From: Methylococcaceae bacterium UBA2778
Lineage (GTDB): Bacteria; Pseudomonadota; Gammaproteobacteria; Methylococcales; UBA2778
Length of the DNA stretch: 55,030 nucleotides
Direction of reading: 5' to 3'
NCBI GenBank assembly: GCA_002352385.1
Contig: DEII01000063.1
Span: 13,575 to 68,604 of the forward strand
Part shown: piece by piece, positions 1 through 55,030 of the stretch
How the letters are laid out: every line of letters starts with the position of its first letter
Position numbering within the stretch: position 1 is the stretch's first letter
Made by a program: the position numbers and the translations under genes
The notes under the pieces: model-generated
What the model saw: only the letters and a program-made list of their open reading frames with translations
What the model was told of the DNA's origin: nothing
Databases searched by the model: none

Positions 1-504
1 CGCCTCGATCGACACCGTTCCCGTCGCCGCCGCCCAGCCGACCACAGGCGGAAATGCGCCCGCCGCGCCGCCGATCACGATGTTCTGCGGTGTCGCGTGC
101 TTCAGGTAAACGGTGTAAATCACTGCGTAACCGATGAGAGAAAGGAACGTCAGGACGGCCGTCAGCGTATTCACGAAGACAATCAGGACCACCATGGAGA
201 GGGTGCCGAGCACAAGCGCGAAGCCGATGACATTGGCCGATGTCAACTGGCCGGTCGGTAAAGGACGGCCCTTAGTTCTGCCCATCCCGGCATCCGCATT
301 CCGGTCCAGATAGTGGTTGATCGCGGCCGCCGAGGCCGCTGCCAGGCCGATGCCGAGCGTACCGAACAGCAACGGTTGCAACGGAACCATGCCGGGAACC
401 GAAAGGAACATGCCGACGATGGCGGTAAAAACGATCAGCGCAACCACCTTGGGTTTGCACAGTTCCAAATAGTTTCGCCATAACAAGCGTCGGACATTCG
501 GCAT
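1..504 (-). CDS. cyoE: protoheme IX farnesyltransferase (heme O synthase), N-terminal part; C-terminus lies beyond the window edge
   Basis: Hand translation of the minus strand from ATG at 504-502 gives [33 protein letters not shown]...[29 protein letters not shown].... This shows the UbiA-superfamily NxxxDxxxD and RT..RPL motifs. The frame is open to position 1, so it is absent from the ORF track; track ORF 272..481 is another frame. Confidence 0.8.
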
Positions 505-623
505 TGTTTTATCCTGTGTCTGTTTTCAACAGGTTGGTATGGTTCGGGTACAATAGTCAGCGGAATTGTTGAGGCGCTGGCTGGTCTGAATGATTTTATC
601 CGCTCCAACGTACAGAGGGAAAT

Positions 624-2000
624 ATGAGTTTTTTGTTGCGCAGTCTATTGTTTGTTGTGTTGGCTCTGCCGGTGTTGGTTCACTCGGCGGAGCCGCAGGT
701 GCACGAGTTTACACTCGAAAACGGTCTCAAAGTGCTGGTGAAGGAAGACCGCCGGGCGCCGGTCGTTGTGTCGCAAGTCTGGTACAAAGTCGGCTCCAGC
801 TACGAATACGGCGGCATCACCGGTGTTGCCCACCTGCTCGAGCATATGATGTTCAAGGGAACCAAAAAACATCCGCCGGGTGAATTCTCACGCATCATCG
901 CCGCCAACGGCGGCAGCGAAAACGCCTTTACCGGACGCGATTATACCGCATATTTTCAGAGTCTGGAGAAGTCGCGGCTGGCGGTGAGTTTCGAGTTGGA
1001 GGCCGACCGCATGCGCAATCTGCAGCTGCTCGACGAAGAGTTCCAAAAGGAGCGGCAGGTCGTTCTGGAGGAGCGCCGGATGCGTACCGATGACAAACCG
1101 CGGGCCAAAACCTATGAATATTTCAATGCGATGGCGCACACCAACGGCGGCTACAGAAACCCGGTGATCGGCTGGGCGGATGATATCAAGCATTTGACCG
1201 TTGCCGACCTGAACGACTGGTACCAGCGTTATTATGCGCCGAACAATGCCACACTGGTCGTGGTGGGCGATGTGGATCCGAACGAGGTGCTGGCGCTGGC
1301 AAAGAAATATTTTGGACCGTTGCAGCCAAGCAGCTTGAAATCGGTCAAGCCCAGAACCGAAGTCGAGCAGGTGGGGCCGCGGCGTATGACCGTTCGGCTG
1401 CCGGCCAAACAGCCTTTTTTGGTTCTTGGCTATAAAGTGCCGGCGTTGAAAAACGTGCAGGATGAGGTGGAAGCATACGCGTTGGAGGTTCTGGCCGGCA
1501 TACTCGACGGCGGCAACAGCGCCCGGCTGGCCACTCGCCTTGTGCGCGGTCAGCAGATCGCCGTATCCGCCGGTGCCGGCTATGATCTCTATTCGCGCCT
1601 GCCTTCGCTGTTTATCGTGGAAGCGTCACCGGCCCCGGGACAGACGGTCGGTGCGCTGGAGCAGGCGTTGGAAAGAGAAATACGCCTTTTGCAGGAGAAG
1701 GCCGTTTCCCAACAGGAGCTCGACCGGGTCAAGGCCCAGGTGCTGGCCAACGCCATTTATGAGAGGGACTCGGTTTTCTATCAGGCCATGCAGCTCGGCA
1801 CATTGGAAACCGTGGGGCTGGGCTGGAAGCGGATGGATGAGTATGTCGAGCGCATCAATGCGGTGACAGCCGAGCAGGTTCTGGCGGTGGCCAGGAAATA
1901 TCTGATCGACGACAGGCTCTCAGTGGCCGTTCTCGATCCTTTGCCGATGACCAATAAGCAACCGGCGCAAGCACAGCCTGGAGGACGCCATGCACGTTAA
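624..2000 (+). CDS. M16-family (insulinase-like) zinc peptidase, active-site-bearing paralog
   Basis: 458 aa. Signal-like N-terminus MSFLLRSLLFVVLALPVLVHSA. Inverted zincin motif HLLEH (HxxEH) followed by MFKGT. Paired with a second M16 gene. Confidence 0.85.
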   Translation: MSFLLRSLLFVVLALPVLVHSAEPQVHEFTLENGLKVLVKEDRRAPVVVSQVWYKVGSSYEYGGITGVAHLLEHMMFKGTKKHPPGEFSRIIAANGGSENAFTGRDYTAYFQSLEKSRLAVSFELEADRMRNLQLLDEEFQKERQVVLEERRMRTDDKPRAKTYEYFNAMAHTNGGYRNPVIGWADDIKHLTVADLNDWYQRYYAPNNATLVVVGDVDPNEVLALAKKYFGPLQPSSLKSVKPRTEVEQVGPRRMTVRLPAKQPFLVLGYKVPALKNVQDEVEAYALEVLAGILDGGNSARLATRLVRGQQIAVSAGAGYDLYSRLPSLFIVEASPAPGQTVGALEQALEREIRLLQEKAVSQQELDRVKAQVLANAIYERDSVFYQAMQLGTLETVGLGWKRMDEYVERINAVTAEQVLAVARKYLIDDRLSVAVLDPLPMTNKQPAQAQPGGRHAR

Positions 2001-3311
2001 ACGTTTCGCCGGATTCACAGTTTTTTTCCTAATTCTGCTGTCGACCTGTGCCCAGGCCGGGCCGGAAATTCAGCACTGGATCAGTTCGAAGGGCGCCCGG
2101 GTCTATTTCGTTCGCACGCAAGGGCTGCCACTGCTCGATGTGCGCGTGGTCTTCGATGCCGGCAGTGCGCGTGATGGAAAACAGTTTGGTGTGGCGGCGT
2201 TGACATCCACCTTGCTGGACGCCGGTGCGGGGGGGTGGGATGCCGATACCATCGCACGCCGTGTCGAAGGTGTCGGCGCCTTGCTGAGCACCGGTGTCTC
2301 GCGCGATTCGGCGTGGCTGGCGCTGCGCAGCCTGACCGATTCGCGCAAACTCACTCTTGCACTGGATACAGCCAACGCAATCCTGCGTGCGCCGACCTTC
2401 GAACAGAAGGATTTCGACCGCAAGAAAAAGCAGATGCTGGTGGCCTTGCAGCGTCGGGAGGAGTCGCCCGGCGCGCTGGCGAACGTTGCCTATTTCAAGG
2501 CCCTGTATGGCGACCATCCCTATGCCCATCCGGTCAATGGCTTCACCGACAGCGTGAAGCCGCTCTCCCGCGACCATGTGATGAGCTTCTACCGTCGCTA
2601 TTATGTCGCGAACAATGCAGTCGTCGTAATCGTCGGCGATGTCGATCGCGGTCAGGCGGAAGCCATTGCGGGGACGCTGCTCCGGGATCTTCCCGAAGGG
2701 GAGCGGGCACCGGCGCTGCCGGCGGTCGTCGTCGCCCCCGCCGGAAAAACCGAGCGCATCCAGTTCGCTTCCGAGCAGACCCACGTTTTGTCGGGAATGC
2801 CGGTCGTGCGGCGCGGCGATCCCGATTATGTTCCGCTGTATGTCGGCAATCATATCCTCGGAGGCAGCGGGCTGGTCTCCAAAATAACCGAAGAGGTACG
2901 GGAAAAACGCGGTCTCTCCTACAGCGCCTACAGTTATCTCGTGCCGATGGCCCGCAAAGGCCCCTTCACCATGGGGCTGCAGACACGCAACGATCAAACC
3001 GATCAAGCGCTCGAGGTGATGTTGCAGACGCTCAACGATTTCATCGCGCAGGGCCCAACCGACAAAGATCTGGGCGATGCAAAGAAAAACATCACCGGCG
3101 GATTTGTTCTGCGGATCGACAGCAACAAGAAACTGGTCGAATACGTCGCGATGATCGGCTTTTATGAGCTGCCGCTGGACTATCTGGATCGGTTTCCCGA
3201 GCAGGTCGAGGCCGTCAGCCGGGAGGCTGTCGCGGATGCGTTCAAACGCCGCATCCATCCTGATCGATTCCAAACAGTGCTGGTCGGCGGCGGGGCGAAA
3301 CCGGGTGGAGA

Positions 3312-3315
<4 letters not shown>
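1990..3315 (+). CDS. M16-family peptidase-like protein, HxxEH-less partner subunit
   Basis: 441 aa with a signal-like N-terminus. M16 fold-like sequence, but ALTSTLLDAG sits where HxxEH would be. Overlaps the upstream M16 gene by 11 nt. Confidence 0.8.
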
Positions 3316-4652
<1,337 letters not shown>

Positions 4653-4670
4653 GCCTGGCGGAAAAAAGGG

Positions 4671-4949
4671 ATGAATCGACGCGTGCATGTTTTTGTCTCC
4701 GGCCGTGTTCAGGGCGTCTTTTTTCGATCGTCGACAAAGGACCAGGCGCAGCGTCTCGGATTGACGGGATTCGTCAGAAATTGCCCGGATGGACGGGTCG
4801 AAATTTTGGCGGAAGGCCCTTCCGAAGCGATCGAGGATCTAATCGAATGGTGCCGCGTGGGGCCGCCCGGAGCCCGTGTGGAGAGTGTGCATGCCGGCGA
4901 TGAGCGCTGTTTGAACGAATTCGACGCATTCACGGTGCAGGCGTTTTAA
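4671..4949 (+). CDS. acylphosphatase
   Basis: 92 aa. VSGRVQGVFFRSST...GFVRNCPDGRVEILAEG is the acylphosphatase signature. Confidence 0.85.
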   Translation: MNRRVHVFVSGRVQGVFFRSSTKDQAQRLGLTGFVRNCPDGRVEILAEGPSEAIEDLIEWCRVGPPGARVESVHAGDERCLNEFDAFTVQAF

Positions 4950-5131
4950 ACGTAGCGGGGTGCGCACGGGTGGGGTCACGGATGGGGTCAGGTCTTGTTA
5001 TAGTGTAAAATATGCTAAACTTCAGCTATCTAAAAAGATAGCGCAGCCTCTGAGAAATGAACCAGCAAGCGGTTTATATCATGTCACGGCGCGCGGTGAC
5101 CATACAGATGGATCAAAAAAGTTTGCAATCT

Positions 5132-5149
5132 AATACGACCGGTCACATA
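5132..5149. promoter_or_regulatory. candidate TetR operator, copy 1 (AATACGACCGGTCACATA)
   Basis: A 14-nt core AATACGACCGGTCA is identical to the copy at 5773. It is centred on the ACCGGT palindrome and lies 11 nt upstream of the tetR ATG. Confidence 0.5.
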
Positions 5150-5159
5150 CTATTGCGTC

Positions 5160-5756
5160 ATGGCACAGACGAACCATAGATCGGCGAACCGGGAGAGGCT
5201 GCTCGACCAAGGTGTCATGATGCTGATGGAGCAGGGGTATCATGGGACAGGGATCAAGGAGGTGTTGGATGCGGTACGTATTCCCAAGGGTTCGTTCTAC
5301 AACTATTTCGGTAGCAAGGAGCAGTTCGGCGCCGAGGTGATCGCTCATTATATCGAGCCGTTCATTCAGCAGGTGAATGAACATCTCAGCGGGCCCGGCG
5401 TGGATGCCTTGTCCGCGCTGCGGCGCTATTTCGATGCTCTGATCAGCGAACTCGAAGCGAAGTCGTTTCGGGGCGGCTGTCTTTTGGGAAATCTGATGGG
5501 CGAAATCGGTGATACCAGCGAGGTGTGTCGTCAGGCATTGGCACGCTCGGTCAGACGTTACCGCGATTCTTTGAAAAAGGGGCTCAGCCGTGCGCAGCAG
5601 GAGGGTACCGTTCGGACGGATTTGCCGGCCGAGGAGATGGCCGATTTTCTGGTCGATGCCTGGCAGGGTGCGTTGCTGAGAATGAAGATCGAGCAGTCCG
5701 TGCGTCCGCTCGAGCGTTGTTGCGACCATCTGTTGGGCGCCTATTTTAAAGTGTAG
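5160..5756 (+). CDS. TetR/AcrR-family transcriptional regulator
   Basis: 198 aa. N-terminal HTH GYHGTGIKEVLDAVRIPKGSFYNYFGSKEQF is typical of TetR_N. Confidence 0.85.
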   Translation: MAQTNHRSANRERLLDQGVMMLMEQGYHGTGIKEVLDAVRIPKGSFYNYFGSKEQFGAEVIAHYIEPFIQQVNEHLSGPGVDALSALRRYFDALISELEAKSFRGGCLLGNLMGEIGDTSEVCRQALARSVRRYRDSLKKGLSRAQQEGTVRTDLPAEEMADFLVDAWQGALLRMKIEQSVRPLERCCDHLLGAYFKV

Positions 5757-5772
5757 GTTTTTGCTTACATAA

Positions 5773-5790
5773 AATACGACCGGTCATATT
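5773..5790. promoter_or_regulatory. candidate TetR operator, copy 2 (AATACGACCGGTCATATT; 16/18 self-complementary)
   Basis: Same 14-nt core as 5132-5145. Lies 35 nt upstream of the ATG at 5825, which opens the mtoX cluster. Confidence 0.5.
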
Positions 5791-5824
5791 GTCGGCTGGT
5801 CGGACAAACCGGAGGACAAGAATC

Positions 5825-6010
5825 ATGCAAGTCAAATGGGATAAAACAATCTGTCAACATGCCGGCGTCTGTGTCGGTTCGCTGCCACAGGTGTTTACGG
5901 TCAAAGAGGGTGCGCTCGCGATCGATACCGGCAAAGCCGAGCCGGAGGCGATCCGGCGTGTTGTCGAGCAATGCCCGTCCGGTGCCTTGACGATTCGGGA
6001 ATCGGAATAA
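5825..6010 (+). CDS. small divergent 4Fe-4S mono-cluster (Fer4_19-like) protein
   Basis: 61 aa. MQVKWDKTICQHAGVCVGSLPQVF...VEQCPSGALTI shows a C.H.G.C...CPSGAL pattern. GGAGG lies upstream of the ATG at 5825 (internal start of track ORF 5789..6010). Confidence 0.6.
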   Translation: MQVKWDKTICQHAGVCVGSLPQVFTVKEGALAIDTGKAEPEAIRRVVEQCPSGALTIRESE

Positions 6011-6039
6011 GAATTCAATAATAACGAAGAGGTTATGCC

Positions 6040-7410
6040 ATGAAAAAAGAGATCGGTCGCTGTGCTGCGGAAATCAGAACTGCACTGTTGAGCGCCGTTG
6101 CCACACTCATGCTGTCGACCGCTGCAATGGCGGACGAAACCTGCATGTCGCCCTATATGGCGAAAATCGTCGGCCAGGAAGACTATGTCTATGTCTGGAC
6201 ACTGGGCATGGAAGGGGTCGGCGATGAGCAGGACAAACTGGTGACCGTCGATGTCAATCCGCAATCCAAAAGCTACGGTAAGGTGGCCAACACCCTTTCG
6301 ATCGGCGGGCGCAACGAGGCGCATCACTCCGGATTGACCGATGACCGCCGCTATCTGTGGGCGGGGGGGCTCGATACCAGCAAGATTTTCATCTTCGACG
6401 TGCACAGCGACCCGGGCAAGCCGGTTCTGCACAAGGTGATCACCGATTTCGTCGCCAAGAGCGGCGGTGTGGTCGGTCCGCATACGATGTATGCGCTGCC
6501 CGGGCGGATGATGATTACCGGGCTTTCCAACAACAAGGATCACGGCGGCCGAACCGCGCTGGTCGAATACAGCAATGAGGGGGAGTATATCGCCACCCAT
6601 TGGATGCCGACCGATGACAATCTGCATGGCGCGGTCAAGACTGGCGAGTTTGTCGACGGCTACGGTTACGATGTGCGGGCGCTGCCGCGCCGGAATGTGA
6701 TGCTGACCTCGTCGTTCACCGGCTGGAACAACTACATGATGGATTTCGGCAAGATGCTGAAGGACCCGGAGGCGATGAAACGGTTCGGCAACACGGTGGT
6801 TGTCTGGAATCTGCATACGCGCAAGCCGAAAAAGGTCTTCGACGTGCCGGGCGCACCGCTTGAAATCCGCTGTGCCTGGGGTGCCGATCACAATTACTGC
6901 TTTACCACGACGGCGTTGACCTCCAAGATCTGGCTGATCTACGAAGATGATGCGGGTGAGTGGCAGGCCAAGGCGGTGGCCGACATCGGTGACCCCTCCA
7001 AGATTCCGCTGCCGGTCGATATTTCGATTCAAAGCGACGACAACCTGCTGTGGGTCGACACCTTCATGGACGGCAAGACACGCGCGTTCGATATTTCCGA
7101 CCCGTTCAAGCCGGTGCAGGTCTATGAAAAGAAAATCGGCGCTCAAGTCAACATGGCTTCGTCGAGTTGGGACGGAAAGCGAATCTATTACACCTCGTCC
7201 CTGCTTGCCAACTGGGACAAGAAGGGCGTCGACAACGAGCAGTTTTTGAAGCTTTACCATTGGGACGGCAAGGCGCTCAAGGAGGCGTTCGCCATCGACT
7301 TCATCAAGGAGAAGCTGGGGAGGCCTCATCAGATGCGGTTCGGAGCACGTTCGCTTTATACGAAGCGCACGACGGAGGCTGCCGCTGGGCGTCTGGCGCT
7401 GTTGCGGTAA
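6040..7410 (+). CDS. mtoX: selenium-binding-protein (SBP56) family protein, probable methanethiol oxidase MtoX
   Basis: 456 aa with a signal-like N-terminus. SBP56-like sequence along the full length (...EAHHSGLTDDRRYLWAGGLDTSKIFIFDV...GPHTMYALPGR...YGYDVR...). Followed by a SCO1/MauG gene, as in described mtoX loci. Confidence 0.8.
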   Translation: MKKEIGRCAAEIRTALLSAVATLMLSTAAMADETCMSPYMAKIVGQEDYVYVWTLGMEGVGDEQDKLVTVDVNPQSKSYGKVANTLSIGGRNEAHHSGLTDDRRYLWAGGLDTSKIFIFDVHSDPGKPVLHKVITDFVAKSGGVVGPHTMYALPGRMMITGLSNNKDHGGRTALVEYSNEGEYIATHWMPTDDNLHGAVKTGEFVDGYGYDVRALPRRNVMLTSSFTGWNNYMMDFGKMLKDPEAMKRFGNTVVVWNLHTRKPKKVFDVPGAPLEIRCAWGADHNYCFTTTALTSKIWLIYEDDAGEWQAKAVADIGDPSKIPLPVDISIQSDDNLLWVDTFMDGKTRAFDISDPFKPVQVYEKKIGAQVNMASSSWDGKRIYYTSSLLANWDKKGVDNEQFLKLYHWDGKALKEAFAIDFIKEKLGRPHQMRFGARSLYTKRTTEAAAGRLALLR

Positions 7411-7458
7411 CCAGTCGTCGAACATGAGGAAAACCGGGCCGGGCGTGGTACGTCGCTC

Positions 7459-9375
7459 ATGAAGAGTATTCGCCTGATTGTGGTGTTAGGCGCTGCTGCG
7501 TTGGCGGCGGTGCTCGGCGGCCGGCTTTTGACTGCCGGGGAGAAAAGCGAGGGTCGGGCTAGCGGCGCTCAGATCCTTCCGCCGGGCTACGGAGCGCTGC
7601 AATTCACCGCACCCGAGCCAGGCAGCTACTCGCTGCCGCCGATGGGCATGGCGGTGGATGGCGAGGTGCTGGACAGCAGCGGTCGGTCGCTGCGTCTTTT
7701 CGATCTGTTCGAGGGGAAGATCGTCTTGCTCAGCTTCATCTATTCGACCTGCACCGATGTCGGCGGCTGTCCGCTGGCGACGGCCGTGCTGCACAAGGTG
7801 CAGCGACGTTTGTGCGACGAGCCGTCGCTGCGCGACCGGCTGCGGCTGGTGACGATCAGTTTCAATCCGGCGCATGACACCCCCGAGATCATGCGTGCAT
7901 ACGGCGCCGGGTTTCAAGGCGCCGGTGTCGACTGGCGCTTTTTGACCACAGCCTCCGAACAGGTGCTGCAGCCCATTCTGGATGGCTACAATCAGAGCGT
8001 ACAGAAGGAGGTGAACGTCGAAGGGGCATCGACCGGCGCCTTTTCCCACATTCTTCGGGTTTTTCTGATCGACCGTCAGAAAAGAATCCGCAACGTCTAC
8101 AGCGTCTCCTTTCTGCATCCCGATACACTGATTAACGATGTCAAGACGCTGCTGTTGGAAGAGGCGGCCGAATCGCCCACCGCTTCCGCTGCGAGGGGGA
8201 TGGAAGCAGGAGAGAGCAGAGAAGCTGCCGTTGCCGCGTCAGCCTATGTGACCGACACTACCGCATTGGCCACGCGGTCCGGGAAGGCGGCCGATCTGTT
8301 GCAATGGATCGACCAACCGCCGCTGGGTCTTCCGCCTCTACCGGTGCCAGACGAAAATCCGGTCAGCCGGGAAAAAATCGCTCTGGGGCGTCGACTGTTC
8401 TATGATAGGCGGCTCTCCTTGAACGATACGGTATCCTGCGCCATGTGCCATGTTCCGGAGCAGGGGTTTACCAGCAACGAGCTGGCGACATCGGTGGGCA
8501 TCGAAGGGCGGACCGTCAGGCGCAACGCACCCACGATCTACAACACCGCCTATTTGACGCGGCTGTTCCACGACGGCCGTGAATATTCCCTGGAGCAGCA
8601 GGTCTGGGGGCCGTTGTTGGCGCGCAATGAAATGGGCAACCCATCGGTCGGTTATGTGGTGGAGAAGATCAAGCGGCTTCCCGATTATAAGGGGTTGTTC
8701 GAGCAGGCGTTCGGTCGGGGTCCGACCATGGAGACCATCGGCATGGCGATCGCCAACTACGAACGCGCGCTGAATTCGGCCAATTCACCGTTCGACCGCT
8801 GGTATTATGGTCATCAGGCCGATGCGCTCACCGATAAGGCTCAGCGCGGGTTTCAGCTTTTTACCGGCAAGGCCGGCTGTGTCGCCTGCCATGCCGTGGG
8901 ATCGGAATCGGCCCTGTTGATGGACAACGGACTGCACAACACCGGCATCGGTTACCGGGCATCCATGTTCAAGGAGCCGGAGACGCGAACCATCGAGGTG
9001 GCGCCCGGGCTCTCTCTCGAGGTCGATGCGGCTGCCGTCGAGGCGGTCTCCGAACATGCGCCCAACGATCTGGGACTTTATGAGATCACGCAGGACCCGA
9101 GCGACCGCTGGAAATACCGAACCCCGTCGCTGCGCAACGTCGCGCTAACAGCGCCCTATATGCACGACGGCTCCCTGGCGACTCTCGAGGAGGTCGTGCA
9201 GTTTTACAACCAGGGCGGGGAGCCCAATGAGAACCTGGACGCACGGATCAAACCGCTGGGGCTGACCGCAGCGGAAGTCGACGATCTCGTTGCCTTTTTA
9301 AACGCACTGACCGGTGATAATGTCGGTGAACTGGTGGCCGATGCGCTTGCCGCACCGGTCGGTGATCCGAATTAA
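7459..9375 (+). CDS. fusion protein: N-terminal SCO1/SenC-like thioredoxin-fold domain + C-terminal MauG/di-haem cytochrome c peroxidase domain
   Basis: 638 aa. N-terminal half has FIYSTCTDVGGCPLATAVL and a downstream FSHILRVFLID, which is SCO-like. An Ala/Glu-rich linker follows. C-terminal half has two haem c motifs, CAMCH and CVACH, plus PSLRNVALTAPYMHDG. Confidence 0.85.
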   Translation: MKSIRLIVVLGAAALAAVLGGRLLTAGEKSEGRASGAQILPPGYGALQFTAPEPGSYSLPPMGMAVDGEVLDSSGRSLRLFDLFEGKIVLLSFIYSTCTDVGGCPLATAVLHKVQRRLCDEPSLRDRLRLVTISFNPAHDTPEIMRAYGAGFQGAGVDWRFLTTASEQVLQPILDGYNQSVQKEVNVEGASTGAFSHILRVFLIDRQKRIRNVYSVSFLHPDTLINDVKTLLLEEAAESPTASAARGMEAGESREAAVAASAYVTDTTALATRSGKAADLLQWIDQPPLGLPPLPVPDENPVSREKIALGRRLFYDRRLSLNDTVSCAMCHVPEQGFTSNELATSVGIEGRTVRRNAPTIYNTAYLTRLFHDGREYSLEQQVWGPLLARNEMGNPSVGYVVEKIKRLPDYKGLFEQAFGRGPTMETIGMAIANYERALNSANSPFDRWYYGHQADALTDKAQRGFQLFTGKAGCVACHAVGSESALLMDNGLHNTGIGYRASMFKEPETRTIEVAPGLSLEVDAAAVEAVSEHAPNDLGLYEITQDPSDRWKYRTPSLRNVALTAPYMHDGSLATLEEVVQFYNQGGEPNENLDARIKPLGLTAAEVDDLVAFLNALTGDNVGELVADALAAPVGDPN

Positions 9376-9427
9376 CACCACAGTGCACTTCGTCATAATA
9401 TTGACAATCAACAAGAGGAGAAAAGCA

Positions 9428-9706
9428 ATGCCGAAATATGTGATCGAACGCGAAATACCCAACGCCGGGGCGCTGAGGCCGGATGAATTGCAGGGCATCT
9501 CGCAAAAGTCTTGTTCCGTGCTGCAGTCGCTCGGGCCGCAAATCCAGTGGGTGCAGAGCTATGTGACCGACGACAAGATCTACTGCGTCTACATCGCGCC
9601 CAACAAGGAGATGATCGAAGAACATGCCAAACAGGGCGGCTTTCCTGCGAACTGCATTTCCGAAGTGAAATCGGTGATTGATCCGACGACAGCCGAAGCC
9701 TGTTAG
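9428..9706 (+). CDS. DUF4242-family small protein
   Basis: 92 aa. MPKYVIEREIPNAGALRPDELQGISQKSCSVLQSLGPQIQWVQSYVTDDKIYCVYIAP... AGAGGAG RBS before the ATG at 9428 (internal to track ORF 9314..9706). Confidence 0.65.
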   Translation: MPKYVIEREIPNAGALRPDELQGISQKSCSVLQSLGPQIQWVQSYVTDDKIYCVYIAPNKEMIEEHAKQGGFPANCISEVKSVIDPTTAEAC

Positions 9707-9752
9707 GAGTACACGCTGATGGATTAAGGTGGAGTGCTCCTTCGCCCTCCGG

Positions 9753-9833
9753 GAGAAGGTTGGGTGAGGGGATCTAAACGGCTGAGTCCTTTTGTTTATT
9801 GCCCCTCACCCAACCCTCTCCCGCTGGAGAGGG
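9753..9833. repeat. REP-like extragenic palindrome between convergent genes
   Basis: GAGAAGGTTGGGTGAGGGG (9753-9771) pairs with CCCCTCACCCAACCCTCTC (9802-9820) at 18/19. A nested hairpin CCCTCTC-CCGCTG-GAGAGGG lies at 9814-9833. Confidence 0.7.
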
Positions 9834-9842
9834 CTCATGTGA

Positions 9843-10790
9843 TCAGAGCCGCCCGGCAAAGTCATCGGTCGCTTCCACCAGCGCCGAGACGGTGCCGGGT
9901 TCGGTCGCTGCATGGCTGGCGTCGGGGACGATGATCAATCGGCCCTGAGGCCAAGCCTTTTTCAACGCGAACGCCTGATCGACCGGGCAGATGCTGTCGT
10001 AGCGTCCGTGGACGATGACGCCCGGAATCTCAATCAGCCGGTGGGCGCGTTCGAGAAGCTGATTGGGCTCGAGGAAGGCGTGATGGCTGAAATAGTGGCA
10101 CTCGATCCGGGCCATGCTCAAGGCGACGGCGGGCTGGGTGAAGAAATCGCGGGTTGCCCGGTCCGGGCGCAGGGTGGCGGTTCGACCCTCCCACTCGGAC
10201 CAGGCGTGGGCGGCCTGCCTGCGCAGCTTGGCATCGTCGCCGGTCAGAAGGCGGTAATAGGCCTTGACCATCTCGCCGCGCTCGGATTTCGGCACCGGCC
10301 TGACAAAATCCTCCCAGTAGTCGGGAAACAGCCGGTTGGCGCCGGTCTGATAAAACCACTCGATGTCTTCGTCGCGGCAGAGAAAAATACCTCGCAGTAC
10401 CAGACCCAGCACCTGTTCGGGGCGTTGCTCGGCATAGGCCAGCGCCAAAGTCGAGCCCCATGAGCCGCCGAACAGCAGCCAACGATCGATGCCGAGAAGT
10501 TGGCGAATCCGTTCGATATCGGAGAGCAGGTGATCGGTGGTGTTCTCCCGTAGTTCGGCGTGTGGTGTGGAACGGCCGCAGCCGCGCTGATCGAAGAGTA
10601 TGATTCGATAGTGTTGCGGATCGAAAAACCGCCGGTGCACTTCAGAACAGCCGCCGCCAGGGCCGCCATGCAGAAACAGCGCCGGAATGCCGTGCGGATT
10701 GCCGCACTCTTCGATGTGCAAAGTATGAAGTGGATCGACAGCCAGGTTGTGACGGTCATATGGATTTAGTGCTGGATATAGCGTGCGCAT
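9843..10790 (-). CDS. pip: proline iminopeptidase (prolyl aminopeptidase)
   Basis: 315 aa. HGGPGGG oxyanion motif and GGSWGS nucleophile elbow. N-terminus MRTLYPALNPYDRHNLAVD is typical of Pip. Confidence 0.9.
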   Translation of the reverse strand: MRTLYPALNPYDRHNLAVDPLHTLHIEECGNPHGIPALFLHGGPGGGCSEVHRRFFDPQHYRIILFDQRGCGRSTPHAELRENTTDHLLSDIERIRQLLGIDRWLLFGGSWGSTLALAYAEQRPEQVLGLVLRGIFLCRDEDIEWFYQTGANRLFPDYWEDFVRPVPKSERGEMVKAYYRLLTGDDAKLRRQAAHAWSEWEGRTATLRPDRATRDFFTQPAVALSMARIECHYFSHHAFLEPNQLLERAHRLIEIPGVIVHGRYDSICPVDQAFALKKAWPQGRLIIVPDASHAATEPGTVSALVEATDDFAGRL

Positions 10791-10906
10791 AAGGTTATTC
10801 TGACGAATGTTTGGAAATCATTCGATTGTTTCCTCAAAGGCCCGCCGGCTGTGGGCTTCCGGTTGTTTGGCGGGGCTTGGTCGAACGGTTATTCGGACGC
10901 ATGATC

Positions 10907-10923
10907 AATTTCAGGTTGAAATT
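10907..10923. promoter_or_regulatory. perfect 7-3-7 palindrome AATTTCA-GGT-TGAAATT upstream of the peroxidase gene (candidate operator)
   Basis: Seen directly, 55-71 nt upstream of the ATG at 10978. It overlaps an imperfect TGAT-N4-TTCA element. No binding protein can be assigned. Confidence 0.3.
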
Positions 10924-10977
10924 ATAAGCCTGATTGGCTCAATATAAGAATTTTCAACAATAAAAACGGAGGATGTC

Positions 10978-12006
10978 ATGTTCAATATTCGATCACTTTT
11001 TTCAACGCTGGCACTCGTCGGTGCAACGACGGTTGCCTCAGCCGCCAGTTGGGAAGCGCTCCCGGAAAAAGCACCGGCGCCGGCCGATAACCCGACAACT
11101 GCGGCCAGAGTTGAGCTGGGACGCGTGCTGTATCATGACCCCCGGCTGTCATCGACCGGGACCGTTTCCTGCAGCTCCTGCCACAACACGATGCTGGGCG
11201 GCGAGGACAACAGACCGGTGGCGATGGGAGTCAACGGTCAAACCGGCGGCCGCAGCGCGCCGACGGTCTGGAATGCGGCATTCAACGCAACGCAATTCTG
11301 GGATGGTCGGGCGCCGAGCCTGGAAGAGCAGGCCAAAGGCCCGGTGACCAACCCGATCGAAATGGGAATGAAGAGCTGGGACGATGTGGTTGCCCGGCTG
11401 AAGCAGATCCCCGGTTACCAGGCCGCTTTTCAAAAGGCTTTCGGCAACGGGGACTCGATTACGATGGATAATTCCGCCAAAGCCATTGCGGCTTACGAAC
11501 GAACCCTGATTACTCCGAACAGCCCCTACGACAAGTATGTCAAAGGCAACAAGAAGGCATTGAGCGAACAGCAGGTGCGCGGTATGGACACGTTCGCCGA
11601 AAGCGGTTGTGTCGGTTGTCACTCCGGCCCGGCTTTCAGCGGTCAGATGGAACAGGGTGCCGGGGTGTTTCAGAAATTTCCGATGCACGACAACGGCTTC
11701 TTCGAGGCCAAGTACAAACTCAAGAAAGACAGCGGCCGTTTTGCCGAGACTGGAAAGGAAGCCGACAAGCATATGTGGAAGGTTCCCACCTTGCGCAACG
11801 TCGCTTTGACCGCACCCTATTTTCACAACGGCACTGTCAAAACGCTGGATGCGGCGATCAAGGTGATGGCGAAGCTGCAGTTGAACAAGGATCTGACCGC
11901 GGAACAGGTGGCTGACATCGAGGCTTTTCTGAACGGGTTGACCGGAACTTTTCCCGAACAGAAGATGCCGCATCTGCCGCCGACACCGGGGAAGACCTTT
12001 AATTAG
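10978..12006 (+). CDS. ccpA: di-haem cytochrome c peroxidase (CcpA/MauG family)
   Basis: 342 aa with a signal peptide. Haem motifs CSSCH and CVGCH, plus PTLRNVALTAPYFHNG. Confidence 0.85.
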   Translation: MFNIRSLFSTLALVGATTVASAASWEALPEKAPAPADNPTTAARVELGRVLYHDPRLSSTGTVSCSSCHNTMLGGEDNRPVAMGVNGQTGGRSAPTVWNAAFNATQFWDGRAPSLEEQAKGPVTNPIEMGMKSWDDVVARLKQIPGYQAAFQKAFGNGDSITMDNSAKAIAAYERTLITPNSPYDKYVKGNKKALSEQQVRGMDTFAESGCVGCHSGPAFSGQMEQGAGVFQKFPMHDNGFFEAKYKLKKDSGRFAETGKEADKHMWKVPTLRNVALTAPYFHNGTVKTLDAAIKVMAKLQLNKDLTAEQVADIEAFLNGLTGTFPEQKMPHLPPTPGKTFN

Positions 12007-12071
12007 TATCGGTCTGCATCGATTGTTCGTCTGACATGGAGTCATCTTTCTTCTTCGTTAACCTCCCTTTG

Positions 12072-12106
12072 CCGGCTGCGTCGCTTCGCGGTGCAGCCGG
12101 TTCTTT
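12072..12106 (+). terminator. rho-independent terminator candidate after the peroxidase gene
   Basis: CCGGCTGC (12072-12079) pairs with GCAGCCGG (12093-12100), followed by TTCTTT. Confidence 0.55.
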
Positions 12107-12316
12107 GGCGCCTCGCACCACGGCATGCAACGCGAAGCGTTGTCTGGTCTAACTTGTGGCCGTTGAGTCATGCGGCCGCTCGAGCCGGCCCGCGCAGGGT
12201 CGGTTTTCCATATTTAGAATTGCTGCCTTGAGCGTCGAAAAAATATGCGGGGCGTACCCTTCCCCAGTATAATTAGAGGCTGTATGGGTTTGTTATAACT
12301 GCACGGAGTTGAAATC

Positions 12317-12799
12317 TTGAGAACACAAACAAAATGTACGCTGACCCTGTGTGGCATGCTGATTGTTGAAATTCTTCCGATACCTTTCACGGCTCTCTAT
12401 GGCATTTATGCGATACGCAAAAGACCGGGCTGGATACCGGGAGTGGTTGAGAGCCTTTATGCCGATAAGCCTGCAGAACCCGCGGGGCCGGTGAAGGAAG
12501 TTCCCCAAGGGCACGATCCCATGGAGACACGCAAAAAGTGTACGATCGCCATGAGCACAATGTTCTTGGTGGATGTCGCCGTACCGTTTACCGTCCCTTT
12601 TGGCCTCTATATCGTCCGCAGGCGGCCGAGCTGGTTCAAGGATATCGTTGCCAGGCTTTATGCCGACCAGTTGGGATATGGCGCCTCAGGCCTGGGGAAT
12701 GCCGCGGACGAGCTCGCTGAGTCTTTGGAGCGGCGGCATCGAGAGCTGGAGCTCGAGAATCTTCAGTTTGCCCGCTCTTTGCGAAGGAAACTCGGTTAG
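12317..12799 (+). CDS. hypothetical membrane protein built from an internal tandem duplication
   Basis: 160 aa, TTG start preceded by GGAG. Two about 45-aa repeats share KCT..M(L/F).V...PFT..(Y/F)G.Y..R.RP.W....V..LYAD, and each has one hydrophobic helix. Charged helical C-terminal tail. Confidence 0.5.
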   Translation: MRTQTKCTLTLCGMLIVEILPIPFTALYGIYAIRKRPGWIPGVVESLYADKPAEPAGPVKEVPQGHDPMETRKKCTIAMSTMFLVDVAVPFTVPFGLYIVRRRPSWFKDIVARLYADQLGYGASGLGNAADELAESLERRHRELELENLQFARSLRRKLG

Positions 12800-12885
12800 C
12801 CGCATTGGAGGAGAGACCATAGCTTCTCCTCCAAATCAGGCACCTTATTAACACCGGAAAAAACCGGTGTTTCACTGCGGGGAAA

Positions 12886-13389
12886 ATGACCGCCGAGAGC
12901 GATCGAACGCCACTCCGCTTCAAGGTGATCTCAGGCGGACAGACCGGTGTGGACCGGGCGGGACTGGACGCGGCGCAGGAAGCCGGGATTGCGATCGGCG
13001 GCTGGTGCCCAAAAGACCGTCGCGCCATGGACGGCGTGATTCCAAGCAGCTATCCGTTGACGGAGACCGAGTCAAGGGGCTATGCCGTACGGACCGAGTG
13101 GAATGTGCGTGATTCGGATGCGACCCTGATTCTTTGTATCGGCAACTTGTCGGGAGGGACGCGGCTGACCGCGGATTTCGCCCGGCAGTATGGCAAACCG
13201 CTGTTGATCGTGGATTTGCAGCAACTGCACGATCACAAGGCGGTGGTGGCTTGGTTATGCCGTCACGCCGTGCAGGTCTTGAACATTGCGGGTCCTCGCG
13301 AAGAGGACTGTCCAGGTTGTTATGCCTCGGCAAAGCGCTTTCTGAGCTTTCTGTTTTCCGGGCAAGGGCGAGTATGCAGCTCGGCTTAG
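12886..13389 (+). CDS. YpsA-like SLOG-superfamily protein (the family annotated as putative molybdenum carrier)
   Basis: 167 aa. ISGGQTGVDRAGLDAAQEAGIAIGGWCPKDRRAMDG...RTEWNVRDSDATLIL...LSGGTRLT matches my memory of the PF12694-type signature. Confidence 0.7.
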   Translation: MTAESDRTPLRFKVISGGQTGVDRAGLDAAQEAGIAIGGWCPKDRRAMDGVIPSSYPLTETESRGYAVRTEWNVRDSDATLILCIGNLSGGTRLTADFARQYGKPLLIVDLQQLHDHKAVVAWLCRHAVQVLNIAGPREEDCPGCYASAKRFLSFLFSGQGRVCSSA

Positions 13390-13397
13390 GCGCGCCG

Positions 13398-14030
13398 TCA
13401 TGGTTTCTGCTCACAGCTCGTGGCGCACAGCTCCTGCCAGGCCGGGTGTGCGCCGATCCGGCCGAGCGCCTGTCGCAGCAGCGACATTCCCGGCTCGGTG
13501 CGGTGCCAGGTGGAGGCGCCCGATGGATGGGGCAGGGGAATGACATCCAGAGTCACCCCCCTATAATCGATGCAGTGCGTCTTGCCGATCACGTCGGTCA
13601 GTTTGTTGACCGGCATCAGTTGCGCGATGGCGAGTTTGCCGACGGGAAGGAGGAGTCGGGGCTGCAGCAGTGTGATTTCCACCTCAAGCCACTCCATACA
13701 GTTGCTGATTTCTGCACGGCTCGGCACGCGGTCGCCGCCTTTGGGGTTTTTGCCGGGAAAACAGCGGCAGACCGCCGCCATATAGACACACCGGCGAAAG
13801 CACGACTCATCCAGGCCGATCTGCTGGAACCATTTGAACAATGTTTTTCCTGCCGTCCAGGCGAACGGCTTGCCGAGTCGACCTTCCTTGTCGCCCGGCG
13901 CCTGACCGATCAGCAATACTTTCGATGCTACGGGAACCCCTGTCACTACCGGTCCGATCATCTCCGGACAGCGGCGGCAGGCCTTGAGTGCGCTCTGGTG
14001 GCTGGTTATCGATTCGGAATGAGCGATCAC
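13398..14030 (-). CDS. uracil-DNA glycosylase superfamily protein (family 4/5-like)
   Basis: GQAPG and HPSGAS motifs. I prefer the GTG at 14030, which forms a GTGA overlap with the upstream stop, over the track start at 14078 (52-nt overlap). Confidence 0.7.
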   Translation of the reverse strand: MIAHSESITSHQSALKACRRCPEMIGPVVTGVPVASKVLLIGQAPGDKEGRLGKPFAWTAGKTLFKWFQQIGLDESCFRRCVYMAAVCRCFPGKNPKGGDRVPSRAEISNCMEWLEVEITLLQPRLLLPVGKLAIAQLMPVNKLTDVIGKTHCIDYRGVTLDVIPLPHPSGASTWHRTEPGMSLLRQALGRIGAHPAWQELCATSCEQKP

Positions 14031-14884
14031 TGTGGTTTCTTCAATCGATACAAAGCGGAAATGTCTTCGTCGCCGCAACCTTGCTCCATCAAATCAGCAT
14101 ACTCCTTCAGCGTCTTGTCGACCAGTTCAGCGTGAACTCCCAAGCCGATCATCATCTGTCGGCAGATCTTCAGATCCTTGTGATGCAGCGCGAGCTTGAA
14201 ACCGGGCGCAAAGAGCCCCTGTGTCATGGTCAGGCCGCGATGTTCGAGAAACCAGTTGCCGGCGGCGCCACCGGAAATCACGTCGACCAGCTTTTTCATG
14301 TCCAGTCCCTGCGCCTGCCCGAACGCCAGCGCTTCGGTGACCGCCTGATTGATGCCGGCTGCCATCACCTGATTGACCGCTTTGGCGCCTTGGCCCGCAC
14401 CGACCTCTCCCATGTGCACGATGCGGCCGGTGATCGCCTCGAGCAGCGGCCGGACCCGGTTCAGCACCGTTTCATCGCCGCCGACCATCATCGCCAACGT
14501 CCCTTTGCGAGCCCCTTCGACGCCGCCGGAAACCGGGGCGTCGAGAAACGCCGCACCGCTGTGTGCCAGCATCCGTGCCGCCCGACGGGCGGTGTCGCTG
14601 CTGACCGTCGACACGTCGATTACCACGTGGTCCGAGTTCAATCCGGGCTGCATGGCCTGCATCACTTCCAGGACATCGGTGTCGGCTGAAACGCAAACGA
14701 ACATTATGTCAACCAGCCGGGCAAGTTCAGCGGGGTCGTGCGCGCATGTCACTGACAGCTCCCGCGCCGCCGCCTCGGCGCGGGAATAGGTTCGGTTCCA
14801 GACGCCGGACAGATAACCAGTTCGAGCGAGATTGCGCGCCATCGGCGCACCCATCGCGCCAAGGCCGATGATGCCTGCTTTCAT
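14027..14884 (-). CDS. NAD(P)-dependent 3-hydroxyisobutyrate dehydrogenase-family oxidoreductase (MmsB/GarR-like)
   Basis: 285 aa. N-terminal Rossmann motif MKAGIIGLGAMGAPMARNL, HIBADH-like throughout. Confidence 0.85.
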   Translation of the reverse strand: MKAGIIGLGAMGAPMARNLARTGYLSGVWNRTYSRAEAAARELSVTCAHDPAELARLVDIMFVCVSADTDVLEVMQAMQPGLNSDHVVIDVSTVSSDTARRAARMLAHSGAAFLDAPVSGGVEGARKGTLAMMVGGDETVLNRVRPLLEAITGRIVHMGEVGAGQGAKAVNQVMAAGINQAVTEALAFGQAQGLDMKKLVDVISGGAAGNWFLEHRGLTMTQGLFAPGFKLALHHKDLKICRQMMIGLGVHAELVDKTLKEYADLMEQGCGDEDISALYRLKKPQ

Positions 14885-14989
14885 TTGAGTTTCTCCTGTT
14901 GTGATTCGGTCATACAGTTCAGCCGGCGAAATTGTAACCTTATTCCGGGCAGTAATGCATTGCCAATGTGATTAAATGATGGATGTTTG

Positions 14990-15260
14990 TATTTACCGCG
15001 GGCTCCGACGTTTACCCTCGTTCGCATGCTCCTGCGTGGGAATGCATCCTGGCACGATAGCCGTAGGGTACGCACCACCTACCTTATCCCTCGGTCAGCC
15101 GGGTAGCGTTGGAACGAGAACCTGCATAGGGCGAGCTTTGCAGACGATCTGCCATCGTGCGCCGCATTATGGCGGAACCCTTCGCGTTCCGCCCTACGCT
15201 CCCGCCGGTTAACGTAATGGCAGTGACGCTCCTGCGTGGAGATACAGGCCGGAGTGATAC
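14990..15260. repeat. cluster of REP-like dispersed repeat units in a 0.5-kb gene-free gap
   Basis: GCTCCTGCGTGGGAATGCATCC (about 15029) and GCTCCTGCGTGGAGATACAGG (about 15227). GTAGGGTACGCACCACCTAC at 15063-15082. CTTCGCGTTCCGCCCTACG at 15180-15198 is the exact reverse complement of 29792-29810. Confidence 0.55.
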
Positions 15261-15382
15261 AAATGGTTCATGCTTGCTTTTGTTGCCGACTTCAACGTAT
15301 TCTTTGGTGGGAAAAAGCCTGCCTAAACCTGCCGTTCATTGCTGTCGACTTCAGACACAGGGAAAAGCCTGTGCACAAAACC

Positions 15383-16582
15383 ATGTGGAAAAAAATCGAG
15401 GAACTTGTTCTCAGCCCGAAAATCGAAGAGGCCTCTTTGCGAACGCAGCTGCAAAAAGCAAAAGCGGGTATTCCGACTCCGGTTTTTTGGCTGCTTGGCA
15501 AAACCCAGTCCGGCAAGAGTTCGATTATCCGAGCGCTGACAGGCGACAGCCGGGCGCAGATCGGAGATGGAATGCGTCCTGTGACCCGGACCGCCTACCT
15601 GTATGATTTTCCGAATGAGGAGAGCTGCTTGATCAAGTTTCTGGATACGCGGGGGCTCGGCGAAACGGATTACGATCCGGCGGAGGACATGAGCACATTT
15701 CAAGGCCAGGCGCACGTATTGGTGGTTGTCATGAAGGCAATGGATCATGCGCAGGGGAACGTGATGAAATCGGTCCGAACGATTCTGAAAAAACAACCCC
15801 ATTGGCCGGTGATCGTCGTTCAAACCTGCCTTCATGAAGGCTATTCGGACCCTGCTATGAACCACGTCTTGCCGTACCCGTACGACGACCCGAATCGAGC
15901 TGACTCCGTTCCGACCGATCTGAGACGCGCCCTGGATCATCAACGCCGATTGCTCAAAGGCATCGACGCCCGCTTCGTCGCTGTCGATTTCGCCCTGAAA
16001 GAGGACGGCTATGACCCCGTGCTGTACGGGCTGGATGCATTTTGGCGGACGATTGAAGAGACGCTGCCCCACGGCATCGTATCGGTATTGCGCGATGCTC
16101 ACGACATTCGATCGGAACTGGAGGATTTTTGCAGCAAAGCGGCATTCTCTCACATTCTCGCCTACGCGATCCTGAGCGGCGCTGCCGGCGCGATTCCGCT
16201 GCCGCTCATCGATATCCCCCTGGTGACCCTGATCCAGGCGAAGCTGTTTCATAGCATCGCTTCGATTTACAACTATCCGTTGAACCGGGAGCGAATCAAA
16301 GCGATCGGCAGCGCACTGGGTCTGTCGCTGGCGGCCAATATCGGCCGGCGGCAGCTGGTCAAACTGATTCCAGTCTATGGCAGCGGGGCGTCATCGCTGC
16401 TCACAGCTGCGTCGACCTACGCGCTGGGAAAGACCCTGGGCGCTTATATGCTGCGCAGCCGGCAGGGAGGAGCCGTCGACCCGAAGATATTTCAAGAGAT
16501 CTATGCGGCCGAATTCGAGCAGGGGCGCCGGCTCCTTAAACGCTACCTCGGCGATTTCAGCGAACGCAAATCCGCTCCATGA
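15383..16582 (+). CDS. P-loop GTPase with C-terminal DUF697-like membrane-hairpin domain
   Basis: 399 aa from the ATG at 15383 (internal to track ORF 15236..16582). G1 LLGKTQSGKSS and G3 DTRGLGE. The C-terminal hydrophobic region AILSGAAGAIPLPLIDIPLV...LIPVYGSGASSLLTAASTYALG resembles YcjF/DUF697. Confidence 0.65.
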   Translation: MWKKIEELVLSPKIEEASLRTQLQKAKAGIPTPVFWLLGKTQSGKSSIIRALTGDSRAQIGDGMRPVTRTAYLYDFPNEESCLIKFLDTRGLGETDYDPAEDMSTFQGQAHVLVVVMKAMDHAQGNVMKSVRTILKKQPHWPVIVVQTCLHEGYSDPAMNHVLPYPYDDPNRADSVPTDLRRALDHQRRLLKGIDARFVAVDFALKEDGYDPVLYGLDAFWRTIEETLPHGIVSVLRDAHDIRSELEDFCSKAAFSHILAYAILSGAAGAIPLPLIDIPLVTLIQAKLFHSIASIYNYPLNRERIKAIGSALGLSLAANIGRRQLVKLIPVYGSGASSLLTAASTYALGKTLGAYMLRSRQGGAVDPKIFQEIYAAEFEQGRRLLKRYLGDFSERKSAP

Positions 16583-18117
16583 AACGCACCATCGTCTGGA
16601 TTGCGTCGCTGGCTCTGGCCGCCGCTCCCTTCCTGTTGCTGCTGGTGGCCGGCTTATATTGGCTGTGGAGCCAGCAGCTAATCTTATCGTGGGCAGCGGT
16701 TACGGCGGTATCGGGGCTCATGGCCTGGCTGGTCAACCGCGCTCTGAAGCGAAAGCGCGTTCCGCCGGAAACGCTGCAGGTCGATCCATCCACGCTCTGG
16801 TCCGGCAAAGGCATCGAGGCATGGGAAAAAGTCGAAGCAATCGCCCAGCGGTTGCACGATCGGCAGCCCGATCTGGAAAGCATCGACTTTTACACCGAGA
16901 CTTTGAGGGAGGTCATGGAGACGGTCGCTCTGCATTTCCATCCGGAGCGAAAAAACGCTCTGCTCGAGCTGCGCGTTCCCGATGCGTTGAGAGTCATCGA
17001 GCTGCTCTCCCGGGATCTGCGCACCACCTTTTCCGAAAACGTCCCCGGCAGCCATCTGCTGACGGTCAATGACATCGTTCGCGGCCACCGCTTGGCGGCA
17101 CACGGCGGCGCCCTGTTGAAGCTCTACCGCATCGTCGCCGCTGGCGTCGACCCGATCTCAGCCGCCGTGCGCGAATTGGGATTCCTGGCCAGCGACAGTG
17201 TGCTCTCCGACTCGACCAAAGCGGTGAAAAAATGGCTGGTGGACGCCTATGTCAAAAAGATCGGCTACTACGCCATCGAACTGTACAGCGACCGCCTCGT
17301 ACTGGATGACGACGTTCCTATGAGGGCAACCAATGCCTCCCGCGTCGATATGGAAAAAGCCGAACAGCAGGCGCAGCGGCTGCAGGAAGAACCGCTGCGG
17401 ATTCTGGTGATCGGCCAGGTCAACGCCGGCAAGTCGAGCCTCATCAATGCCCTGTCTGCGGAAATGCAAGCGATTGTCGACGTCGTTCCTCAGACCGAAG
17501 CGATTCATCCCTACGTGTTGGATAAAAACAGCTTGACGAAAGCCGTCATACTGGACACGCTAGGCTATCAAGAGACCGAACAGCCCCTGCGAGCGTTGAA
17601 ATCGCTGCTCGATGCGATTCCGCGAACCGATCTGATTCTGCTGGTGCGTTCGGCCATCAACGTTGCCGGCGGTGCCGACAAAGCAGTGCTCGATCAGTTG
17701 TCGACCCGCTTCAGGGAGGCGACGGAGGAAGCGCCGCCTCCGGTCATTGTCGCACTCTCCCACATCGATCGGCTGCGGCCGTTCCGGGAGTGGTCGCCCC
17801 CGTACGATGTCGTCGCTCCGGACAGCGCCAAGGCGCAATCGATCAAAGCGGCAATGGAGATCACCGCGCAGCAGTTGGGGATCGACATCGACCGGATCGT
17901 TCCGTTGAACCTCAAAAGTGGTCAGCTGTACAATGTGGAAGAGGGGCTGCTTCCAGCCATATTGCAAAATCTGGAATCTGCGACTCGATTGAAATACCTT
18001 CGCTGTCTGGAAGAGTATAAGAGTCGATCGCAGTGGCAGGCGCTGTGGCAGCAGTCAAAAAACGCCGGCCGCTTTATCGCTCGCGAGGGGTTCCGCTGGA
18101 TCGGCAGCCGTTCTTGA
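16579..18117 (+). CDS. membrane-anchored P-loop GTPase (two N-terminal TM helices)
   Basis: 512 aa. ATGA overlap with the upstream GTPase. TM segments at IVWIASLALAAAPFLLLLVAGLYWLW and LSWAAVTAVSGLMAWLV. G1 VIGQVNAGKSSLINAL, G3 DTLGYQE, and a G4-like SHID. Confidence 0.65.
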   Translation: MKRTIVWIASLALAAAPFLLLLVAGLYWLWSQQLILSWAAVTAVSGLMAWLVNRALKRKRVPPETLQVDPSTLWSGKGIEAWEKVEAIAQRLHDRQPDLESIDFYTETLREVMETVALHFHPERKNALLELRVPDALRVIELLSRDLRTTFSENVPGSHLLTVNDIVRGHRLAAHGGALLKLYRIVAAGVDPISAAVRELGFLASDSVLSDSTKAVKKWLVDAYVKKIGYYAIELYSDRLVLDDDVPMRATNASRVDMEKAEQQAQRLQEEPLRILVIGQVNAGKSSLINALSAEMQAIVDVVPQTEAIHPYVLDKNSLTKAVILDTLGYQETEQPLRALKSLLDAIPRTDLILLVRSAINVAGGADKAVLDQLSTRFREATEEAPPPVIVALSHIDRLRPFREWSPPYDVVAPDSAKAQSIKAAMEITAQQLGIDIDRIVPLNLKSGQLYNVEEGLLPAILQNLESATRLKYLRCLEEYKSRSQWQALWQQSKNAGRFIAREGFRWIGSRS

Positions 18118-18188
18118 AACTGTGTTGGGCGCGCTGCGCCGTACCTGATCCACACCCCCCAGGAGACGATATGATGAAAAGAGGAGAA

Positions 18189-18590
18189 ATGATGCGAGTT
18201 TTTATCTGCTTGGGCCTGCTTCTAGCCGCTTTCGATGTTTCTGCCATCGAATGCAAATCGGAAGGGAATCAGCTGGAGTTGAATCAATGCGCGCTCGATG
18301 ATTTTGAAAAGGCGGATCGTGCATTGAATGAGACCTATCAGACCCTGATAAAACAGATGCAGGATGACAAGACCTATATCGACGCGCTGCGCGAGGCGCA
18401 GCGGGCGTGGATTCGGTTTCGCGATGCGGAGTTAAAGGCGATGTTTTCCTGTGACGAGGAGGATGTCAGGGTCTGCTGGGGCAGTATGTATAATTTGCTC
18501 TATCTGAATGCCAAGACCGAGCTAACGCAGGCGCGCGCCAAGCGTCTGCAGCGGTTTATCGAGCATGGCCGCAATGTTTGGGTGGAATAG
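18189..18590 (+). CDS. DUF1311 (LprI / lysozyme-inhibitor-like) secreted protein
   Basis: MMRVFICLGLLLAAFDVSA signal. C..EGNQLELNQCA...ADRALNETYQ...AQRAWIRFRDAE is the DUF1311 pattern. Start is uncertain (18171, 18189 or 18192). Confidence 0.7.
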   Translation: MMRVFICLGLLLAAFDVSAIECKSEGNQLELNQCALDDFEKADRALNETYQTLIKQMQDDKTYIDALREAQRAWIRFRDAELKAMFSCDEEDVRVCWGSMYNLLYLNAKTELTQARAKRLQRFIEHGRNVWVE

Positions 18591-18849
18591 TTCCGCGACA
18601 TGCCGCGATCGCTTGACTGGCTGGCGCTCTTACCAGCCGGTTCCGTCGGTGGCGGGCAGCCTGGATTGGCTCGCGGTGTATCGGCGGGGTCTCGGTCTTG
18701 GTTCTGGTTCACCCACCGTGCGCGGCGGCTCCGAAGAGATCAATACACATCCCGCTGATAGATACCGCTTCTGCGCCTGCATCTGTTGGCCGGATCGGCT
18801 CGCCGCGGTGGCTTGAGTGGCTAAAGTCGGGTTTAACGTTACGCTTGGA

Positions 18850-19653
18850 TTACGAGTGATAAAGTAATATCTCGCCCTTATTCAACTCAATCGAATCGCC
18901 GCACCAGCGTTGATAGCTTCCGGTCAACCAGGCATCATCGATTACAAGCCCTAACTCGCGCAAATAATTGAGATAAAAACGCAGGAAGATGGGTTGATAG
19001 GTACAGGAATAACTGAACGTCGGGAGCATCTGTGCCGGTTTCATCGAAACGATCGAACCTCGTTTCATACCGGCGCCGGTTCGAATACCCATTTCTCCCA
19101 ATACGAAAATGGATCCCGCCAACATGTTAAGGCCGGTGAAATCGCCGCTGTTGCCGCCGATTGCGATCAATCCGCGCCTTAATCCACCACCGGCTTCATT
19201 CTTGCAATTACCGTGGACTATGATTTCACCGCCCTGCATTCCAACTTCGGCGCCACGTACGACGCACCCGACCATATGACCGGCATTGCCTTTGATGATA
19301 ATGCTGCCGCCCTTCATGTCTTCCCCGACCCAGTCTTGCGCATTGCCATTGACGACGATCCGGCCGCCGCTCATACCGACGCCGAGATGGCCGCTCACAT
19401 TGCCGTCAATGATCATCTGACCACCGGACATACCTTTCCCGAGCAGCTTGACGAAAGATAGGTCCCCTTCGAGCTCGAGCCTGCCGTTCATTTTCCCGGT
19501 CACGGTAAAGAATTCGCCCAGGGCTTCCTTTCGATTTCCATGATGCACCGTCAGAGCGGATACTTCGGCTTCCGTTAGACCATTCAGCGAAGTGGGACCG
19601 ATGACTTCAGCTTCCAGCGGGACTTCGGGTGCGGTGTGTAGTGTTAATTTCAT
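18850..19653 (-). CDS. fhcC: formylmethanofuran dehydrogenase subunit C / FhcC
   Basis: 267 aa. Repeated beta-helix units G..GxxMxGGxIxVxGNA (GKGMSGGQMIIDGN, GVGMSGGRIVVNGNA, GEDMKGGSIIIKGNA, MQGGEIIVHGN). Confidence 0.9.
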   Translation of the reverse strand: MKLTLHTAPEVPLEAEVIGPTSLNGLTEAEVSALTVHHGNRKEALGEFFTVTGKMNGRLELEGDLSFVKLLGKGMSGGQMIIDGNVSGHLGVGMSGGRIVVNGNAQDWVGEDMKGGSIIIKGNAGHMVGCVVRGAEVGMQGGEIIVHGNCKNEAGGGLRRGLIAIGGNSGDFTGLNMLAGSIFVLGEMGIRTGAGMKRGSIVSMKPAQMLPTFSYSCTYQPIFLRFYLNYLRELGLVIDDAWLTGSYQRWCGDSIELNKGEILLYHS

Positions 19654-19724
19654 AATGGTTTGCCGGCGTGCCGTGCGCTAAAGGATGTTTTTCGAAGGAT
19701 TCAGGAACAGGACGTCTGCCTGCT

Positions 19725-20636
19725 TCAACTCTGCAGCAAAGCGTGCAACTTGATCTGATACTGGCCCAGGTTGCCACCGTAATTCCCCGCTGTTATCTGC
19801 ACCAGGCCCTCGCCCGCGGCAGCATGCATGCCCTGTCGCATTGCCTCACCGACCGACGCTTCCTCCAGGCCGTCGACGACGATCTCGAGCACACAACCGA
19901 TTTCTTCACTCAATTCCGTTTTTGCGGCACTTCCTCGCAACGTGGGGCAATAGGCGTCATTGGTCGAAGCGGGTAATGCTTTGTATCTGGAGCCTGGCTT
20001 GCTACCGCTTCGAACGATCCCTCCGGGAAAAGGCAGAATTACTCCGGGGACCTTCCGCATGGCGCGGGCCGCTACTTCCGCCGCACTCAGCGTGGAAGAC
20101 ATGTCTTTTCCCAGCAGCAGCAGATTGCCGCCGCCAACCGCCGCTTGCACGCCGAACGCATCATCGATCAAAAACTCACCTTCCATCACCGGGATACGCC
20201 ATATTTTCCGACCATTGAGTACCTTACTGGCTTGATAGCCGTCACCGAAATAGCGCAGCTTTTCGCCAACGGCAACGTGCTCTTGCGCCCCTTCCAGGCC
20301 GTTGAAACAAGCCGTCGTCGGGCAGGTCATCACGCTTTGACCAATCCGTTCGGCGAGCCGATTACCGACGCCTTTCGCCGAGCCGGCAAACAACAGAACA
20401 CTGACGCCCGGCCTTTGATCGGGCGTTTCGTCGGCAGACAACGCTGTTTCGATGCCCATTTCGCATCGACAACCGATGACCGATGTCGCGAACCCGGTTG
20501 CCGACTGCGCGGCCGTCATCGCCCATTGATCGGTTTCCGCGGTAATAATGACCCGCGCCGCTGACATTTTAAATGCTTCCGCAAAGGTATCGGTCACTTC
20601 GGTCGTTTGTATATGCATTTTTTTTATTGCAGACAT
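19725..20636 (-). CDS. fhcD: formylmethanofuran:tetrahydromethanopterin N-formyltransferase (Ftr / FhcD)
   Basis: 303 aa. N-terminus ...VTDTFAEAFKMSAARVIITAETDQWA is typical of Ftr. Located inside the fwd/fhc operon. Confidence 0.9.
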   Translation of the reverse strand: MSAIKKMHIQTTEVTDTFAEAFKMSAARVIITAETDQWAMTAAQSATGFATSVIGCRCEMGIETALSADETPDQRPGVSVLLFAGSAKGVGNRLAERIGQSVMTCPTTACFNGLEGAQEHVAVGEKLRYFGDGYQASKVLNGRKIWRIPVMEGEFLIDDAFGVQAAVGGGNLLLLGKDMSSTLSAAEVAARAMRKVPGVILPFPGGIVRSGSKPGSRYKALPASTNDAYCPTLRGSAAKTELSEEIGCVLEIVVDGLEEASVGEAMRQGMHAAAGEGLVQITAGNYGGNLGQYQIKLHALLQS

Positions 20637-20686
20637 CTGCGAATCAGGAAGAAAACCTCTCGGGACTTGGACATTCTATTGTCTTC

Positions 20687-20763
20687 CGGTAGGGCGGGCA
20701 CGCTTTTCTGCCCGCTACGTCGCCGGTGGATTTGGTGTGCAAAAAAGCGTGCCCACCCTACGA
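20687..20763. repeat. REP-like inverted repeat inside the fwd/fhc operon
   Basis: GTAGGGCGGGCACGCTTTT (20689-20707) pairs with AAAAGCGTGCCCACCCTAC (20743-20761) at 18/19. Same GTAGGGCGG core as the 15.2-kb and 29.8-kb units. Confidence 0.65.
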
Positions 20764-20783
20764 TTCAAGACAGTCGGTTCCGG

Positions 20784-22430
20784 TCAGGTCACCGGGATAT
20801 TCGCAATAACCTCTGTGTTGTGCACATGCGTATCGGAAACCGGATAATTGTCGAATTGAACGCTGTAGTAATCGTCGAAGAACGAACGAATTTCGTTCTC
20901 GATACTTTTATCATATTCCGGCGCAATGTGGAATATACGGCCGCTGTGATCCGCGCAGAACTCGTGATTTTTGATAAACAGGTGCCCGTCCTTGATGACG
21001 AACCGGGCGGCATTGAACATCTCTTCCTTGTTGTCCATCTCGTCATAGATCGTGATGTCGGCATCGGCGCCCACACCGAGATGGCCTTTGTTCTTCAACC
21101 CCAGCAGTCGTGCAGGTCCCGCCCGGGTCACGATGGCAATCTCCTGCATGGAATATTCTCGGGTGAGGTCCGGCAAGCTGGTTTTTCCGATTGCTTTCTG
21201 ATTAACGCGGGTTGCCTCCTGGTTGCGGAAATCGCGATCCATCAGCAAGCGGATCAGGCGGGGATAGTTGAGGAATGAGCCGCCGTTGGGATGATCGGTG
21301 GAGAGCACCATTCGCCAGGGATCTTTCGCCATCAGAAATAATTCCAAACCGATCGCCCACTGCAACGTATGGGTATAAACGTGTTGCTGGTATTCGAACG
21401 GAATGATGCCGCACCCACTTTCGCATTCGGTATCCGCGTTGATCCATTTTCGCTCTTTCACGTGGCGCAGCATCCAGGCGAGCGGTGCATCCGCGGTCAT
21501 GCTGACCGATTTCCCGAACATGACTTGGCCTACATCGGCGCTGATATTCGGGTTGTCGTTGACGAAATCGGAGATTGCACGGGCTGCGGAAACCGGGTTC
21601 TTGCCAACCTCCCCGCCATAACTGTGGAACTGGATGTGAGTGATGTGGACCCTGCGTCCTTCGGCCGTACGCATGGTCTCGAGCGTCGTTTCATAGTTTC
21701 CGCTGTGGCCGAGGTTGTTGCAGTGGATATGCGCAGGATGCGGCAGGCCGAGATCGTTGGCGACGTCGATCAACGCCTTGATCACCTTTCTCGGGGTCAG
21801 GTCGAAGGCATGAATCTTCTGGTCCAGCGCCGTGATGTTGGCGTTCTTCTTGCCTTTCCACATCTCATCGGCACCGGGATTCACCAATTTGATCGTGTAC
21901 GCCTTGGTTGCTTTCACCCACCAGGCGACGGCTTCGCGGAATTCTTCCATTCGCCCCTTTTCTAACAGCTGATGCAGCATGCTGTTATTGCCCATCAGGA
22001 CATAGTACCCCTTATCGATGATGGGGGTATCTTCCAGCTCCTCCAAAACGTGCCGAGCGCTCAATGGGGGCACCGCCGCTTCCATGGCAGTCGTGTAGCC
22101 CATGGTGGCGTAACGGTAGCCGGTGGCGAACGTGGAGGGCACGACGCCACCCGACCCCGACCGGGTATATTCGGTGCCGGGATGGGGATCATAACGATGG
22201 TCTTCCGGCTGAAACTTCCTGGCCAGGTTGACTTTGGACCCGGCGATATGGCAGTGTATATCCACACCGCCGGGCATGACCACCATGCCGTGAGCATCTA
22301 TCGTCGGCGCATCCTCCGGCACACTGTCGACAATTTTTCCATCCAGTATGCAGACATCCCGCACCTGGCCATCGATATCGTTGGCGGGATCGTACACTTT
22401 CCCATTGACAATGCGCAGCGTTGAGGACAT
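20784..22430 (-). CDS. fhcA: formylmethanofuran dehydrogenase subunit A / FhcA (amidohydrolase)
   Basis: 548 aa. Metal-binding GGVDIHCHIAG (HxH) and a full-length FwdA-like amidohydrolase. Confidence 0.9.
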   Translation of the reverse strand: MSSTLRIVNGKVYDPANDIDGQVRDVCILDGKIVDSVPEDAPTIDAHGMVVMPGGVDIHCHIAGSKVNLARKFQPEDHRYDPHPGTEYTRSGSGGVVPSTFATGYRYATMGYTTAMEAAVPPLSARHVLEELEDTPIIDKGYYVLMGNNSMLHQLLEKGRMEEFREAVAWWVKATKAYTIKLVNPGADEMWKGKKNANITALDQKIHAFDLTPRKVIKALIDVANDLGLPHPAHIHCNNLGHSGNYETTLETMRTAEGRRVHITHIQFHSYGGEVGKNPVSAARAISDFVNDNPNISADVGQVMFGKSVSMTADAPLAWMLRHVKERKWINADTECESGCGIIPFEYQQHVYTHTLQWAIGLELFLMAKDPWRMVLSTDHPNGGSFLNYPRLIRLLMDRDFRNQEATRVNQKAIGKTSLPDLTREYSMQEIAIVTRAGPARLLGLKNKGHLGVGADADITIYDEMDNKEEMFNAARFVIKDGHLFIKNHEFCADHSGRIFHIAPEYDKSIENEIRSFFDDYYSVQFDNYPVSDTHVHNTEVIANIPVT

Positions 22431-22493
22431 CGGGCTAACCTTTTTTCATTAACAGAGCACGGACCGTTTTGTATTGTGCCTATCCTTCGATCG

Positions 22494-23822
22494 CTAATGG
22501 GCTTTCAGTTCGCGAATGCGTTCCGTCAGCGGCTTCAAAATGTCCAGATCGCTGGGAAAAGGCGACTCGAAGGCCGGCCGCAAGGGGATGGGAATATCGT
22601 CCATCCGGTAAACCGTGCCGGGCACGTTGATGCCGTAGCAGGCCGTGGTAAGAGCGACACGCGCAATTTGGCTGGTCGGCGTGGGCTTGGGATCGAAGGA
22701 GATCACAGGGATCTTTTTCAGGTGTTCGATTGCCGGTCTGGCGAAGTTTGCGATTGGATCGCTGGCGATGATGCAGGCGGCATCGGCTTCGCCGCGGACC
22801 AGAATATCGGTGGTGGTGAACTCGCCCGGTTCATGCCGGGGATAACCGCGATTGAAATTGACACCGAAGGGATAACCGGTCTGCCACGACATGACGGTAT
22901 CGGCACCGGTCACATTGCCGTGTCCACGCGCCGGTTTGACGACGAAGTGGGTGTGCTCGTTGAGATCGGCAGCCAGCAGGTGCAGCGCTCCGGTGTTGTA
23001 ATGGCGGCCGCGGGTCATGGTTAAACCCATTCCGAAAAAGAGGATGCCGTAATTGCAGGACATTAGTCGGTGGGCGACATCCTCGATGGTGGCCATGGGT
23101 ACGCCGGTCTGCTCTTCAATGGATGGGTTCAGCCTGCGACCTCTGGAAATCGATCTCAGGGCCGACAACAGTTCGTAGTCACTGCCCGGTTTCAATTGTA
23201 CAAACAGGTCGGCAATATTCGTCGTCGACGTGGAGCGTATATCGACGTTGATGACCGTGCGGTCTTTCCTGCCGTTAGGGATATACATTCCTTTCGGCAT
23301 AACCGTAAAATGCGTGGACAGTCGGGGGTGACAGTCGGTTGGATTGCAGCCCCAGTAAACAACCATATCCGCGCGGTTTTTGACCTCACCCAGTGTCGTC
23401 GTCGGCTCGCCGACGCCTTGAAGCCCCATGCCGGTCGGTCCGTGGCAGACGGACGAGGTGCTGTCGATGTTTGCGGACAGGTAATCGGCCATCGCCACCG
23501 CTTGCCGCTGCGCTTCGCTGGTGGTGTCGCTGAGACCGTAGATGATCGGAAAACGGGCATTGACGAGTATCTGTGCCGCCTCTTCGATGGCGTCCTCCAG
23601 ACTGGCCTCTTTACCGTCGATCAGCGCGACGGGACGACTTTCGTCCACGGAATGCTCACTGAACCAGGCTTTACCCAAAACACAGGCATTCTTGGATTTG
23701 ATAATGCATTTTTCATCCAAATCCACCGTCAATTCCATATCGTCGCACACGCATCCGCAAAACGTGCAGGTGGCGTTTTTAATGATTGTGGTGTTTTTTT
23801 CCGTTGCAGTGTTTTTATCCAT
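22494..23822 (-). CDS. fhcB: formylmethanofuran dehydrogenase subunit B / FhcB (molybdopterin-oxidoreductase fold)
   Basis: Start taken at MDKNT (ATG 23822), which overlaps the fwdD stop by 8 nt. N-terminal CTFCGCVCDD...C..(7)..C is a CX2CX3C..C Fe-S-type motif. SSVCHGPT is analogous to the (Sec/Cys)-His active site of formate dehydrogenases and FwdB. Confidence 0.85.
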   Translation of the reverse strand: MDKNTATEKNTTIIKNATCTFCGCVCDDMELTVDLDEKCIIKSKNACVLGKAWFSEHSVDESRPVALIDGKEASLEDAIEEAAQILVNARFPIIYGLSDTTSEAQRQAVAMADYLSANIDSTSSVCHGPTGMGLQGVGEPTTTLGEVKNRADMVVYWGCNPTDCHPRLSTHFTVMPKGMYIPNGRKDRTVINVDIRSTSTTNIADLFVQLKPGSDYELLSALRSISRGRRLNPSIEEQTGVPMATIEDVAHRLMSCNYGILFFGMGLTMTRGRHYNTGALHLLAADLNEHTHFVVKPARGHGNVTGADTVMSWQTGYPFGVNFNRGYPRHEPGEFTTTDILVRGEADAACIIASDPIANFARPAIEHLKKIPVISFDPKPTPTSQIARVALTTACYGINVPGTVYRMDDIPIPLRPAFESPFPSDLDILKPLTERIRELKAH

Positions 23823-24189
23823 CGTCTTCCTCCGGGGCCAAAGGCCCTTCGATTTCAACTACCAGATGTTTGGATGCGGGCATACCGGTACCGGCCGTGT
23901 CGCCATCGACCATCAACGCCGAGGTGGTCGGCCCGTATGGCATGAAGATCAAGCCCGAGGAGTTGTCCGTGACCTTGATTTTTCGCGGTATACAGGAAAC
24001 GACGACCGCATGGGTGCCCACACGCAGACGAACCCGGTCGCCTTTCTTCAGCCCGAGGCGATCCATGTCCTCCTGCTTGATTTCAGCCGTGGAAGTCGTT
24101 TCCTTATAGGCATCCTTGAGCTTGCCTGCATTCAGGGTCGTGCCTTGCTTGGTGGTCCGCATGGGAACCAGGATCATGGTTTCCGTCAT
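23815..24189 (-). CDS. fwdD: formylmethanofuran dehydrogenase subunit D-like protein (molybdopterin dinucleotide-binding beta-barrel)
   Basis: About 124 aa. ...RTTKQGTTLNAGK...IKQEDMDRLGLKKGDRVRLRVGTHAVVV...IFMPYGP...TAGTGMPASK..VVEIE parallels archaeal FwdD as I remember it. Start is uncertain (24189 or 24177; the track gives 24222). Confidence 0.7.
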   Translation of the reverse strand: MTETMILVPMRTTKQGTTLNAGKLKDAYKETTSTAEIKQEDMDRLGLKKGDRVRLRVGTHAVVVSCIPRKIKVTDNSSGLIFMPYGPTTSALMVDGDTAGTGMPASKHLVVEIEGPLAPEEDDG

Positions 24190-24344
24190 TGGCTTGATAA
24201 ATAGTGAGTGAAACAGCGACAAACGTCGAGATGAACTGCTTGAATCATCCCATCTTACCAGTTTCGTGTAAATGTCCGGTCCAATAGGCTGTCCCGGACC
24301 TTATCTTGGCCTTTACGCCCGGGCGTTACACCGTCCATAACCGA

Positions 24345-24668
24345 TCATCTCTCCAACAATTCAAGCTTGCCTTCTTTACCGTTCCATTCATCCGCATCGG
24401 GAAGGGGATCCTTCTGCTCGGTAATGACCGGCCAGATTTGTGACAACTCCGCGTTCAGTTCGAGAAAGTTTTCTTGGCCTTCCGGTATCTCGTCTTCGGA
24501 ATAGATTGCATTTGCCGGACACACCGGCTCGCACAGTGTGCAATCGATGCATTCGTCCGGGTCGATCACCAGGGTGTTCGGCCCTTCGTGAAAACAATCG
24601 ACAGGACACGGGTCCACGCAATCGGTATATTTACATTTGATACACTCTTCGCCGACAATAAAAGTCAT
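24345..24668 (-). CDS. fdxA: 7Fe ([3Fe-4S][4Fe-4S]) ferredoxin, Azotobacter FdxA type
   Basis: 107 aa. [31 protein letters not shown]...[16 protein letters not shown]. Confidence 0.85.
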
Positions 24669-24801
24669 AACATTTTCCTTATCATCTAAATGGACGCACG
24701 TTTCATTTTCGACCTTCTCCCGGAAGGAGGAAGAGGGTCGCTCAAATGCTTAGGTTGTCGTATTAAATAACAAACGGTCACGTATTGCAAAGCGGTTGAC
24801 T

Positions 24802-27800
24802 TCACACATGAGGAAGGTCCGCCGCATCGGTCATCATGCCTAAAATGCCGACACTCTGCTTTTCGAGAACGTTGTTCTGGCGCAGGCGCGAATTCAGGAA
24901 GCTGAAGTCCACTTCGTCCATACCTTGATCCTGATTGAAGCAGGAGAACACGAACGTCTCCTCGCCGGTCTCGGGATCCACATGGCGCTGCAAACACTGA
25001 GCGCAGACCTTTTTCATCATGCACTGCATCGGCGAGTTGATGGAAGCGACAGCCACGTGCTCCTTCAAATACGGCTGCAGCAGCGACGGGTCGTGACGCG
25101 CAGCCTTGACCGCCGCCATCATGCGATCGGAACCGATGGCAACCAGATGTTCGGCCTCGTCCAGCGGAAAAAGCTGCGCCCCGAACTCACCATTGGAGTA
25201 GGCGATCATCGCCTGCACGATGTTGCCACGGAAATGGGCGTCGCGGGGGCGTTGCGGCTCGATTTGGTCACCCATGTCGGTGGAAAAGATGACCTGGTCG
25301 GTGGCCTCCTCGACCTCATCGCGTTTAAACAGGTCCGCACCATTCTTGTAACCGGCGAAATAGAGCACCTTGGAGCCCGCCTCTTTGCAGGCTTTGGCGA
25401 TGCTGAAGAGCACGGCATTGCCCAAACCGCCGCCGAGAAGAACTACATTGGCGTTCGACGGGATCTCCGTCGGCGCCCCGGTCGGCCCCATGCAGACAAC
25501 TTCTTCACCCGGCTGCAGATAGGCACACAGGTCGGAAGAACCGCCCATCTCCAATATGATCAAGGAGAGCAGGCCCTGCTCTTTGTCCACCCAGGCGCCG
25601 GTGAGGGCCACCCCTTCCATAGCCATTCTGAACCCTTTTATTTTGGGTGCATTGGCATCGAAGTTCTGCAGGCGGTAGAACTGGCCGGGGTGGAACTTCC
25701 GGGCCTGGTACGGGGCGCGCAGAACGACCTCGGTAATTGTCGAGGTCAGGCGCTCCACTCGAACGACCCGCGCCTTCAGCACATCATCCAGACGCGCCAC
25801 AAATTCCGTGTGCGCCCTGTCTCTTTGTCGCTGACCGGCAGGATCGAGGCCGCTGATCTCCGACCGAAAAATATCCACGACCTTCGGATAGCCGTTGCGC
25901 GCGGAGGCCATGGCTTTAACGACGTTGCCGGCATAAGCCGGATGGTTGTCGCCGTAATAGGACACCGTCAACCCTTCTTTATTATAGGAGGTGAAAAATG
26001 ATGCAGCAGGATCTTTGTCGTCCGCCAACTTGATCTCACCGTTGCTCTTAGCCGCATTGAACGGCTTGAAAAACTTGCCGTCGATGTCGAAGGTGTCGGG
26101 GTGCTCCAATTCGTATACGATGTTGGGGCTGGTGCCCGCCGCCACCATCAGCGAGCGGCAGGGCAGTTCCACTTCGTCATCCGATCCCTTGTAGCGGGCG
26201 CGCAACGTTTTGATGCTGCCATGCTCGTCGGCGACCGCTTCGGTCGGCGAGATGGTTTCGTCGAAGTAGATGCCCTCCTCCAATGCTTTGATGACCTCTT
26301 CGTGGTTCAACCGGTAGGCGGGGGATTCCTGAACGGTGCGGCGGTAGGCAAGCGTCACCCCGCCCCAGCCCCGAACCAGCTTGATCATGTCCGGCTCCCG
26401 CCCTTCGGTCGCGGCTCGTTCTTTCTCGGCGACGACCGCCTTGCCATGGGCAATGAATTCCTCATAGATGGTCTTCTCTTCCCCGACCAACTTCTCCAGG
26501 AATGCGTCCAGCCGGCCCTCGGCCTTCAGGATCGCGCTGCGTTTGAGCACTCGTTCCACCATCGCCGGGTAGTAGGCCATCAGCTCGGTGGCGGTATCGA
26601 TTGCCGTGAGCCCACCACCCAGAACCACCGCCGGCATCCGCACCTGTAGGTTGGCGAGAGAATCGTCCTTTGAAGCCCCGGTCAACTGCAACGCCATGAG
26701 GAAGTCGCTGGCCATGCGCACGCCGCGCAGGAGATTATTCTTCATCGGCACGATGGTGGGCTTGCCCGCTCCGGTGGCGATGGCGACGTGGTCGAAGCCG
26801 AGTTCGGCTGCGTCTTCCAGCGTCAGCGTGCCGCCGAAGCGCACGCCGCCATAGGCGGTAAACCCGGGCTTGCGAAGCAGAGTAAGGTATAGCAGGCGCA
26901 GGAAGTTCTTATCCCAGCGCACGGTGATGCCGTACTCGGATACCCCACCAAAACCGTCCAGGATACGCTGATCCAGCGGCTGGATGAAATCCTGCCAACT
27001 CGGCAGCGGCGCAAACCCCTCGCCAACCTGCTCTCCCGGCAAAGGCTCCAGCTTGAGACCGTCCACCGCAACGACGGCGAAGCCCTCGCTGGTCAGGAAG
27101 TGAGCCAAAGTATAACCGGCGGGCCCCAGTCCAACCACCAAAACCCGCTTGCCGTTCAGGGGGAGTTGATAAGGTCGACGAATATTCAAAGGGTTCCAAC
27201 GGGTCAGCAGGCCATAAACTTCCATACCCCAAGGCATATCTAATACATCCGTAAGAATACCCGTTTCGATCTGCGGAATGTTGACCGGATCCTGCTTCTG
27301 AAAGATGCAGGCTTTCATGCAATCGTTGCAGATGCGATGCCCGGTACCCGGACACATCGGGTTGTTGATCATCACTGTCGCCAGCCCGGCGAGCGCATCG
27401 CCCTGCTGCCGCAACAACTGGGCCTCCGAGATGTGCTCATCCAGCGGGCAGCCGTCCAGCACGATGCCCACGGGGTTGGTCTTGGTGTTGCCTTTCTTGT
27501 CCTTGACCCCTTTGTAGCAGGAATCTCGCTCCTGGTTGTGACAGAAAATGCACAGATCAAGCTCGCCAATCATCTCAGTGTGCTCATAGCGGTGGTCGGT
27601 CAACTCGAAACCGACCCGATGGCGGTAAATCGCTTCGGAGCCCTGAAAAAAGTGAGGCTTGTCGGGGTGCGGATATTCGCGCTCAACCAGGTTGCGAAAA
27701 TCGACTTTTTGCTGCAGGCGGAAGATCTCCCAGTGGCGGGTGGCGGCCGGACGAGGCTTGCTGTCAACCTGGTAGGCGCTCCAGATTTGAACTTTTCGGA

Positions 27801-28452
27801 TAAGATCGCCCACCGCCGTTGCCAGGGCCTCAAGATCAGCGCCGGTCGGAAATGTCGAATCCATGCTCTGCAGGCGATCTACGGCTGTGCCGGCCTCTTC
27901 AGGGAATCCTCCCCCGTCCGCCTTGGCGGAATCAATCGCGTTCTCAAGTGAAATTAGGGCCGTCACCATTCGGGCAAAGGCTTGTTCTTCGCTCCCCTCT
28001 TTTTGGGGTTCACCCAAAGTCCGTGTGAGTTCCGTCACCTTCCGGTCCAGTGCGGTGATGTCGGCGCCCTCCCGGTCTGCCGGTTTCAACCCCTTGACCA
28101 CCCGCTTGCGTACGAAGTCCCGCCGCACCGCAAGCATGGTGTCCAATTCACGCGTCTTGGCTTCAACCTCTCGGCAGGCTTGGTCCAGACCGAACATGGT
28201 GCTCAAAAAGCGGGACAGGTGGGGACCGACGGCCTCCGTTACCCAGCTCTCGTCTTGCCGGGTGGGATTAGCCTGTTCGAGGAGTTCCCGGTATCGGCGT
28301 CCAACTTCCGGATCCCGCTCAGCCAAATCGTCGGAAAAACGTTCCTGCAGGAGACGGAGCCTTTCAGGTTGGAACAAGTCGCGATAGCTGAATCCCTCAA
28401 TCCCGAGGGCCAATGGCTCGCCGTTCTTGTTATCAGCAAGTGGTTCTGTCAT
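24802..28452 (-). CDS. 1216-aa multidomain flavoprotein: about 300-aa helical N-terminal region + GltD/NfnB/SudA-like Fe-S/FAD/NAD(P)H module + PyrK/NfnA/SudB-like FAD/[2Fe-2S] module
   Basis: Cys clusters CIFCHNQERDSC, GCPLDEHISE and CPGTGHRICNDCMKACIF. Dinucleotide folds VLVVGLGPAGYTLAHFL and VVLGGGLTAIDTATE. C-terminal FNR-like barrel (RFHPGQFYRL..., VVLLGGGLGNAVLF). Terminal Cys motif CMMKKVCAQCLQ...FSC resembles PyrK. Confidence 0.75.
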   Translation of the reverse strand: MTEPLADNKNGEPLALGIEGFSYRDLFQPERLRLLQERFSDDLAERDPEVGRRYRELLEQANPTRQDESWVTEAVGPHLSRFLSTMFGLDQACREVEAKTRELDTMLAVRRDFVRKRVVKGLKPADREGADITALDRKVTELTRTLGEPQKEGSEEQAFARMVTALISLENAIDSAKADGGGFPEEAGTAVDRLQSMDSTFPTGADLEALATAVGDLIRKVQIWSAYQVDSKPRPAATRHWEIFRLQQKVDFRNLVEREYPHPDKPHFFQGSEAIYRHRVGFELTDHRYEHTEMIGELDLCIFCHNQERDSCYKGVKDKKGNTKTNPVGIVLDGCPLDEHISEAQLLRQQGDALAGLATVMINNPMCPGTGHRICNDCMKACIFQKQDPVNIPQIETGILTDVLDMPWGMEVYGLLTRWNPLNIRRPYQLPLNGKRVLVVGLGPAGYTLAHFLTSEGFAVVAVDGLKLEPLPGEQVGEGFAPLPSWQDFIQPLDQRILDGFGGVSEYGITVRWDKNFLRLLYLTLLRKPGFTAYGGVRFGGTLTLEDAAELGFDHVAIATGAGKPTIVPMKNNLLRGVRMASDFLMALQLTGASKDDSLANLQVRMPAVVLGGGLTAIDTATELMAYYPAMVERVLKRSAILKAEGRLDAFLEKLVGEEKTIYEEFIAHGKAVVAEKERAATEGREPDMIKLVRGWGGVTLAYRRTVQESPAYRLNHEEVIKALEEGIYFDETISPTEAVADEHGSIKTLRARYKGSDDEVELPCRSLMVAAGTSPNIVYELEHPDTFDIDGKFFKPFNAAKSNGEIKLADDKDPAASFFTSYNKEGLTVSYYGDNHPAYAGNVVKAMASARNGYPKVVDIFRSEISGLDPAGQRQRDRAHTEFVARLDDVLKARVVRVERLTSTITEVVLRAPYQARKFHPGQFYRLQNFDANAPKIKGFRMAMEGVALTGAWVDKEQGLLSLIILEMGGSSDLCAYLQPGEEVVCMGPTGAPTEIPSNANVVLLGGGLGNAVLFSIAKACKEAGSKVLYFAGYKNGADLFKRDEVEEATDQVIFSTDMGDQIEPQRPRDAHFRGNIVQAMIAYSNGEFGAQLFPLDEAEHLVAIGSDRMMAAVKAARHDPSLLQPYLKEHVAVASINSPMQCMMKKVCAQCLQRHVDPETGEETFVFSCFNQDQGMDEVDFSFLNSRLRQNNVLEKQSVGILGMMTDAADLPHV

Positions 28453-28811
28453 AGGATGTTTCCTCTTTTTCTTCTCAATGCGTGCGACGTTTATGGATCA
28501 ATCATCAGGATAGAGTCACCTCGGCAGCCTTTCCGTTTAATACGACCAAGCGCCCGTATCCTAACACCGGCGGTTCAGTGCGATCAACCATTGCGGCCCC
28601 GATGCCGACGTTCGGATAAGCGTGGCGCTGCTTGGTCGCCCGTTTATCTCTGTTGCCTACCACGATCCCGTTCAGCAGGCGATCATGGTTCGTTTGCTTG
28701 AAAGGATTCTCCATTTCGGCATTTATAACACAACCGCGGCGCCTTACTCAAACTCAATTGAAACCCAGTGATCACTTGGTTGGCCGGGCGGCTTGCAGGC
28801 AAGCGGTTTCC

Positions 28812-29516
28812 TCAGCCTTGCCGGTGCTGCGCGCGGTGTCGAACATCGACACCTTTAACAAGATAGATGACGTATTCGGCCAGGTGTTCGGTATGCTCGG
28901 ACAAGCCTTCCAGCGCCTTGATCACCAGCGTCAGATTGATGGCGTGTTCGGCGTTGTTGGCATCTTCGCGTGCGAAGGCGGTCAGACGCGCCAGGCTCGA
29001 CTGAAAATCGGAGCCGCGCTCCCGGTTGCCGTTGAGCAGGGCTTCGGCAATGGTGGCATCCAGCGTGTCCAACGCATCCAGCGCCTCCTCGAGCAGCTTC
29101 AGTATGCCGGTCGCCATCGTATCGACATCCCGAAATACGCTGCCGCCTGAGTGAATTTCCTCTCGATTGTGGATGCTCAAAGCGATCTGGGCGATTCTTA
29201 CCGCCTCGTCGCCGATCCGCTCGAGATCGGTGATCACCTTGGAAAAGGCCATGGTGACTCTGAGATCGCGCCCGATCGGTCCGTGCCTGCTGATCAGCGA
29301 TATGATCGAGTCGTCCGCCGTCAGTTCCAGTGCATCAAGCCGGGGTTCGCGGGTGATCACGTTGCTGGCGGCTCTGAGATCGCCGTGGCGGAAGGCCGCC
29401 AAAGCCAAGCGGCTCTGATCCAGGGCAAGGCCGCCCATTTCAACCATCAGCAGATGGATGTGGTTCAGTTCACCGTCATAGGTGTGATCGGCGTGCCCTT
29501 CGAGTGAAAATGCCAT
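28812..29516 (-). CDS. phoU: phosphate signalling complex protein PhoU
   Basis: 234 aa. Two PhoU repeats with E/D..D...ERIGD-type motifs (TDLERIGDEAVRIA; EHLAEYVIYLV). Confidence 0.9.
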   Translation of the reverse strand: MAFSLEGHADHTYDGELNHIHLLMVEMGGLALDQSRLALAAFRHGDLRAASNVITREPRLDALELTADDSIISLISRHGPIGRDLRVTMAFSKVITDLERIGDEAVRIAQIALSIHNREEIHSGGSVFRDVDTMATGILKLLEEALDALDTLDATIAEALLNGNRERGSDFQSSLARLTAFAREDANNAEHAINLTLVIKALEGLSEHTEHLAEYVIYLVKGVDVRHRAQHRQG

Positions 29517-29791
29517 GGTATCGCTTGTCAGCCTGCATTGAAGCGGTCGGATCCAAACAGAGACCGGCCTGTGTCAAAAAGGTTAATCATAGCAGTGCGT
29601 GAAGATAGGATTCAATGCCGAGGCGTTTTTCCATGATCGAAGGTGATGCTGAAATAACCTCAAAAACCGATATCCGGGAGCTTGAGTATCGGCTCGTTAT
29701 CAAGCTTGGAACCACGATTGTCGTAGCAATCGGCATCGTGGCGACACATGTCAAACCGCTGTAGAAATCGATCACGGGCGTGTGACAGGTA

Positions 29792-29870
29792 CGTAGGGCG
29801 GAACGCGAAGCGGCCCGGGGCCGCACGCGTGATGGTGAGACGCCCGCTTCCGGCATCAGTCTGCCCGCAG
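29792..29870. repeat. REP-like unit in the phoU-pstB spacer
   Basis: CGTAGGGCGGAACGCGAAG (29792-29810) is the exact reverse complement of 15180-15198. A GC-rich imperfect palindrome follows. Confidence 0.5.
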
Positions 29871-29871
29871 G

Positions 29872-30765
29872 TCAGCCGAACCGCCCTGTAATATAATCTT
29901 CGGTCAACTGGTGCTGCGGGTTGCGGAATATCTGCTCGGTTTCCCCGACCTCGATCAGATCGCCGAGATGAAAATAGGCGGTACGGCGCGAGACCCGGGC
30001 GGCCTGCTGCATGGAGTGGGTGACGATGCAGATGGAAAACTGCTCCTCCAGCTCCATCATCAGCTCTTCCACTTTTGCCGTGGATATGGGGTCGAGCGCC
30101 GAACAGGGCTCGTCCATCAGGATCACCTCGGGTTCGACCGCGATGGTGCGGGCGATGCAGAGCCGCTGCTGCTGTCCGCCGGACAGTCCTGTTCCAGGCT
30201 GGTCGAGCCGATCCTTGACCTCGTCCCACAGTCCGGCCCGCTGCAGGCTGGTGACGATGATCTCTTCCAGTTCGGATTTGTGATCGTAGAGGCCGTGAAT
30301 TTTCGGACCGAATGCCACATTTTCCCAGATCGATTTCGGAAACGGATTGGGTTTCTGGAACACCATCCCCACCGAGGCGCGCAGCGGTACAACGTCGATC
30401 CTCGGATCGTTGATGTTCTCCTCGCCCATGAGGATCTCGCCGATGACGCGGCAGCCGTCGATGGTGTCGTTCATCCGGTTGAGGCACCGCAGGAACGTGC
30501 TTTTTCCGCAGCCGGAGGGCCCGATCATGGCGATGATCTCGTTTTCGCCGATGTCGAGCGACACATTGTTGATGGCCTGCTTGTCGTCGTAAAAGACATT
30601 GACGTCGGTACAGCGCATGCGCGGATTGTCAACCCGGCACTCGCCGATAGTGGTCCGATGTTCGCGGTGGACGCGCGCGGTCGATTGCGGGGTTGCGACC
30701 ACCTGAATTACTTCGGCTTGTTCGAACTGGTCAGCTTGACCGACTGCTTCTTTGGTTTCGTTCAT
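29872..30765 (-). CDS. pstB: phosphate ABC transporter ATP-binding protein PstB
   Basis: Walker [10 protein letters not shown], signature LSGGQQQRL, Walker B ILMDEP. I prefer the ATG at 30765 to the TTG at 30786. Confidence 0.9.
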
Positions 30766-31017
30766 ATCGTACAGTCCTGTTAACAAGGCGTTTCGGTGCC
30801 GGATTGAAATGCCTCCGAGGCGTATGCCGGCGCATTATAAAGGGTGCCCGATCATTAGACAAAGATGGGATGAAGAACAGGCGTGCAAAAGGGATCGCTG
30901 CGAGTCCGGAGCAAGCCGTTGCCCGCGCGAGCGCGTGGTTGATTCGACTGTTGCAGGCAGCGGCGCGGCCGGCTTCCCGGCGGCGGATGCTTTCCGGCGG
31001 TGCGCATTATCGATCCT

Positions 31018-32346
31018 CTACCAACGGCGCTCGAAGCGCTTGCGCAGGAAGACCGCCAGCGAGTTCATGGCGATCAGAAAGAGTAGCAGAACCATGATCG
31101 CTGCCGACGTTTTTTCCACGAATCCGCGCTCCGGACTGTCGGCCCAGAGATAGATCTGCACCGGCAAAACGGTGGACGGGTCGAAAATTCCGGAAGGGAC
31201 GTCGACGATGAACGCCACCATACCGATCATCAACAGGGGGGCGGTTTCGCCCAGGGCGCGCGCCATGCCGAGGATGGTGCCGGTGAGCATGCCGGGCATG
31301 GCCAGCGGCAGCACATGATAGAGCACCGTCTGCACTCGCGATGCGCCGAGACCGAGGGCCGCTTCGCGTATCGACGGCGGCACCGAGGTCAAGGCGGCGC
31401 GCCCGGCGATGATGATCGTCGGCAGCGTCATCAGGCTGAGCACCAGGCCGCCGACAAGCGGCGCCGAGCGGGGCAGCCCGAAAAAATTGAGAAAGACCGC
31501 AAGGCCCAGCAGACCGAAGACGATGGAAGGGACGGCGGCCAGATTGTTGATGTTGACCTCGATCAGGTCGGTCAGGCGGTTGCGCGGTGCGAACTCTTCC
31601 AGATAGACCGCCGCGGCCACGCCGATGGGAAAGGAGAGCGCCACCGTTACCAGCAGGGTGTAGAACGATCCGACTGCGGCGCCGCGAATCCCGGCCAGCT
31701 CCGGATCACGCGAGTCGCCGGCAGTAAAGAAGGTGCTGTTGAACCGCTTTTCGATCCGTCCCTCGGCGATCAGGCGGTCGATCCAGCGGTGCTGAATCGC
31801 CTTCAGGCGCCCGGAATCCTCGCTGGTGCGTTCGGTGTGGCCTTTGATGAACATGTCCACATCGTCGTTGGCGGGTAGCCACAGGCTCTTTGTGATTCCG
31901 ATCAGGTTGGGCTCTTCCAGAACCTGGTTTCGGAGAATGAAGTCGGCGCCGGGGCTCACCAGCGCATAAAGCGCCCGTTTGTCCCGGCGACTCGTCACCT
32001 CTGGAAAGAGCGATCGCAGCGAGGCTTTGACCAGTCCGCCGTAGTCTGCCCGGCTCAAGGCGGCGCGGTCGCGCTGGATGCCGAGCCCAAGATTGTCGGC
32101 GCTGAAATCGATCTCCAGGCGGATGTAGGTCTGTTCGAATGCGGTATAGCCCTTGGCGACGATGCTGACGAAAAGCAGCGCCAGAAAAGCCAGTCCCAAC
32201 CAGATCGCGACTCTGCCGTAGAGGCGGAATCGGCGCTCGGCCTGGTGGCGTTTTTTGAGGCCGGAGCGCACCCGTTCGATGGTACGGGAGCGGGGCGGTT
32301 TACCGGGTGCGTTGCCGGCAATCGAGGAAGAGTTTGTATTATTCAT
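31018..32346 (-). CDS. pstA: phosphate ABC transporter permease PstA (long form with N-terminal extension)
   Basis: Multi-TM protein with an EAA-like loop (REAALGLGASR). The ATG at 32346 gives an 8-nt overlap with the pstC stop; the track start at 32388 overlaps by 50 nt. Confidence 0.85.
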   Translation of the reverse strand: MNNTNSSSIAGNAPGKPPRSRTIERVRSGLKKRHQAERRFRLYGRVAIWLGLAFLALLFVSIVAKGYTAFEQTYIRLEIDFSADNLGLGIQRDRAALSRADYGGLVKASLRSLFPEVTSRRDKRALYALVSPGADFILRNQVLEEPNLIGITKSLWLPANDDVDMFIKGHTERTSEDSGRLKAIQHRWIDRLIAEGRIEKRFNSTFFTAGDSRDPELAGIRGAAVGSFYTLLVTVALSFPIGVAAAVYLEEFAPRNRLTDLIEVNINNLAAVPSIVFGLLGLAVFLNFFGLPRSAPLVGGLVLSLMTLPTIIIAGRAALTSVPPSIREAALGLGASRVQTVLYHVLPLAMPGMLTGTILGMARALGETAPLLMIGMVAFIVDVPSGIFDPSTVLPVQIYLWADSPERGFVEKTSAAIMVLLLFLIAMNSLAVFLRKRFERRW

Positions 32347-33721
32347 ACTGTTCCCGGTATTTGCGAACGACATGAAGGGCGATGACATTGAGGATCAGCG
32401 TGATGATGAACAGCACCAGGCCGAGTGCAAAGGCGGCCAGCGTTTTCGGACTGTCGAACTCCTGGTCGCCGGTAAGCAGGGTCACGATCTGCACCGTTAC
32501 CGTGGTCACCGCCTCCAGAGGATTGGCGGTGAGATTGGCTGCAAGCCCGGCCGCCATTACCACGATCATCGTTTCGCCGATGGCGCGCGAGACCGCCAGC
32601 AGCACGCCGGCGATAATTCCCGGCAATGCCGACGGGAATATCACCTTGCGGATCGTTTCGGATTGGGTGGCGCCCAATGCATAGGCGCCGTCTCTCATCG
32701 CTTGCGGGACGGCATTGATGACATCGTCGGAGAGAGAGGAGACGAACGGGATGATCATGATGCCCATGACCAGGCCGGCGGCCAGGGCGCTCTCGGATGC
32801 GACATCCAGTCCCAGTGCCTGGCCGGCGTCGCGGATGAACGGTGCCACCGTCAGCGCGGCGAAGAATCCGTATACCACGGTGGGAACTCCGGCGAGAATC
32901 TCGAGCAGGGGCTTGGCGGCGGCACGGAACTTCGGCGAGGCGTATTCGGACAGGTAGATTGCCGACAGCAGCCCGACGGGCACCGCGACCAGCATTGCGA
33001 TGAACGTGATCAGCAGCGTTCCGGCCATCACCGGGACCATGCCGAAGGCGCCCGAAGAGCCGACCTGGTCGGCGCGGATGGCGGTCTGCGGGCTCCATTT
33101 CAACCCGAACAGGAAGTCGGTCACCGGCACCGCCTCGAAAAAACGGATCGATTCGAACAGCACCGACAGCACGATGCCGATGGTGGTGACGATGGCAATG
33201 CTTGAGCAGATTTTCAGAAAAGCGACCAGCAGCGTTTCGACCGTGTTGCGCGCCCGCTGATGCGGCTTGATTCTGGTCAGTGCCAGCCAGCCGAGCGCAG
33301 CGGCGATCGACAGCACGACAATGGTCAGGATGGCATGGCTGGTTGCAGTCAGGCTTTTGTAATGTTCGGCCGCCTTGAGCAGGGCCGGATCGGCGTCGGC
33401 CGAGGGGGCGTGGCCGTGCACCAGATTCCTGATGTCGTTCAGCACCAGCGTCAGCCGGCTTTTGTCGAGCTGGCGTATGTTATCCGGTAGACCACCGAGC
33501 ACCATCTTGGTGATCAGCGTCGGCTCCAGCATGAGCCAGACGGCGGCGATCAGCAAGCCCGGGGCGGCGCACCAGATAGCCGTGTAGAGCCCGTAATAGA
33601 TCGGCAGGGAGTGCAGGTTCCGCAATTTTCCCTGGGCGACGGCAAAGGCCCGGCTGCGGCCGGCGTAGTAGGCGAGCGTGGCCAGGGCCAGCAGCGTGAT
33701 GACCAATGTTGAGCCTTGCAT
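32339..33721 (-). CDS. pstC: phosphate ABC transporter permease PstC (long form)
   Basis: 460 aa, multi-TM, permease loop MRDGAYALGATQSETI. Confidence 0.85.
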   Translation of the reverse strand: MQGSTLVITLLALATLAYYAGRSRAFAVAQGKLRNLHSLPIYYGLYTAIWCAAPGLLIAAVWLMLEPTLITKMVLGGLPDNIRQLDKSRLTLVLNDIRNLVHGHAPSADADPALLKAAEHYKSLTATSHAILTIVVLSIAAALGWLALTRIKPHQRARNTVETLLVAFLKICSSIAIVTTIGIVLSVLFESIRFFEAVPVTDFLFGLKWSPQTAIRADQVGSSGAFGMVPVMAGTLLITFIAMLVAVPVGLLSAIYLSEYASPKFRAAAKPLLEILAGVPTVVYGFFAALTVAPFIRDAGQALGLDVASESALAAGLVMGIMIIPFVSSLSDDVINAVPQAMRDGAYALGATQSETIRKVIFPSALPGIIAGVLLAVSRAIGETMIVVMAAGLAANLTANPLEAVTTVTVQIVTLLTGDQEFDSPKTLAAFALGLVLFIITLILNVIALHVVRKYREQYE

Positions 33722-34002
33722 CGGGTTGTTACCTTGACAAGAGACGAAAATAAAAAAGAACGCGACTATTCAGGCACTTTCCTCGGCCGTCGGGCAGTGG
33801 GGCATTTCTTCCGGAAGACGCTGCGAATACCTCCCTTGATGTTGGCGTCCATGCCAACCACACGTCCTCCTCGAATACTTCACTGCCGTCGCTCATGCGG
33901 CCAGCCGAAGATGTGCTGAATAGTCGCAAAAGAACAATAGCGCGGAACGGCCGCAGCCTGTGCCTGCCACGATCGTTCCAGGCTTGCGCTGCCGAGAGCG
34001 GT

Positions 34003-35064
34003 TCATTCGAGTACGAGGTTGTTCAGCGCCTTGGCGTCGGCGGCGAATTTGGCCCGCTCTTCCTCGGGCATGGGGATCAGCCCGCGGTCGGTCAAATAAC
34101 CTTCGTCGCCCCACGCCTTTTCACTGGTGAATTCCGCCAGATAGACCTCGATGCCGGGTATGGTGCCGACGTGCGCCTTTTTCACGTAAAAATAGAGCGG
34201 CCGCGAGATCGGGTAGCTGCCGTCGGCGATGGTTTCGAATTCCGCCTTGATGCCGTTGACGGTCGATCCTTGAATCTGGTCGCGGTTCTGGTCCAGAAAG
34301 CTGAAGCCGAATATGCCCACTGCATCGGGGTTGGCTTCCAGCTTCTGTACGATCAGATTATCGTTTTCGCCAGCCTCGACATAGGCACCATCTTCGCGAA
34401 TCGTGTGGCAGATCCGCTTGTAGGCTTTCTTGTCCTCTTGCTTGATCGCCTTGATCCAGTCGAAGCTTTTGCAGCCGCCTTCCATCGCCAGTTCGACGAA
34501 GGCGTCACGGGTTCCGGATGTTGGCGGCGGCCCCAGCACTTCGATCGCCGTATCGGGCAAGTCGGGATTGACCTCCTTCCAGGTTTTGTATGGATTGGGG
34601 ACCAGCTTCTTCGAACCGTCGGCGGCCGGTACCTCCTTGGCCAGCCCCAGGAAAACATCGCGCAGGGTCAGCGCCATCGGTGCGGCTTTCTTCGAGTTGG
34701 CCAGGGCGATGCCGTCATAGCCGATCTTCACCTCGACGATTTCATTGACGCCGTTCGCGTGGCAGGCATCGTACTCCGATTTCTTGATGCGGCGCGACGC
34801 GTTGGTGATGTCGGGATGCTCAACTCCGACTCCGGAGCAGAACAGCTTCAACCCGCCGCCCGAACCGGTGGATTCGACCTTGGGCGTCTTGAAGTCAGTG
34901 GTCTTGCCGAACTGTTCGGCTACCACGGTGGCGAACGGGTAAACTGTCGATGAACCGACGATGCTGATGTAGTCGCGAGCGGATTGCGCATCGGCGTTGC
35001 CGAGGGCGAGAAGGGATGACAAAGCGGTCGACAAAACAAATATCTTTTTCAACATGAATGGCAC
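34003..35064 (-). CDS. pstS: phosphate ABC transporter substrate-binding protein (PstS family)
   Basis: 353 aa with a signal peptide. GSSTVYPF and TGSGGG motifs of PBP-like phosphate binders. Heads the pst operon. Confidence 0.8.
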   Translation of the reverse strand: MPFMLKKIFVLSTALSSLLALGNADAQSARDYISIVGSSTVYPFATVVAEQFGKTTDFKTPKVESTGSGGGLKLFCSGVGVEHPDITNASRRIKKSEYDACHANGVNEIVEVKIGYDGIALANSKKAAPMALTLRDVFLGLAKEVPAADGSKKLVPNPYKTWKEVNPDLPDTAIEVLGPPPTSGTRDAFVELAMEGGCKSFDWIKAIKQEDKKAYKRICHTIREDGAYVEAGENDNLIVQKLEANPDAVGIFGFSFLDQNRDQIQGSTVNGIKAEFETIADGSYPISRPLYFYVKKAHVGTIPGIEVYLAEFTSEKAWGDEGYLTDRGLIPMPEEERAKFAADAKALNNLVLE

Positions 35065-35165
35065 TCCGTGTTAAAACATAAAACCAGGTTAACAAGGCAT
35101 CCCGCCTTGGCGGTCGGTTCATTTCGATTCCCAACCAGCAGGATGACAGCACATGTGAGCGGCTG

Positions 35166-35200
35166 ATTTTACGTGCCGGATATGACAGTTTTATGACAAT
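35166..35200 (-). promoter_or_regulatory. Pho box plus -10 element of the pstS promoter
   Basis: The minus strand reads TTGTCATAAAACTGTCATAT, then 10 nt, then TAAAAT. That is two 7-nt CTGTCAT-type repeats with a 4-nt spacer, matching the PhoB consensus. It lies about 120 nt upstream of pstS. A third CTGTCAT is at 35142-35148. Confidence 0.6.
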
Positions 35201-35475
35201 GGATCATGTGATCGTCTTCGCCCTGGCTCAATAAACAAGATGCTGGCTCAACCATGAGGTGTTTACTATTTGGAGCTGTCGATATGCCACTGTTTACGCC
35301 CCTTTTCCCGGGAGCCCGGCTATCCTGGCCGCTCGTTGCGGGCGGGACGCCTGCGCTCCTAAGGGGGCATGAATGATGACGCTGATGCCGTTAAATATTC
35401 CTTTACTCAGTTTGCTTATTTTGATATAAAGTTCGGCTTGATGCAGTTACGATCTTTTGTTCCAAGGAGCTTATC

Positions 35476-35712
35476 ATGTCCCGAATCTGTCAAGTGACCG
35501 GCAAACGCCCGATGGTGGGCAACAACGTGTCACATGCACACAATAAATCAAAAAGACGCTTCAACCCGAACCTTCATCACCACCGGTTCTGGGTCGAAAG
35601 TGAAAATCGCTGGGTGCGCCTGCGCGTCTCCAGCAATGGCATGCGTGTCATCGACAAGGTGGGCATCGATGCCGTGCTTGCCGATATGCGTAAACGCGGC
35701 GAAAAAATATAA
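35476..35712 (+). CDS. rpmB: 50S ribosomal protein L28
   Basis: [33 protein letters not shown]..., 78 aa. Confidence 0.95.
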
Positions 35713-35724
35713 GGAGGGAATTGG

Positions 35725-35880
35725 ATGCGCGATAAAATCAGACTGGTTTCCAGTGCCGGTACCGGCCATTTTTATACAACAACCAAAAACAAGCGCAATA
35801 TGCCCGGAAAAATGCAGATCAAGAAGTTCGATCCCGTTATCCGCAAGCATGTGATCTATAAAGAAGCAAAAATCAAATAG
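35725..35880 (+). CDS. rpmG: 50S ribosomal protein L33
   Basis: Hand-translated 51 aa: [61 protein letters not shown]. Too short for the ORF track. Confidence 0.9.
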
Positions 35881-36094
35881 GCATCGCGAACGGTGCGCAA
35901 CGGTATTTCGGTGGGTACTGGAATGCCGGATTTTGGCTTGGCTTCAGTGTGCGGCATGGAAAGGGGTGAACAGCACGTTGGGAGGCTGCCCGGAATGGAT
36001 ATAGGTCGGGTTAGGTGCGCTGATCGGTCTGAATCGTGCCCTAAATCTTATGCGCGCCGTACCCGACATTCGGCTGCAGCATTGCTGCCGGCGA

Positions 36095-37750
36095 CTATCC
36101 GTGGCTCATGGCTCTGCTGGGTAGCTGCAACGGCCCCGGTTCGGTGGACTCTTGCTCTTCGGCTGCGGGTTGCGCCTTGAAGATCTTGATTTGTTGCTGC
36201 TGCTCGAGATCGGCGTTCCTGGCGCGCAAAGCGTGAATCGTCGATTCCAATTCAGCGATGATTTCTGTTTTTTCGGTCAGTCGATCGTTTAGGGATTGAC
36301 GCTCCGCCACGGCCGCATCGAGTTGCTCCTGAAGCGACCCGAGTGACTCCGCCGCTTCCAGCCGGTATTGTTGAATCTGGGTTCTCAGAGCTATCCGTTC
36401 TTCCTCCAATGCTTTAATGCGTTTTTTCAGCGCGGCGGGCTGTTCCGATGAATCGACGGTCGCGGCCGGCACGACTGCAGGATTCGGCAGTTCCCGCGGG
36501 TCCGTCTCATGGGCTTCTTCCAGCTCCGCGGCCGAGCCGTCAATGGCTCGCCCAGCTTCTTTTTCAGGGTGTTGCCCGCGTGAAGAGCGGCGTCCGCGGG
36601 CGATCTCCAGCTGTTTCCCGGGGGGAGCGGCTTTCGTGTGTGAGCCGGATGATTGCGAAGGTGCCGCGCGACTCTTGATCGTTTCGTTGCGCGGGGCGAT
36701 GACAAAATATTCATCGGGGATTTTGTTCAGTCCGTCTTTGAGCACGACGGCATGAAAGCCGTTTTTGATAAGGATAAACACTGCCGTTTCGCTGATTTTG
36801 CCGCTGTCACAAACAACGGTGTGCTGTCTGTTTTTTTCGAGCTCGTTAAGTTGCATCGGTAGTGAGAAAAACGGGATGTTGACACTGCCTCGCAGATGCT
36901 TTTTCTCGAACGCCTCGGGAGGGCGCACATCGAGGAGCGTGCTCTGTTCGGAAGCTTCCTGGCGGGCGGTTTCGAAATCGATCGATCGAATCAGCGGTTC
37001 CTTGATCGATTGCAGGAACCGTTCGCGATCGAGGCGCAATAATATGCCGTCGGTCGACATGGTGGCGCTTACCTGACTCGGTTCCGCTGAAATCAATGCC
37101 TCTTCACCGAAGGCATTACAGGCTTTGAGTCGTGCCAGTACGATTTCCCTGGCGTGTTCGGCCGGCTTGCGCGAAAGGGCGCAACGCCCTTTCTTTATAA
37201 TGTAGTAATAGTCGGCCGGTTTGCCTTGTTCGAGAATGCGGCGGCCCGATTTGACGCGAACTTCTTCCAGCTCGATCAGGACCTTTTGCAAATGGGCTGC
37301 CGGAATTTGCTGAAAAAGTGGCAGCCGGAGCAAAGCGGTCATCCAGTCATGGGGAGATTCCTGAGGAATATCGCCGACGTGGTAGCTGGCAGGTGGTTTT
37401 GAGATTTCGTCAGGGAAATGAAGAAAGCGAGGGTCGACACGGATGAATCGGACTTTGTTTTTCGCGATTGCGGAGACTTTTCGTGGGATCTGGTGGGCCA
37501 AGGCAAAACGGGCTGTTTCCGATCCGGCGTCGATGGTATCCATCTCGACTTCGCCGGCTCGGAGAACGATCTTGCCACCCAGCAAATAGACATAGTCGTT
37601 GCCCCGGTCGCCCTGATGAAAAAGAGTTGTACCGCGGGGTGCTTCTTCGACGCGGCATGCCGTGAGAAGCTCCTCGAAGCGCGACGCAGGCAATGTCGCC
37701 AGTGGAATCAGGCTGCGAATGATTTGAGAATCTCTGGAATCAATGGTCAT
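36095..37750 (-). CDS. signalling protein: two cyclic-nucleotide-binding-like domains + rhodanese domain + long C-terminal coiled coil
   Basis: cNMP-like segments are FHQGDRGNDYVYLLGGKIVL and LEQGKPADYYYIIKKGRCAL...FGEEALI. Rhodanese-like segment is LLDVRPPEAFEKKHLRGSVNIP...VVCDSG. The C-terminus has heptad-rich LEEERIALRTQIQQYRLEAAE.... Start is either ATG 37750 (MTIDSRD) or 37891. Confidence 0.65.
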   Translation of the reverse strand: MTIDSRDSQIIRSLIPLATLPASRFEELLTACRVEEAPRGTTLFHQGDRGNDYVYLLGGKIVLRAGEVEMDTIDAGSETARFALAHQIPRKVSAIAKNKVRFIRVDPRFLHFPDEISKPPASYHVGDIPQESPHDWMTALLRLPLFQQIPAAHLQKVLIELEEVRVKSGRRILEQGKPADYYYIIKKGRCALSRKPAEHAREIVLARLKACNAFGEEALISAEPSQVSATMSTDGILLRLDRERFLQSIKEPLIRSIDFETARQEASEQSTLLDVRPPEAFEKKHLRGSVNIPFFSLPMQLNELEKNRQHTVVCDSGKISETAVFILIKNGFHAVVLKDGLNKIPDEYFVIAPRNETIKSRAAPSQSSGSHTKAAPPGKQLEIARGRRSSRGQHPEKEAGRAIDGSAAELEEAHETDPRELPNPAVVPAATVDSSEQPAALKKRIKALEEERIALRTQIQQYRLEAAESLGSLQEQLDAAVAERQSLNDRLTEKTEIIAELESTIHALRARNADLEQQQQIKIFKAQPAAEEQESTEPGPLQLPSRAMSHG

Positions 37751-37960
37751 TCGAACATACGGGATCTTATTATTCGTGTTCTGCGTGGGGGATTGGGGCG
37801 CCTGCCGCTCACGAATGGCAGCAGGCGCCTCTCGCCGGTTCTGAAAGGGGCACAGGTCAATGCCCGGTGTATTTCTGAAGTCGGTGCCCATATAATATAG
37901 CCTATCCTCGAGAAGCTATTTGTGCGCCTGTATGACACTTCGTCATTTCTAGAAAAAGCT

Positions 37961-39310
37961 ATGCTAGGCAACATCCGACATCGATTCCTGTTCATCGGGC
38001 TTCTGCTGCTGGCACCGTGTATCAACGCAGCGCTCCCGGCCGCGATTGATGGCTATGCGCTGCCTTCTCTGGCGCCGATGTTGGAGCGGGCCATGCCGGC
38101 GGTGGTCAATATATCGACGCGAACGGAGATCCAGATGCGTGAACATCCGCTGATGCGTGATCCACTGTTCCGCCATTTTTTCGGCATTCCGGAGCAGCCG
38201 TCGAAGCGCCATCGACACAGCCTCGGCTCCGGTGTGATTATCGATGCACGGCGCGGCTATGTGTTGACCAACAATCATGTGATCGACAAGGCCGATGAGA
38301 TCATGGTCACCCTGCAGGATGGAAGGCAGCTCAACGCCAAGCTGGTGGGAACCGACCCGGCGTCGGATATTGCGGTGATTCAGATCCCGACGGACCATTT
38401 GACGGAAACACCCATCGCCGATTCCGATCGTTTGCGGGTCGGTGATTTCGTGGTGGCGATCGGCAACCCTTTCGGTCTCGGTCAGACAGCCACATCCGGT
38501 ATTATCAGCGCACTGGGCCGGTCCGGGCTGGGCATAGAAGGCTACGAGGATTTTATTCAGACCGATGCTTCGATCAATCCCGGCAATTCGGGCGGTGCAT
38601 TGGTGAATCTTCGCGGCGAGCTGATCGGGATCAACACTGCGATTCTCGCTCCGAGCGGCGGCAACGTTGGGATCGGTTTCGCCATCCCTTCCAATATGGC
38701 GATCAAACTCAAGAATTCGCTGGTCCGGCATGGTGAAGTGCGGCGCGGTCTGTTGGGGGTGACCGTGCAGGATCTGACGCCGGAGCTGGTCAGGGCTTTT
38801 GGGCTTTCCCGGAAGCACGGCGCTATGATCAGCAGAGTCGATGCCGGCTCGCCCGCCGAACGAGCCGGCCTGGAGCCGGGCGATGTTATCATTTCGGTGA
38901 ACGGCCGACGGGTAAAAAACAGCTCGGCTCTGCACAATGCCATCGGTTTGCTGCAGATTGGCGATCGGGTTCGGCTGGAGGTGATTCATGACGGCCAAAA
39001 GCACATCCGCACGGCTGTCATCGGCAAACCGAGTATTCCCGGATTGGCAGGAAAATCATTTCACCCGGCTTTGGCCGGGACTGTGCTGAGCTCCACCTCC
39101 CGCAGTCAGGTCGATGGGATTCTGATCGCCAAGGTTCGGACATCTTCACATGCTTGGCGTGCGGGGCTGCGTCCGGGCGACATTATCGTCATTGCCAACC
39201 GCTACCGAGTCAAAAACCTCGATGAGTTCCGCGCGGCCATTGACCTGCGCAGCGCTTTGATGTTGAATGTGCAGCGCGGCAGCGAAGCGTTTTTTGTGAT
39301 ACTTCGCTGA
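37961..39310 (+). CDS. degQ: periplasmic serine endoprotease DegP/DegQ family (two PDZ domains)
   Basis: Signal peptide MLGNIRHRFLFIGLLLLAPCINA. Catalytic motifs TNNHV and GNSGGAL. Two PDZ-like repeats. Confidence 0.9.
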   Translation: MLGNIRHRFLFIGLLLLAPCINAALPAAIDGYALPSLAPMLERAMPAVVNISTRTEIQMREHPLMRDPLFRHFFGIPEQPSKRHRHSLGSGVIIDARRGYVLTNNHVIDKADEIMVTLQDGRQLNAKLVGTDPASDIAVIQIPTDHLTETPIADSDRLRVGDFVVAIGNPFGLGQTATSGIISALGRSGLGIEGYEDFIQTDASINPGNSGGALVNLRGELIGINTAILAPSGGNVGIGFAIPSNMAIKLKNSLVRHGEVRRGLLGVTVQDLTPELVRAFGLSRKHGAMISRVDAGSPAERAGLEPGDVIISVNGRRVKNSSALHNAIGLLQIGDRVRLEVIHDGQKHIRTAVIGKPSIPGLAGKSFHPALAGTVLSSTSRSQVDGILIAKVRTSSHAWRAGLRPGDIIVIANRYRVKNLDEFRAAIDLRSALMLNVQRGSEAFFVILR

Positions 39311-39314
39311 ACCG

Positions 39315-39713
39315 ATGACAAAAGAGAGGCATCTTTCGCGCTCCAGACCGGCCGCTGTCACGGTGTTATGCGTTATTCTGTTTATGATCGGCATATCGCA
39401 GACGGTACACGCGTTTGCCGCGTTCGCGATCCATCCCACAGGAAGCACCTTGTATGGCATTCTTTTCAGTGCCGCAACGCTGGTTGCATACTATGGCCTT
39501 TGGAGCATGCGCCGCTGGAGTGTTGTTCTGCTTGTCGTTGCGTGGAGCATCAACATCTTCATTTTGGCCGTCATGGACTCCGACAGTTCCTTTTTGGTCC
39601 AGTTTCGGTTCTGGGTGTGTGTGATTATACTGGCCGCCTCTCTCGCGGTGGTTTTGCCGCACTGGAGTTCCTTCAAAACGCCTCAGCCGGAGGGAGTCAA
39701 TGACAGTGACTAG
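39315..39713 (+). CDS. hypothetical integral membrane protein (about 4 TM)
   Basis: 132 aa with four hydrophobic stretches. No recognisable family. Overlaps moaB by 14 nt. Confidence 0.45.
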   Translation: MTKERHLSRSRPAAVTVLCVILFMIGISQTVHAFAAFAIHPTGSTLYGILFSAATLVAYYGLWSMRRWSVVLLVVAWSINIFILAVMDSDSSFLVQFRFWVCVIILAASLAVVLPHWSSFKTPQPEGVNDSD

Positions 39714-40236
39714 GAGTGACGGCGCACGCGAATTCCGCTCTTTGAACATTGCCGTGCTGGTGGTTTCCGACACGCGTACCGAAGCGGATGACCGCTCCGG
39801 AAAAACCTTGGCCGAGCGGCTGCTGAAGTCCGGCCACACGCTGGCTGAAAAGCGCATCGTCCCTGACAACGTCTACCGGATTCGAGCGGTGGTGTCGCAA
39901 TGGATTGCCGATGAAGCGGTGCAGGCGGTCATTACCACCGGCGGCACCGGCGTGACCGGACGGGATGGAACGCCGGAAGCGGTGGCGCCTCTGTTCGACA
40001 AGACCCTGGACGGTTTCGGCGAGCTGTTTCGGGCGCTCTCTTTTCAGGAGATCAAGACATCGACGATGCAATCCCGGGCGCTCGCCGGGGTTGCCAATGG
40101 AACCTATATTTTCTGCCTTCCCGGCTCCTCCGGCGCCTGCCACACCGCCTGGGACCAGTTGATCAAGGAGCAGCTCGATTATCGCACCAGGCCGTGCAAC
40201 TTGGTCGAGCTGATGTCGCGTCTGCGCGAGGTGTGA
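39700..40236 (+). CDS. moaB: molybdenum cofactor biosynthesis protein B
   Basis: 178 aa. NIAVLVVSDTR...ITTGGTGVTGRDGTPEA is MoaB/MogA-like. Confidence 0.85.
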   Translation: MTVTRSDGAREFRSLNIAVLVVSDTRTEADDRSGKTLAERLLKSGHTLAEKRIVPDNVYRIRAVVSQWIADEAVQAVITTGGTGVTGRDGTPEAVAPLFDKTLDGFGELFRALSFQEIKTSTMQSRALAGVANGTYIFCLPGSSGACHTAWDQLIKEQLDYRTRPCNLVELMSRLREV

Positions 40237-40238
40237 CC

Positions 40239-40613
40239 GTGTACCAAACCTTTCTCTTTCTCGCAGCAAGCGCTGCTTTGCTCGCTGTCGCCATGGGCGC
40301 GTTCGGCGCCCATGCGCTGCGTGCTGCACTGACCGCCGACATGATGACAGTCTATTATACCGCCGTGAACTACCATATGTGGCACGCGCTCGGGCTGGGC
40401 CTGGTCGCGGCATTGAGTCTTCATTATCCGCATTCGCTGCTGCTGCGTTGGGCCGGCTGGCTGATGTGTGTCGGCATCGTGCTCTTTTCCGGCAGCCTCT
40501 ATGCGCTCAGCATCAGCGGCATCAAGTGGCTGGGCGCCATCACTCCGCTCGGCGGCAGCGCCTTTTTGATCGCCTGGCTGTTGCTTGCGCTCTTTGCCCT
40601 GCGATTACCTTGA
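40239..40613 (+). CDS. DUF423 (YgdD-like) membrane protein
   Basis: AMGAFGAHAL...YHMWHALGL...FSGSLY pattern. A GTG start at 40239, just after the moaB stop, is preferred to the track start at 40194. Confidence 0.7.
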   Translation: MYQTFLFLAASAALLAVAMGAFGAHALRAALTADMMTVYYTAVNYHMWHALGLGLVAALSLHYPHSLLLRWAGWLMCVGIVLFSGSLYALSISGIKWLGAITPLGGSAFLIAWLLLALFALRLP

Positions 40614-40627
40614 ACCGAACCCTATCC

Positions 40628-43279
40628 ATGCGTGACGCAAACCCAAAAACGACCTATCTGAAAGATTACACGCCGCCCGATTATCTGATCGACGCGGTCG
40701 ATCTGCACTGTTCGCTGGATGAAGAGGAGACGCAGGTGCAGGCACGGCTGACGATTCGGAAAAACCCCGATGCACCCATAGGTCCGGCACCGCTGGAGCT
40801 GGTCGGTGAAGAACTGATGCTCGAATCGGTCCGTCTCGACGGGCGGGCTCTGACATCGGCGGAGTATCAGCTGGGCAAAGCGGCCCTGGTGGTGCCGACC
40901 GTTCCATCCGACCGGGCCTTCGTTGTCGAGATCGAAACGCGGATCAACCCAAAGGCCAATACCGCGCTCGAAGGGCTCTATCTCTCCAACGGCATGTTGT
41001 GCACCCAGTGCGAAGCCGAGGGCTTTCGCAGGATTACCTATTTTCTCGACCGGCCCGATGTGATGGCGCGCTACACGACGACCTTGAGCGCCGACAAGAG
41101 CCGTTTTCCGGTGCTGCTTTCCAACGGCAACAAAGTGGGGGAGGGGGAGCTCGACAACAACCGCCATTGGGTCAGTTGGTCCGATCCCTACAAGAAGCCG
41201 AGCTATCTGTTCGCACTGGTCGCCGGGCGGCTCGAGTGCCTCGCCGATGCCTATACCACCGGTTTCGGACGCACCATCGACCTGCGCATCTATGTCGAGC
41301 CGCACGATCTCGACAAATGCGGTCACGCCATGCAGTCGTTGAAGAACGCCATGGCCTGGGACGAAGCAGTCTATGGCCGGGAGTATGATCTCGATCTCTA
41401 TATGATCGTCGCCGTCGGTCACTTCAACATGGGAGCGATGGAAAACAAGGGACTGAACATTTTCAATACCAAATATGTGCTCGCCCGGCCCGATACCGCG
41501 ACCGATGCCGATTACGAGCAGATCGAAGGAGTGATCGGCCACGAATATTTTCACAATTGGACCGGCAACCGGATCACCTGCCGCGACTGGTTTCAGCTGA
41601 GCCTGAAAGAGGGGCTGACGGTGTTTCGCGATCAGGAGTTCACCGCCGACCGGACATCGCGGGCGGTCAAGCGAATCACCGACGTGAACATACTGCGCAC
41701 GCGGCAGTTTCCGGAGGACGCAGGTCCGCTGGCGCATCCGGTGCGCCCCGACTCCTACATCGAAATCAACAATTTCTACACGGCGACCGTCTACGAAAAA
41801 GGCGCCGAAGTAGTGCGGATGATTCACACGTTGCTGGGGACGGAAGGGTTCCGCAAAGGGATCGATCTCTATTTTGAGAGGCACGACGGCCAGGCGGTCA
41901 CCACCGATGATTTCGTCAAAGCGATGGAAGATGCCAACCAGGTCGATTTGACCCAATTCCGGCGTTGGTACAGCCAAGCGGGCACGCCGGAGCTGCAGGT
42001 GGAAGTAGCTTACGATTTATCGGCACGGTCTTTGACATTGACGGTGCGGCAGGAGTGTCCGCCGACGCCCGGTCAGCCCGAGAAGGAGCCGTACTATATG
42101 CCGTTGACGCTTGGGCTGATTGCGCCGGACGGTTCGGATTTTCCGGTTCGGTTGCGGGGGGAGGCGGACGCTGCGTCGCAGAAAGTGCTGCATCTGACCG
42201 AGCGGAGGCAGCAGTTCCGCCTGATCGATCTGCCGGAGAAACCGGTGGTTTCGATATTACGCGGCTTTTCCGCTCCGGTCAAGCTGCAGATGCAGCGCGG
42301 CCTGGAAGAGCTCGCCTTTTTATTGAGCCATGACAGCGATCCGTTCAATCGCTGGGAAGCCGGGCAGCAGCTGGCGAGTCGAATCATTCTGCGACGCGTC
42401 GAACGGATTCAGACCGGTGCGGCGCCCGGCCCGGTCGACGAGCGGTTGATCGGTGCCTTTCGCGCTGTCGTGGGGGAACCCCCGCAGGATCTGTCGTATT
42501 TCGCGCTTCTGCTCACTCCGCCTTCGGAATCCTACCTTGGCGAACTGATGGCGGTCATCGACGTGGAAGCGATCCATGATGCGCGTCAACAGGTCAACCA
42601 GGCGTTGGCGGAGGCGCTGCGGGAGGAGTGGGAGTCGCTTTATCATCGGCACCACCGCAGCGAACCAGGCCGTTTCGATGCAGCAGCGATCGGCGGGCGC
42701 GCGCTGAAAAACGTCGCTCTCGCCTATCTGGTCGAACTGGCGGAGCCGGCGATCGATGCACTGTGCGAACGGCAATTCCATGACGCGCGGACGATGACCG
42801 ACCAGCTTGCCGCGCTCTCGGCGATGGTCAACAGCTGCCATCCGGGCAAAGCGGACTGTCTGTTCGCATTTCATGACCAATGGAAAGAGGAATCGCTGGT
42901 GATCGACAAATGGTTTGCATTGCAGGCGACCAGTCGGATGTCCGGCACCCGGGCGGTGGTTGAGCGGCTGCTCGACCATCCGGCGTTCGATCTGCGCAAC
43001 CCGAATCGCGTCCGGGCGCTGGTGGGCGCCTTTTCACAAGCCAATGCGCTGCATTTTCACGCTGCCGACGGAGGTGGTTATCGCTTTCTGGGTGATCGGA
43101 TTATTGCTCTGGACCGCATCAATCCGCAGCTGGCGGCACGCTTGTTGTCACCATTGAGCCACTGGCGCCGCTACGATCAAAATCGCCGCAGATTGATGAA
43201 GCGGCAGCTCGAGCGGATCGTCGGGACGAAGGCGGTCTCCAAAGACGTTTATGAAGTTGCGACCAAAAGTCTGGCGTAG
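40628..43279 (+). CDS. pepN: aminopeptidase N
   Basis: 883 aa from the ATG at 40628. GAMEN exopeptidase motif and HEYFHNWTGNR...E zinc site. N-terminus MRDANPKTTYLKDYTPPDY is typical of PepN. Confidence 0.95.
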   Translation: MRDANPKTTYLKDYTPPDYLIDAVDLHCSLDEEETQVQARLTIRKNPDAPIGPAPLELVGEELMLESVRLDGRALTSAEYQLGKAALVVPTVPSDRAFVVEIETRINPKANTALEGLYLSNGMLCTQCEAEGFRRITYFLDRPDVMARYTTTLSADKSRFPVLLSNGNKVGEGELDNNRHWVSWSDPYKKPSYLFALVAGRLECLADAYTTGFGRTIDLRIYVEPHDLDKCGHAMQSLKNAMAWDEAVYGREYDLDLYMIVAVGHFNMGAMENKGLNIFNTKYVLARPDTATDADYEQIEGVIGHEYFHNWTGNRITCRDWFQLSLKEGLTVFRDQEFTADRTSRAVKRITDVNILRTRQFPEDAGPLAHPVRPDSYIEINNFYTATVYEKGAEVVRMIHTLLGTEGFRKGIDLYFERHDGQAVTTDDFVKAMEDANQVDLTQFRRWYSQAGTPELQVEVAYDLSARSLTLTVRQECPPTPGQPEKEPYYMPLTLGLIAPDGSDFPVRLRGEADAASQKVLHLTERRQQFRLIDLPEKPVVSILRGFSAPVKLQMQRGLEELAFLLSHDSDPFNRWEAGQQLASRIILRRVERIQTGAAPGPVDERLIGAFRAVVGEPPQDLSYFALLLTPPSESYLGELMAVIDVEAIHDARQQVNQALAEALREEWESLYHRHHRSEPGRFDAAAIGGRALKNVALAYLVELAEPAIDALCERQFHDARTMTDQLAALSAMVNSCHPGKADCLFAFHDQWKEESLVIDKWFALQATSRMSGTRAVVERLLDHPAFDLRNPNRVRALVGAFSQANALHFHAADGGGYRFLGDRIIALDRINPQLAARLLSPLSHWRRYDQNRRRLMKRQLERIVGTKAVSKDVYEVATKSLA

Positions 43280-43285
43280 ATTGAG

Positions 43286-43810
43286 ATGAACATCCGCCGT
43301 TTCATTTGGACGACGCGGCTATTGTCGGACAAAAAGCGCCTCGAATGGTACCCGCCGTTATGGATGATGCGCGTCAAAGTGCTCGAGCTGAGCGACGATT
43401 GGCGTGGTATTCGCATCAGGCTGCCGCAGACCTGGTTGTCCAGGAACCGCGGCGGCAGCCTGTTTGGCGGTTTTCAGGCCTGTCTGGCCGATCCGATTGC
43501 AGCGATGGCGTGTGTCAAACTCTTTCCCGACCGGGCGGTCTGGACGCGTGGCTTGTCGCTGGACTTTCAGATCGAAGGCAACACCGACCTGGAGCTGATA
43601 TTTCGCTTTTCCGCCGAGCAGGAACGAAAGATACGACAGGAGTTGAACGTAAAAGGGCGAAGCACGCCGACCTTCGAGTACGGCTATTATCGGACCGACG
43701 GCAGGCTCTGCACCAGAATCGAGGCGACCGTGGCGATTCGCCCGAAAGGCTACAAGAAACCGGTCAAACCACGCGGAGCCGATGGCGGGACGAGCAGGAG
43801 AGCTGAATAA
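43286..43810 (+). CDS. hotdog-fold (PaaI/YiiD_C/DUF4442-like) protein
   Basis: 174 aa. ...NRGGSLFGGFQACLADPIAAM... resembles the thioesterase hotdog core. Assignment is tentative. Confidence 0.45.
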   Translation: MNIRRFIWTTRLLSDKKRLEWYPPLWMMRVKVLELSDDWRGIRIRLPQTWLSRNRGGSLFGGFQACLADPIAAMACVKLFPDRAVWTRGLSLDFQIEGNTDLELIFRFSAEQERKIRQELNVKGRSTPTFEYGYYRTDGRLCTRIEATVAIRPKGYKKPVKPRGADGGTSRRAE

Positions 43811-44014
43811 TCGTCGGGGCTCAACGGCTGTTTTGTCGAACGAAGGTGAGAATTATCGTAAACTTGTTCGTGAGGGTCGACGGTGTATCCGGACGACAAG
43901 CACCGCTGGCGGTCTTGAAGCAGCGCAAGCCGTAAACCGACAACCGTGAAGGGATACTCGTTTTGAGGGCAGTACCTCAATCATCATACAGGCAACACTC
44001 ATAGAGAGGATATT

Positions 44015-46807
44015 ATGCGTGACTGGAAACGCATGCTTACATTAGCGGGCATTGTTCTTATTGTTCTCGGCGTGATCTATGTCGCCTTTTTTCTCATTTT
44101 TCTGGAGCTTGTCGTCGATTTCTGGTGGTTCCGGTCGCTGAATTTCGAAGGTTATTTCTGGTTGAAGCTGCTCTACCGCTACATCATCTCCGGCGGCGTG
44201 ACGCTGCTCTTTTTTCTGATATTCTTTATCAACTTCTGGATCGGTTCCCGCTTTCTTGGGTTTCAATACGAAATCACGGGGCGGAGAGAGCAGGAGGTCA
44301 AGCAGACCCTGCTCAGCAAGTTTCAAACAGGTGCGCTGGAAGTCTATATCCCTTTATCATTGATCTTGGCGATCGTCATTGCGCTGCCTTTTTATCATCA
44401 GTGGAACGAAGCGCTGCTGTTCATCTTTGCGCCGAATGCCGGAATAGAGGAGCCTGTGTACGGCAATGATGTCAGCTTCTACATGTTTTCTTATCCGATA
44501 TATCAGCTGATCCAGCGGGAACTGCTGATTACCTTCTCCCTCCTGTTCCTTTCGATGATGCTGCTCTACTGGATCGAACATCGACTGCTGGCCGCTGAGC
44601 GCAAGGAGTATCCGCTCGGCGCGCGCATTCATTTGAATGTGCTGATCGTCATCGTCATTCTGATTGTCTCCTGGGGCTTCATGCTGCAGCGATTCGGTCT
44701 TCTCTATGTCGATGTGCACGAGCCGGTCTTCTATGGCCCTGGGTTCGTCGACCTGCGTTACGATCTGCCTTTGATCTGGCTGGCGATGATCACTTTTATC
44801 GGCACTGCCGTTTCGGCGATCTTCCTGATTCAGAGCCACGGTCACAGGGGAGTTAAGCCGCTGATCGGCTTTGGCCTCTCTTTCCTTTTGATGCTGGGGC
44901 TTCGGGCGGTCGATTTTATCCCCGAGCTCATTACCAAATTCTATGTGCTGCCTAACCCGGTCAAGGCGGAAAAACGCTTTATGGCAAACAATATCAAAGC
45001 GACCCTGGACGCATACAGCCTCAACGATGTCAAGACCATCGACTTCGACGTCACCCGGAGACCGGAAGAGGATCTGGCCGAGTGGGTCGACGTCGAGCAC
45101 CTGCAGAGCATCCCAGTCTGGGACCGGCAGCTGCTGGATGATGTCTATTATCAATTGCAGGGGTTGCGGCCCTATTATCAGTTTCCGACGGTCGACGAAG
45201 ACCGTTATACTCTGGAGGGATACCTGCAGCAGGTCAATCTTGCGGCACGAGAGCTGAATATCGCCAACCTGCCGCCGGAAGCACACACCTGGGAGAACAA
45301 ATATTTGCGCTACACCCACGGCTATGGCGCCGTGATGACTCCGGCGGCGCAGGATGGCGGGCAGCCGATCCAGTGGTATCTGCGTGATCTCAATATGTAC
45401 TCCAGCGTGGGACTCACGGTCGATCAGCCCGACATCTATTATGGGCTGGAAAAATATCTCTACGCACTCGTTCCCAACGAACTGACGATCGTCGGCATCG
45501 CCGGAACCGACCCGGAAGCGATGAAGAACTATACCGGCAAAGGCGGCGTACCGATCGCCTCGCTGTTCCGCAAGCTGCTGCTGGCAATCTATTTCAGGGA
45601 CGCGAAAATATTTTTCTCGACCAACGTCAATGCCAAGACCAAGGCGCTATTTCGCCGCAATATAACAGAGCGGATCGAAACATTGACGCCGTTCCTGGCC
45701 CTGGACGGAGACCCTTACCTGGTCCTCACCCCGGAATCGTTTTATTGGATACAGGATGCCTATACTCTGACCGACAGCTATCCTGTTTCCAAGCCGCTGA
45801 CCGCGAAATTCAAATCCTACGACGGCAGCGATGAGAGACGCTTCAACTATATCCGCAATTCGGTCAAGATCATGGCCAATGCCTATGATGGAACGGTCGA
45901 TTATTACATCGTCGATCCCGAAGACCCGATCATTCAGGGCTATAACAGAGCCTATCCCGGCCTGTTCAAAACGATGGAGCAGATGCCGGACGATCTCAAA
46001 TCGCATATCAGATATCCACGGGATCTTTTTTATCTACAGCTTCGGATCTATGCCAAATATCATCAGAAACAGCCCGAACTGTTCTATCAGCAGGCCGAAA
46101 CCTGGCAGTTCGCGAAGCGGGAGAAGCTCGGCAAGGCGGAGCCGAATATCGTTCTGCCTTATTATCTGACAACGGAGCTGCAGGATTGTCCGGAGCTGAC
46201 GCGGTTTGTGCTCATCGACCCAATGACCCCGATCGGGCGGGAAAATTTGAGCGTGCTGGCCATTGCCGGTGCGCTCGCGCCCGACGTCTGTACGACCGAG
46301 TACTCGCAAAACATCGTCATGTATAAATTCACCAAGGATGTGCAGGTGAACGGGCCGGCCCAGATTGCTGCTCTGATCGATCAGGACCCGCTGATTTCCG
46401 AGCAGTTCACGCTGTGGGATCAGCACGGCTCGCAAGTCAGGCGCGGCCGCATGGTGATCTTGCCGGTCGCCAGTTCGATGCTCTATGTGCAGCCGGTCTA
46501 TATGATATCCACGCATACCAAAATTCCGGAACTGGTGCGCATCATTGTCGGCATGGGCAATGTCGTGGTGATGGAAAAGAGCTTGGCGGAAGGGTTCAGG
46601 CAATTGGAGGCCAAACTTCGAAAAGATCGTGCGGCGCCGCGGGTTGCACCGCCGCCCACGTTGGAGCTCAGTCCGGACGAGCCGGAAGCGCCACCGGCGA
46701 AAAAGAGCCGGACCGAGCCGCTCGAAACGCCAAAACCCGAGCCGAAACTCAAGCCAAAACCCGAGTCAAAACCAAAACTGATTCCCAAGGTGCGCGGCGA
46801 ATCATAG
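44015..46807 (+). CDS. UPF0182-family large membrane protein
   Basis: 930 aa with about 7 N-terminal TM helices (the first contains ...VVDFWWFRSLNFEGYFW...). Large soluble domain. Lys/Pro-rich tail PKPEPKLKPKPESKPKLIPK. Confidence 0.75.
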   Translation: MRDWKRMLTLAGIVLIVLGVIYVAFFLIFLELVVDFWWFRSLNFEGYFWLKLLYRYIISGGVTLLFFLIFFINFWIGSRFLGFQYEITGRREQEVKQTLLSKFQTGALEVYIPLSLILAIVIALPFYHQWNEALLFIFAPNAGIEEPVYGNDVSFYMFSYPIYQLIQRELLITFSLLFLSMMLLYWIEHRLLAAERKEYPLGARIHLNVLIVIVILIVSWGFMLQRFGLLYVDVHEPVFYGPGFVDLRYDLPLIWLAMITFIGTAVSAIFLIQSHGHRGVKPLIGFGLSFLLMLGLRAVDFIPELITKFYVLPNPVKAEKRFMANNIKATLDAYSLNDVKTIDFDVTRRPEEDLAEWVDVEHLQSIPVWDRQLLDDVYYQLQGLRPYYQFPTVDEDRYTLEGYLQQVNLAARELNIANLPPEAHTWENKYLRYTHGYGAVMTPAAQDGGQPIQWYLRDLNMYSSVGLTVDQPDIYYGLEKYLYALVPNELTIVGIAGTDPEAMKNYTGKGGVPIASLFRKLLLAIYFRDAKIFFSTNVNAKTKALFRRNITERIETLTPFLALDGDPYLVLTPESFYWIQDAYTLTDSYPVSKPLTAKFKSYDGSDERRFNYIRNSVKIMANAYDGTVDYYIVDPEDPIIQGYNRAYPGLFKTMEQMPDDLKSHIRYPRDLFYLQLRIYAKYHQKQPELFYQQAETWQFAKREKLGKAEPNIVLPYYLTTELQDCPELTRFVLIDPMTPIGRENLSVLAIAGALAPDVCTTEYSQNIVMYKFTKDVQVNGPAQIAALIDQDPLISEQFTLWDQHGSQVRRGRMVILPVASSMLYVQPVYMISTHTKIPELVRIIVGMGNVVVMEKSLAEGFRQLEAKLRKDRAAPRVAPPPTLELSPDEPEAPPAKKSRTEPLETPKPEPKLKPKPESKPKLIPKVRGES

Positions 46808-46838
46808 GCTGTTCAGGAGAGAAAAGGAGGCGTGGGCT

Positions 46839-47252
46839 TTGTTCAATGGTATGAAAAACGTGAACAGCGAGGAAAAAAGCCCCGGTGCCAGCCCGAGCCT
46901 GTTGCAAAGGATTCATAGTCTTCCCTGGCTTGCCGCGGCGTGGCATGGTTGGGCAACACGCCACCCTGTCGCCGCCGAACGTTTGTTATGGCTGCTTTGG
47001 GGCAGGGACCGACAGCCTGCCGAATACCATTTGGTCGGCTGGCTGTTTCTGCGCCTGTTGGCGATCCTCTATTTTTCCGCATTCGCCTCGATGGCAGTGC
47101 AGATCGAGGGTTTGGTCGGCGCCGATGGAATCCTGCCGATTGCAGAGAAGCTTGCAGCCATCGATCAGGCCTTGGGCAATGAAAAATATTGGACATTTCC
47201 CACCATTTTCTGGTTCGACGCTTCGGATGCGGTGTTGACAACGGCGAATTAA
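46839..47252 (+). pseudogene. lipase maturation factor (LMF1)-family membrane protein, N-terminal about 135 codons only (3'-truncated)
   Basis: ...YHLVGWLFLRLLAILYFSAFASMAVQIEGLVGADGILPIAE...YWTFPTIFWFDASDAVL matches bacterial LMF-family N-termini, which normally continue for more than 300 further residues. The frame ends where the IS91-like sequence begins. Confidence 0.6.
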
Positions 47253-47458
47253 AGATCGTTGCGTTCCTCACTGATGTGGATCCCATTCAGCGACTCCTGA
47301 TCCATATCGGTGAACCAGCCACACCGCCTCGAATCGCGCCAGCTCGCGCACCGCCGGACTGGCTGGAAGCGGATTTTGATCAAACGTGTTTCGATGAACC
47401 GGAAGAAGCGAAACCGGTGCCGGAGTTCGAGTTTGATCAGACCGTGAGCTGGTAACAT
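47240..47458 (+). mobile_element. IS91-family (Y2 rolling-circle) transposase, C-terminal about 70-codon remnant
   Basis: ...GELKIVAFLTDVDPIQRLLIHIGEPATPPRIAPARAPP...PEFEFDQTVSW is the conserved C-terminal tail of IS91-family transposases. No upstream transposase body is present. Confidence 0.6.
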
Positions 47459-47460
47459 CA

Positions 47461-47501
47461 CTCTGCCGATGCCAGTCGGCCAATCTGACGGGCAGAGGTT
47501 C
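47461..47501 (+). repeat. hairpin plus GTTC: candidate oriIS end of the IS91-family remnant
   Basis: CTCTGCC (47461-47467) pairs with GGCAGAG (47491-47497) and is immediately followed by GTTC (47498-47501). It starts 3 nt after the transposase stop. Confidence 0.35.
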
Positions 47502-48626
47502 TCTTATGTGCGCCTTTCAGATAACGGGCTCAAAAGGCATCATTTACGCCCAAAAATCCCACAATGTTGGGTCTACATCCTCAGATGCTGAGGAAGCAAC
47601 AAAAAAGTTTTGCCAAATAGATCAGCTTCGGGTAGGGTTTGCCCGAAGATAGGTTGGAAAGTGGCGTTGAAATTCCTATCCATTATCCATCATAACGCCT
47701 CGGCGTGACTCGGCGGATCGCTCTGCGGGCATCTGCCAGACGCTGCCGGTATTGCGCACCCGCAGCCCGATGCCGGCAGCTCGGCCGATGCTGGATCGAA
47801 CTCGGCGCTGACGCCCTGCCGCGCGGTGGTTGAAACGTTGGCGCTGTTTTGGACGGCGTTGTCGGTTTGTGACATTGCGACGGTGGTCAGCACCAGGCCG
47901 CCCGGCGACGCTTCGTCGATCGCCCCACGGTAACCGGGAACGTTTGCGAGGCGTTGGGTGCGGGGGTGAGTCATTGTTGTTTTTCAGGCTGGATTGTGAG
48001 CGGTAGCGAAACCCGGCATGACTGCCAGCAAAGGTGTGGCTAATCGATTACTTCCGAGGCAAAGGAAGTAGGTATGACCTAAAGCAAAAACGGGGAAACT
48101 AGCACGATCGTCCGCCAAACCATTTCATCCCAACCATGCCACCCTCATTAAGCCCGCAAACCATTATAGAGCAGCCGAAAACAGTCGACGAGGCAGTCGT
48201 CTACTTGCTGAACGTGCCGAACCAAGAAGGTATGGATTCCCCCGAAATATGTCCAAAGTCAATCTTGACTATCTCCATTTCCTCCCGGGAGGCTGTGTAG
48301 GAATAGCGATCATAGCAAAGCCACGACGGCTGTTTGAGTCTGGTTTTTCGATCATTTGAGGGTGTAGCGGAGCGAAGAGTGGAGCCGCCGCTATTTAACG
48401 ACAAATCCGCCCGAACCGGATTTGGACCGCTGATCGGTTTTCAGTAATTGTTGTGTGGCGCCGGACTCGCTCTCAAAGACGGCTATGTCATCGTCGACGG
48501 TGGTTCCCCCGGGGCAAAGATAGCGCCCGATTGATCGGCGAACGAAGCATTCGCCAGCGGCGGGGCTGAAGACGGGAGTTTGCCGCTGCGCGGCGATACA
48601 GGCTGGGTCGGGAACCTCCGGTGGGC

Positions 48627-49082
48627 TTATTTTTTCTCGGGGTGTCTCTGAAGAACCAGTTTGACACTGTATTCGCGACTTTCTTCAGTTCCGGTAGTAA
48701 CGTCTGAAATTCTGGCGTCAATTTGATGTCCCAGCCCGAGTTCTCGGGCGATTGTTTTGCCAAGTTTGGAAGGCAAAGTTCCAATCGGTTCCCCGTTTTC
48801 CAAACACACATTAACGCCATAACCGGATTCGCTTTTCTTTTTCAGGGTGATTGCTGTTTCCGGCGACAATGTTTGAATCAATTGCTGTCGAGGAGTGCCA
48901 CTGTCGTTGACTTCCGTCGCACCCTTCAACTGAGTATGAATGGGTTTCAATCTTTGCTGTTCCAGCTCGCGCTGCTCCCTTCGAATTTGTATGGGCATCC
49001 AAATGACTACGACGAGGAAGCCCGCAATCGCAAAAGCGCCAAGCAAAATTCCAAGAATGTCAAACGGGTCTAGATGGACCAT
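48627..49082 (-). CDS. single-pass membrane protein with HIRAN-like C-terminal domain
   Basis: 151 aa. TM segment ILGILLGAFAIAGFLVVVIWMPI. The C-terminus GYGVNVCLENGEPIGTLPSKLGKTIARELGLGHQIDARISDVTTG resembles the second half of HIRAN domains. Tentative. Confidence 0.4.
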   Translation of the reverse strand: MVHLDPFDILGILLGAFAIAGFLVVVIWMPIQIRREQRELEQQRLKPIHTQLKGATEVNDSGTPRQQLIQTLSPETAITLKKKSESGYGVNVCLENGEPIGTLPSKLGKTIARELGLGHQIDARISDVTTGTEESREYSVKLVLQRHPEKK

Positions 49083-49704
49083 CTTTAAGTGCCTCTTTCC
49101 GCTGGGTTATGGCTTTGATTGTCCATTTGTGAACGGCGTTCGTTTTTAATGCTTCGGAAATAAAAGCCCGCGAACCCGCAATGGTATTAGTGGAGTGGCT
49201 GATGCGATCATACAACATTTTTCATACTGCATCAAAAAGCGTCAACAACGCAGGCCGCTGAAAGTATTTGTGGCTCACGTGCAATTTCGATGCGTCTGGT
49301 ATAACAAAAATCCGCCACGAGGACAAATTGTTGACCCTGGGATTTCGAATGTGCATAAAAAAGCCTGGCTTGTACGCTCGCCCGGCGCGGTGGCCAACAA
49401 GATTGGCTGACTTCTTGGTAAGGCAGTCAGTGGAGTGTGGACTGCTTTCAAGGTTTTACCCGTGACATAAACCGAATAAACGACCCTGAGAGTGGCCACG
49501 ATAAATGATGGACAGGTATTCACAATAGTTGATGGGCTGAAGAGAAAAGCCGGAATCTCTGCTGTGGAACGATGAGCGTTGGTAATGCGATGGGGCAGTT
49601 GAAGCACCATCCTGAGTCAGGGCAAGAGAGGTCGAATGATGTCGGATGTAGCGCTGGTGTGGATCGAACAGATCGTACCTGCTCAGCGCTCGGTGGGGAG
49701 GAGT

Positions 49705-49750
49705 GTCTCGCGCTAAGCAGGATTGAATTCAATCCTGCTTAGCGCGAGAC
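49705..49750. repeat. 46-bp perfect palindrome (23+23) centred on GAATTC
   Basis: GTCTCGCGCTAAGCAGGATTGAA|TTCAATCCTGCTTAGCGCGAGAC read directly. A partial third copy of the arm (CCTGCTCAGCGC) is at about 49678-49689. Confidence 0.9.
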
Positions 49751-49762
49751 CGGCACTGCGGT

Positions 49763-49966
49763 TTAGAAAGGGATTTCGCCATCGAAGTCGGGATCCTCAG
49801 GTGGCGGAACGGGTTCGTTGACGATGAGAGCGACCAGTACCGGTTCGTAGTGCTACCACACTTTTTCGGTCATATCGGCAAGCACATCATGCAGAGCCAT
49901 GGTGGCTTGTGGGGACAAGTCATCAGGAATGGTAATGGTTGTTGGGGTGCTGTTTTTCGGTTTCAT
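49763..49966 (-). pseudogene. small ORF with an SSB-C-terminal-tip-like tail, interrupted by an in-frame TAG
   Basis: Hand translation: MKPKNSTPTTITIPDDLSPQATMALHDVLADMTEKVW*HYEPVLVALIVNEPVPPPEDPDFDGEIPF. TAG at 49853-49855. ATGA overlap with the stop of the upstream transposase frame. Confidence 0.35.
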
Positions 49967-50819
49967 AGGAACTCCTGCTTCCCATTTTGATGTGGACTGT
50001 ACGGCAGCGTCGTCTCGTGCAGGATGCTCAATTCATGCACTCCCTGACGGAACTCATCGGCCTGCATCGCCGCACCGTTGTCGGTCATCAACGCCCGCGG
50101 CAAGGCCCATTTCTGGAACGCCTGCGAAAGACCATGCACCAGGGTCTGTGCGGTCTCATCCAGATACCATTGCAGATGACAGACCAGACGCGAATGATCA
50201 TCGATGACACCGAGCAGCAGCGGTGTCACCCATTCGCCGGAATCGGTCAGCACCTTGAGCGAGCCGTGATGAAAATCGAGATGCCACAACGCATGGGTAT
50301 ACTCGGCTTCGTAACTGCGCACCTCGTGGCTCTCGAGCCGCTGTGCAGCCCGTTCGGCGCCGGCTGTTTGGTTCTTTGGTCGACGGCGGCGGTGCAGTCC
50401 TTGTGCCTTCATGTAGCGGCGAACCGTACCGTAAGAGGGCAAAGGCCATCTCCTTCGACCAGAACCGCCAGATTGTCGTAATGCAGCTGCACCGTCCAGC
50501 CGGGATGGGTTTGGTACTGCTGCTTGATCGCCTGACACAAAGGGGGTGAGAATCGACGCACGTGACCTGCGTCATTGCGGCGCTGACGGCGCAGTACTAC
50601 AACCGGGTCCTGTGCCTTGCGGGCAGTGTAGTACCATCGTTCCAATGTCGGCACACTGAACCGGGCATCGACACCGGTGATCGGATGTTTCCATCTTTTT
50701 TTCGCCAACGTCTCCAGTGCCTGGCGCAGCTCTCCCTTTGCCGGCGGTGCCGCCAGCAACGGGCCGATGATCGCAAAACGCAAACGCGCCCAGCGGTCGA
50801 TCTTCTTGGGGTCGGTCAT
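49963..50819 (-). pseudogene. rve-type DDE transposase/integrase, frameshifted near 50445-50455 and ending 3 codons after the catalytic Glu
   Basis: The N-terminal part MTDPKKIDRWARLRFAIIGPLLAAPP... (ATG 50819, AGGAGG RBS) is in the frame of track ORF 50409..51290. It continues as ...PLPSYGTVRRYMKAQG...WHLDFHHG...MTDNGAAM...YSPHQNGKQE in track ORF 49963..50538, giving a D, D, E triad. Confidence 0.75.
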
Positions 50820-50878
50820 TCGCTCACCTCCTGATATCCGAATTGGAAAATCAGCAGTGTAGCCAATGCTCCCTGGGA

Positions 50879-51481
50879 TCAGAATCGCATCTTCTGCGGA
50901 TCGATGCGAACCCTCAAATATGCGGATGAACCGGTGGTTACCGGACAGACCAAAACCAGCAGTCGACACAATCGCTGGCAAATCTCTTTCCCGACCAATC
51001 GACCCAGCAGCGCACCCGGCAGATGCCTGGCATCCACTGGTGGAATGAAACAGCCCCGCTCCGCCTGCCAGCAGCGGCTCTGAGGAAAGGTTTCGCGCCA
51101 GAACCGACGCCAGCGCGATAAAGTGTGATCGCTGATACCGAGGACTTCGATCAACTGCCGGCGCCGCTGTTCGGTCAAACCATGATGTAACGCGGTGACC
51201 AGAATCACGATCACACTCAGATAGACTGTGCGCCCGAGAAAACGGACCGAGGGAGGAGTCTTGCGGCGCCGACAGTCCTCCTCGGCACAACAGAAACTGA
51301 ACCGGTACTTATACGACTCGTCCAGAGCCGAACGGACACCTCGAGGCTTGCGCGGATAGTTGGCGCTGTGCAGTACACCGCCGCAGGAACAGCCCCTCTT
51401 TTGCTCATCAACAGCGAGCGACTGATCGATTCGGAACAACAGATGATAAAAAGTGGATTGACTCAGAAAAGCGTGGCACAC
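50879..51481 (-). CDS. Cys-rich conserved hypothetical protein associated with the DDE transposase
   Basis: 200 aa. GTG start with an AAGGAG RBS. CSCGG...H...(C)CAEEDCRRR Zn-ribbon-like Cys pattern. I recall this family sitting next to integrase-core genes, but I cannot name it. Confidence 0.5.
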   Translation of the reverse strand: MCHAFLSQSTFYHLLFRIDQSLAVDEQKRGCSCGGVLHSANYPRKPRGVRSALDESYKYRFSFCCAEEDCRRRKTPPSVRFLGRTVYLSVIVILVTALHHGLTEQRRRQLIEVLGISDHTLSRWRRFWRETFPQSRCWQAERGCFIPPVDARHLPGALLGRLVGKEICQRLCRLLVLVCPVTTGSSAYLRVRIDPQKMRF

Positions 51482-51486
51482 TGGGA

Positions 51487-51559
51487 TTGTCTCCTTGTTG
51501 TTTTTGTCGAAACAGTAGGAGACAACCCCCTTGGATAATTTTCAAGTTATCCAAGGGGG
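51487..51559. repeat. two adjacent hairpins between the DDE element and the IS1380 remnant
   Basis: TTGTCTCC (51487-51494) pairs with GGAGACAA (51518-51525). CCCCCTTGGATAA (51526-51538) pairs with TTATCCAAGGGGG (51547-51559), a 13-bp perfect stem with an 8-nt loop, followed by ATTTTTA. Confidence 0.6.
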
Positions 51560-51607
51560 ATTTTTACGATCCATCGTTTAATCTGACCAGATTCGAGCAA
51601 AAACCCG

Positions 51608-52690
51608 TCAGATAATTTGCTCACTCACACCGTAACCGAGGCGGTCGTAGGCAAGCCGGAAGGCGTCAAACCCGGCGCAGTGGCGAGAGAAGCGAAGCTT
51701 CAATTGGTGACCGGACTTGATCAGGCGCGCTGCCAGATACATCAGTTCCTGGATAACGGTTTTAAGACGGCGCCGCTTGGCACAATGGCGCACCGGGCTG
51801 AATGTCGCCGGCAAGGCTGATCAGTCCTATCCAGCGCAGGATATTGTAGCCGAGTGCGGCCAGCGTCATGATCAGGTCGTTGGTATCGAATTTGCCGGAC
51901 GGCAGGCGCTCGATGTCCAGGATCAGCAGCGTCTGACTGTGCTTGTCGATGGTTCGCTCGATCACTCGCATGACGCGACGAAAACGAAACGCTTCGCCAT
52001 CGACGGTCTTTTCTTCTTCGACACTGAAGGTTGCGATACGCTTGCCTTCACGGGGCGTCTCCCACTGGCCAAGCTCCTCGGCTTTCTCCAACCAGGCATG
52101 CGGATCCTGACGCCGCGGATTCCATTTGAGAATGGAATCGGCCTTCTGTTGCGCCAGCTCGATGCGGGTGTCCCAGGCATCATGACCGCTGTCGAGCCGC
52201 ACCAGGAGAGGCCGCGATGTCAGCTTGCGGGCGTTCGGCAGAACCCGCTCCAGGGTGTAGAGGAATTCCTCTGGCAATGCTGCTTGCCTTCGCGCAGTTC
52301 ACACGCCAGGCACCAGCCTTCCTCTCCCAGATAGGCCGCAATCGGCGCGTAGCCATCGACCCCCTTGTAAGTTTTCAAAACACCTTCTTTGCGGGTGCCC
52401 GAGTTATCCATGGGAAACACATCGATGTCCAGGGCCACAAACTCCTTCGCCAGAGGCAACGGCGTGACCGGCACTTTAGCCTTCACCAGAAACTCAATTA
52501 CCACCGCGTACATCAATGGCAACAGCGCGCTTTCGCATATTCGTCCAGACGCTGGCGCAGTCGCGCCGACGACGGAACGTGGTCGATACCCAGAGACTCC
52601 TTGAAAAAGCGATCCCCGCGAACATTCTCCACCGCTTCGAAATCGCTTTTGCCGAGGCACAGCAGCCCGATATACGATTTGATGCGTAAG
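51608..52690 (-). mobile_element. IS1380-family transposase remnant with at least 3 frameshifts, a probable internal deletion and a missing 5' end
   Basis: Four consecutive frames carry IS1380-like segments. Track 52513.. has IKSYIGLLCLGKSDFEAVENVRGDRFFKESLG..SSARLRQRLD. Track 52220.. has DIDVFPMDNSGTRKEGVLKTYKGVDGYAPI...LREGKQH. Track 51762.. has LVRLDSGHDA...ERLPSGKFDTNDLIMTLAALGYNILRWIG. Track 51608.. has RLKTVIQELMYLAARLIKSGHQLKLRF. Confidence 0.75.
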
Positions 52691-54930
52691 CAGCTAGACG
52701 AGTCTGTTGTTGAGATGACCCTCACTATCGCCACTGCATTGTTGTTGAAGCTGCTCGGGTCTTCCTGACTCGCTTCGATATTGATGGTATGTACTATGGG
52801 ACCTACGCCCTCAGGTATCACCACTATATTTATCACTACTAATTTGTCATCCTCTATATCGGGCAGCGTCCCCAGACTGCACGTCACTATACCACCTGAC
52901 TCACTGCACGTACCTTGATTGGAACTCGCCGATACGAATGATACGTCCAGCGGAAGTATGCTCGTGAGAGTCACACCTTCAGCATCCTGAGATCCTGTGT
53001 TCCCTACCCGCACAGTGTAATTGAGCTCTCGTCCCTGCACAGCGGAGCTCGGTGAGGCAAGGCTGGCAATGAATAGGTCTGCCGCTCCGTCACTGTCGTT
53101 AACCCGAAATAATACGAACGTTACCTGAGGAGATGAGTTGTTCCACAATACGGGGTCGTACTCATTACCGCTCACCTGTGGCACGTTCAGTATAGCTCTG
53201 ATCTTCGTCGGCTTTACAACCACCTTTATCCGGGTGATTTCTTCTGCCTCTAAATCCCCAAGCTCGCACGTAATCACATTCATCGCCGGACCCGAGCAGG
53301 ACCCCTGATCGGAGTCGACAGTTACCAACTCCACACTCGGAGGAAGCTGATCCTTTACCACTACCCCAGTCGCGGGGTCGGGGCCCGCATTGTTTACAAA
53401 TATTACATACTTGAGAAGTTTGCCTATCTCAACTGGGTCGGGCGAATCTGTCATCAATATGCTCAGATCGGCTATAGGTATGGAAGGCGCAATCATCCCT
53501 ATTAGCGTCGACGCCACCGATACGTTGTTAAACGTATGCGGGTCCTCCGCTATACTACTGTTTATCTCCGCCACGCTGAATATAGTCAGGGACTCCTCAC
53601 CGGGGGTTGTCAGGGAGACCTCAGCGTTTATTTGTACTGTAATACTCTCTCCCATGACTAGCTGAGAGAATTCGCAGGTCACTATGTTATTATCCGCTCC
53701 TGCTTGTACACACATCCCAGCTCCTGGAGGGTCCACTTCAAACGTAACTGTATCAAGGTCTAGTCCCTCAAGCGGGAGGGTATCCGTCAGCACCACATCG
53801 CTTGCCTCATCTGGGCCGTAATTGGTTGCAAATAATGTATACTTAAGCTTCTGTCCTTCAGTTATCGGATCCGGGTGGTCCGTATTCTGAACAAACAGGT
53901 CAGCCATGGGCGGTGGTATCGGTACTATGGTCGTAACTTCAGAGTCCGTATTGTTGCCCGGGGCGATATCGGTCTGAAATTTCCCATCGGGGAGTTTCGG
54001 TGTTAATAACGCCTGAGCCGAATTCAGTATAAATCCCACCTCTGTGGGGATGACCGTAATTGGGATAATAGCGACTTCTCCCACTTCTATATCTCCAAGC
54101 TCACAGACAAGCTGATTGTTTCCCTGAACGCAGCCAGGGGCTGTTACCATGCTGAGGTCAATCCCCATCTCAGGGAGTATGTCGGTCAGGATAACGTCCT
54201 GGGCTGTATCAGGACCGAAGTTATATACGAATATATCGTATGTAAGCGCTTCGCCCACAACCACAGGGTCGGGAGTGTCCGTTTTCACGACGAATAAATC
54301 AGAAAATGTGACAAGCGGGGGTGGGGATATTACCTCTGTAGTAAGGGAGTCGGTGTTGTTGGGTGGAACGGGTCCCGTCTGGACAGTGTCTTCAAGAGGG
54401 GTTTCGCCGACAGTCGCCTGTGCTATGTTGATTATAAATCCGAGGTTCTTTGGGTTAACTGTAATGACAAACTCGGTGACTTCACCTACAGGAAGCGTTT
54501 CTATTGCACATTCTACTGTGCCGGACATGGGCGCAGTTTCAGTACATCCAGTTGGTAAAGGCATAACTATATCCACGCTTGTGGGAAGTATGTCGGTTAC
54601 GGTTACGTTTGAGGCATCGTCTGGGCCGAGGTTGGCTACGACTACTGTGTAGTCAAAGTCTTCGTTAATGATTACCGGATTGGGAGAGGTTTTTCGCACG
54701 GCCAGGTCGGACTCAGTTTTATGCGGCGGCACTGGGACTACATTTGTGATTACTTGTGTGCTGTTATCACCGGAATTTACATTTTCGGTGAGTGAGTTTA
54801 CCTCCACAATATTGAGTATGGCTCCCGCGGTACTCGGTGCTGTAACGGTTATAACTACTTGGGCGTAACCTGCGTTCCGCGCTCCTCTATAAATCAAGAG
54901 CTTAGCGTTCCCATTAGATGAAACAATCAA
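52691..54930 (-). pseudogene. DUF11-repeat (conserved repeat domain) surface adhesin fragment, truncated at both ends
   Basis: Five about 125-aa repeats each contain DL.(V/I)..T.SP(D/N)P......L.Y...V.N.GPD.A..V..TD.LP (for example ANLGPDDASNVTVTDILP, YNFGPDTAQDVILTDILP, TNYGPDEASDVVLTDTLP, NNAGPDPATGVVVKDQLP). No signal peptide, and a stop lies 8 codons upstream of the TTG at 54930. The C-terminus runs in frame into IS1380 sequence. GC is lower (27/60 at 53101-53160). Confidence 0.7.
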
Positions 54931-55030
54931 GCACTTACACGCACAATGGGTTCATTCTACGTCATGGAAGAAACAATCAAGTTGTAGCGCGGACGACAGA
55001 TTACGCCCTAACTGTTTAGACCCGTGTGAT

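Follow-up and report, generated by a model that had tools for sequence, protein, structure and literature searches.

Within a 55,030-nucleotide stretch of DNA from an uncultured Methylococcales bacterium, here called the window, lies a cluster of seven genes that appears, by a judgement somewhat better than even, to encode a bacterial formylmethanofuran dehydrogenase, FwdDBAC, that is redox-active and includes a formyltransferase (Ftr/FhcD); electrons would pass from it to the ferredoxin FdxA and then, via a large flavoprotein, to NAD(P)+. In the textbook account of bacterial methylotrophy, the H4MPT route ends at the cofactor-less Fhc complex, formate is released, and the low-potential formyl-MFR/CO2 couple goes unused. 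Gene content, cofactor and catalytic motifs, and synteny are the observations on which the present account is built, and from this genomic standpoint a ferredoxin-coupled dehydrogenase is well supported; the interpretation in an earlier note on this DNA is, taken as a whole, partly supported.

All seven open reading frames lie co-directionally on the minus strand between 18850 and 28452, as the earlier note had described, in the order flavoprotein, fdxA, fwdD, fwdB, fwdA, ftr, fwdC, with successive gaps of 133, 155, −8, 63, 147–165 and 71 bp. Independent assemblies of this organism carry the identical block. Combinations of the fwd genes with a ferredoxin and a reductase turn up in dozens of species, which places the arrangement far above chance. 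For fwdD, the start at the ATG at 24189 is supported by its context, ATGAC(A/G)GAAACC, which is kept in five relatives; an alignment of the fdxA-fwdD intergenic region from six relatives showed nothing else that is kept, and so no conserved regulatory element. With its start at the ATG at 23822, fwdB has an 8-nt overlap with the fwdD stop, and the TTG at 23858 that the earlier note had implicitly taken as the fwdB start is probably wrong. A promoter and terminator scan gave counts close to the shuffle expectation, with no convincing terminator in any gap of the cluster; its sole intergenic candidate is a weak sigma-70-like promoter before fwdD (24272–24244, minus strand; TTTACA-17-GATGAT, with TG). 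This site and the gaps of 133 and 155 bp allow separate transcription of the flavoprotein and fdxA. An Rfam scan of 18000–29500 returned no riboswitch, Moco riboswitch included, or other RNA family, and the 55-kb window holds no second fwd/fhc copy and no other H4MPT, Mo-cofactor or tungstate-transport genes. The neighbouring genes are pstSCAB-phoU, GTPases, peptidases and similar.

Probable dehydrogenase subunits and their relatives

The fwdB gene (22494–23822, minus strand, as are all genes described here) encodes a predicted Mo/W-bis-pterin subunit of 442 residues (TIGR03129, score 513 against a cut-off of 328) that aligns almost without gaps to the B subunit of the archaeal tungsten enzyme (5T5I_B; 44% identity, E = 1.8e-110), while its match to FhcB of M. 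extorquens (6S6Y_B) reaches E = 7e-17. The N-terminal [4Fe-4S] motif (CxxCxxxC...C, at C19, C22, C26 and C47, aligned to 5T5I_B), the metal-ligand pair Cys126-His127 in SVCHGP, and the catalytic Arg299 in RGHGNVTG are all in place. Hemmann et al. 2019 (PMC6926001) used as criteria the residues that FhcB has lost relative to the dehydrogenase B subunit, and every residue on that list is kept in the window's FwdB. Together with the presence of FwdD, this retention upholds the earlier note's view that the complex is probably not a classical, cofactor-free Fhc.

FwdD (23815–24189; 124 aa), the "domain IV" cap binding the molybdopterin dinucleotide, is a separate subunit whose gene is translationally coupled to fwdB. 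It is recognized by Pfam Molydop_binding (29.6 against 26.8) and by FwdD structures (2KI8, 8RJA_D, 9SFI_S and 5T5I_D; E = 8e-13 to 1e-6), and it scores 63 on the NCBIfam FwdD model (NF042908), under that model's archaeal exception cut-off of 175. The amidohydrolase subunit FwdA (20784–22430; 548 aa; TIGR03121, 709 against 393) has dinuclear-site ligands, namely HxH, the carboxy-Lys, two His and Asp, that align with those of archaeal FwdA (5T5I_A). Between the A and C genes, an Fhc-type feature, lies ftr/fhcD (19725–20636, or with a start at 20618; 297–303 aa; TIGR03119 one_C_fhcD, 426 against 293), and fwdC (18850–19653; 267 aa; TIGR03122, 247 against 131) encodes the GXGXG beta-helix scaffold. 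FwdE is absent from the cluster, and no gene for the polyferredoxins FwdF or FwdG occurs in the cluster or in related loci, which encode a 7Fe FdxA-type ferredoxin instead.

A genome scan with a peptide pattern that included SVCHG, of which the best 80 matches were kept, revealed that the fwdD-B-A-ftr-C block recurs in 80 related genomes. These relatives are MAGs or metagenome contigs only, with taxon labels that are partly unreliable; no cultured organism with this FwdB or FwdD was found, all named matches being MAGs. The [4Fe-4S] cysteines, the Cys-His pair and the Arg do not vary among the clade's 81 primary FwdB copies, an invariance that is partly one of ascertainment because the scan pattern itself held SVCHG. 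In about 25 related loci, a degenerate, Fhc-like paralogue set adjoins the intact fwd set, and its B' protein has lost the Cys-His-Arg residues and has no D gene. The invariance of the primary FwdB next to a degenerate, D-less B' argues for selection on catalysis. In Methylococcaceae proper, FwdB is intact, but fwdD, the ferredoxin and the reductase are not adjacent. One relative carries the database label "Fhc subunit B".

Ferredoxin, reductase partners and flavoprotein

FdxA (24345–24668; 107 aa) is a 7Fe ([3Fe-4S]+[4Fe-4S]) ferredoxin of the Azotobacter FdI type, matching the A. vinelandii FdI structures over its full length (E = 1e-51) and carrying the DUF3470 tail (81 bits). Its cysteine motif (14 residues, not shown), read straight from the sequence, belongs to the class CxxCxxxxCxxxCP...CxxCxxCxxxCP. 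The protein passes the cut-off of the housekeeping FdxA equivalog (NF045490 FdxA_Protbact, 164 against 135), so that it could be a general cell ferredoxin.

Fifty loci from related species include sufficient flanking sequence, and in 39 of them an FdxA-type ferredoxin and/or an NADPH:ferredoxin reductase of the FprA/adrenodoxin-reductase type adjoins the fwd block, the ferredoxin in 35 and the FprA homologue in 37. The latter, a 459-residue neighbour in the relatives, matches M. tuberculosis FprA (1LQT) at E = 1.5e-114; the window itself has none. The loci, from Gamma-, Alpha- and Betaproteobacteria as well as Gemmatimonadota, show at least four gene orders (C-fdx-fprA, fdx-fprA-D, fprA-D and flavo-fdxA-D), a synteny that is conserved but rearranged over many species and that speaks for the ferredoxin coupling proposed in the earlier note. 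In the comparison of genomes that the note had suggested for the seven-gene block, fwdD-B-A-ftr-C recurs, as do a ferredoxin and a reductase, but the seven genes as a unit occur solely in a narrow Methylococcales-like clade. The flavoprotein-fdxA-fwdD adjacency occurs in the window and in loci L004, L006, L084 and L087, the L005 contig being cut upstream of fdxA. Within the window's lineage, gene content forms a graded series: L084 reads flavo-fdxA-D-B-A-ftr-C-fdx-fprA, L006 has the same order without fprA, and the window lacks both the downstream fdx and fprA. A simple swap of FprA for the flavoprotein was rejected as too simple, given that L084 carries both. Independently, in L075, a flavoprotein of 47% identity lies directly upstream of fwdD, with no fprA. 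In L006 the transhydrogenase genes pntAB adjoin the flavoprotein, which hints at a pyridine-nucleotide theme. In many related loci, the fae, mtdB and mch genes of the formaldehyde-oxidising H4MPT island stand beside the cluster.

The flavoprotein (24802–28452; 1216 aa) finds its best NCBIfam match in PRK06567, "glutamate synthase beta/2-polyprenylphenol hydroxylase" (611 bits, under the cut-off of 1072). An N-terminal domain of about 290 residues corresponds to Pfam RP005_N, of unknown function. It is followed by an NfnB/GltD-like module with eight cysteines (301, 304, 312, 335, 367, 375, 378 and 382), an FAD motif GxGxxG at 441 and an NAD(P)H motif GGGxxA at 612, and by an NfnA/PyrK-like module (892–1175) with [2Fe-2S] cysteines at 1144, 1150, 1153 and 1171. 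All motifs of a GltD-like part (two [4Fe-4S], FAD, NADPH) and a PyrK-like part (FAD, NAD, [2Fe-2S]) are thus present and, across 50 homologues, seven of the eight N-terminal and all four C-terminal cysteines are invariant, Cys367 being a consensus residue that is not listed as conserved. In an AF2 model of residues 280–1216 (pLDDT 79.5), the best PDB folds are the Nfn small subunit (TM 0.85–0.86) and large subunit (TM 0.73–0.74), and these NfnI/NfnAB subunits rank above GltD, PyrK and adrenodoxin reductase. Its motifs and predicted fold thus mark this as a fused NfnB-NfnA-like protein, in keeping with the earlier note's description of it as Nfn-like; in sequence, its resemblance to Nfn is low (1e-16 and 1e-14, partial domains), and it has neither the size of a canonical two-subunit Nfn nor sequence-level membership of the Nfn family.

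The flavoprotein family is large, with at least 7985 members at E ≤ 1e-30 in Planctomycetes, Acidobacteria and others. Neither fdxA nor fwd genes lie within 6–8 kb in 78 of 83 homologue loci, and at 62% identity or less the count is none of 78, three inspected contexts being unrelated. Linkage to fwd is thus limited to the window's narrow clade and the one independent case, L075, with about 8000 other relatives unlinked, and the flavoprotein was rejected as a general companion of fdxA/fwd. The earlier note's choice of an Nfn-like enzyme as the partner does not carry over to the relatives at large, where a simple FprA-type reductase takes that place.

Proposed electron route, energetics and alternatives

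From the observed genes and motifs we infer the cofactor loading, the direction, ferredoxin as the acceptor and the flavoprotein as the outlet. Ftr would transfer the formyl group from formyl-H4MPT to methanofuran or methylofuran, FwdA would hydrolyse it to formate within the complex, and the Mo/W-pterin site of FwdB-FwdD would oxidise that formate to CO2. Two electrons would exit through the [4Fe-4S] cluster of FwdB and reach the neighbouring 7Fe FdxA, which would stand in for the archaeal FwdG/FwdF polyferredoxins, and final transfer to NAD(P)+ would fall to a flavoprotein, of the FprA/adrenodoxin-reductase type in most relatives and the fused Nfn-like protein in the window's lineage. The net reaction would convert formyl-H4MPT to CO2 and NAD(P)H with no free formate, beside or in place of hydrolytic Fhc and formate dehydrogenase.

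NAD(P)+ stands at −0.32 V and the [3Fe-4S] cluster of FdI at roughly −0.42 V. With the formyl-MFR/CO2 couple at −0.53 V (PMC11656701), oxidation of formyl-MFR would therefore be downhill at every step. The opposite, CO2-reducing direction, which the earlier note had also entertained, is unlikely via NAD(P)H without bifurcation because it runs about 200 mV uphill. Several points count against our main reading: the possible general role of FdxA, the many unlinked flavoprotein homologues, the room for separate transcription, the intact but unaccompanied FwdB of Methylococcaceae proper, the oxygen sensitivity of archaeal Fwd enzymes and the known formation of formate by cultured gammaproteobacterial methanotrophs.

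That formate is also what a classical hydrolytic Fhc with leftover ancestral motifs, flanked by an unrelated fdxA and flavoprotein, would yield. The order B-A-ftr(fhcD)-C, with Ftr inside the cluster, is that of Fhc (PMC6926001), and the database label of the one relative agrees; we nevertheless consider this reading decidedly improbable, for the catalytic and cofactor residues and FwdD are kept over 81 species while the adjoining Fhc-like paralogues have lost them, the ferredoxin/reductase synteny is maintained despite rearrangement, and the FhcB match falls far behind the FwdB match. At the other extreme, the module may run in reverse, with low-potential ferredoxin, reduced from NAD(P)H through Nfn-type bifurcation, driving CO2 to formyl-MFR and so fixing it into H4MPT-bound C1 units, or the ferredoxin and reductase may only activate the Mo/W enzyme reductively or protect it. 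Archaeal Fwd is reversible, an Nfn-like enzyme could in principle yield reduced ferredoxin from NADPH, and FprA-type enzymes normally work from NADPH to ferredoxin (PMC6208970); the uphill step that FprA and a 7Fe ferredoxin would face without bifurcation, and a neighbouring fae-mtdB-mch island that feeds formyl-H4MPT oxidatively, render it highly improbable.

The remaining alternatives concern the flavoprotein. It may be an unrelated general oxidoreductase beside a redox-active Fwd core and ferredoxin, with FdxA re-oxidised elsewhere, by a distant FprA/Fpr, biosynthetic ferredoxin consumers or the respiratory chain. The size and breadth of the family, the unlinked loci, the 133-bp gap with a separate promoter-like site, and the FprA of L084, which means that the flavoprotein is not needed to complete the chain, give this reading some weight, but we regard it as unlikely: the flavo-fdxA-fwdD adjacency is kept in every clade member seen (L005 being cut), it arises again independently in L075, and fprA and the downstream fdx are lost in step with the presence of the flavoprotein. 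Alternatively, it could be an Nfn-type confurcating transhydrogenase (reduced Fd + NADH + 2 NADP+ → oxidised Fd + NAD+ + 2 NADPH) that conserves the low potential of formyl-MFR oxidation. The conserved cluster and flavin motifs of both modules, the ranking of the predicted folds and the pntAB genes of L006 point this way; the faint, partial sequence similarity, the fused chain with its extra 290-residue domain and insertions, a family whose members come mainly from aerobes that lack an obvious donor of low potential, a usual partner elsewhere that is the non-bifurcating FprA, and the small driving force left by the potential of FdI make it improbable. Because FprA is the widespread partner and 78 of 83 flavoprotein loci are unlinked, a confurcating, energy-conserving step is at most inferred and, like the CO2-fixing direction, speculative. 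To a wider proposal we likewise give little credence: that a large uncultured group of aerobic C1-oxidisers (Methylococcales-like Gammaproteobacteria, USC-gamma relatives, Gemmatimonadota) uses a genuine Mo/W formyl-methanofuran dehydrogenase, with a dedicated 7Fe ferredoxin, for the last step of the H4MPT pathway, beside a separate hydrolytic Fhc supplying formate for assimilation, and that in the window's lineage a fused, oxygen-compatible Nfn-type flavoprotein turns reduced ferredoxin and NADH into 2 NADPH, a flavin-based energy-conserving step in an aerobe.

If a ferredoxin-coupled dehydrogenase is indeed encoded here, many environmental methane and methanol oxidisers, including relatives of atmospheric-methane oxidisers, would have a second exit straight to CO2, with its electrons delivered to ferredoxin and NAD(P)+, and the carbon and redox balances of metabolic models would change with respect to formate excretion, NADPH supply and Mo/W requirement. 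Such an apparently oxygen-compatible Fwd would be of interest for CO2-to-formyl catalysis. The intact Fwd and degenerate Fhc standing side by side in many genomes offer a natural before-and-after pair for a hydrolase evolving from a dehydrogenase, and, given the ferredoxin and reductase partners, three or four recombinant proteins would suffice for a direct test of the hypothesis.

Comparison with known systems

The earlier note regarded its proposal as new for a bacterial H4MPT pathway, a claim partly anticipated by an operon described by Merino et al. 2020 (PMC7325909) and by the bacterial FwdB homologues counted in PMC10100899. In the literature covered, to which the study by Adam et al. 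2019 (Nat Microbiol) of the H4MPT branch and its archaeal origin does not belong, no paper was found that connects a bacterial Fwd with genes for FdxA, FprA or an Nfn-like protein. The operon, from Hakuba serpentinite Actinobacteria, has the window's gene order, fwdDBA-ftr-fwdC, and a FwdB with an N-terminal [4Fe-4S] domain and Cys118, and lacks fwdEFG. Unlike the window's host, its host is an anaerobe with the Wood-Ljungdahl pathway in which H4MPT biosynthesis genes were not seen; no ferredoxin or reductase partners are described, and a CO2-reducing role is discussed (PMC7325909).

Archaeal FwdABCDFG (M. wolfeii, 5T5I) has in common with the window the A, B, C and D subunits, FwdD being a separate cap, as well as the [4Fe-4S] motif, Cys-His pair and Arg of FwdB and the dinuclear-site ligands of FwdA. 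The window differs in having no FwdF/FwdG or FwdE, an Ftr within the cluster, an aerobic-type bacterial host, a putative partner consisting of a soluble 7Fe ferredoxin and an NAD(P)-linked flavoprotein, and a direction that is likely oxidative. Fhc of Methylorubrum extorquens (FhcABCD; 6S6Y, PMC6926001) shares with it the order B-A-D(ftr)-C, the built-in formyltransferase and the role at the end of bacterial H4MPT formaldehyde oxidation. In contrast, FhcB has no FeS domain, carries Ser in place of Cys118 and is without His119 and Arg288, its loops clash with the pterin, and there is no FwdD.

The F420-reducing enzyme of Ca. Ethanoperedens (PMC11493965) offers a precedent for the proposed system in joining an oxidative Fwd core to an electron-output module that replaces the usual polyferredoxins, but it is archaeal and anaerobic and has its F420 reductase wired into the complex, whereas here the output would be a soluble ferredoxin and an NAD(P) reductase. 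NfnAB/NfnI (4YLF, 5JCA) has both modules of the flavoprotein, its cysteine and nucleotide-binding motifs and its predicted fold; the flavoprotein is distinguished by a single chain in large-then-small order, the RP005_N domain, its insertions and its wide distribution in aerobes. Finally, FprA is paired with a 7Fe FdxA in mycobacteria; the FprA neighbour of the relatives matches the M. tuberculosis protein, the window's FdxA matches A. vinelandii FdI, and in vitro FprA passes electrons to 7Fe FdxA (PMC6208970). The mycobacterial pair feeds P450s from NADPH, whereas here, within the fwd cluster, the proposed flow is from ferredoxin to NADP+.

Gene content and surroundings of the fwd cluster

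The earlier note had described seven co-directional minus-strand genes at 18850-28452, and reading of the open reading frames confirmed all seven. In order of transcription, these encode a 1216-aa flavoprotein (24802-28452), whose best family, PRK06567 (GltD-like and PyrK-like fusions), scores below the family cut-off; FdxA, a 107-aa ferredoxin (NF045490, 164 against a cut-off of 135 in the profile search); FwdD, a molybdopterin-dinucleotide-binding protein of 124 aa, assigned by its match to FwdD; FwdB (TIGR03129, 513 against 328); FwdA (TIGR03121, 709 against 393); Ftr/FhcD (TIGR03119, 426 against 293); and FwdC (TIGR03122, 247 bits against 131). Two gene starts were revised from the DNA: fwdD to ATG 24189, a start context kept in five relatives, and fwdB to ATG 23822. 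The fwdB start and the fwdD stop overlap by 8 nt, indicating translational coupling; the successive gaps from the flavoprotein gene to fwdC are 133, 155, −8, 63, about 150 and 71 bp.

A pstS-pstC-pstA-pstB-phoU operon (28812-35064) immediately precedes the flavoprotein gene on the same strand; its PstC (460 aa) and PstA (456 aa) are unusually long, with DUF3708/DUF3333 N-terminal regions. Downstream, the cluster converges on an LprI-like gene (18171-18590) and an overlapping plus-strand pair of GTPase genes (15236-18117; 448 and 512 aa) with MMR_HSR1 domains and a faint Dynamin_N match. The window also contains two plus-strand genes for MbnH/MauG-family di-haem cytochrome c peroxidase-like proteins (10978-12006 and 7459-9375, the latter with an N-terminal extension of roughly 290 aa) and, at 36095-37891 on the minus strand, a gene for a 598-aa protein with a cyclic-nucleotide-binding-like region and a rhodanese domain, for which no family scored above its cut-off in the profile search. 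Neither a second fwd copy nor further C1, H4MPT or molybdenum-cofactor genes were found elsewhere in the 55-kb window. The nearest FwdB relatives in a genome scan belong to Methylococcaceae and Methylococcales metagenome-assembled genomes (MAGs; 84-86% identity), which points to an uncultured methanotroph-type gammaproteobacterium as the source.

Intact blocks, degenerate sets and redox partners in relatives

The scan used one genome per species, and its best 80 loci (FwdB identity 63-86%; L-numbers below) were analyzed by placing the window proteins in them by tblastn and by clustering all of their open reading frames. The fwdD-B-A-ftr-C block is near-universal among these loci, and the seven key FwdB residues are present in 81 of 81 primary copies, an invariance within the clade that is due partly to ascertainment, as one of the two scan patterns included SVCHG and the loci retained were the top 80. 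About 25 of the 80 loci carry a second set, B'-A'-ftr'-C', directly beside the intact block (for example L019:16744-21306, L055:16879-21294, L075:15477-20158 and L005:9044-12000). The B' paralogue is 24-34% identical and keeps the four FeS cysteines; its Cys-His and Arg are gone, and the set has no D gene, so that it looks like an Fhc-like hydrolase beside a dehydrogenase. The coexistence of intact and degenerate forms, a pairing noted in no paper that we found, speaks for selection that maintains the catalytic residues in the intact FwdB. In many of the 80 loci the block adjoins a classical H4MPT island with fae, mch, a ribofuranosylaminobenzene-phosphate synthase gene, ATP-grasp genes and, likely, mtdB (a gene without a family match). 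Methylococcaceae-labelled loci (L008, L010, L011, L012, L037 and L078, with L068 and L077) have an intact FwdB with the seven key residues present and no fwdD, ferredoxin or reductase gene adjacent to it, except that in L068 (~9363) and L077 (~9443) the opposite strand carries fwdD a short way upstream.

The ferredoxin coupling proposed in the earlier note is supported at the level of gene neighbourhood. An FdxA-type ferredoxin of ~101 aa lies near the intact block in 46 of the best 80 loci, and a 459-aa protein, matching M. tuberculosis FprA (1LQT; E 1.5e-114) and adrenodoxin reductase (E 6e-99), in 45. When flanks of at least 3 kb upstream and at least 7 kb downstream were demanded, 50 loci were left: 35 with the ferredoxin, 37 with FprA and 39 with either, including all 22 labelled Gammaproteobacteria. 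Most loci have the order C-fdx-fprA; fdx-fprA-D is found in L061, L065 and L074, and fprA-D, where a separate ferredoxin reading frame was not called, in the Gemmatimonadota loci L030, L031, L044, L054 and L058. This linkage survives rearrangement and spans the labels Alpha-, Beta- and Gammaproteobacteria and Gemmatimonadota, which is good evidence that fwd, ferredoxin and FprA belong together functionally. Enzymes of the FprA type act as NADPH:ferredoxin reductases and can work with 7Fe FdxA (PMC6208970).

The flavoprotein and its ferredoxin

The flavoprotein contains eight cysteines ahead of a GxGxxG FAD motif, a GGGxxA NAD(P)H motif, a PyrK-like domain and a C-terminal Cx5Cx2Cx17C motif; across 50 homologues, 7 of the 8 N-terminal and all 4 C-terminal cysteines are invariant. 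In the PDB, noteworthy sequence matches are confined to the large and small NfnI/NfnAB subunits. For residues 280-1216, an AlphaFold model (pLDDT 79.5, pTM 0.83) matches the Nfn small subunit with a TM of 0.85-0.86 and the large subunit with 0.73-0.74; glutamate synthase beta, PyrK and adrenodoxin reductase rank behind them. Since the Nfn subunits are the best folds, "Nfn-like fusion" is a fair description of the predicted structure. The N-terminal domain, of about 290 aa (residues 1-290), is Pfam RP005_N, which takes its name from a Rickettsia protein.

At E ≤ 1e-30 the family numbers at least 7985 members, spread over many phyla. In 83 homologue loci, only flavoproteins of at least 72% identity adjoin fdxA and fwd, and three more distant contexts contain unrelated genes. 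Of the seven-gene block as originally drawn, the association of fwd with a ferredoxin is widespread, the common reductase partner is FprA, and the flavoprotein linkage is narrow. A graded series is seen within the window's clade: L084 reads flavo-fdxA(107 aa)-D-B-A-ftr-C-fdx(101 aa)-fprA, L006 differs only in lacking fprA, and the window lacks both fprA and the downstream ferredoxin. In L075, an independent case, a 47%-identical flavoprotein lies directly upstream of fwdD and a ferredoxin follows fwdC, with no fprA. These arrangements suggest that flavoprotein and FdxA may stand in for FprA and its ferredoxin. The window FdxA is of canonical Azotobacter FdI type (E 1e-51) and might just as well serve as the general ferredoxin of the cell. 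In L006, an 84%-identical Methylococcales relative, genes resembling pntA/pntB of proton-translocating transhydrogenase (2134-4703; identified from N-terminal sequences only) lie immediately upstream of the flavoprotein gene, apparently another pyridine-nucleotide link.

Electron route and relation to known enzymes

In the scheme that we consider somewhat more probable than its negation, Ftr would pass the formyl group from formyl-H4MPT to methanofuran or methylofuran, FwdA would free formate internally, FwdB-FwdD would oxidize it to CO2, and electrons would run from the FwdB [4Fe-4S] cluster through FdxA and the flavoprotein to NAD(P)+. The observations concern gene content, motifs and synteny; we infer the loading of cofactors, the direction, the specificity for partners and any confurcation. 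Given this scheme, participation of the flavoprotein is roughly an even bet, and that it is a true Nfn-type confurcating enzyme seems unlikely. Because the formyl-methanofuran/CO2 couple lies at −0.53 V (PMC11656701), flow to ferredoxin and NADP+ is downhill. The same components might instead fix CO2, or ferredoxin and reductase might serve mere reductive activation; with ferredoxin/FprA partners the fixing direction is uphill by about 200 mV, and we give this pair of readings very little weight.

Also improbable is an Fhc that only hydrolyses and has its neighbours by chance. Methylorubrum FhcB is a mere scaffold, with Ser in place of Cys118, His119 and Arg288 gone, no N-terminal [4Fe-4S] domain and loops that clash with the pterin, and its complex lacks FwdD (Hemmann et al. 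2019, PMC6926001). The window FwdB, in contrast, keeps Cys19, Cys22, Cys26 and Cys47, Cys126-His127 (in SVCHGP) and Arg299 (in RGHGNVTG), and gives a nearly gapless alignment with M. wolfeii FwdB (E 1.8e-110, 44% identity), its match to FhcB being weak (E 7e-17). FwdD matches four FwdD chains of known structure, and FwdA keeps its ligands (HxH, Lys, His, His, Asp). All features lost from Methylorubrum Fhc (FeS domain, Cys-His-Arg, FwdD) are thus present; the Fhc-style trait is the placing of ftr between A and C. By every sequence-testable criterion the preferred reading, a dehydrogenase rather than the cofactor-free enzyme, is the one indicated.

No paper was found that ties a bacterial Fwd to FdxA, FprA or an Nfn-like protein, and the reading of the cluster, at present a genomic one, is interesting and readily testable. 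According to a 2016 survey, Proteobacteria and Planctomycetes lack fwdD (PMC5020050); FwdD homologues annotated in MAGs labelled Gammaproteobacteria and Gemmataceae (Planctomycetes; protein matches P0128, P0188, P0194 and P0208) contradict this. Bacterial FwdB homologues number 149 in the tally of Wells et al., who did not analyze their function (PMC10100899). The same fwdDBA-ftr-fwdC order, with Cys118 and the FeS domain, was described in anaerobic Actinobacteria by Merino et al. (PMC7325909), and the Ethanoperedens enzyme is a case of an Fwd core that works in the oxidative direction with an exchanged electron module (PMC11493965).

Follow-up and report, generated by a model that had tools for sequence, protein, structure and literature searches.

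Bifurcating Nfn enzymes are defined by an Asp(Cys)3 [2Fe-2S] site together with the motifs RCx2Cx4Cx3CPV and GRVCPQExQCx3C, and the first ligand in their [2Fe-2S] signature, DGTGMCGxCRx10CV, is Asp. Xfn/NfnII has ferredoxin (Fd):NADP+ oxidoreductase activity that is independent of NAD+. Nfn homologues in which the B-type module precedes the A-type module in one chain were described as 'Pattern C' by Liang et al. 2019 (PMC6405883) and are found in NCBIfam PRK06567 and PRK12779, where they are likewise uncharacterised. A gene of the PRK06567/RP005_N family has been listed as a 'hallmark' gene of the Rickettsiales (PMC3641634). Criteria that separate the dehydrogenase FwdB from Fhc are available (PMC6926001). 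Growth of M. capsulatus on methane requires FwdA, FwdB, a ferredoxin and Rnf (PMC13108547), which is consistent with a ferredoxin-linked Fwd in aerobic methanotrophs.

The window analysed here, a 55,030-nucleotide stretch of DNA from Methylococcaceae bacterium UBA2778, encodes a large fused flavoprotein that is followed on the same strand by fdxA, fwdD, fwdB, fwdA, ftr and fwdC (Table 1). Judged from its sequence, the fusion protein likely catalyses ferredoxin:NAD(P)+ oxidoreduction. That it does so in the service of C1 oxidation, with the adjacent FdxA and beside a redox-type fwd operon, is the leading explanation, with the balance of probability about even.

Table 1. Features of the fused flavoprotein gene and the neighbouring fwd operon (window coordinates)
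Feature	Position	Strand	Basis or remark
Giant ORF, PRK06567/RP005-family fused iron-sulfur flavoprotein, NfnB-like then NfnA-like	24802..28452	-	1216 aa
N-terminal all-helical domain, aa 1 to ~290	27583..28452	-	corresponds to Pfam PF27156 RP005_N
Fe-S domain, aa ~295-400	27253..27570	-	seven invariant cysteines
GltD/NfnB-like FAD and NADPH domains, aa ~430-880	25813..27165	-	Pfam, PDB matches, alignment, AF2 model
PyrK/NfnA-like FAD barrel and NAD(H)-binding domain, aa ~890-1135	25048..25785	-	Pfam, PDB matches, Foldseek
C-terminal all-Cys motif, C1143-x5-C1149-x2-C1152-x17-C1170	24943..25026	-	predicted [2Fe-2S] site
fdxA, 107-aa 7Fe ([3Fe-4S][4Fe-4S]) ferredoxin, Azotobacter/Pseudomonas type	24345..24668	-	NCBIfam, DUF3470
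fwdD, molybdopterin-dinucleotide-binding 'fourth domain' subunit	23815..24192	-	Molydop_binding, NCBIfam FwdD
fwdB, redox-type catalytic subunit	22494..23825	-	5t5i_B match, conserved residues
fwdA, amidohydrolase subunit	20784..22430	-	TIGR03121 709 bits, cut-off 393
ftr (fhcD), formylmethanofuran:H4MPT formyltransferase	19725..20636	-	NF002554 440 bits, cut-off 297
fwdC, GXGXG beta-helix subunit, last gene of cluster	18850..19653	-	TIGR03122 247 bits, cut-off 131

Modules and predicted cofactors of the fused flavoprotein

The ORF starts with ATG behind an AGAGGA Shine-Dalgarno sequence, and full-length homologues with E = 0 exclude a chance reading frame. Pfam assigns aa 436-654 to Pyr_redox_2 and aa 1005-1116 to NAD_binding_1. 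In PDB sequence searches aa 360-752 match the NfnI large subunit (5jca_L, E 8e-16) and aa 892-1061 the NfnI small subunit (5jca_S, E 2.7e-14); T. maritima NfnAB is also matched, whereas GltD (E 8e-4) is a far poorer match than Nfn. The top Foldseek matches of the AF2 model (pLDDT 78.7, pTM 0.79) are NfnI, Xfn and T. maritima NfnAB, with 5jca_S first (TM 0.78, normalised to target), then 5vj7_A and 5jca_L (0.61-0.64), then 4ylf; GltD and DPD are further structural relatives. The ORF call, Pfam, the PDB matches and Foldseek thus bear out the coordinates and the three-module anatomy given in a preliminary description of the sequence, namely an unplaced helical region followed by a GltD/NfnB-type and a PyrK/NfnA-type module.

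The N-terminal ~290 aa are all-helical in the model (pLDDT 85) and have no fold match in the PDB (best Foldseek E-value 1.0), but as a sequence family the region is PF27156 RP005_N, an annotation precomputed on homologues of the protein and confined to protein N-termini in a library of 1.84 billion proteins. No Cys or His of this domain is invariant among the homologues, while an invariant R-x-R-x-GF-x-LTD-x-R motif lies where the domain joins the Fe-S domain. The GltD/NfnB-like module contains the Rossmann motifs GLGPAG (aa 440-445) and GGGLTA (aa 611-616), YRR at aa 702-704 and a helical insertion of ~70 aa at 624-695; GxGxxG, GGGxTA and YRR are conserved among homologues. EGVALT (aa 945-950) and GGGLGNA (aa 1006-1012) are the corresponding motifs of the PyrK/NfnA-like module.

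Ligand conservation was scored over 36 homologues with identities down to 54%. C300, C303, C311, C334, C374, C377 and C381 of the Fe-S domain and C1143, C1149, C1152 and C1170 near the C-terminus are invariant in all 36, and C366 is Cys in 29 of them. When aligned to NfnI-L, the GCP and C374/C377/C381 fall on Nfn cluster motifs. Given an eighth ligand, the seven cysteines of the Fe-S domain are predicted to be enough to hold two [4Fe-4S] clusters. Conservation and structure prediction, the latter a check that had been proposed for the Fe-S chain and flavin sites, indicate that the cofactor sites look intact. Besides two [4Fe-4S] clusters, the predicted complement comprises a FAD and an NADPH site in the NfnB/GltD-like half, and another FAD, an NAD(H) site and an all-Cys [2Fe-2S] cluster in the NfnA/PyrK-like half. 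The protein therefore resembles NfnAB in having both modules and this set of predicted cofactors, but it is a single B-then-A chain with the extra helical domain and with the insertion in its NADPH domain. The published Nfn signature motifs are absent from its sequence: the [2Fe-2S] site is all-Cys rather than Asp(Cys)3, and the cluster spacings are Cx2Cx7Cx22CP and Cx2Cx3C rather than RCx2Cx4Cx3CPV and CPQExQCx3C. A bifurcating or confurcating role for the protein is for this reason hypothetical.

The protein is, by homology, a member of the large known database family PRK06567 / Pfam RP005_N. It is homologous to the PRK06567 model over its full length (611 bits, E 4e-183), falls short of the 1072-bit equivalog cut-off and exceeds the 1031-position model by about 190 aa; the model takes its name from domain similarity, not from function. 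The family has at least 7985 clusters, in Acidobacteriota, Myxococcota, Planctomycetota, Gammaproteobacteria and Rickettsiales, and, unlike Nfn, occurs mostly in aerobes. Its homologues carry RP005_N, and adjacency to fdxA and fwd has not been reported for it. Literature searches found no characterised member, in agreement with the preliminary description. Membership of so large a family rules out a one-off or orphan fusion, and the B-then-A order has precedents in PRK06567, PRK12779 and 'Pattern C'. The PRK12779-like 'Pattern C' proteins share with the window protein the B-then-A order and C-terminal a-FAD, NAD and [2Fe-2S] domains, but they are about 940 aa long with no RP005_N described, and the similarity of the 1216-aa protein to NF009415 (PRK12779-like) is weak (106 bits).

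The adjacent ferredoxin and fwd genes

FdxA scores 164 bits against NCBIfam FdxA_Protbact (curated cut-off 135), contains DUF3470 (4e-23) and has the Azotobacter-type 7Fe cysteine pattern; it is of the canonical housekeeping type. The earlier placement of an Azotobacter-type fdxA between the large ORF and fwdD is upheld, the gap between ORF and fdxA being 133 nt rather than 130 nt. A further gap of about 150 nt, with a sigma-70-like match, separates fdxA from fwdD; given the two gaps and this match, co-transcription of the flavoprotein gene and fdxA with the fwd genes is uncertain. As an ORF, fwdD spans 23815-24222, and its true start is probably about 24190. FwdD matches Pfam Molydop_binding (30 bits, cut-off 26.8) and NCBIfam FwdD (2e-17), and it is 53% identical to the FwdD of a comparable locus, L090.

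FwdB matches 5t5i_B at E 2e-110 and M. extorquens FhcB (6s6y_B) at 7.6e-17. It retains the N-terminal CxxCxxxC...C [4Fe-4S] motif, SVCHGP (the equivalents of Cys118 and His119) and RGHGN (the equivalent of Arg288), residues that are kept in bacterial homologues and lost in Fhc-type paralogues from similar genomes. The window cluster resembles that of Methylorubrum extorquens Fhc in its gene order B-A-D(ftr)-C and in subunit homology, yet the window Fwd keeps a separate FwdD and, in FwdB, the N-terminal [4Fe-4S] domain and the counterparts of Cys118, His119 and Arg288, all of which are missing from Fhc. Because the cluster cysteines, the Cys-His pair, the Arg and the separate FwdD are retained, FwdB looks like a true dehydrogenase, not an Fhc hydrolase, and would presumably use Mo or W.

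Gene order was compared across 169 loci that carry a homologue of the flavoprotein. In about 164 of them, Methylococcaceae included, the flanks contain no ferredoxin or fwd gene, and no neighbour family is conserved family-wide beyond lineage-level synteny. Only relatives of at least 72% identity have fdxA or fwd nearby, so that the linkage to fwd and ferredoxin genes, which the preliminary description had proposed to survey across genomes, is clade-specific, coming from one narrow clade that comprises the window and about four independent genomes. For the family at large this is the outcome, homologues scattered away from fwd and ferredoxin genes, that the preliminary description had named as counting against its reading. 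The order flavoprotein-fdxA-fwdD-B-A-ftr(-fwdC) is retained in L001, L086/L093 and L092 (72-76% identity), and the upstream genes in these relatives vary between pst-phoU, pntAB and pterin-4a dehydratase; in L001 they are pntAB, which encode the proton-translocating transhydrogenase and directly precede the flavoprotein gene on its own strand. A relative of 80% identity (L174) has an Fhc-type cluster directly upstream.

Outside the clade, three of four comparable bacterial fwd operons (L090, L091 and L173) end with genes for a 101-aa FdxA-like ferredoxin and a 458-464-aa homologue of FprA/adrenodoxin reductase, an NADPH:ferredoxin reductase type (1lqt_A, E 1.5e-115). L086 carries both systems, L001 has only the second ferredoxin of the terminal pair, and in the window neither a ferredoxin nor an FprA-like gene follows fwdC, the flavoprotein and FdxA being present instead. 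This pattern suggests non-orthologous replacement. In both arrangements a ferredoxin/NAD(P)-linked flavoprotein pair is attached to fwdDBA-ftr-fwdC, and the GltD/NfnB FAD and NADPH domains have a fold related to that of FprA. FprA differs in lacking Fe-S clusters and a second flavin module, in having a single nicotinamide site and in being encoded downstream of fwdC rather than upstream of fwdD, and its ferredoxin, a paralogue, shares 46-49% identity with FdxA of the window.

Possible roles of the fused flavoprotein

The gene linkage suggests that electrons released in C1 oxidation travel by way of ferredoxin to the protein, which transfers them to NAD(P)+. The Mo/W-pterin of FwdBD would oxidise formyl-methanofuran to CO2, the FwdB [4Fe-4S] cluster would hand electrons to FdxA as the one-electron partner of the flavoprotein, and FdxA would be re-oxidised by the latter with transfer to NADP+ and/or NAD+, possibly with energy coupling by confurcation with NADH. 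The same job appears to be done by the FdxA-like ferredoxin and FprA-type reductase of the three operons outside the clade. Since fwd is of the redox type and related fwd operons carry ferredoxin and FprA, a ferredoxin-linked role beside fwd is more plausible than the preliminary description could know; its observations are confirmed, and its interpretation of the protein as a bifurcating or confurcating partner is partly supported, a ferredoxin-linked role gaining plausibility but the family-wide gene linkage and the Nfn signatures failing. If this role is true, C1-derived electrons would reach NAD(P)+ through ferredoxin in the window's own small lineage.

A stronger sub-case of this explanation is that the protein is a true bifurcating or confurcating Nfn in one polypeptide, with the NfnB-like FAD as the bifurcating site and the reaction Fd(red) + NADH + 2 NADP+ <-> Fd(ox) + NAD+ + 2 NADPH. 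The module set and cofactor inventory match NfnAB, the nearest solved structures are Nfn, there are two separate nicotinamide sites with a YRR NADPH-type signature in the B-like half, the adjoining gene encodes a low-potential 7Fe ferredoxin as partner, and pntAB adjoins the gene in L001. Bifurcation is nevertheless hypothetical and this sub-case unlikely: an all-Cys site takes the place of the high-potential Asp(Cys)3 site by which NfnA is defined, the NfnB cluster motifs are spaced differently and lack the PQE element, and the family occurs mostly in aerobes. Xfn/NfnII resembles the protein in fold yet acts independently of NAD+, so fold similarity does not imply bifurcation. It is also conceivable, but quite improbable, that the protein is an NAD(P)H electron-input module for a different acceptor bound by the N-terminal domain, analogous to the GltD of glutamate synthase or to dihydropyrimidine dehydrogenase in its N-terminal half. 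The structural kinship with GltD and DPD is in keeping with this, as is the conserved, confidently folded N-terminal domain with its invariant junction motif, and one option would be that the protein docks directly on FwdC, a homologue of the C-terminal domain of GltB, given the relation of FwdC/GXGXG to glutamate synthase (PMC6926001). However, the neighbours of the gene include no conserved gltB-like gene or other candidate for a catalytic partner, sequence similarity to GltD is far below that to Nfn, and the N-terminal domain lacks any invariant Cys or His hinting at a catalytic metal site.

Alternatively, the flavoprotein and FdxA could be a pair for ferredoxin reduction in general and not for Fwd in particular. 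The protein, with or without FdxA, would then be a housekeeping redox enzyme with no specific tie to formyl-MFR oxidation, for instance one that supplies Fe-S or isoprenoid enzymes with reduced FdxA or that works as a soluble transhydrogenase, and its adjacency to fwd would be incidental. The gene's solitary position among changing neighbours at about 164 of the 169 loci, across many phyla, its 'hallmark' status in the Rickettsiales (PMC3641634), the canonical equivalog FdxA and the possible promoter between fdxA and fwdD all fit this explanation, which is rated rather unlikely. What favours the link to C1 oxidation is that the order with fwd is retained over 72-82% identity despite a changing upstream flank, and that the dedicated ferredoxin and FprA module has been lost stepwise in exactly the window clade. 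In a rough NJ tree, moreover, the flavoprotein of the window clade groups with planctomycete-type sequences, apart from the Methylococcaceae orthologues, a placement compatible with recruitment of an extra copy.

Domains and cofactor sites of the fused flavoprotein

The 1216-aa fused iron-sulfur flavoprotein is a member of a known, uncharacterised family found here in a new and informative context. Sequence comparison and structure prediction describe a protein with the architecture and predicted fold of NADH-dependent ferredoxin:NADP+ oxidoreductase (Nfn) that does not carry the Nfn cluster signatures. Pfam matches are confined to Pyr_redox_2 (residues 436-654) and a weak NAD_binding_1 (1005-1116). 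In a search of solved structures, the middle part of the protein matches the large subunit of NfnI (5jca_L, E 8e-16) and residues 892-1061 match the small subunit (5jca_S, E 2.7e-14); T. maritima NfnAB comes next, and the small chains of glutamate synthase are far weaker (E 8e-4). The best Foldseek match of an AlphaFold2 model covering residues 17-1215 (pLDDT 78.7, pTM 0.79) is NfnI-S (5jca_S, E 2e-12, target TM 0.78), with Xfn (5vj7_A), NfnI-L (5jca_L) and NfnB (4ylf_B) at TM 0.61-0.64 and NfnABC, DPD, GltD and PyrK further down. Identity as a glutamate synthase small subunit was rejected, since gltB is absent nearby and the similarity to GltD falls far below that to Nfn. The annotation '2-polyprenylphenol hydroxylase/UbiB', a legacy name of the FNR/PyrK-like domain, is likewise without support.

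The first ~290 residues are modelled confidently (pLDDT 85) as an all-helical domain for which Foldseek returned no fold match in the PDB (best E-value 1.0). Its counterpart in Pfam is the recent entry PF27156 (RP005_N), with Pyr_redox_2 following it, an assignment read from precomputed matches on a 99%-identical protein (P0001) and on nearly all of the listed homologues. Among 1.84 billion representative proteins the domain has 414 matches, mostly short contig fragments, in which it invariably sits at the N-terminus; no other architecture could be made out.

Ligand conservation was checked across 36 homologues with identities as low as 54%. Seven cysteines of the Fe-S region (C300, C303, C311, C334, C374, C377 and C381) are invariant in 36/36, as are C1143, C1149, C1152 and C1170, and C366 is Cys in 29. 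Because these ligands and also GLGPAG, GGGLTA and YRR are conserved, the key cofactor-binding residues that the preliminary description had proposed to check are present.

Like Nfn, the protein has both modules, one NfnB/GltD-like (Fe-S, FAD, NADPH) and the other NfnA/PyrK-like (FAD, NAD, [2Fe-2S]), together with the fold. The signatures of NfnA are ERxPxT and DGTGMCGxCRx10CV, and those of NfnB are RCx2Cx4Cx3CPV and GRVCPQExQCx3C (Liang et al. 2019, PMC6405883); an Asp ligand in NfnA gives a high-potential [2Fe-2S] cluster of +80 mV (PMC6405883). In contrast to the Asp(Cys)3 site of NfnA, the corresponding site is all-Cys (C1143-MMKKV-C1149-AQ-C1152-x17-C1170), with Cys as the first ligand in every homologue checked. 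The NfnB-like module also departs from the NfnB motifs, with LC300-x2-C303-x7-C311-x22-C334-P and HRIC374-ND-C377-MKA-C381, and the a-FAD strand of NfnA is represented by E945-G-V-A-L-T950, in which Glu and Thr are invariant and Arg and Pro are replaced. The NADPH site resembles that of NfnL (GGGNTAMDAA and YRR, with two basic residues for the 2'-phosphate) in having GGGLTAIDTA (611-620) and Y702-R703-R704, of which Y702 and R703 are invariant among homologues. As the cluster signatures of Nfn are unmatched, the protein is not classed as an Nfn, and it may still function like one.

Fused homologues in B-then-A order ('Pattern C', uncharacterised) have already been described (PMC6405883), so the fusion order by itself is not new. 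The protein scores 610.9 bits (E 4e-183) against NCBIfam NF005128 (PRK06567), under the cut-off of 1072, which makes it by profile score a homologue of the Rickettsiales PRK06567 protein and not its equivalog. PRK06567 is a Rickettsiales hallmark gene without known function (PMC3641634), and a literature search found no paper characterising any member of the PRK06567/RP005 family, in agreement with the preliminary description, which knew of no characterised member.

Organization of the locus and type of the fwd genes

Every gene from pstC to fwdC lies on the minus strand (Table), with gaps of 359 nt between phoU and the flavoprotein gene, 133 nt between the latter and fdxA, and about 150 nt between fdxA and fwdD. 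The flavoprotein ATG is preceded by an AGAGGA Shine-Dalgarno sequence. ORF calls, gene order and gaps bear out the coordinates and description of the locus given earlier. The mechanical fwdB ORF (22494-23858, minus strand) has a TTG start and overlaps fwdD; homologues and a 100%-identical 442-aa cluster representative indicate that the true start is the ATG at 23825. A promoter/terminator scan performed no better than on shuffled sequences and does not settle the operon structure; its one sigma-70-like match falls in the fdxA-fwdD gap, and neither that gap nor the one between the flavoprotein gene and fdxA has a terminator-like site. An Rfam scan of positions 18000-30000 of the window gave nothing relevant. 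PstC and PstA are ~460 aa each, with N-termini extending ~160-210 residues beyond the NCBIfam models, which may reflect over-extended ORFs or real N-terminal extensions.

Coordinates of features in the window and at related loci (L001 and L174, loci of close relatives of the flavoprotein; L090, L091 and L173, comparable bacterial fwd operons outside its clade)
Feature	Location	Coordinates	Strand
pstC, pstA, pstB, phoU (first genes of the series)	window	33721 to 28812	minus
pstC and pstA	window	31018-33721	minus
Fused flavoprotein, 1216 aa	window	28452 to 24802	minus
Ferredoxin FdxA, 107 aa	window	24668 to 24345	minus
fwdD, fwdB, fwdA, ftr, fwdC	window	24222 to 18850	minus
YfhL-family 2x[4Fe-4S] ferredoxin	window	4383-4640	plus
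MauG/MbnH-like di-haem cytochrome c peroxidase, 638 aa	window	7459-9375	plus
MauG/MbnH-like di-haem cytochrome c peroxidase	window	10978-12006	plus
Two overlapping MMR_HSR1 GTPase genes	window	15236-18117	plus
598-aa protein, cyclic-nucleotide-binding and rhodanese domains	window	36095-37891	minus
805-aa protein, five DUF11 repeats	window	52513-54930	minus
Ferredoxin and FprA module, end of fwd operon	L090	14060-16065	
Ferredoxin and FprA module, end of fwd operon	L091	13817-15538	
Ferredoxin and FprA module, end of fwd operon	L173	12815-14525	
Second, Fhc-type cluster (B-A-ftr-C, without FwdD)	L090	16358-19368	
Second, Fhc-type cluster (B-A-ftr-C, without FwdD)	L174	4195-8857	
pntAA, pntAB, pntB (proton-translocating transhydrogenase)	L001	6772-9748	same as flavoprotein gene

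FdxA scores 164 bits against NCBIfam NF045490 (cut-off 135), has a DUF3470 tail (4e-23), and shows the cysteine pattern C-x2-C-x4-C-x3-CP ... C-x2-C-x2-C-x3-CP. The only other ferredoxin found in the window by tblastn is the YfhL-type protein just past coaD (125 bits, cut-off 86).

From their sequences, the neighbouring fwd genes are predicted to encode a redox-type formylmethanofuran dehydrogenase. FwdB matches archaeal FwdB at E 2e-110 (5t5i_B) and 1e-113 (9sfi_Q), and is far weaker (E 7.6e-17) against FhcB (6s6y_B) of the non-redox formyltransferase/hydrolase complex (Fhc) of M. extorquens. Features lost in Fhc include Cys118 (replaced by Ser), His119, Arg288, the N-terminal [4Fe-4S] domain and the fourth domain of FwdD (Hemmann et al. 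2019, PMC6926001). Unlike Fhc, the FwdB of the window keeps equivalents of Cys118, His119 and Arg288 (SVCHGP and RGHGN, aligned to 5t5i_B) and an N-terminal [4Fe-4S] motif (CTFCGCVCDD...NAC), and it is accompanied by a separate FwdD (Molydop_binding, 30 bits versus a cut-off of 26.8). Since every dehydrogenase feature is present, identity of the neighbours as an Fhc hydrolase was rejected. The catalytic and Fe-S residues are also retained in bacterial FwdB homologues of 65-71% identity, labelled as Gammaproteobacteria, Methylococcales, Chromatiales USCg, Gemmatimonadales and Anaerolineae. This conservation is not mere phylogenetic inertia, because the Fhc-type B paralogues of L090 and L174 have lost the Cys118/His119/Arg288-type residues. 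Bacterial Cys118-type FwdB has been reported earlier in MAG and SAG surveys (PMC10100899; PMC7325909). Genes for biosynthesis or transport of the Mo/W-bis-pterin cofactor were not seen in the window. We know of no biochemical study of any bacterial Cys118-type FwdB.

The Fhc-type clusters at L090 and L174 belong to genomes that also have a redox-type fwd operon. Their B proteins have lost Cys-His and RGH, and the one in L174 is missing the Fe-S cysteines too. Judged by this pairing, CO2-releasing and formate-releasing formyl-MFR enzymes seem to coexist in such genomes.

Distribution of the family and possible role in electron transfer

Full-length members of the flavoprotein's family fall into at least 7985 clusters at 90% identity. 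Matches to just two short peptide patterns of the family occur in at least 597 species genomes, which include Acidobacteriota, Myxococcota, Planctomycetota, Nitrospirota, Chlorobiota, Gemmatimonadota, Binatia and Methylococcaceae. Genomic context was sampled at 169 loci with a homologue, of which 143 extend downstream by 1 kb or more and 112 by 3 kb or more. By tblastn, FdxA or Fwd lies near the homologue only at L001 (76% identity), L086/L087/L093 (72%) and L092 (74%), so the linkage of the flavoprotein with FdxA and fwd is real and restricted to one narrow clade. Relatives at 63% identity or less are solitary genes. The preliminary description held that homologues scattered without linkage to fwd or ferredoxin genes would speak against its reading; such scatter prevails across the family at the 169 loci and is not seen in the window's lineage. 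Neighbour clustering at 87 loci found no family-wide partner, and nothing recurs beyond lineage-level synteny, the top recurrent neighbours reaching at most 11 of the 87 loci and mirroring Pyrinomonadaceae synteny. The upstream flank differs within the clade, being pst-phoU, pntAB or pterin-4a dehydratase; at L001 the transhydrogenase genes are immediately upstream. The contig of L174 (80% identity) stops just past the flavoprotein gene, and the Fhc-type cluster is directly upstream on the same strand. A rough NJ tree, a distance tree only, groups the clade's flavoprotein with planctomycete-type sequences, apart from the Methylococcaceae orthologues, a position that would fit the gain of an extra copy.

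Outside the clade, the operons at L090, L091 and L173 have the order fwdD-B-A-ftr-fwdC followed by a ferredoxin gene and an FprA-type gene. The FdxA-like ferredoxin is 101 aa long, 46-49% identical to the FdxA of the window and under the FdxA_Protbact cut-off (120 bits), and the reductase (458-464 aa) is a homologue of M. tuberculosis FprA/adrenodoxin reductase (1lqt_A, E 1.5e-115). One Anaerolineae-labelled fwd locus is without the pair. No description of a ferredoxin and FprA module as the electron output of bacterial Fwd was found in the literature consulted. Among the loci of the flavoprotein's clade the arrangement shifts in steps: both systems are present at L086, L001 retains the second ferredoxin without FprA, and neither the second ferredoxin nor FprA was found in the window by tblastn. 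The simplest reading of these five loci is that the flavoprotein and FdxA replace the ferredoxin and FprA as carriers of Fwd-derived electrons to the pyridine-nucleotide pool. M. capsulatus growing on methane requires FwdA, FwdB, a ferredoxin and Rnf (PMC13108547), which, like pntAB upstream of the gene at L001, is consistent with the replacement.

From the modules, ligands, fold, redox-type Fwd features and synteny we infer a candidate electron path. Formyl-MFR would be oxidised at the pterin centre of FwdBD, and electrons would pass through the [4Fe-4S] cluster of FwdB to FdxA, which would dock at the Fe-S domain of the flavoprotein, where the NfnB-like FAD would reduce NADP+. The [2Fe-2S] cluster and second FAD would connect to NAD(H), either feeding electrons in by confurcation, as happens in Nfn, or serving as a second outlet.

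A ferredoxin:NAD(P)+ oxidoreductase tied to Fwd is the best-supported model of the flavoprotein, and we hold the chances for and against it to be about evenly balanced. The preliminary interpretation is partly supported, its Nfn-like modules being borne out and a role with ferredoxin and Fwd being plausible in this lineage. A serious rival, though a doubtful one, is that adjacency to fwd is incidental, as the solitary homologues would allow; retention of the linkage within the clade while the upstream flank varies argues for a functional tie. True electron bifurcation is possible but unlikely. The formyl-MFR/CO2 couple lies at about -530 mV and the clusters of Azotobacter-type 7Fe ferredoxins at about -420 and -650 mV, so that energy-coupled transfer would be thermodynamically sensible; a [2Fe-2S] site made up of Cys ligands throughout speaks against a plain copy of the high-potential branch of Nfn. 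A broader proposal, speculative and quite improbable, is that the RP005/PRK06567 family supplies aerobic bacteria, from Rickettsiales to Acidobacteriota/Myxococcota, with their missing physiological reductase for 7Fe FdxA. Such a reductase would carry out flavin-based electron bifurcation in cells exposed to air (NADPH to FdxA and NAD+, or the reverse) and, in the window's lineage, would harvest the low-potential electrons of bacterial formyl-methanofuran dehydrogenase.

This locus is the sole genomic context found that points to FdxA as a partner and to formyl-MFR oxidation as a pathway, and it gives a very large family without known function a concrete and cheap assay. If the flavoprotein is a ferredoxin:NAD(P)+ oxidoreductase, especially a bifurcating one, Nfn-type chemistry would extend from anaerobes to widespread aerobic phyla. 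The fwd neighbours indicate that many bacteria, relatives of gammaproteobacterial methanotrophs among them, have a redox-type Fwd besides or in place of the non-redox Fhc, in operons that bring their own ferredoxin and reductase modules. Such an enzyme would alter models of the last C1 oxidation step and of electron yield in aerobic methylotrophs.

Other genes in the window

A planctomycete origin of the window was considered and is countered by several of its genes, which include a pepN_proteo equivalog (1272 bits), RsmD, DegQ and FdxA_Protbact, and by the 65-71% identity of FwdB to Gammaproteobacteria MAGs, all of which point to a source in the Pseudomonadota, probably a gammaproteobacterium. 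An alpha/beta hydrolase gene lies between the two MauG/MbnH-like genes, the longer of which encodes a ~290-aa N-terminal extension without a family match. The GTPases encoded just past the end of the fwd cluster are 448 aa (weak DUF697 match) and 512 aa (weak dynamin-N match) long, and L091 and L173 likewise have such a GTPase gene after the fwd locus. The DUF11-repeat protein is probably located at the cell surface or associated with the cell wall.
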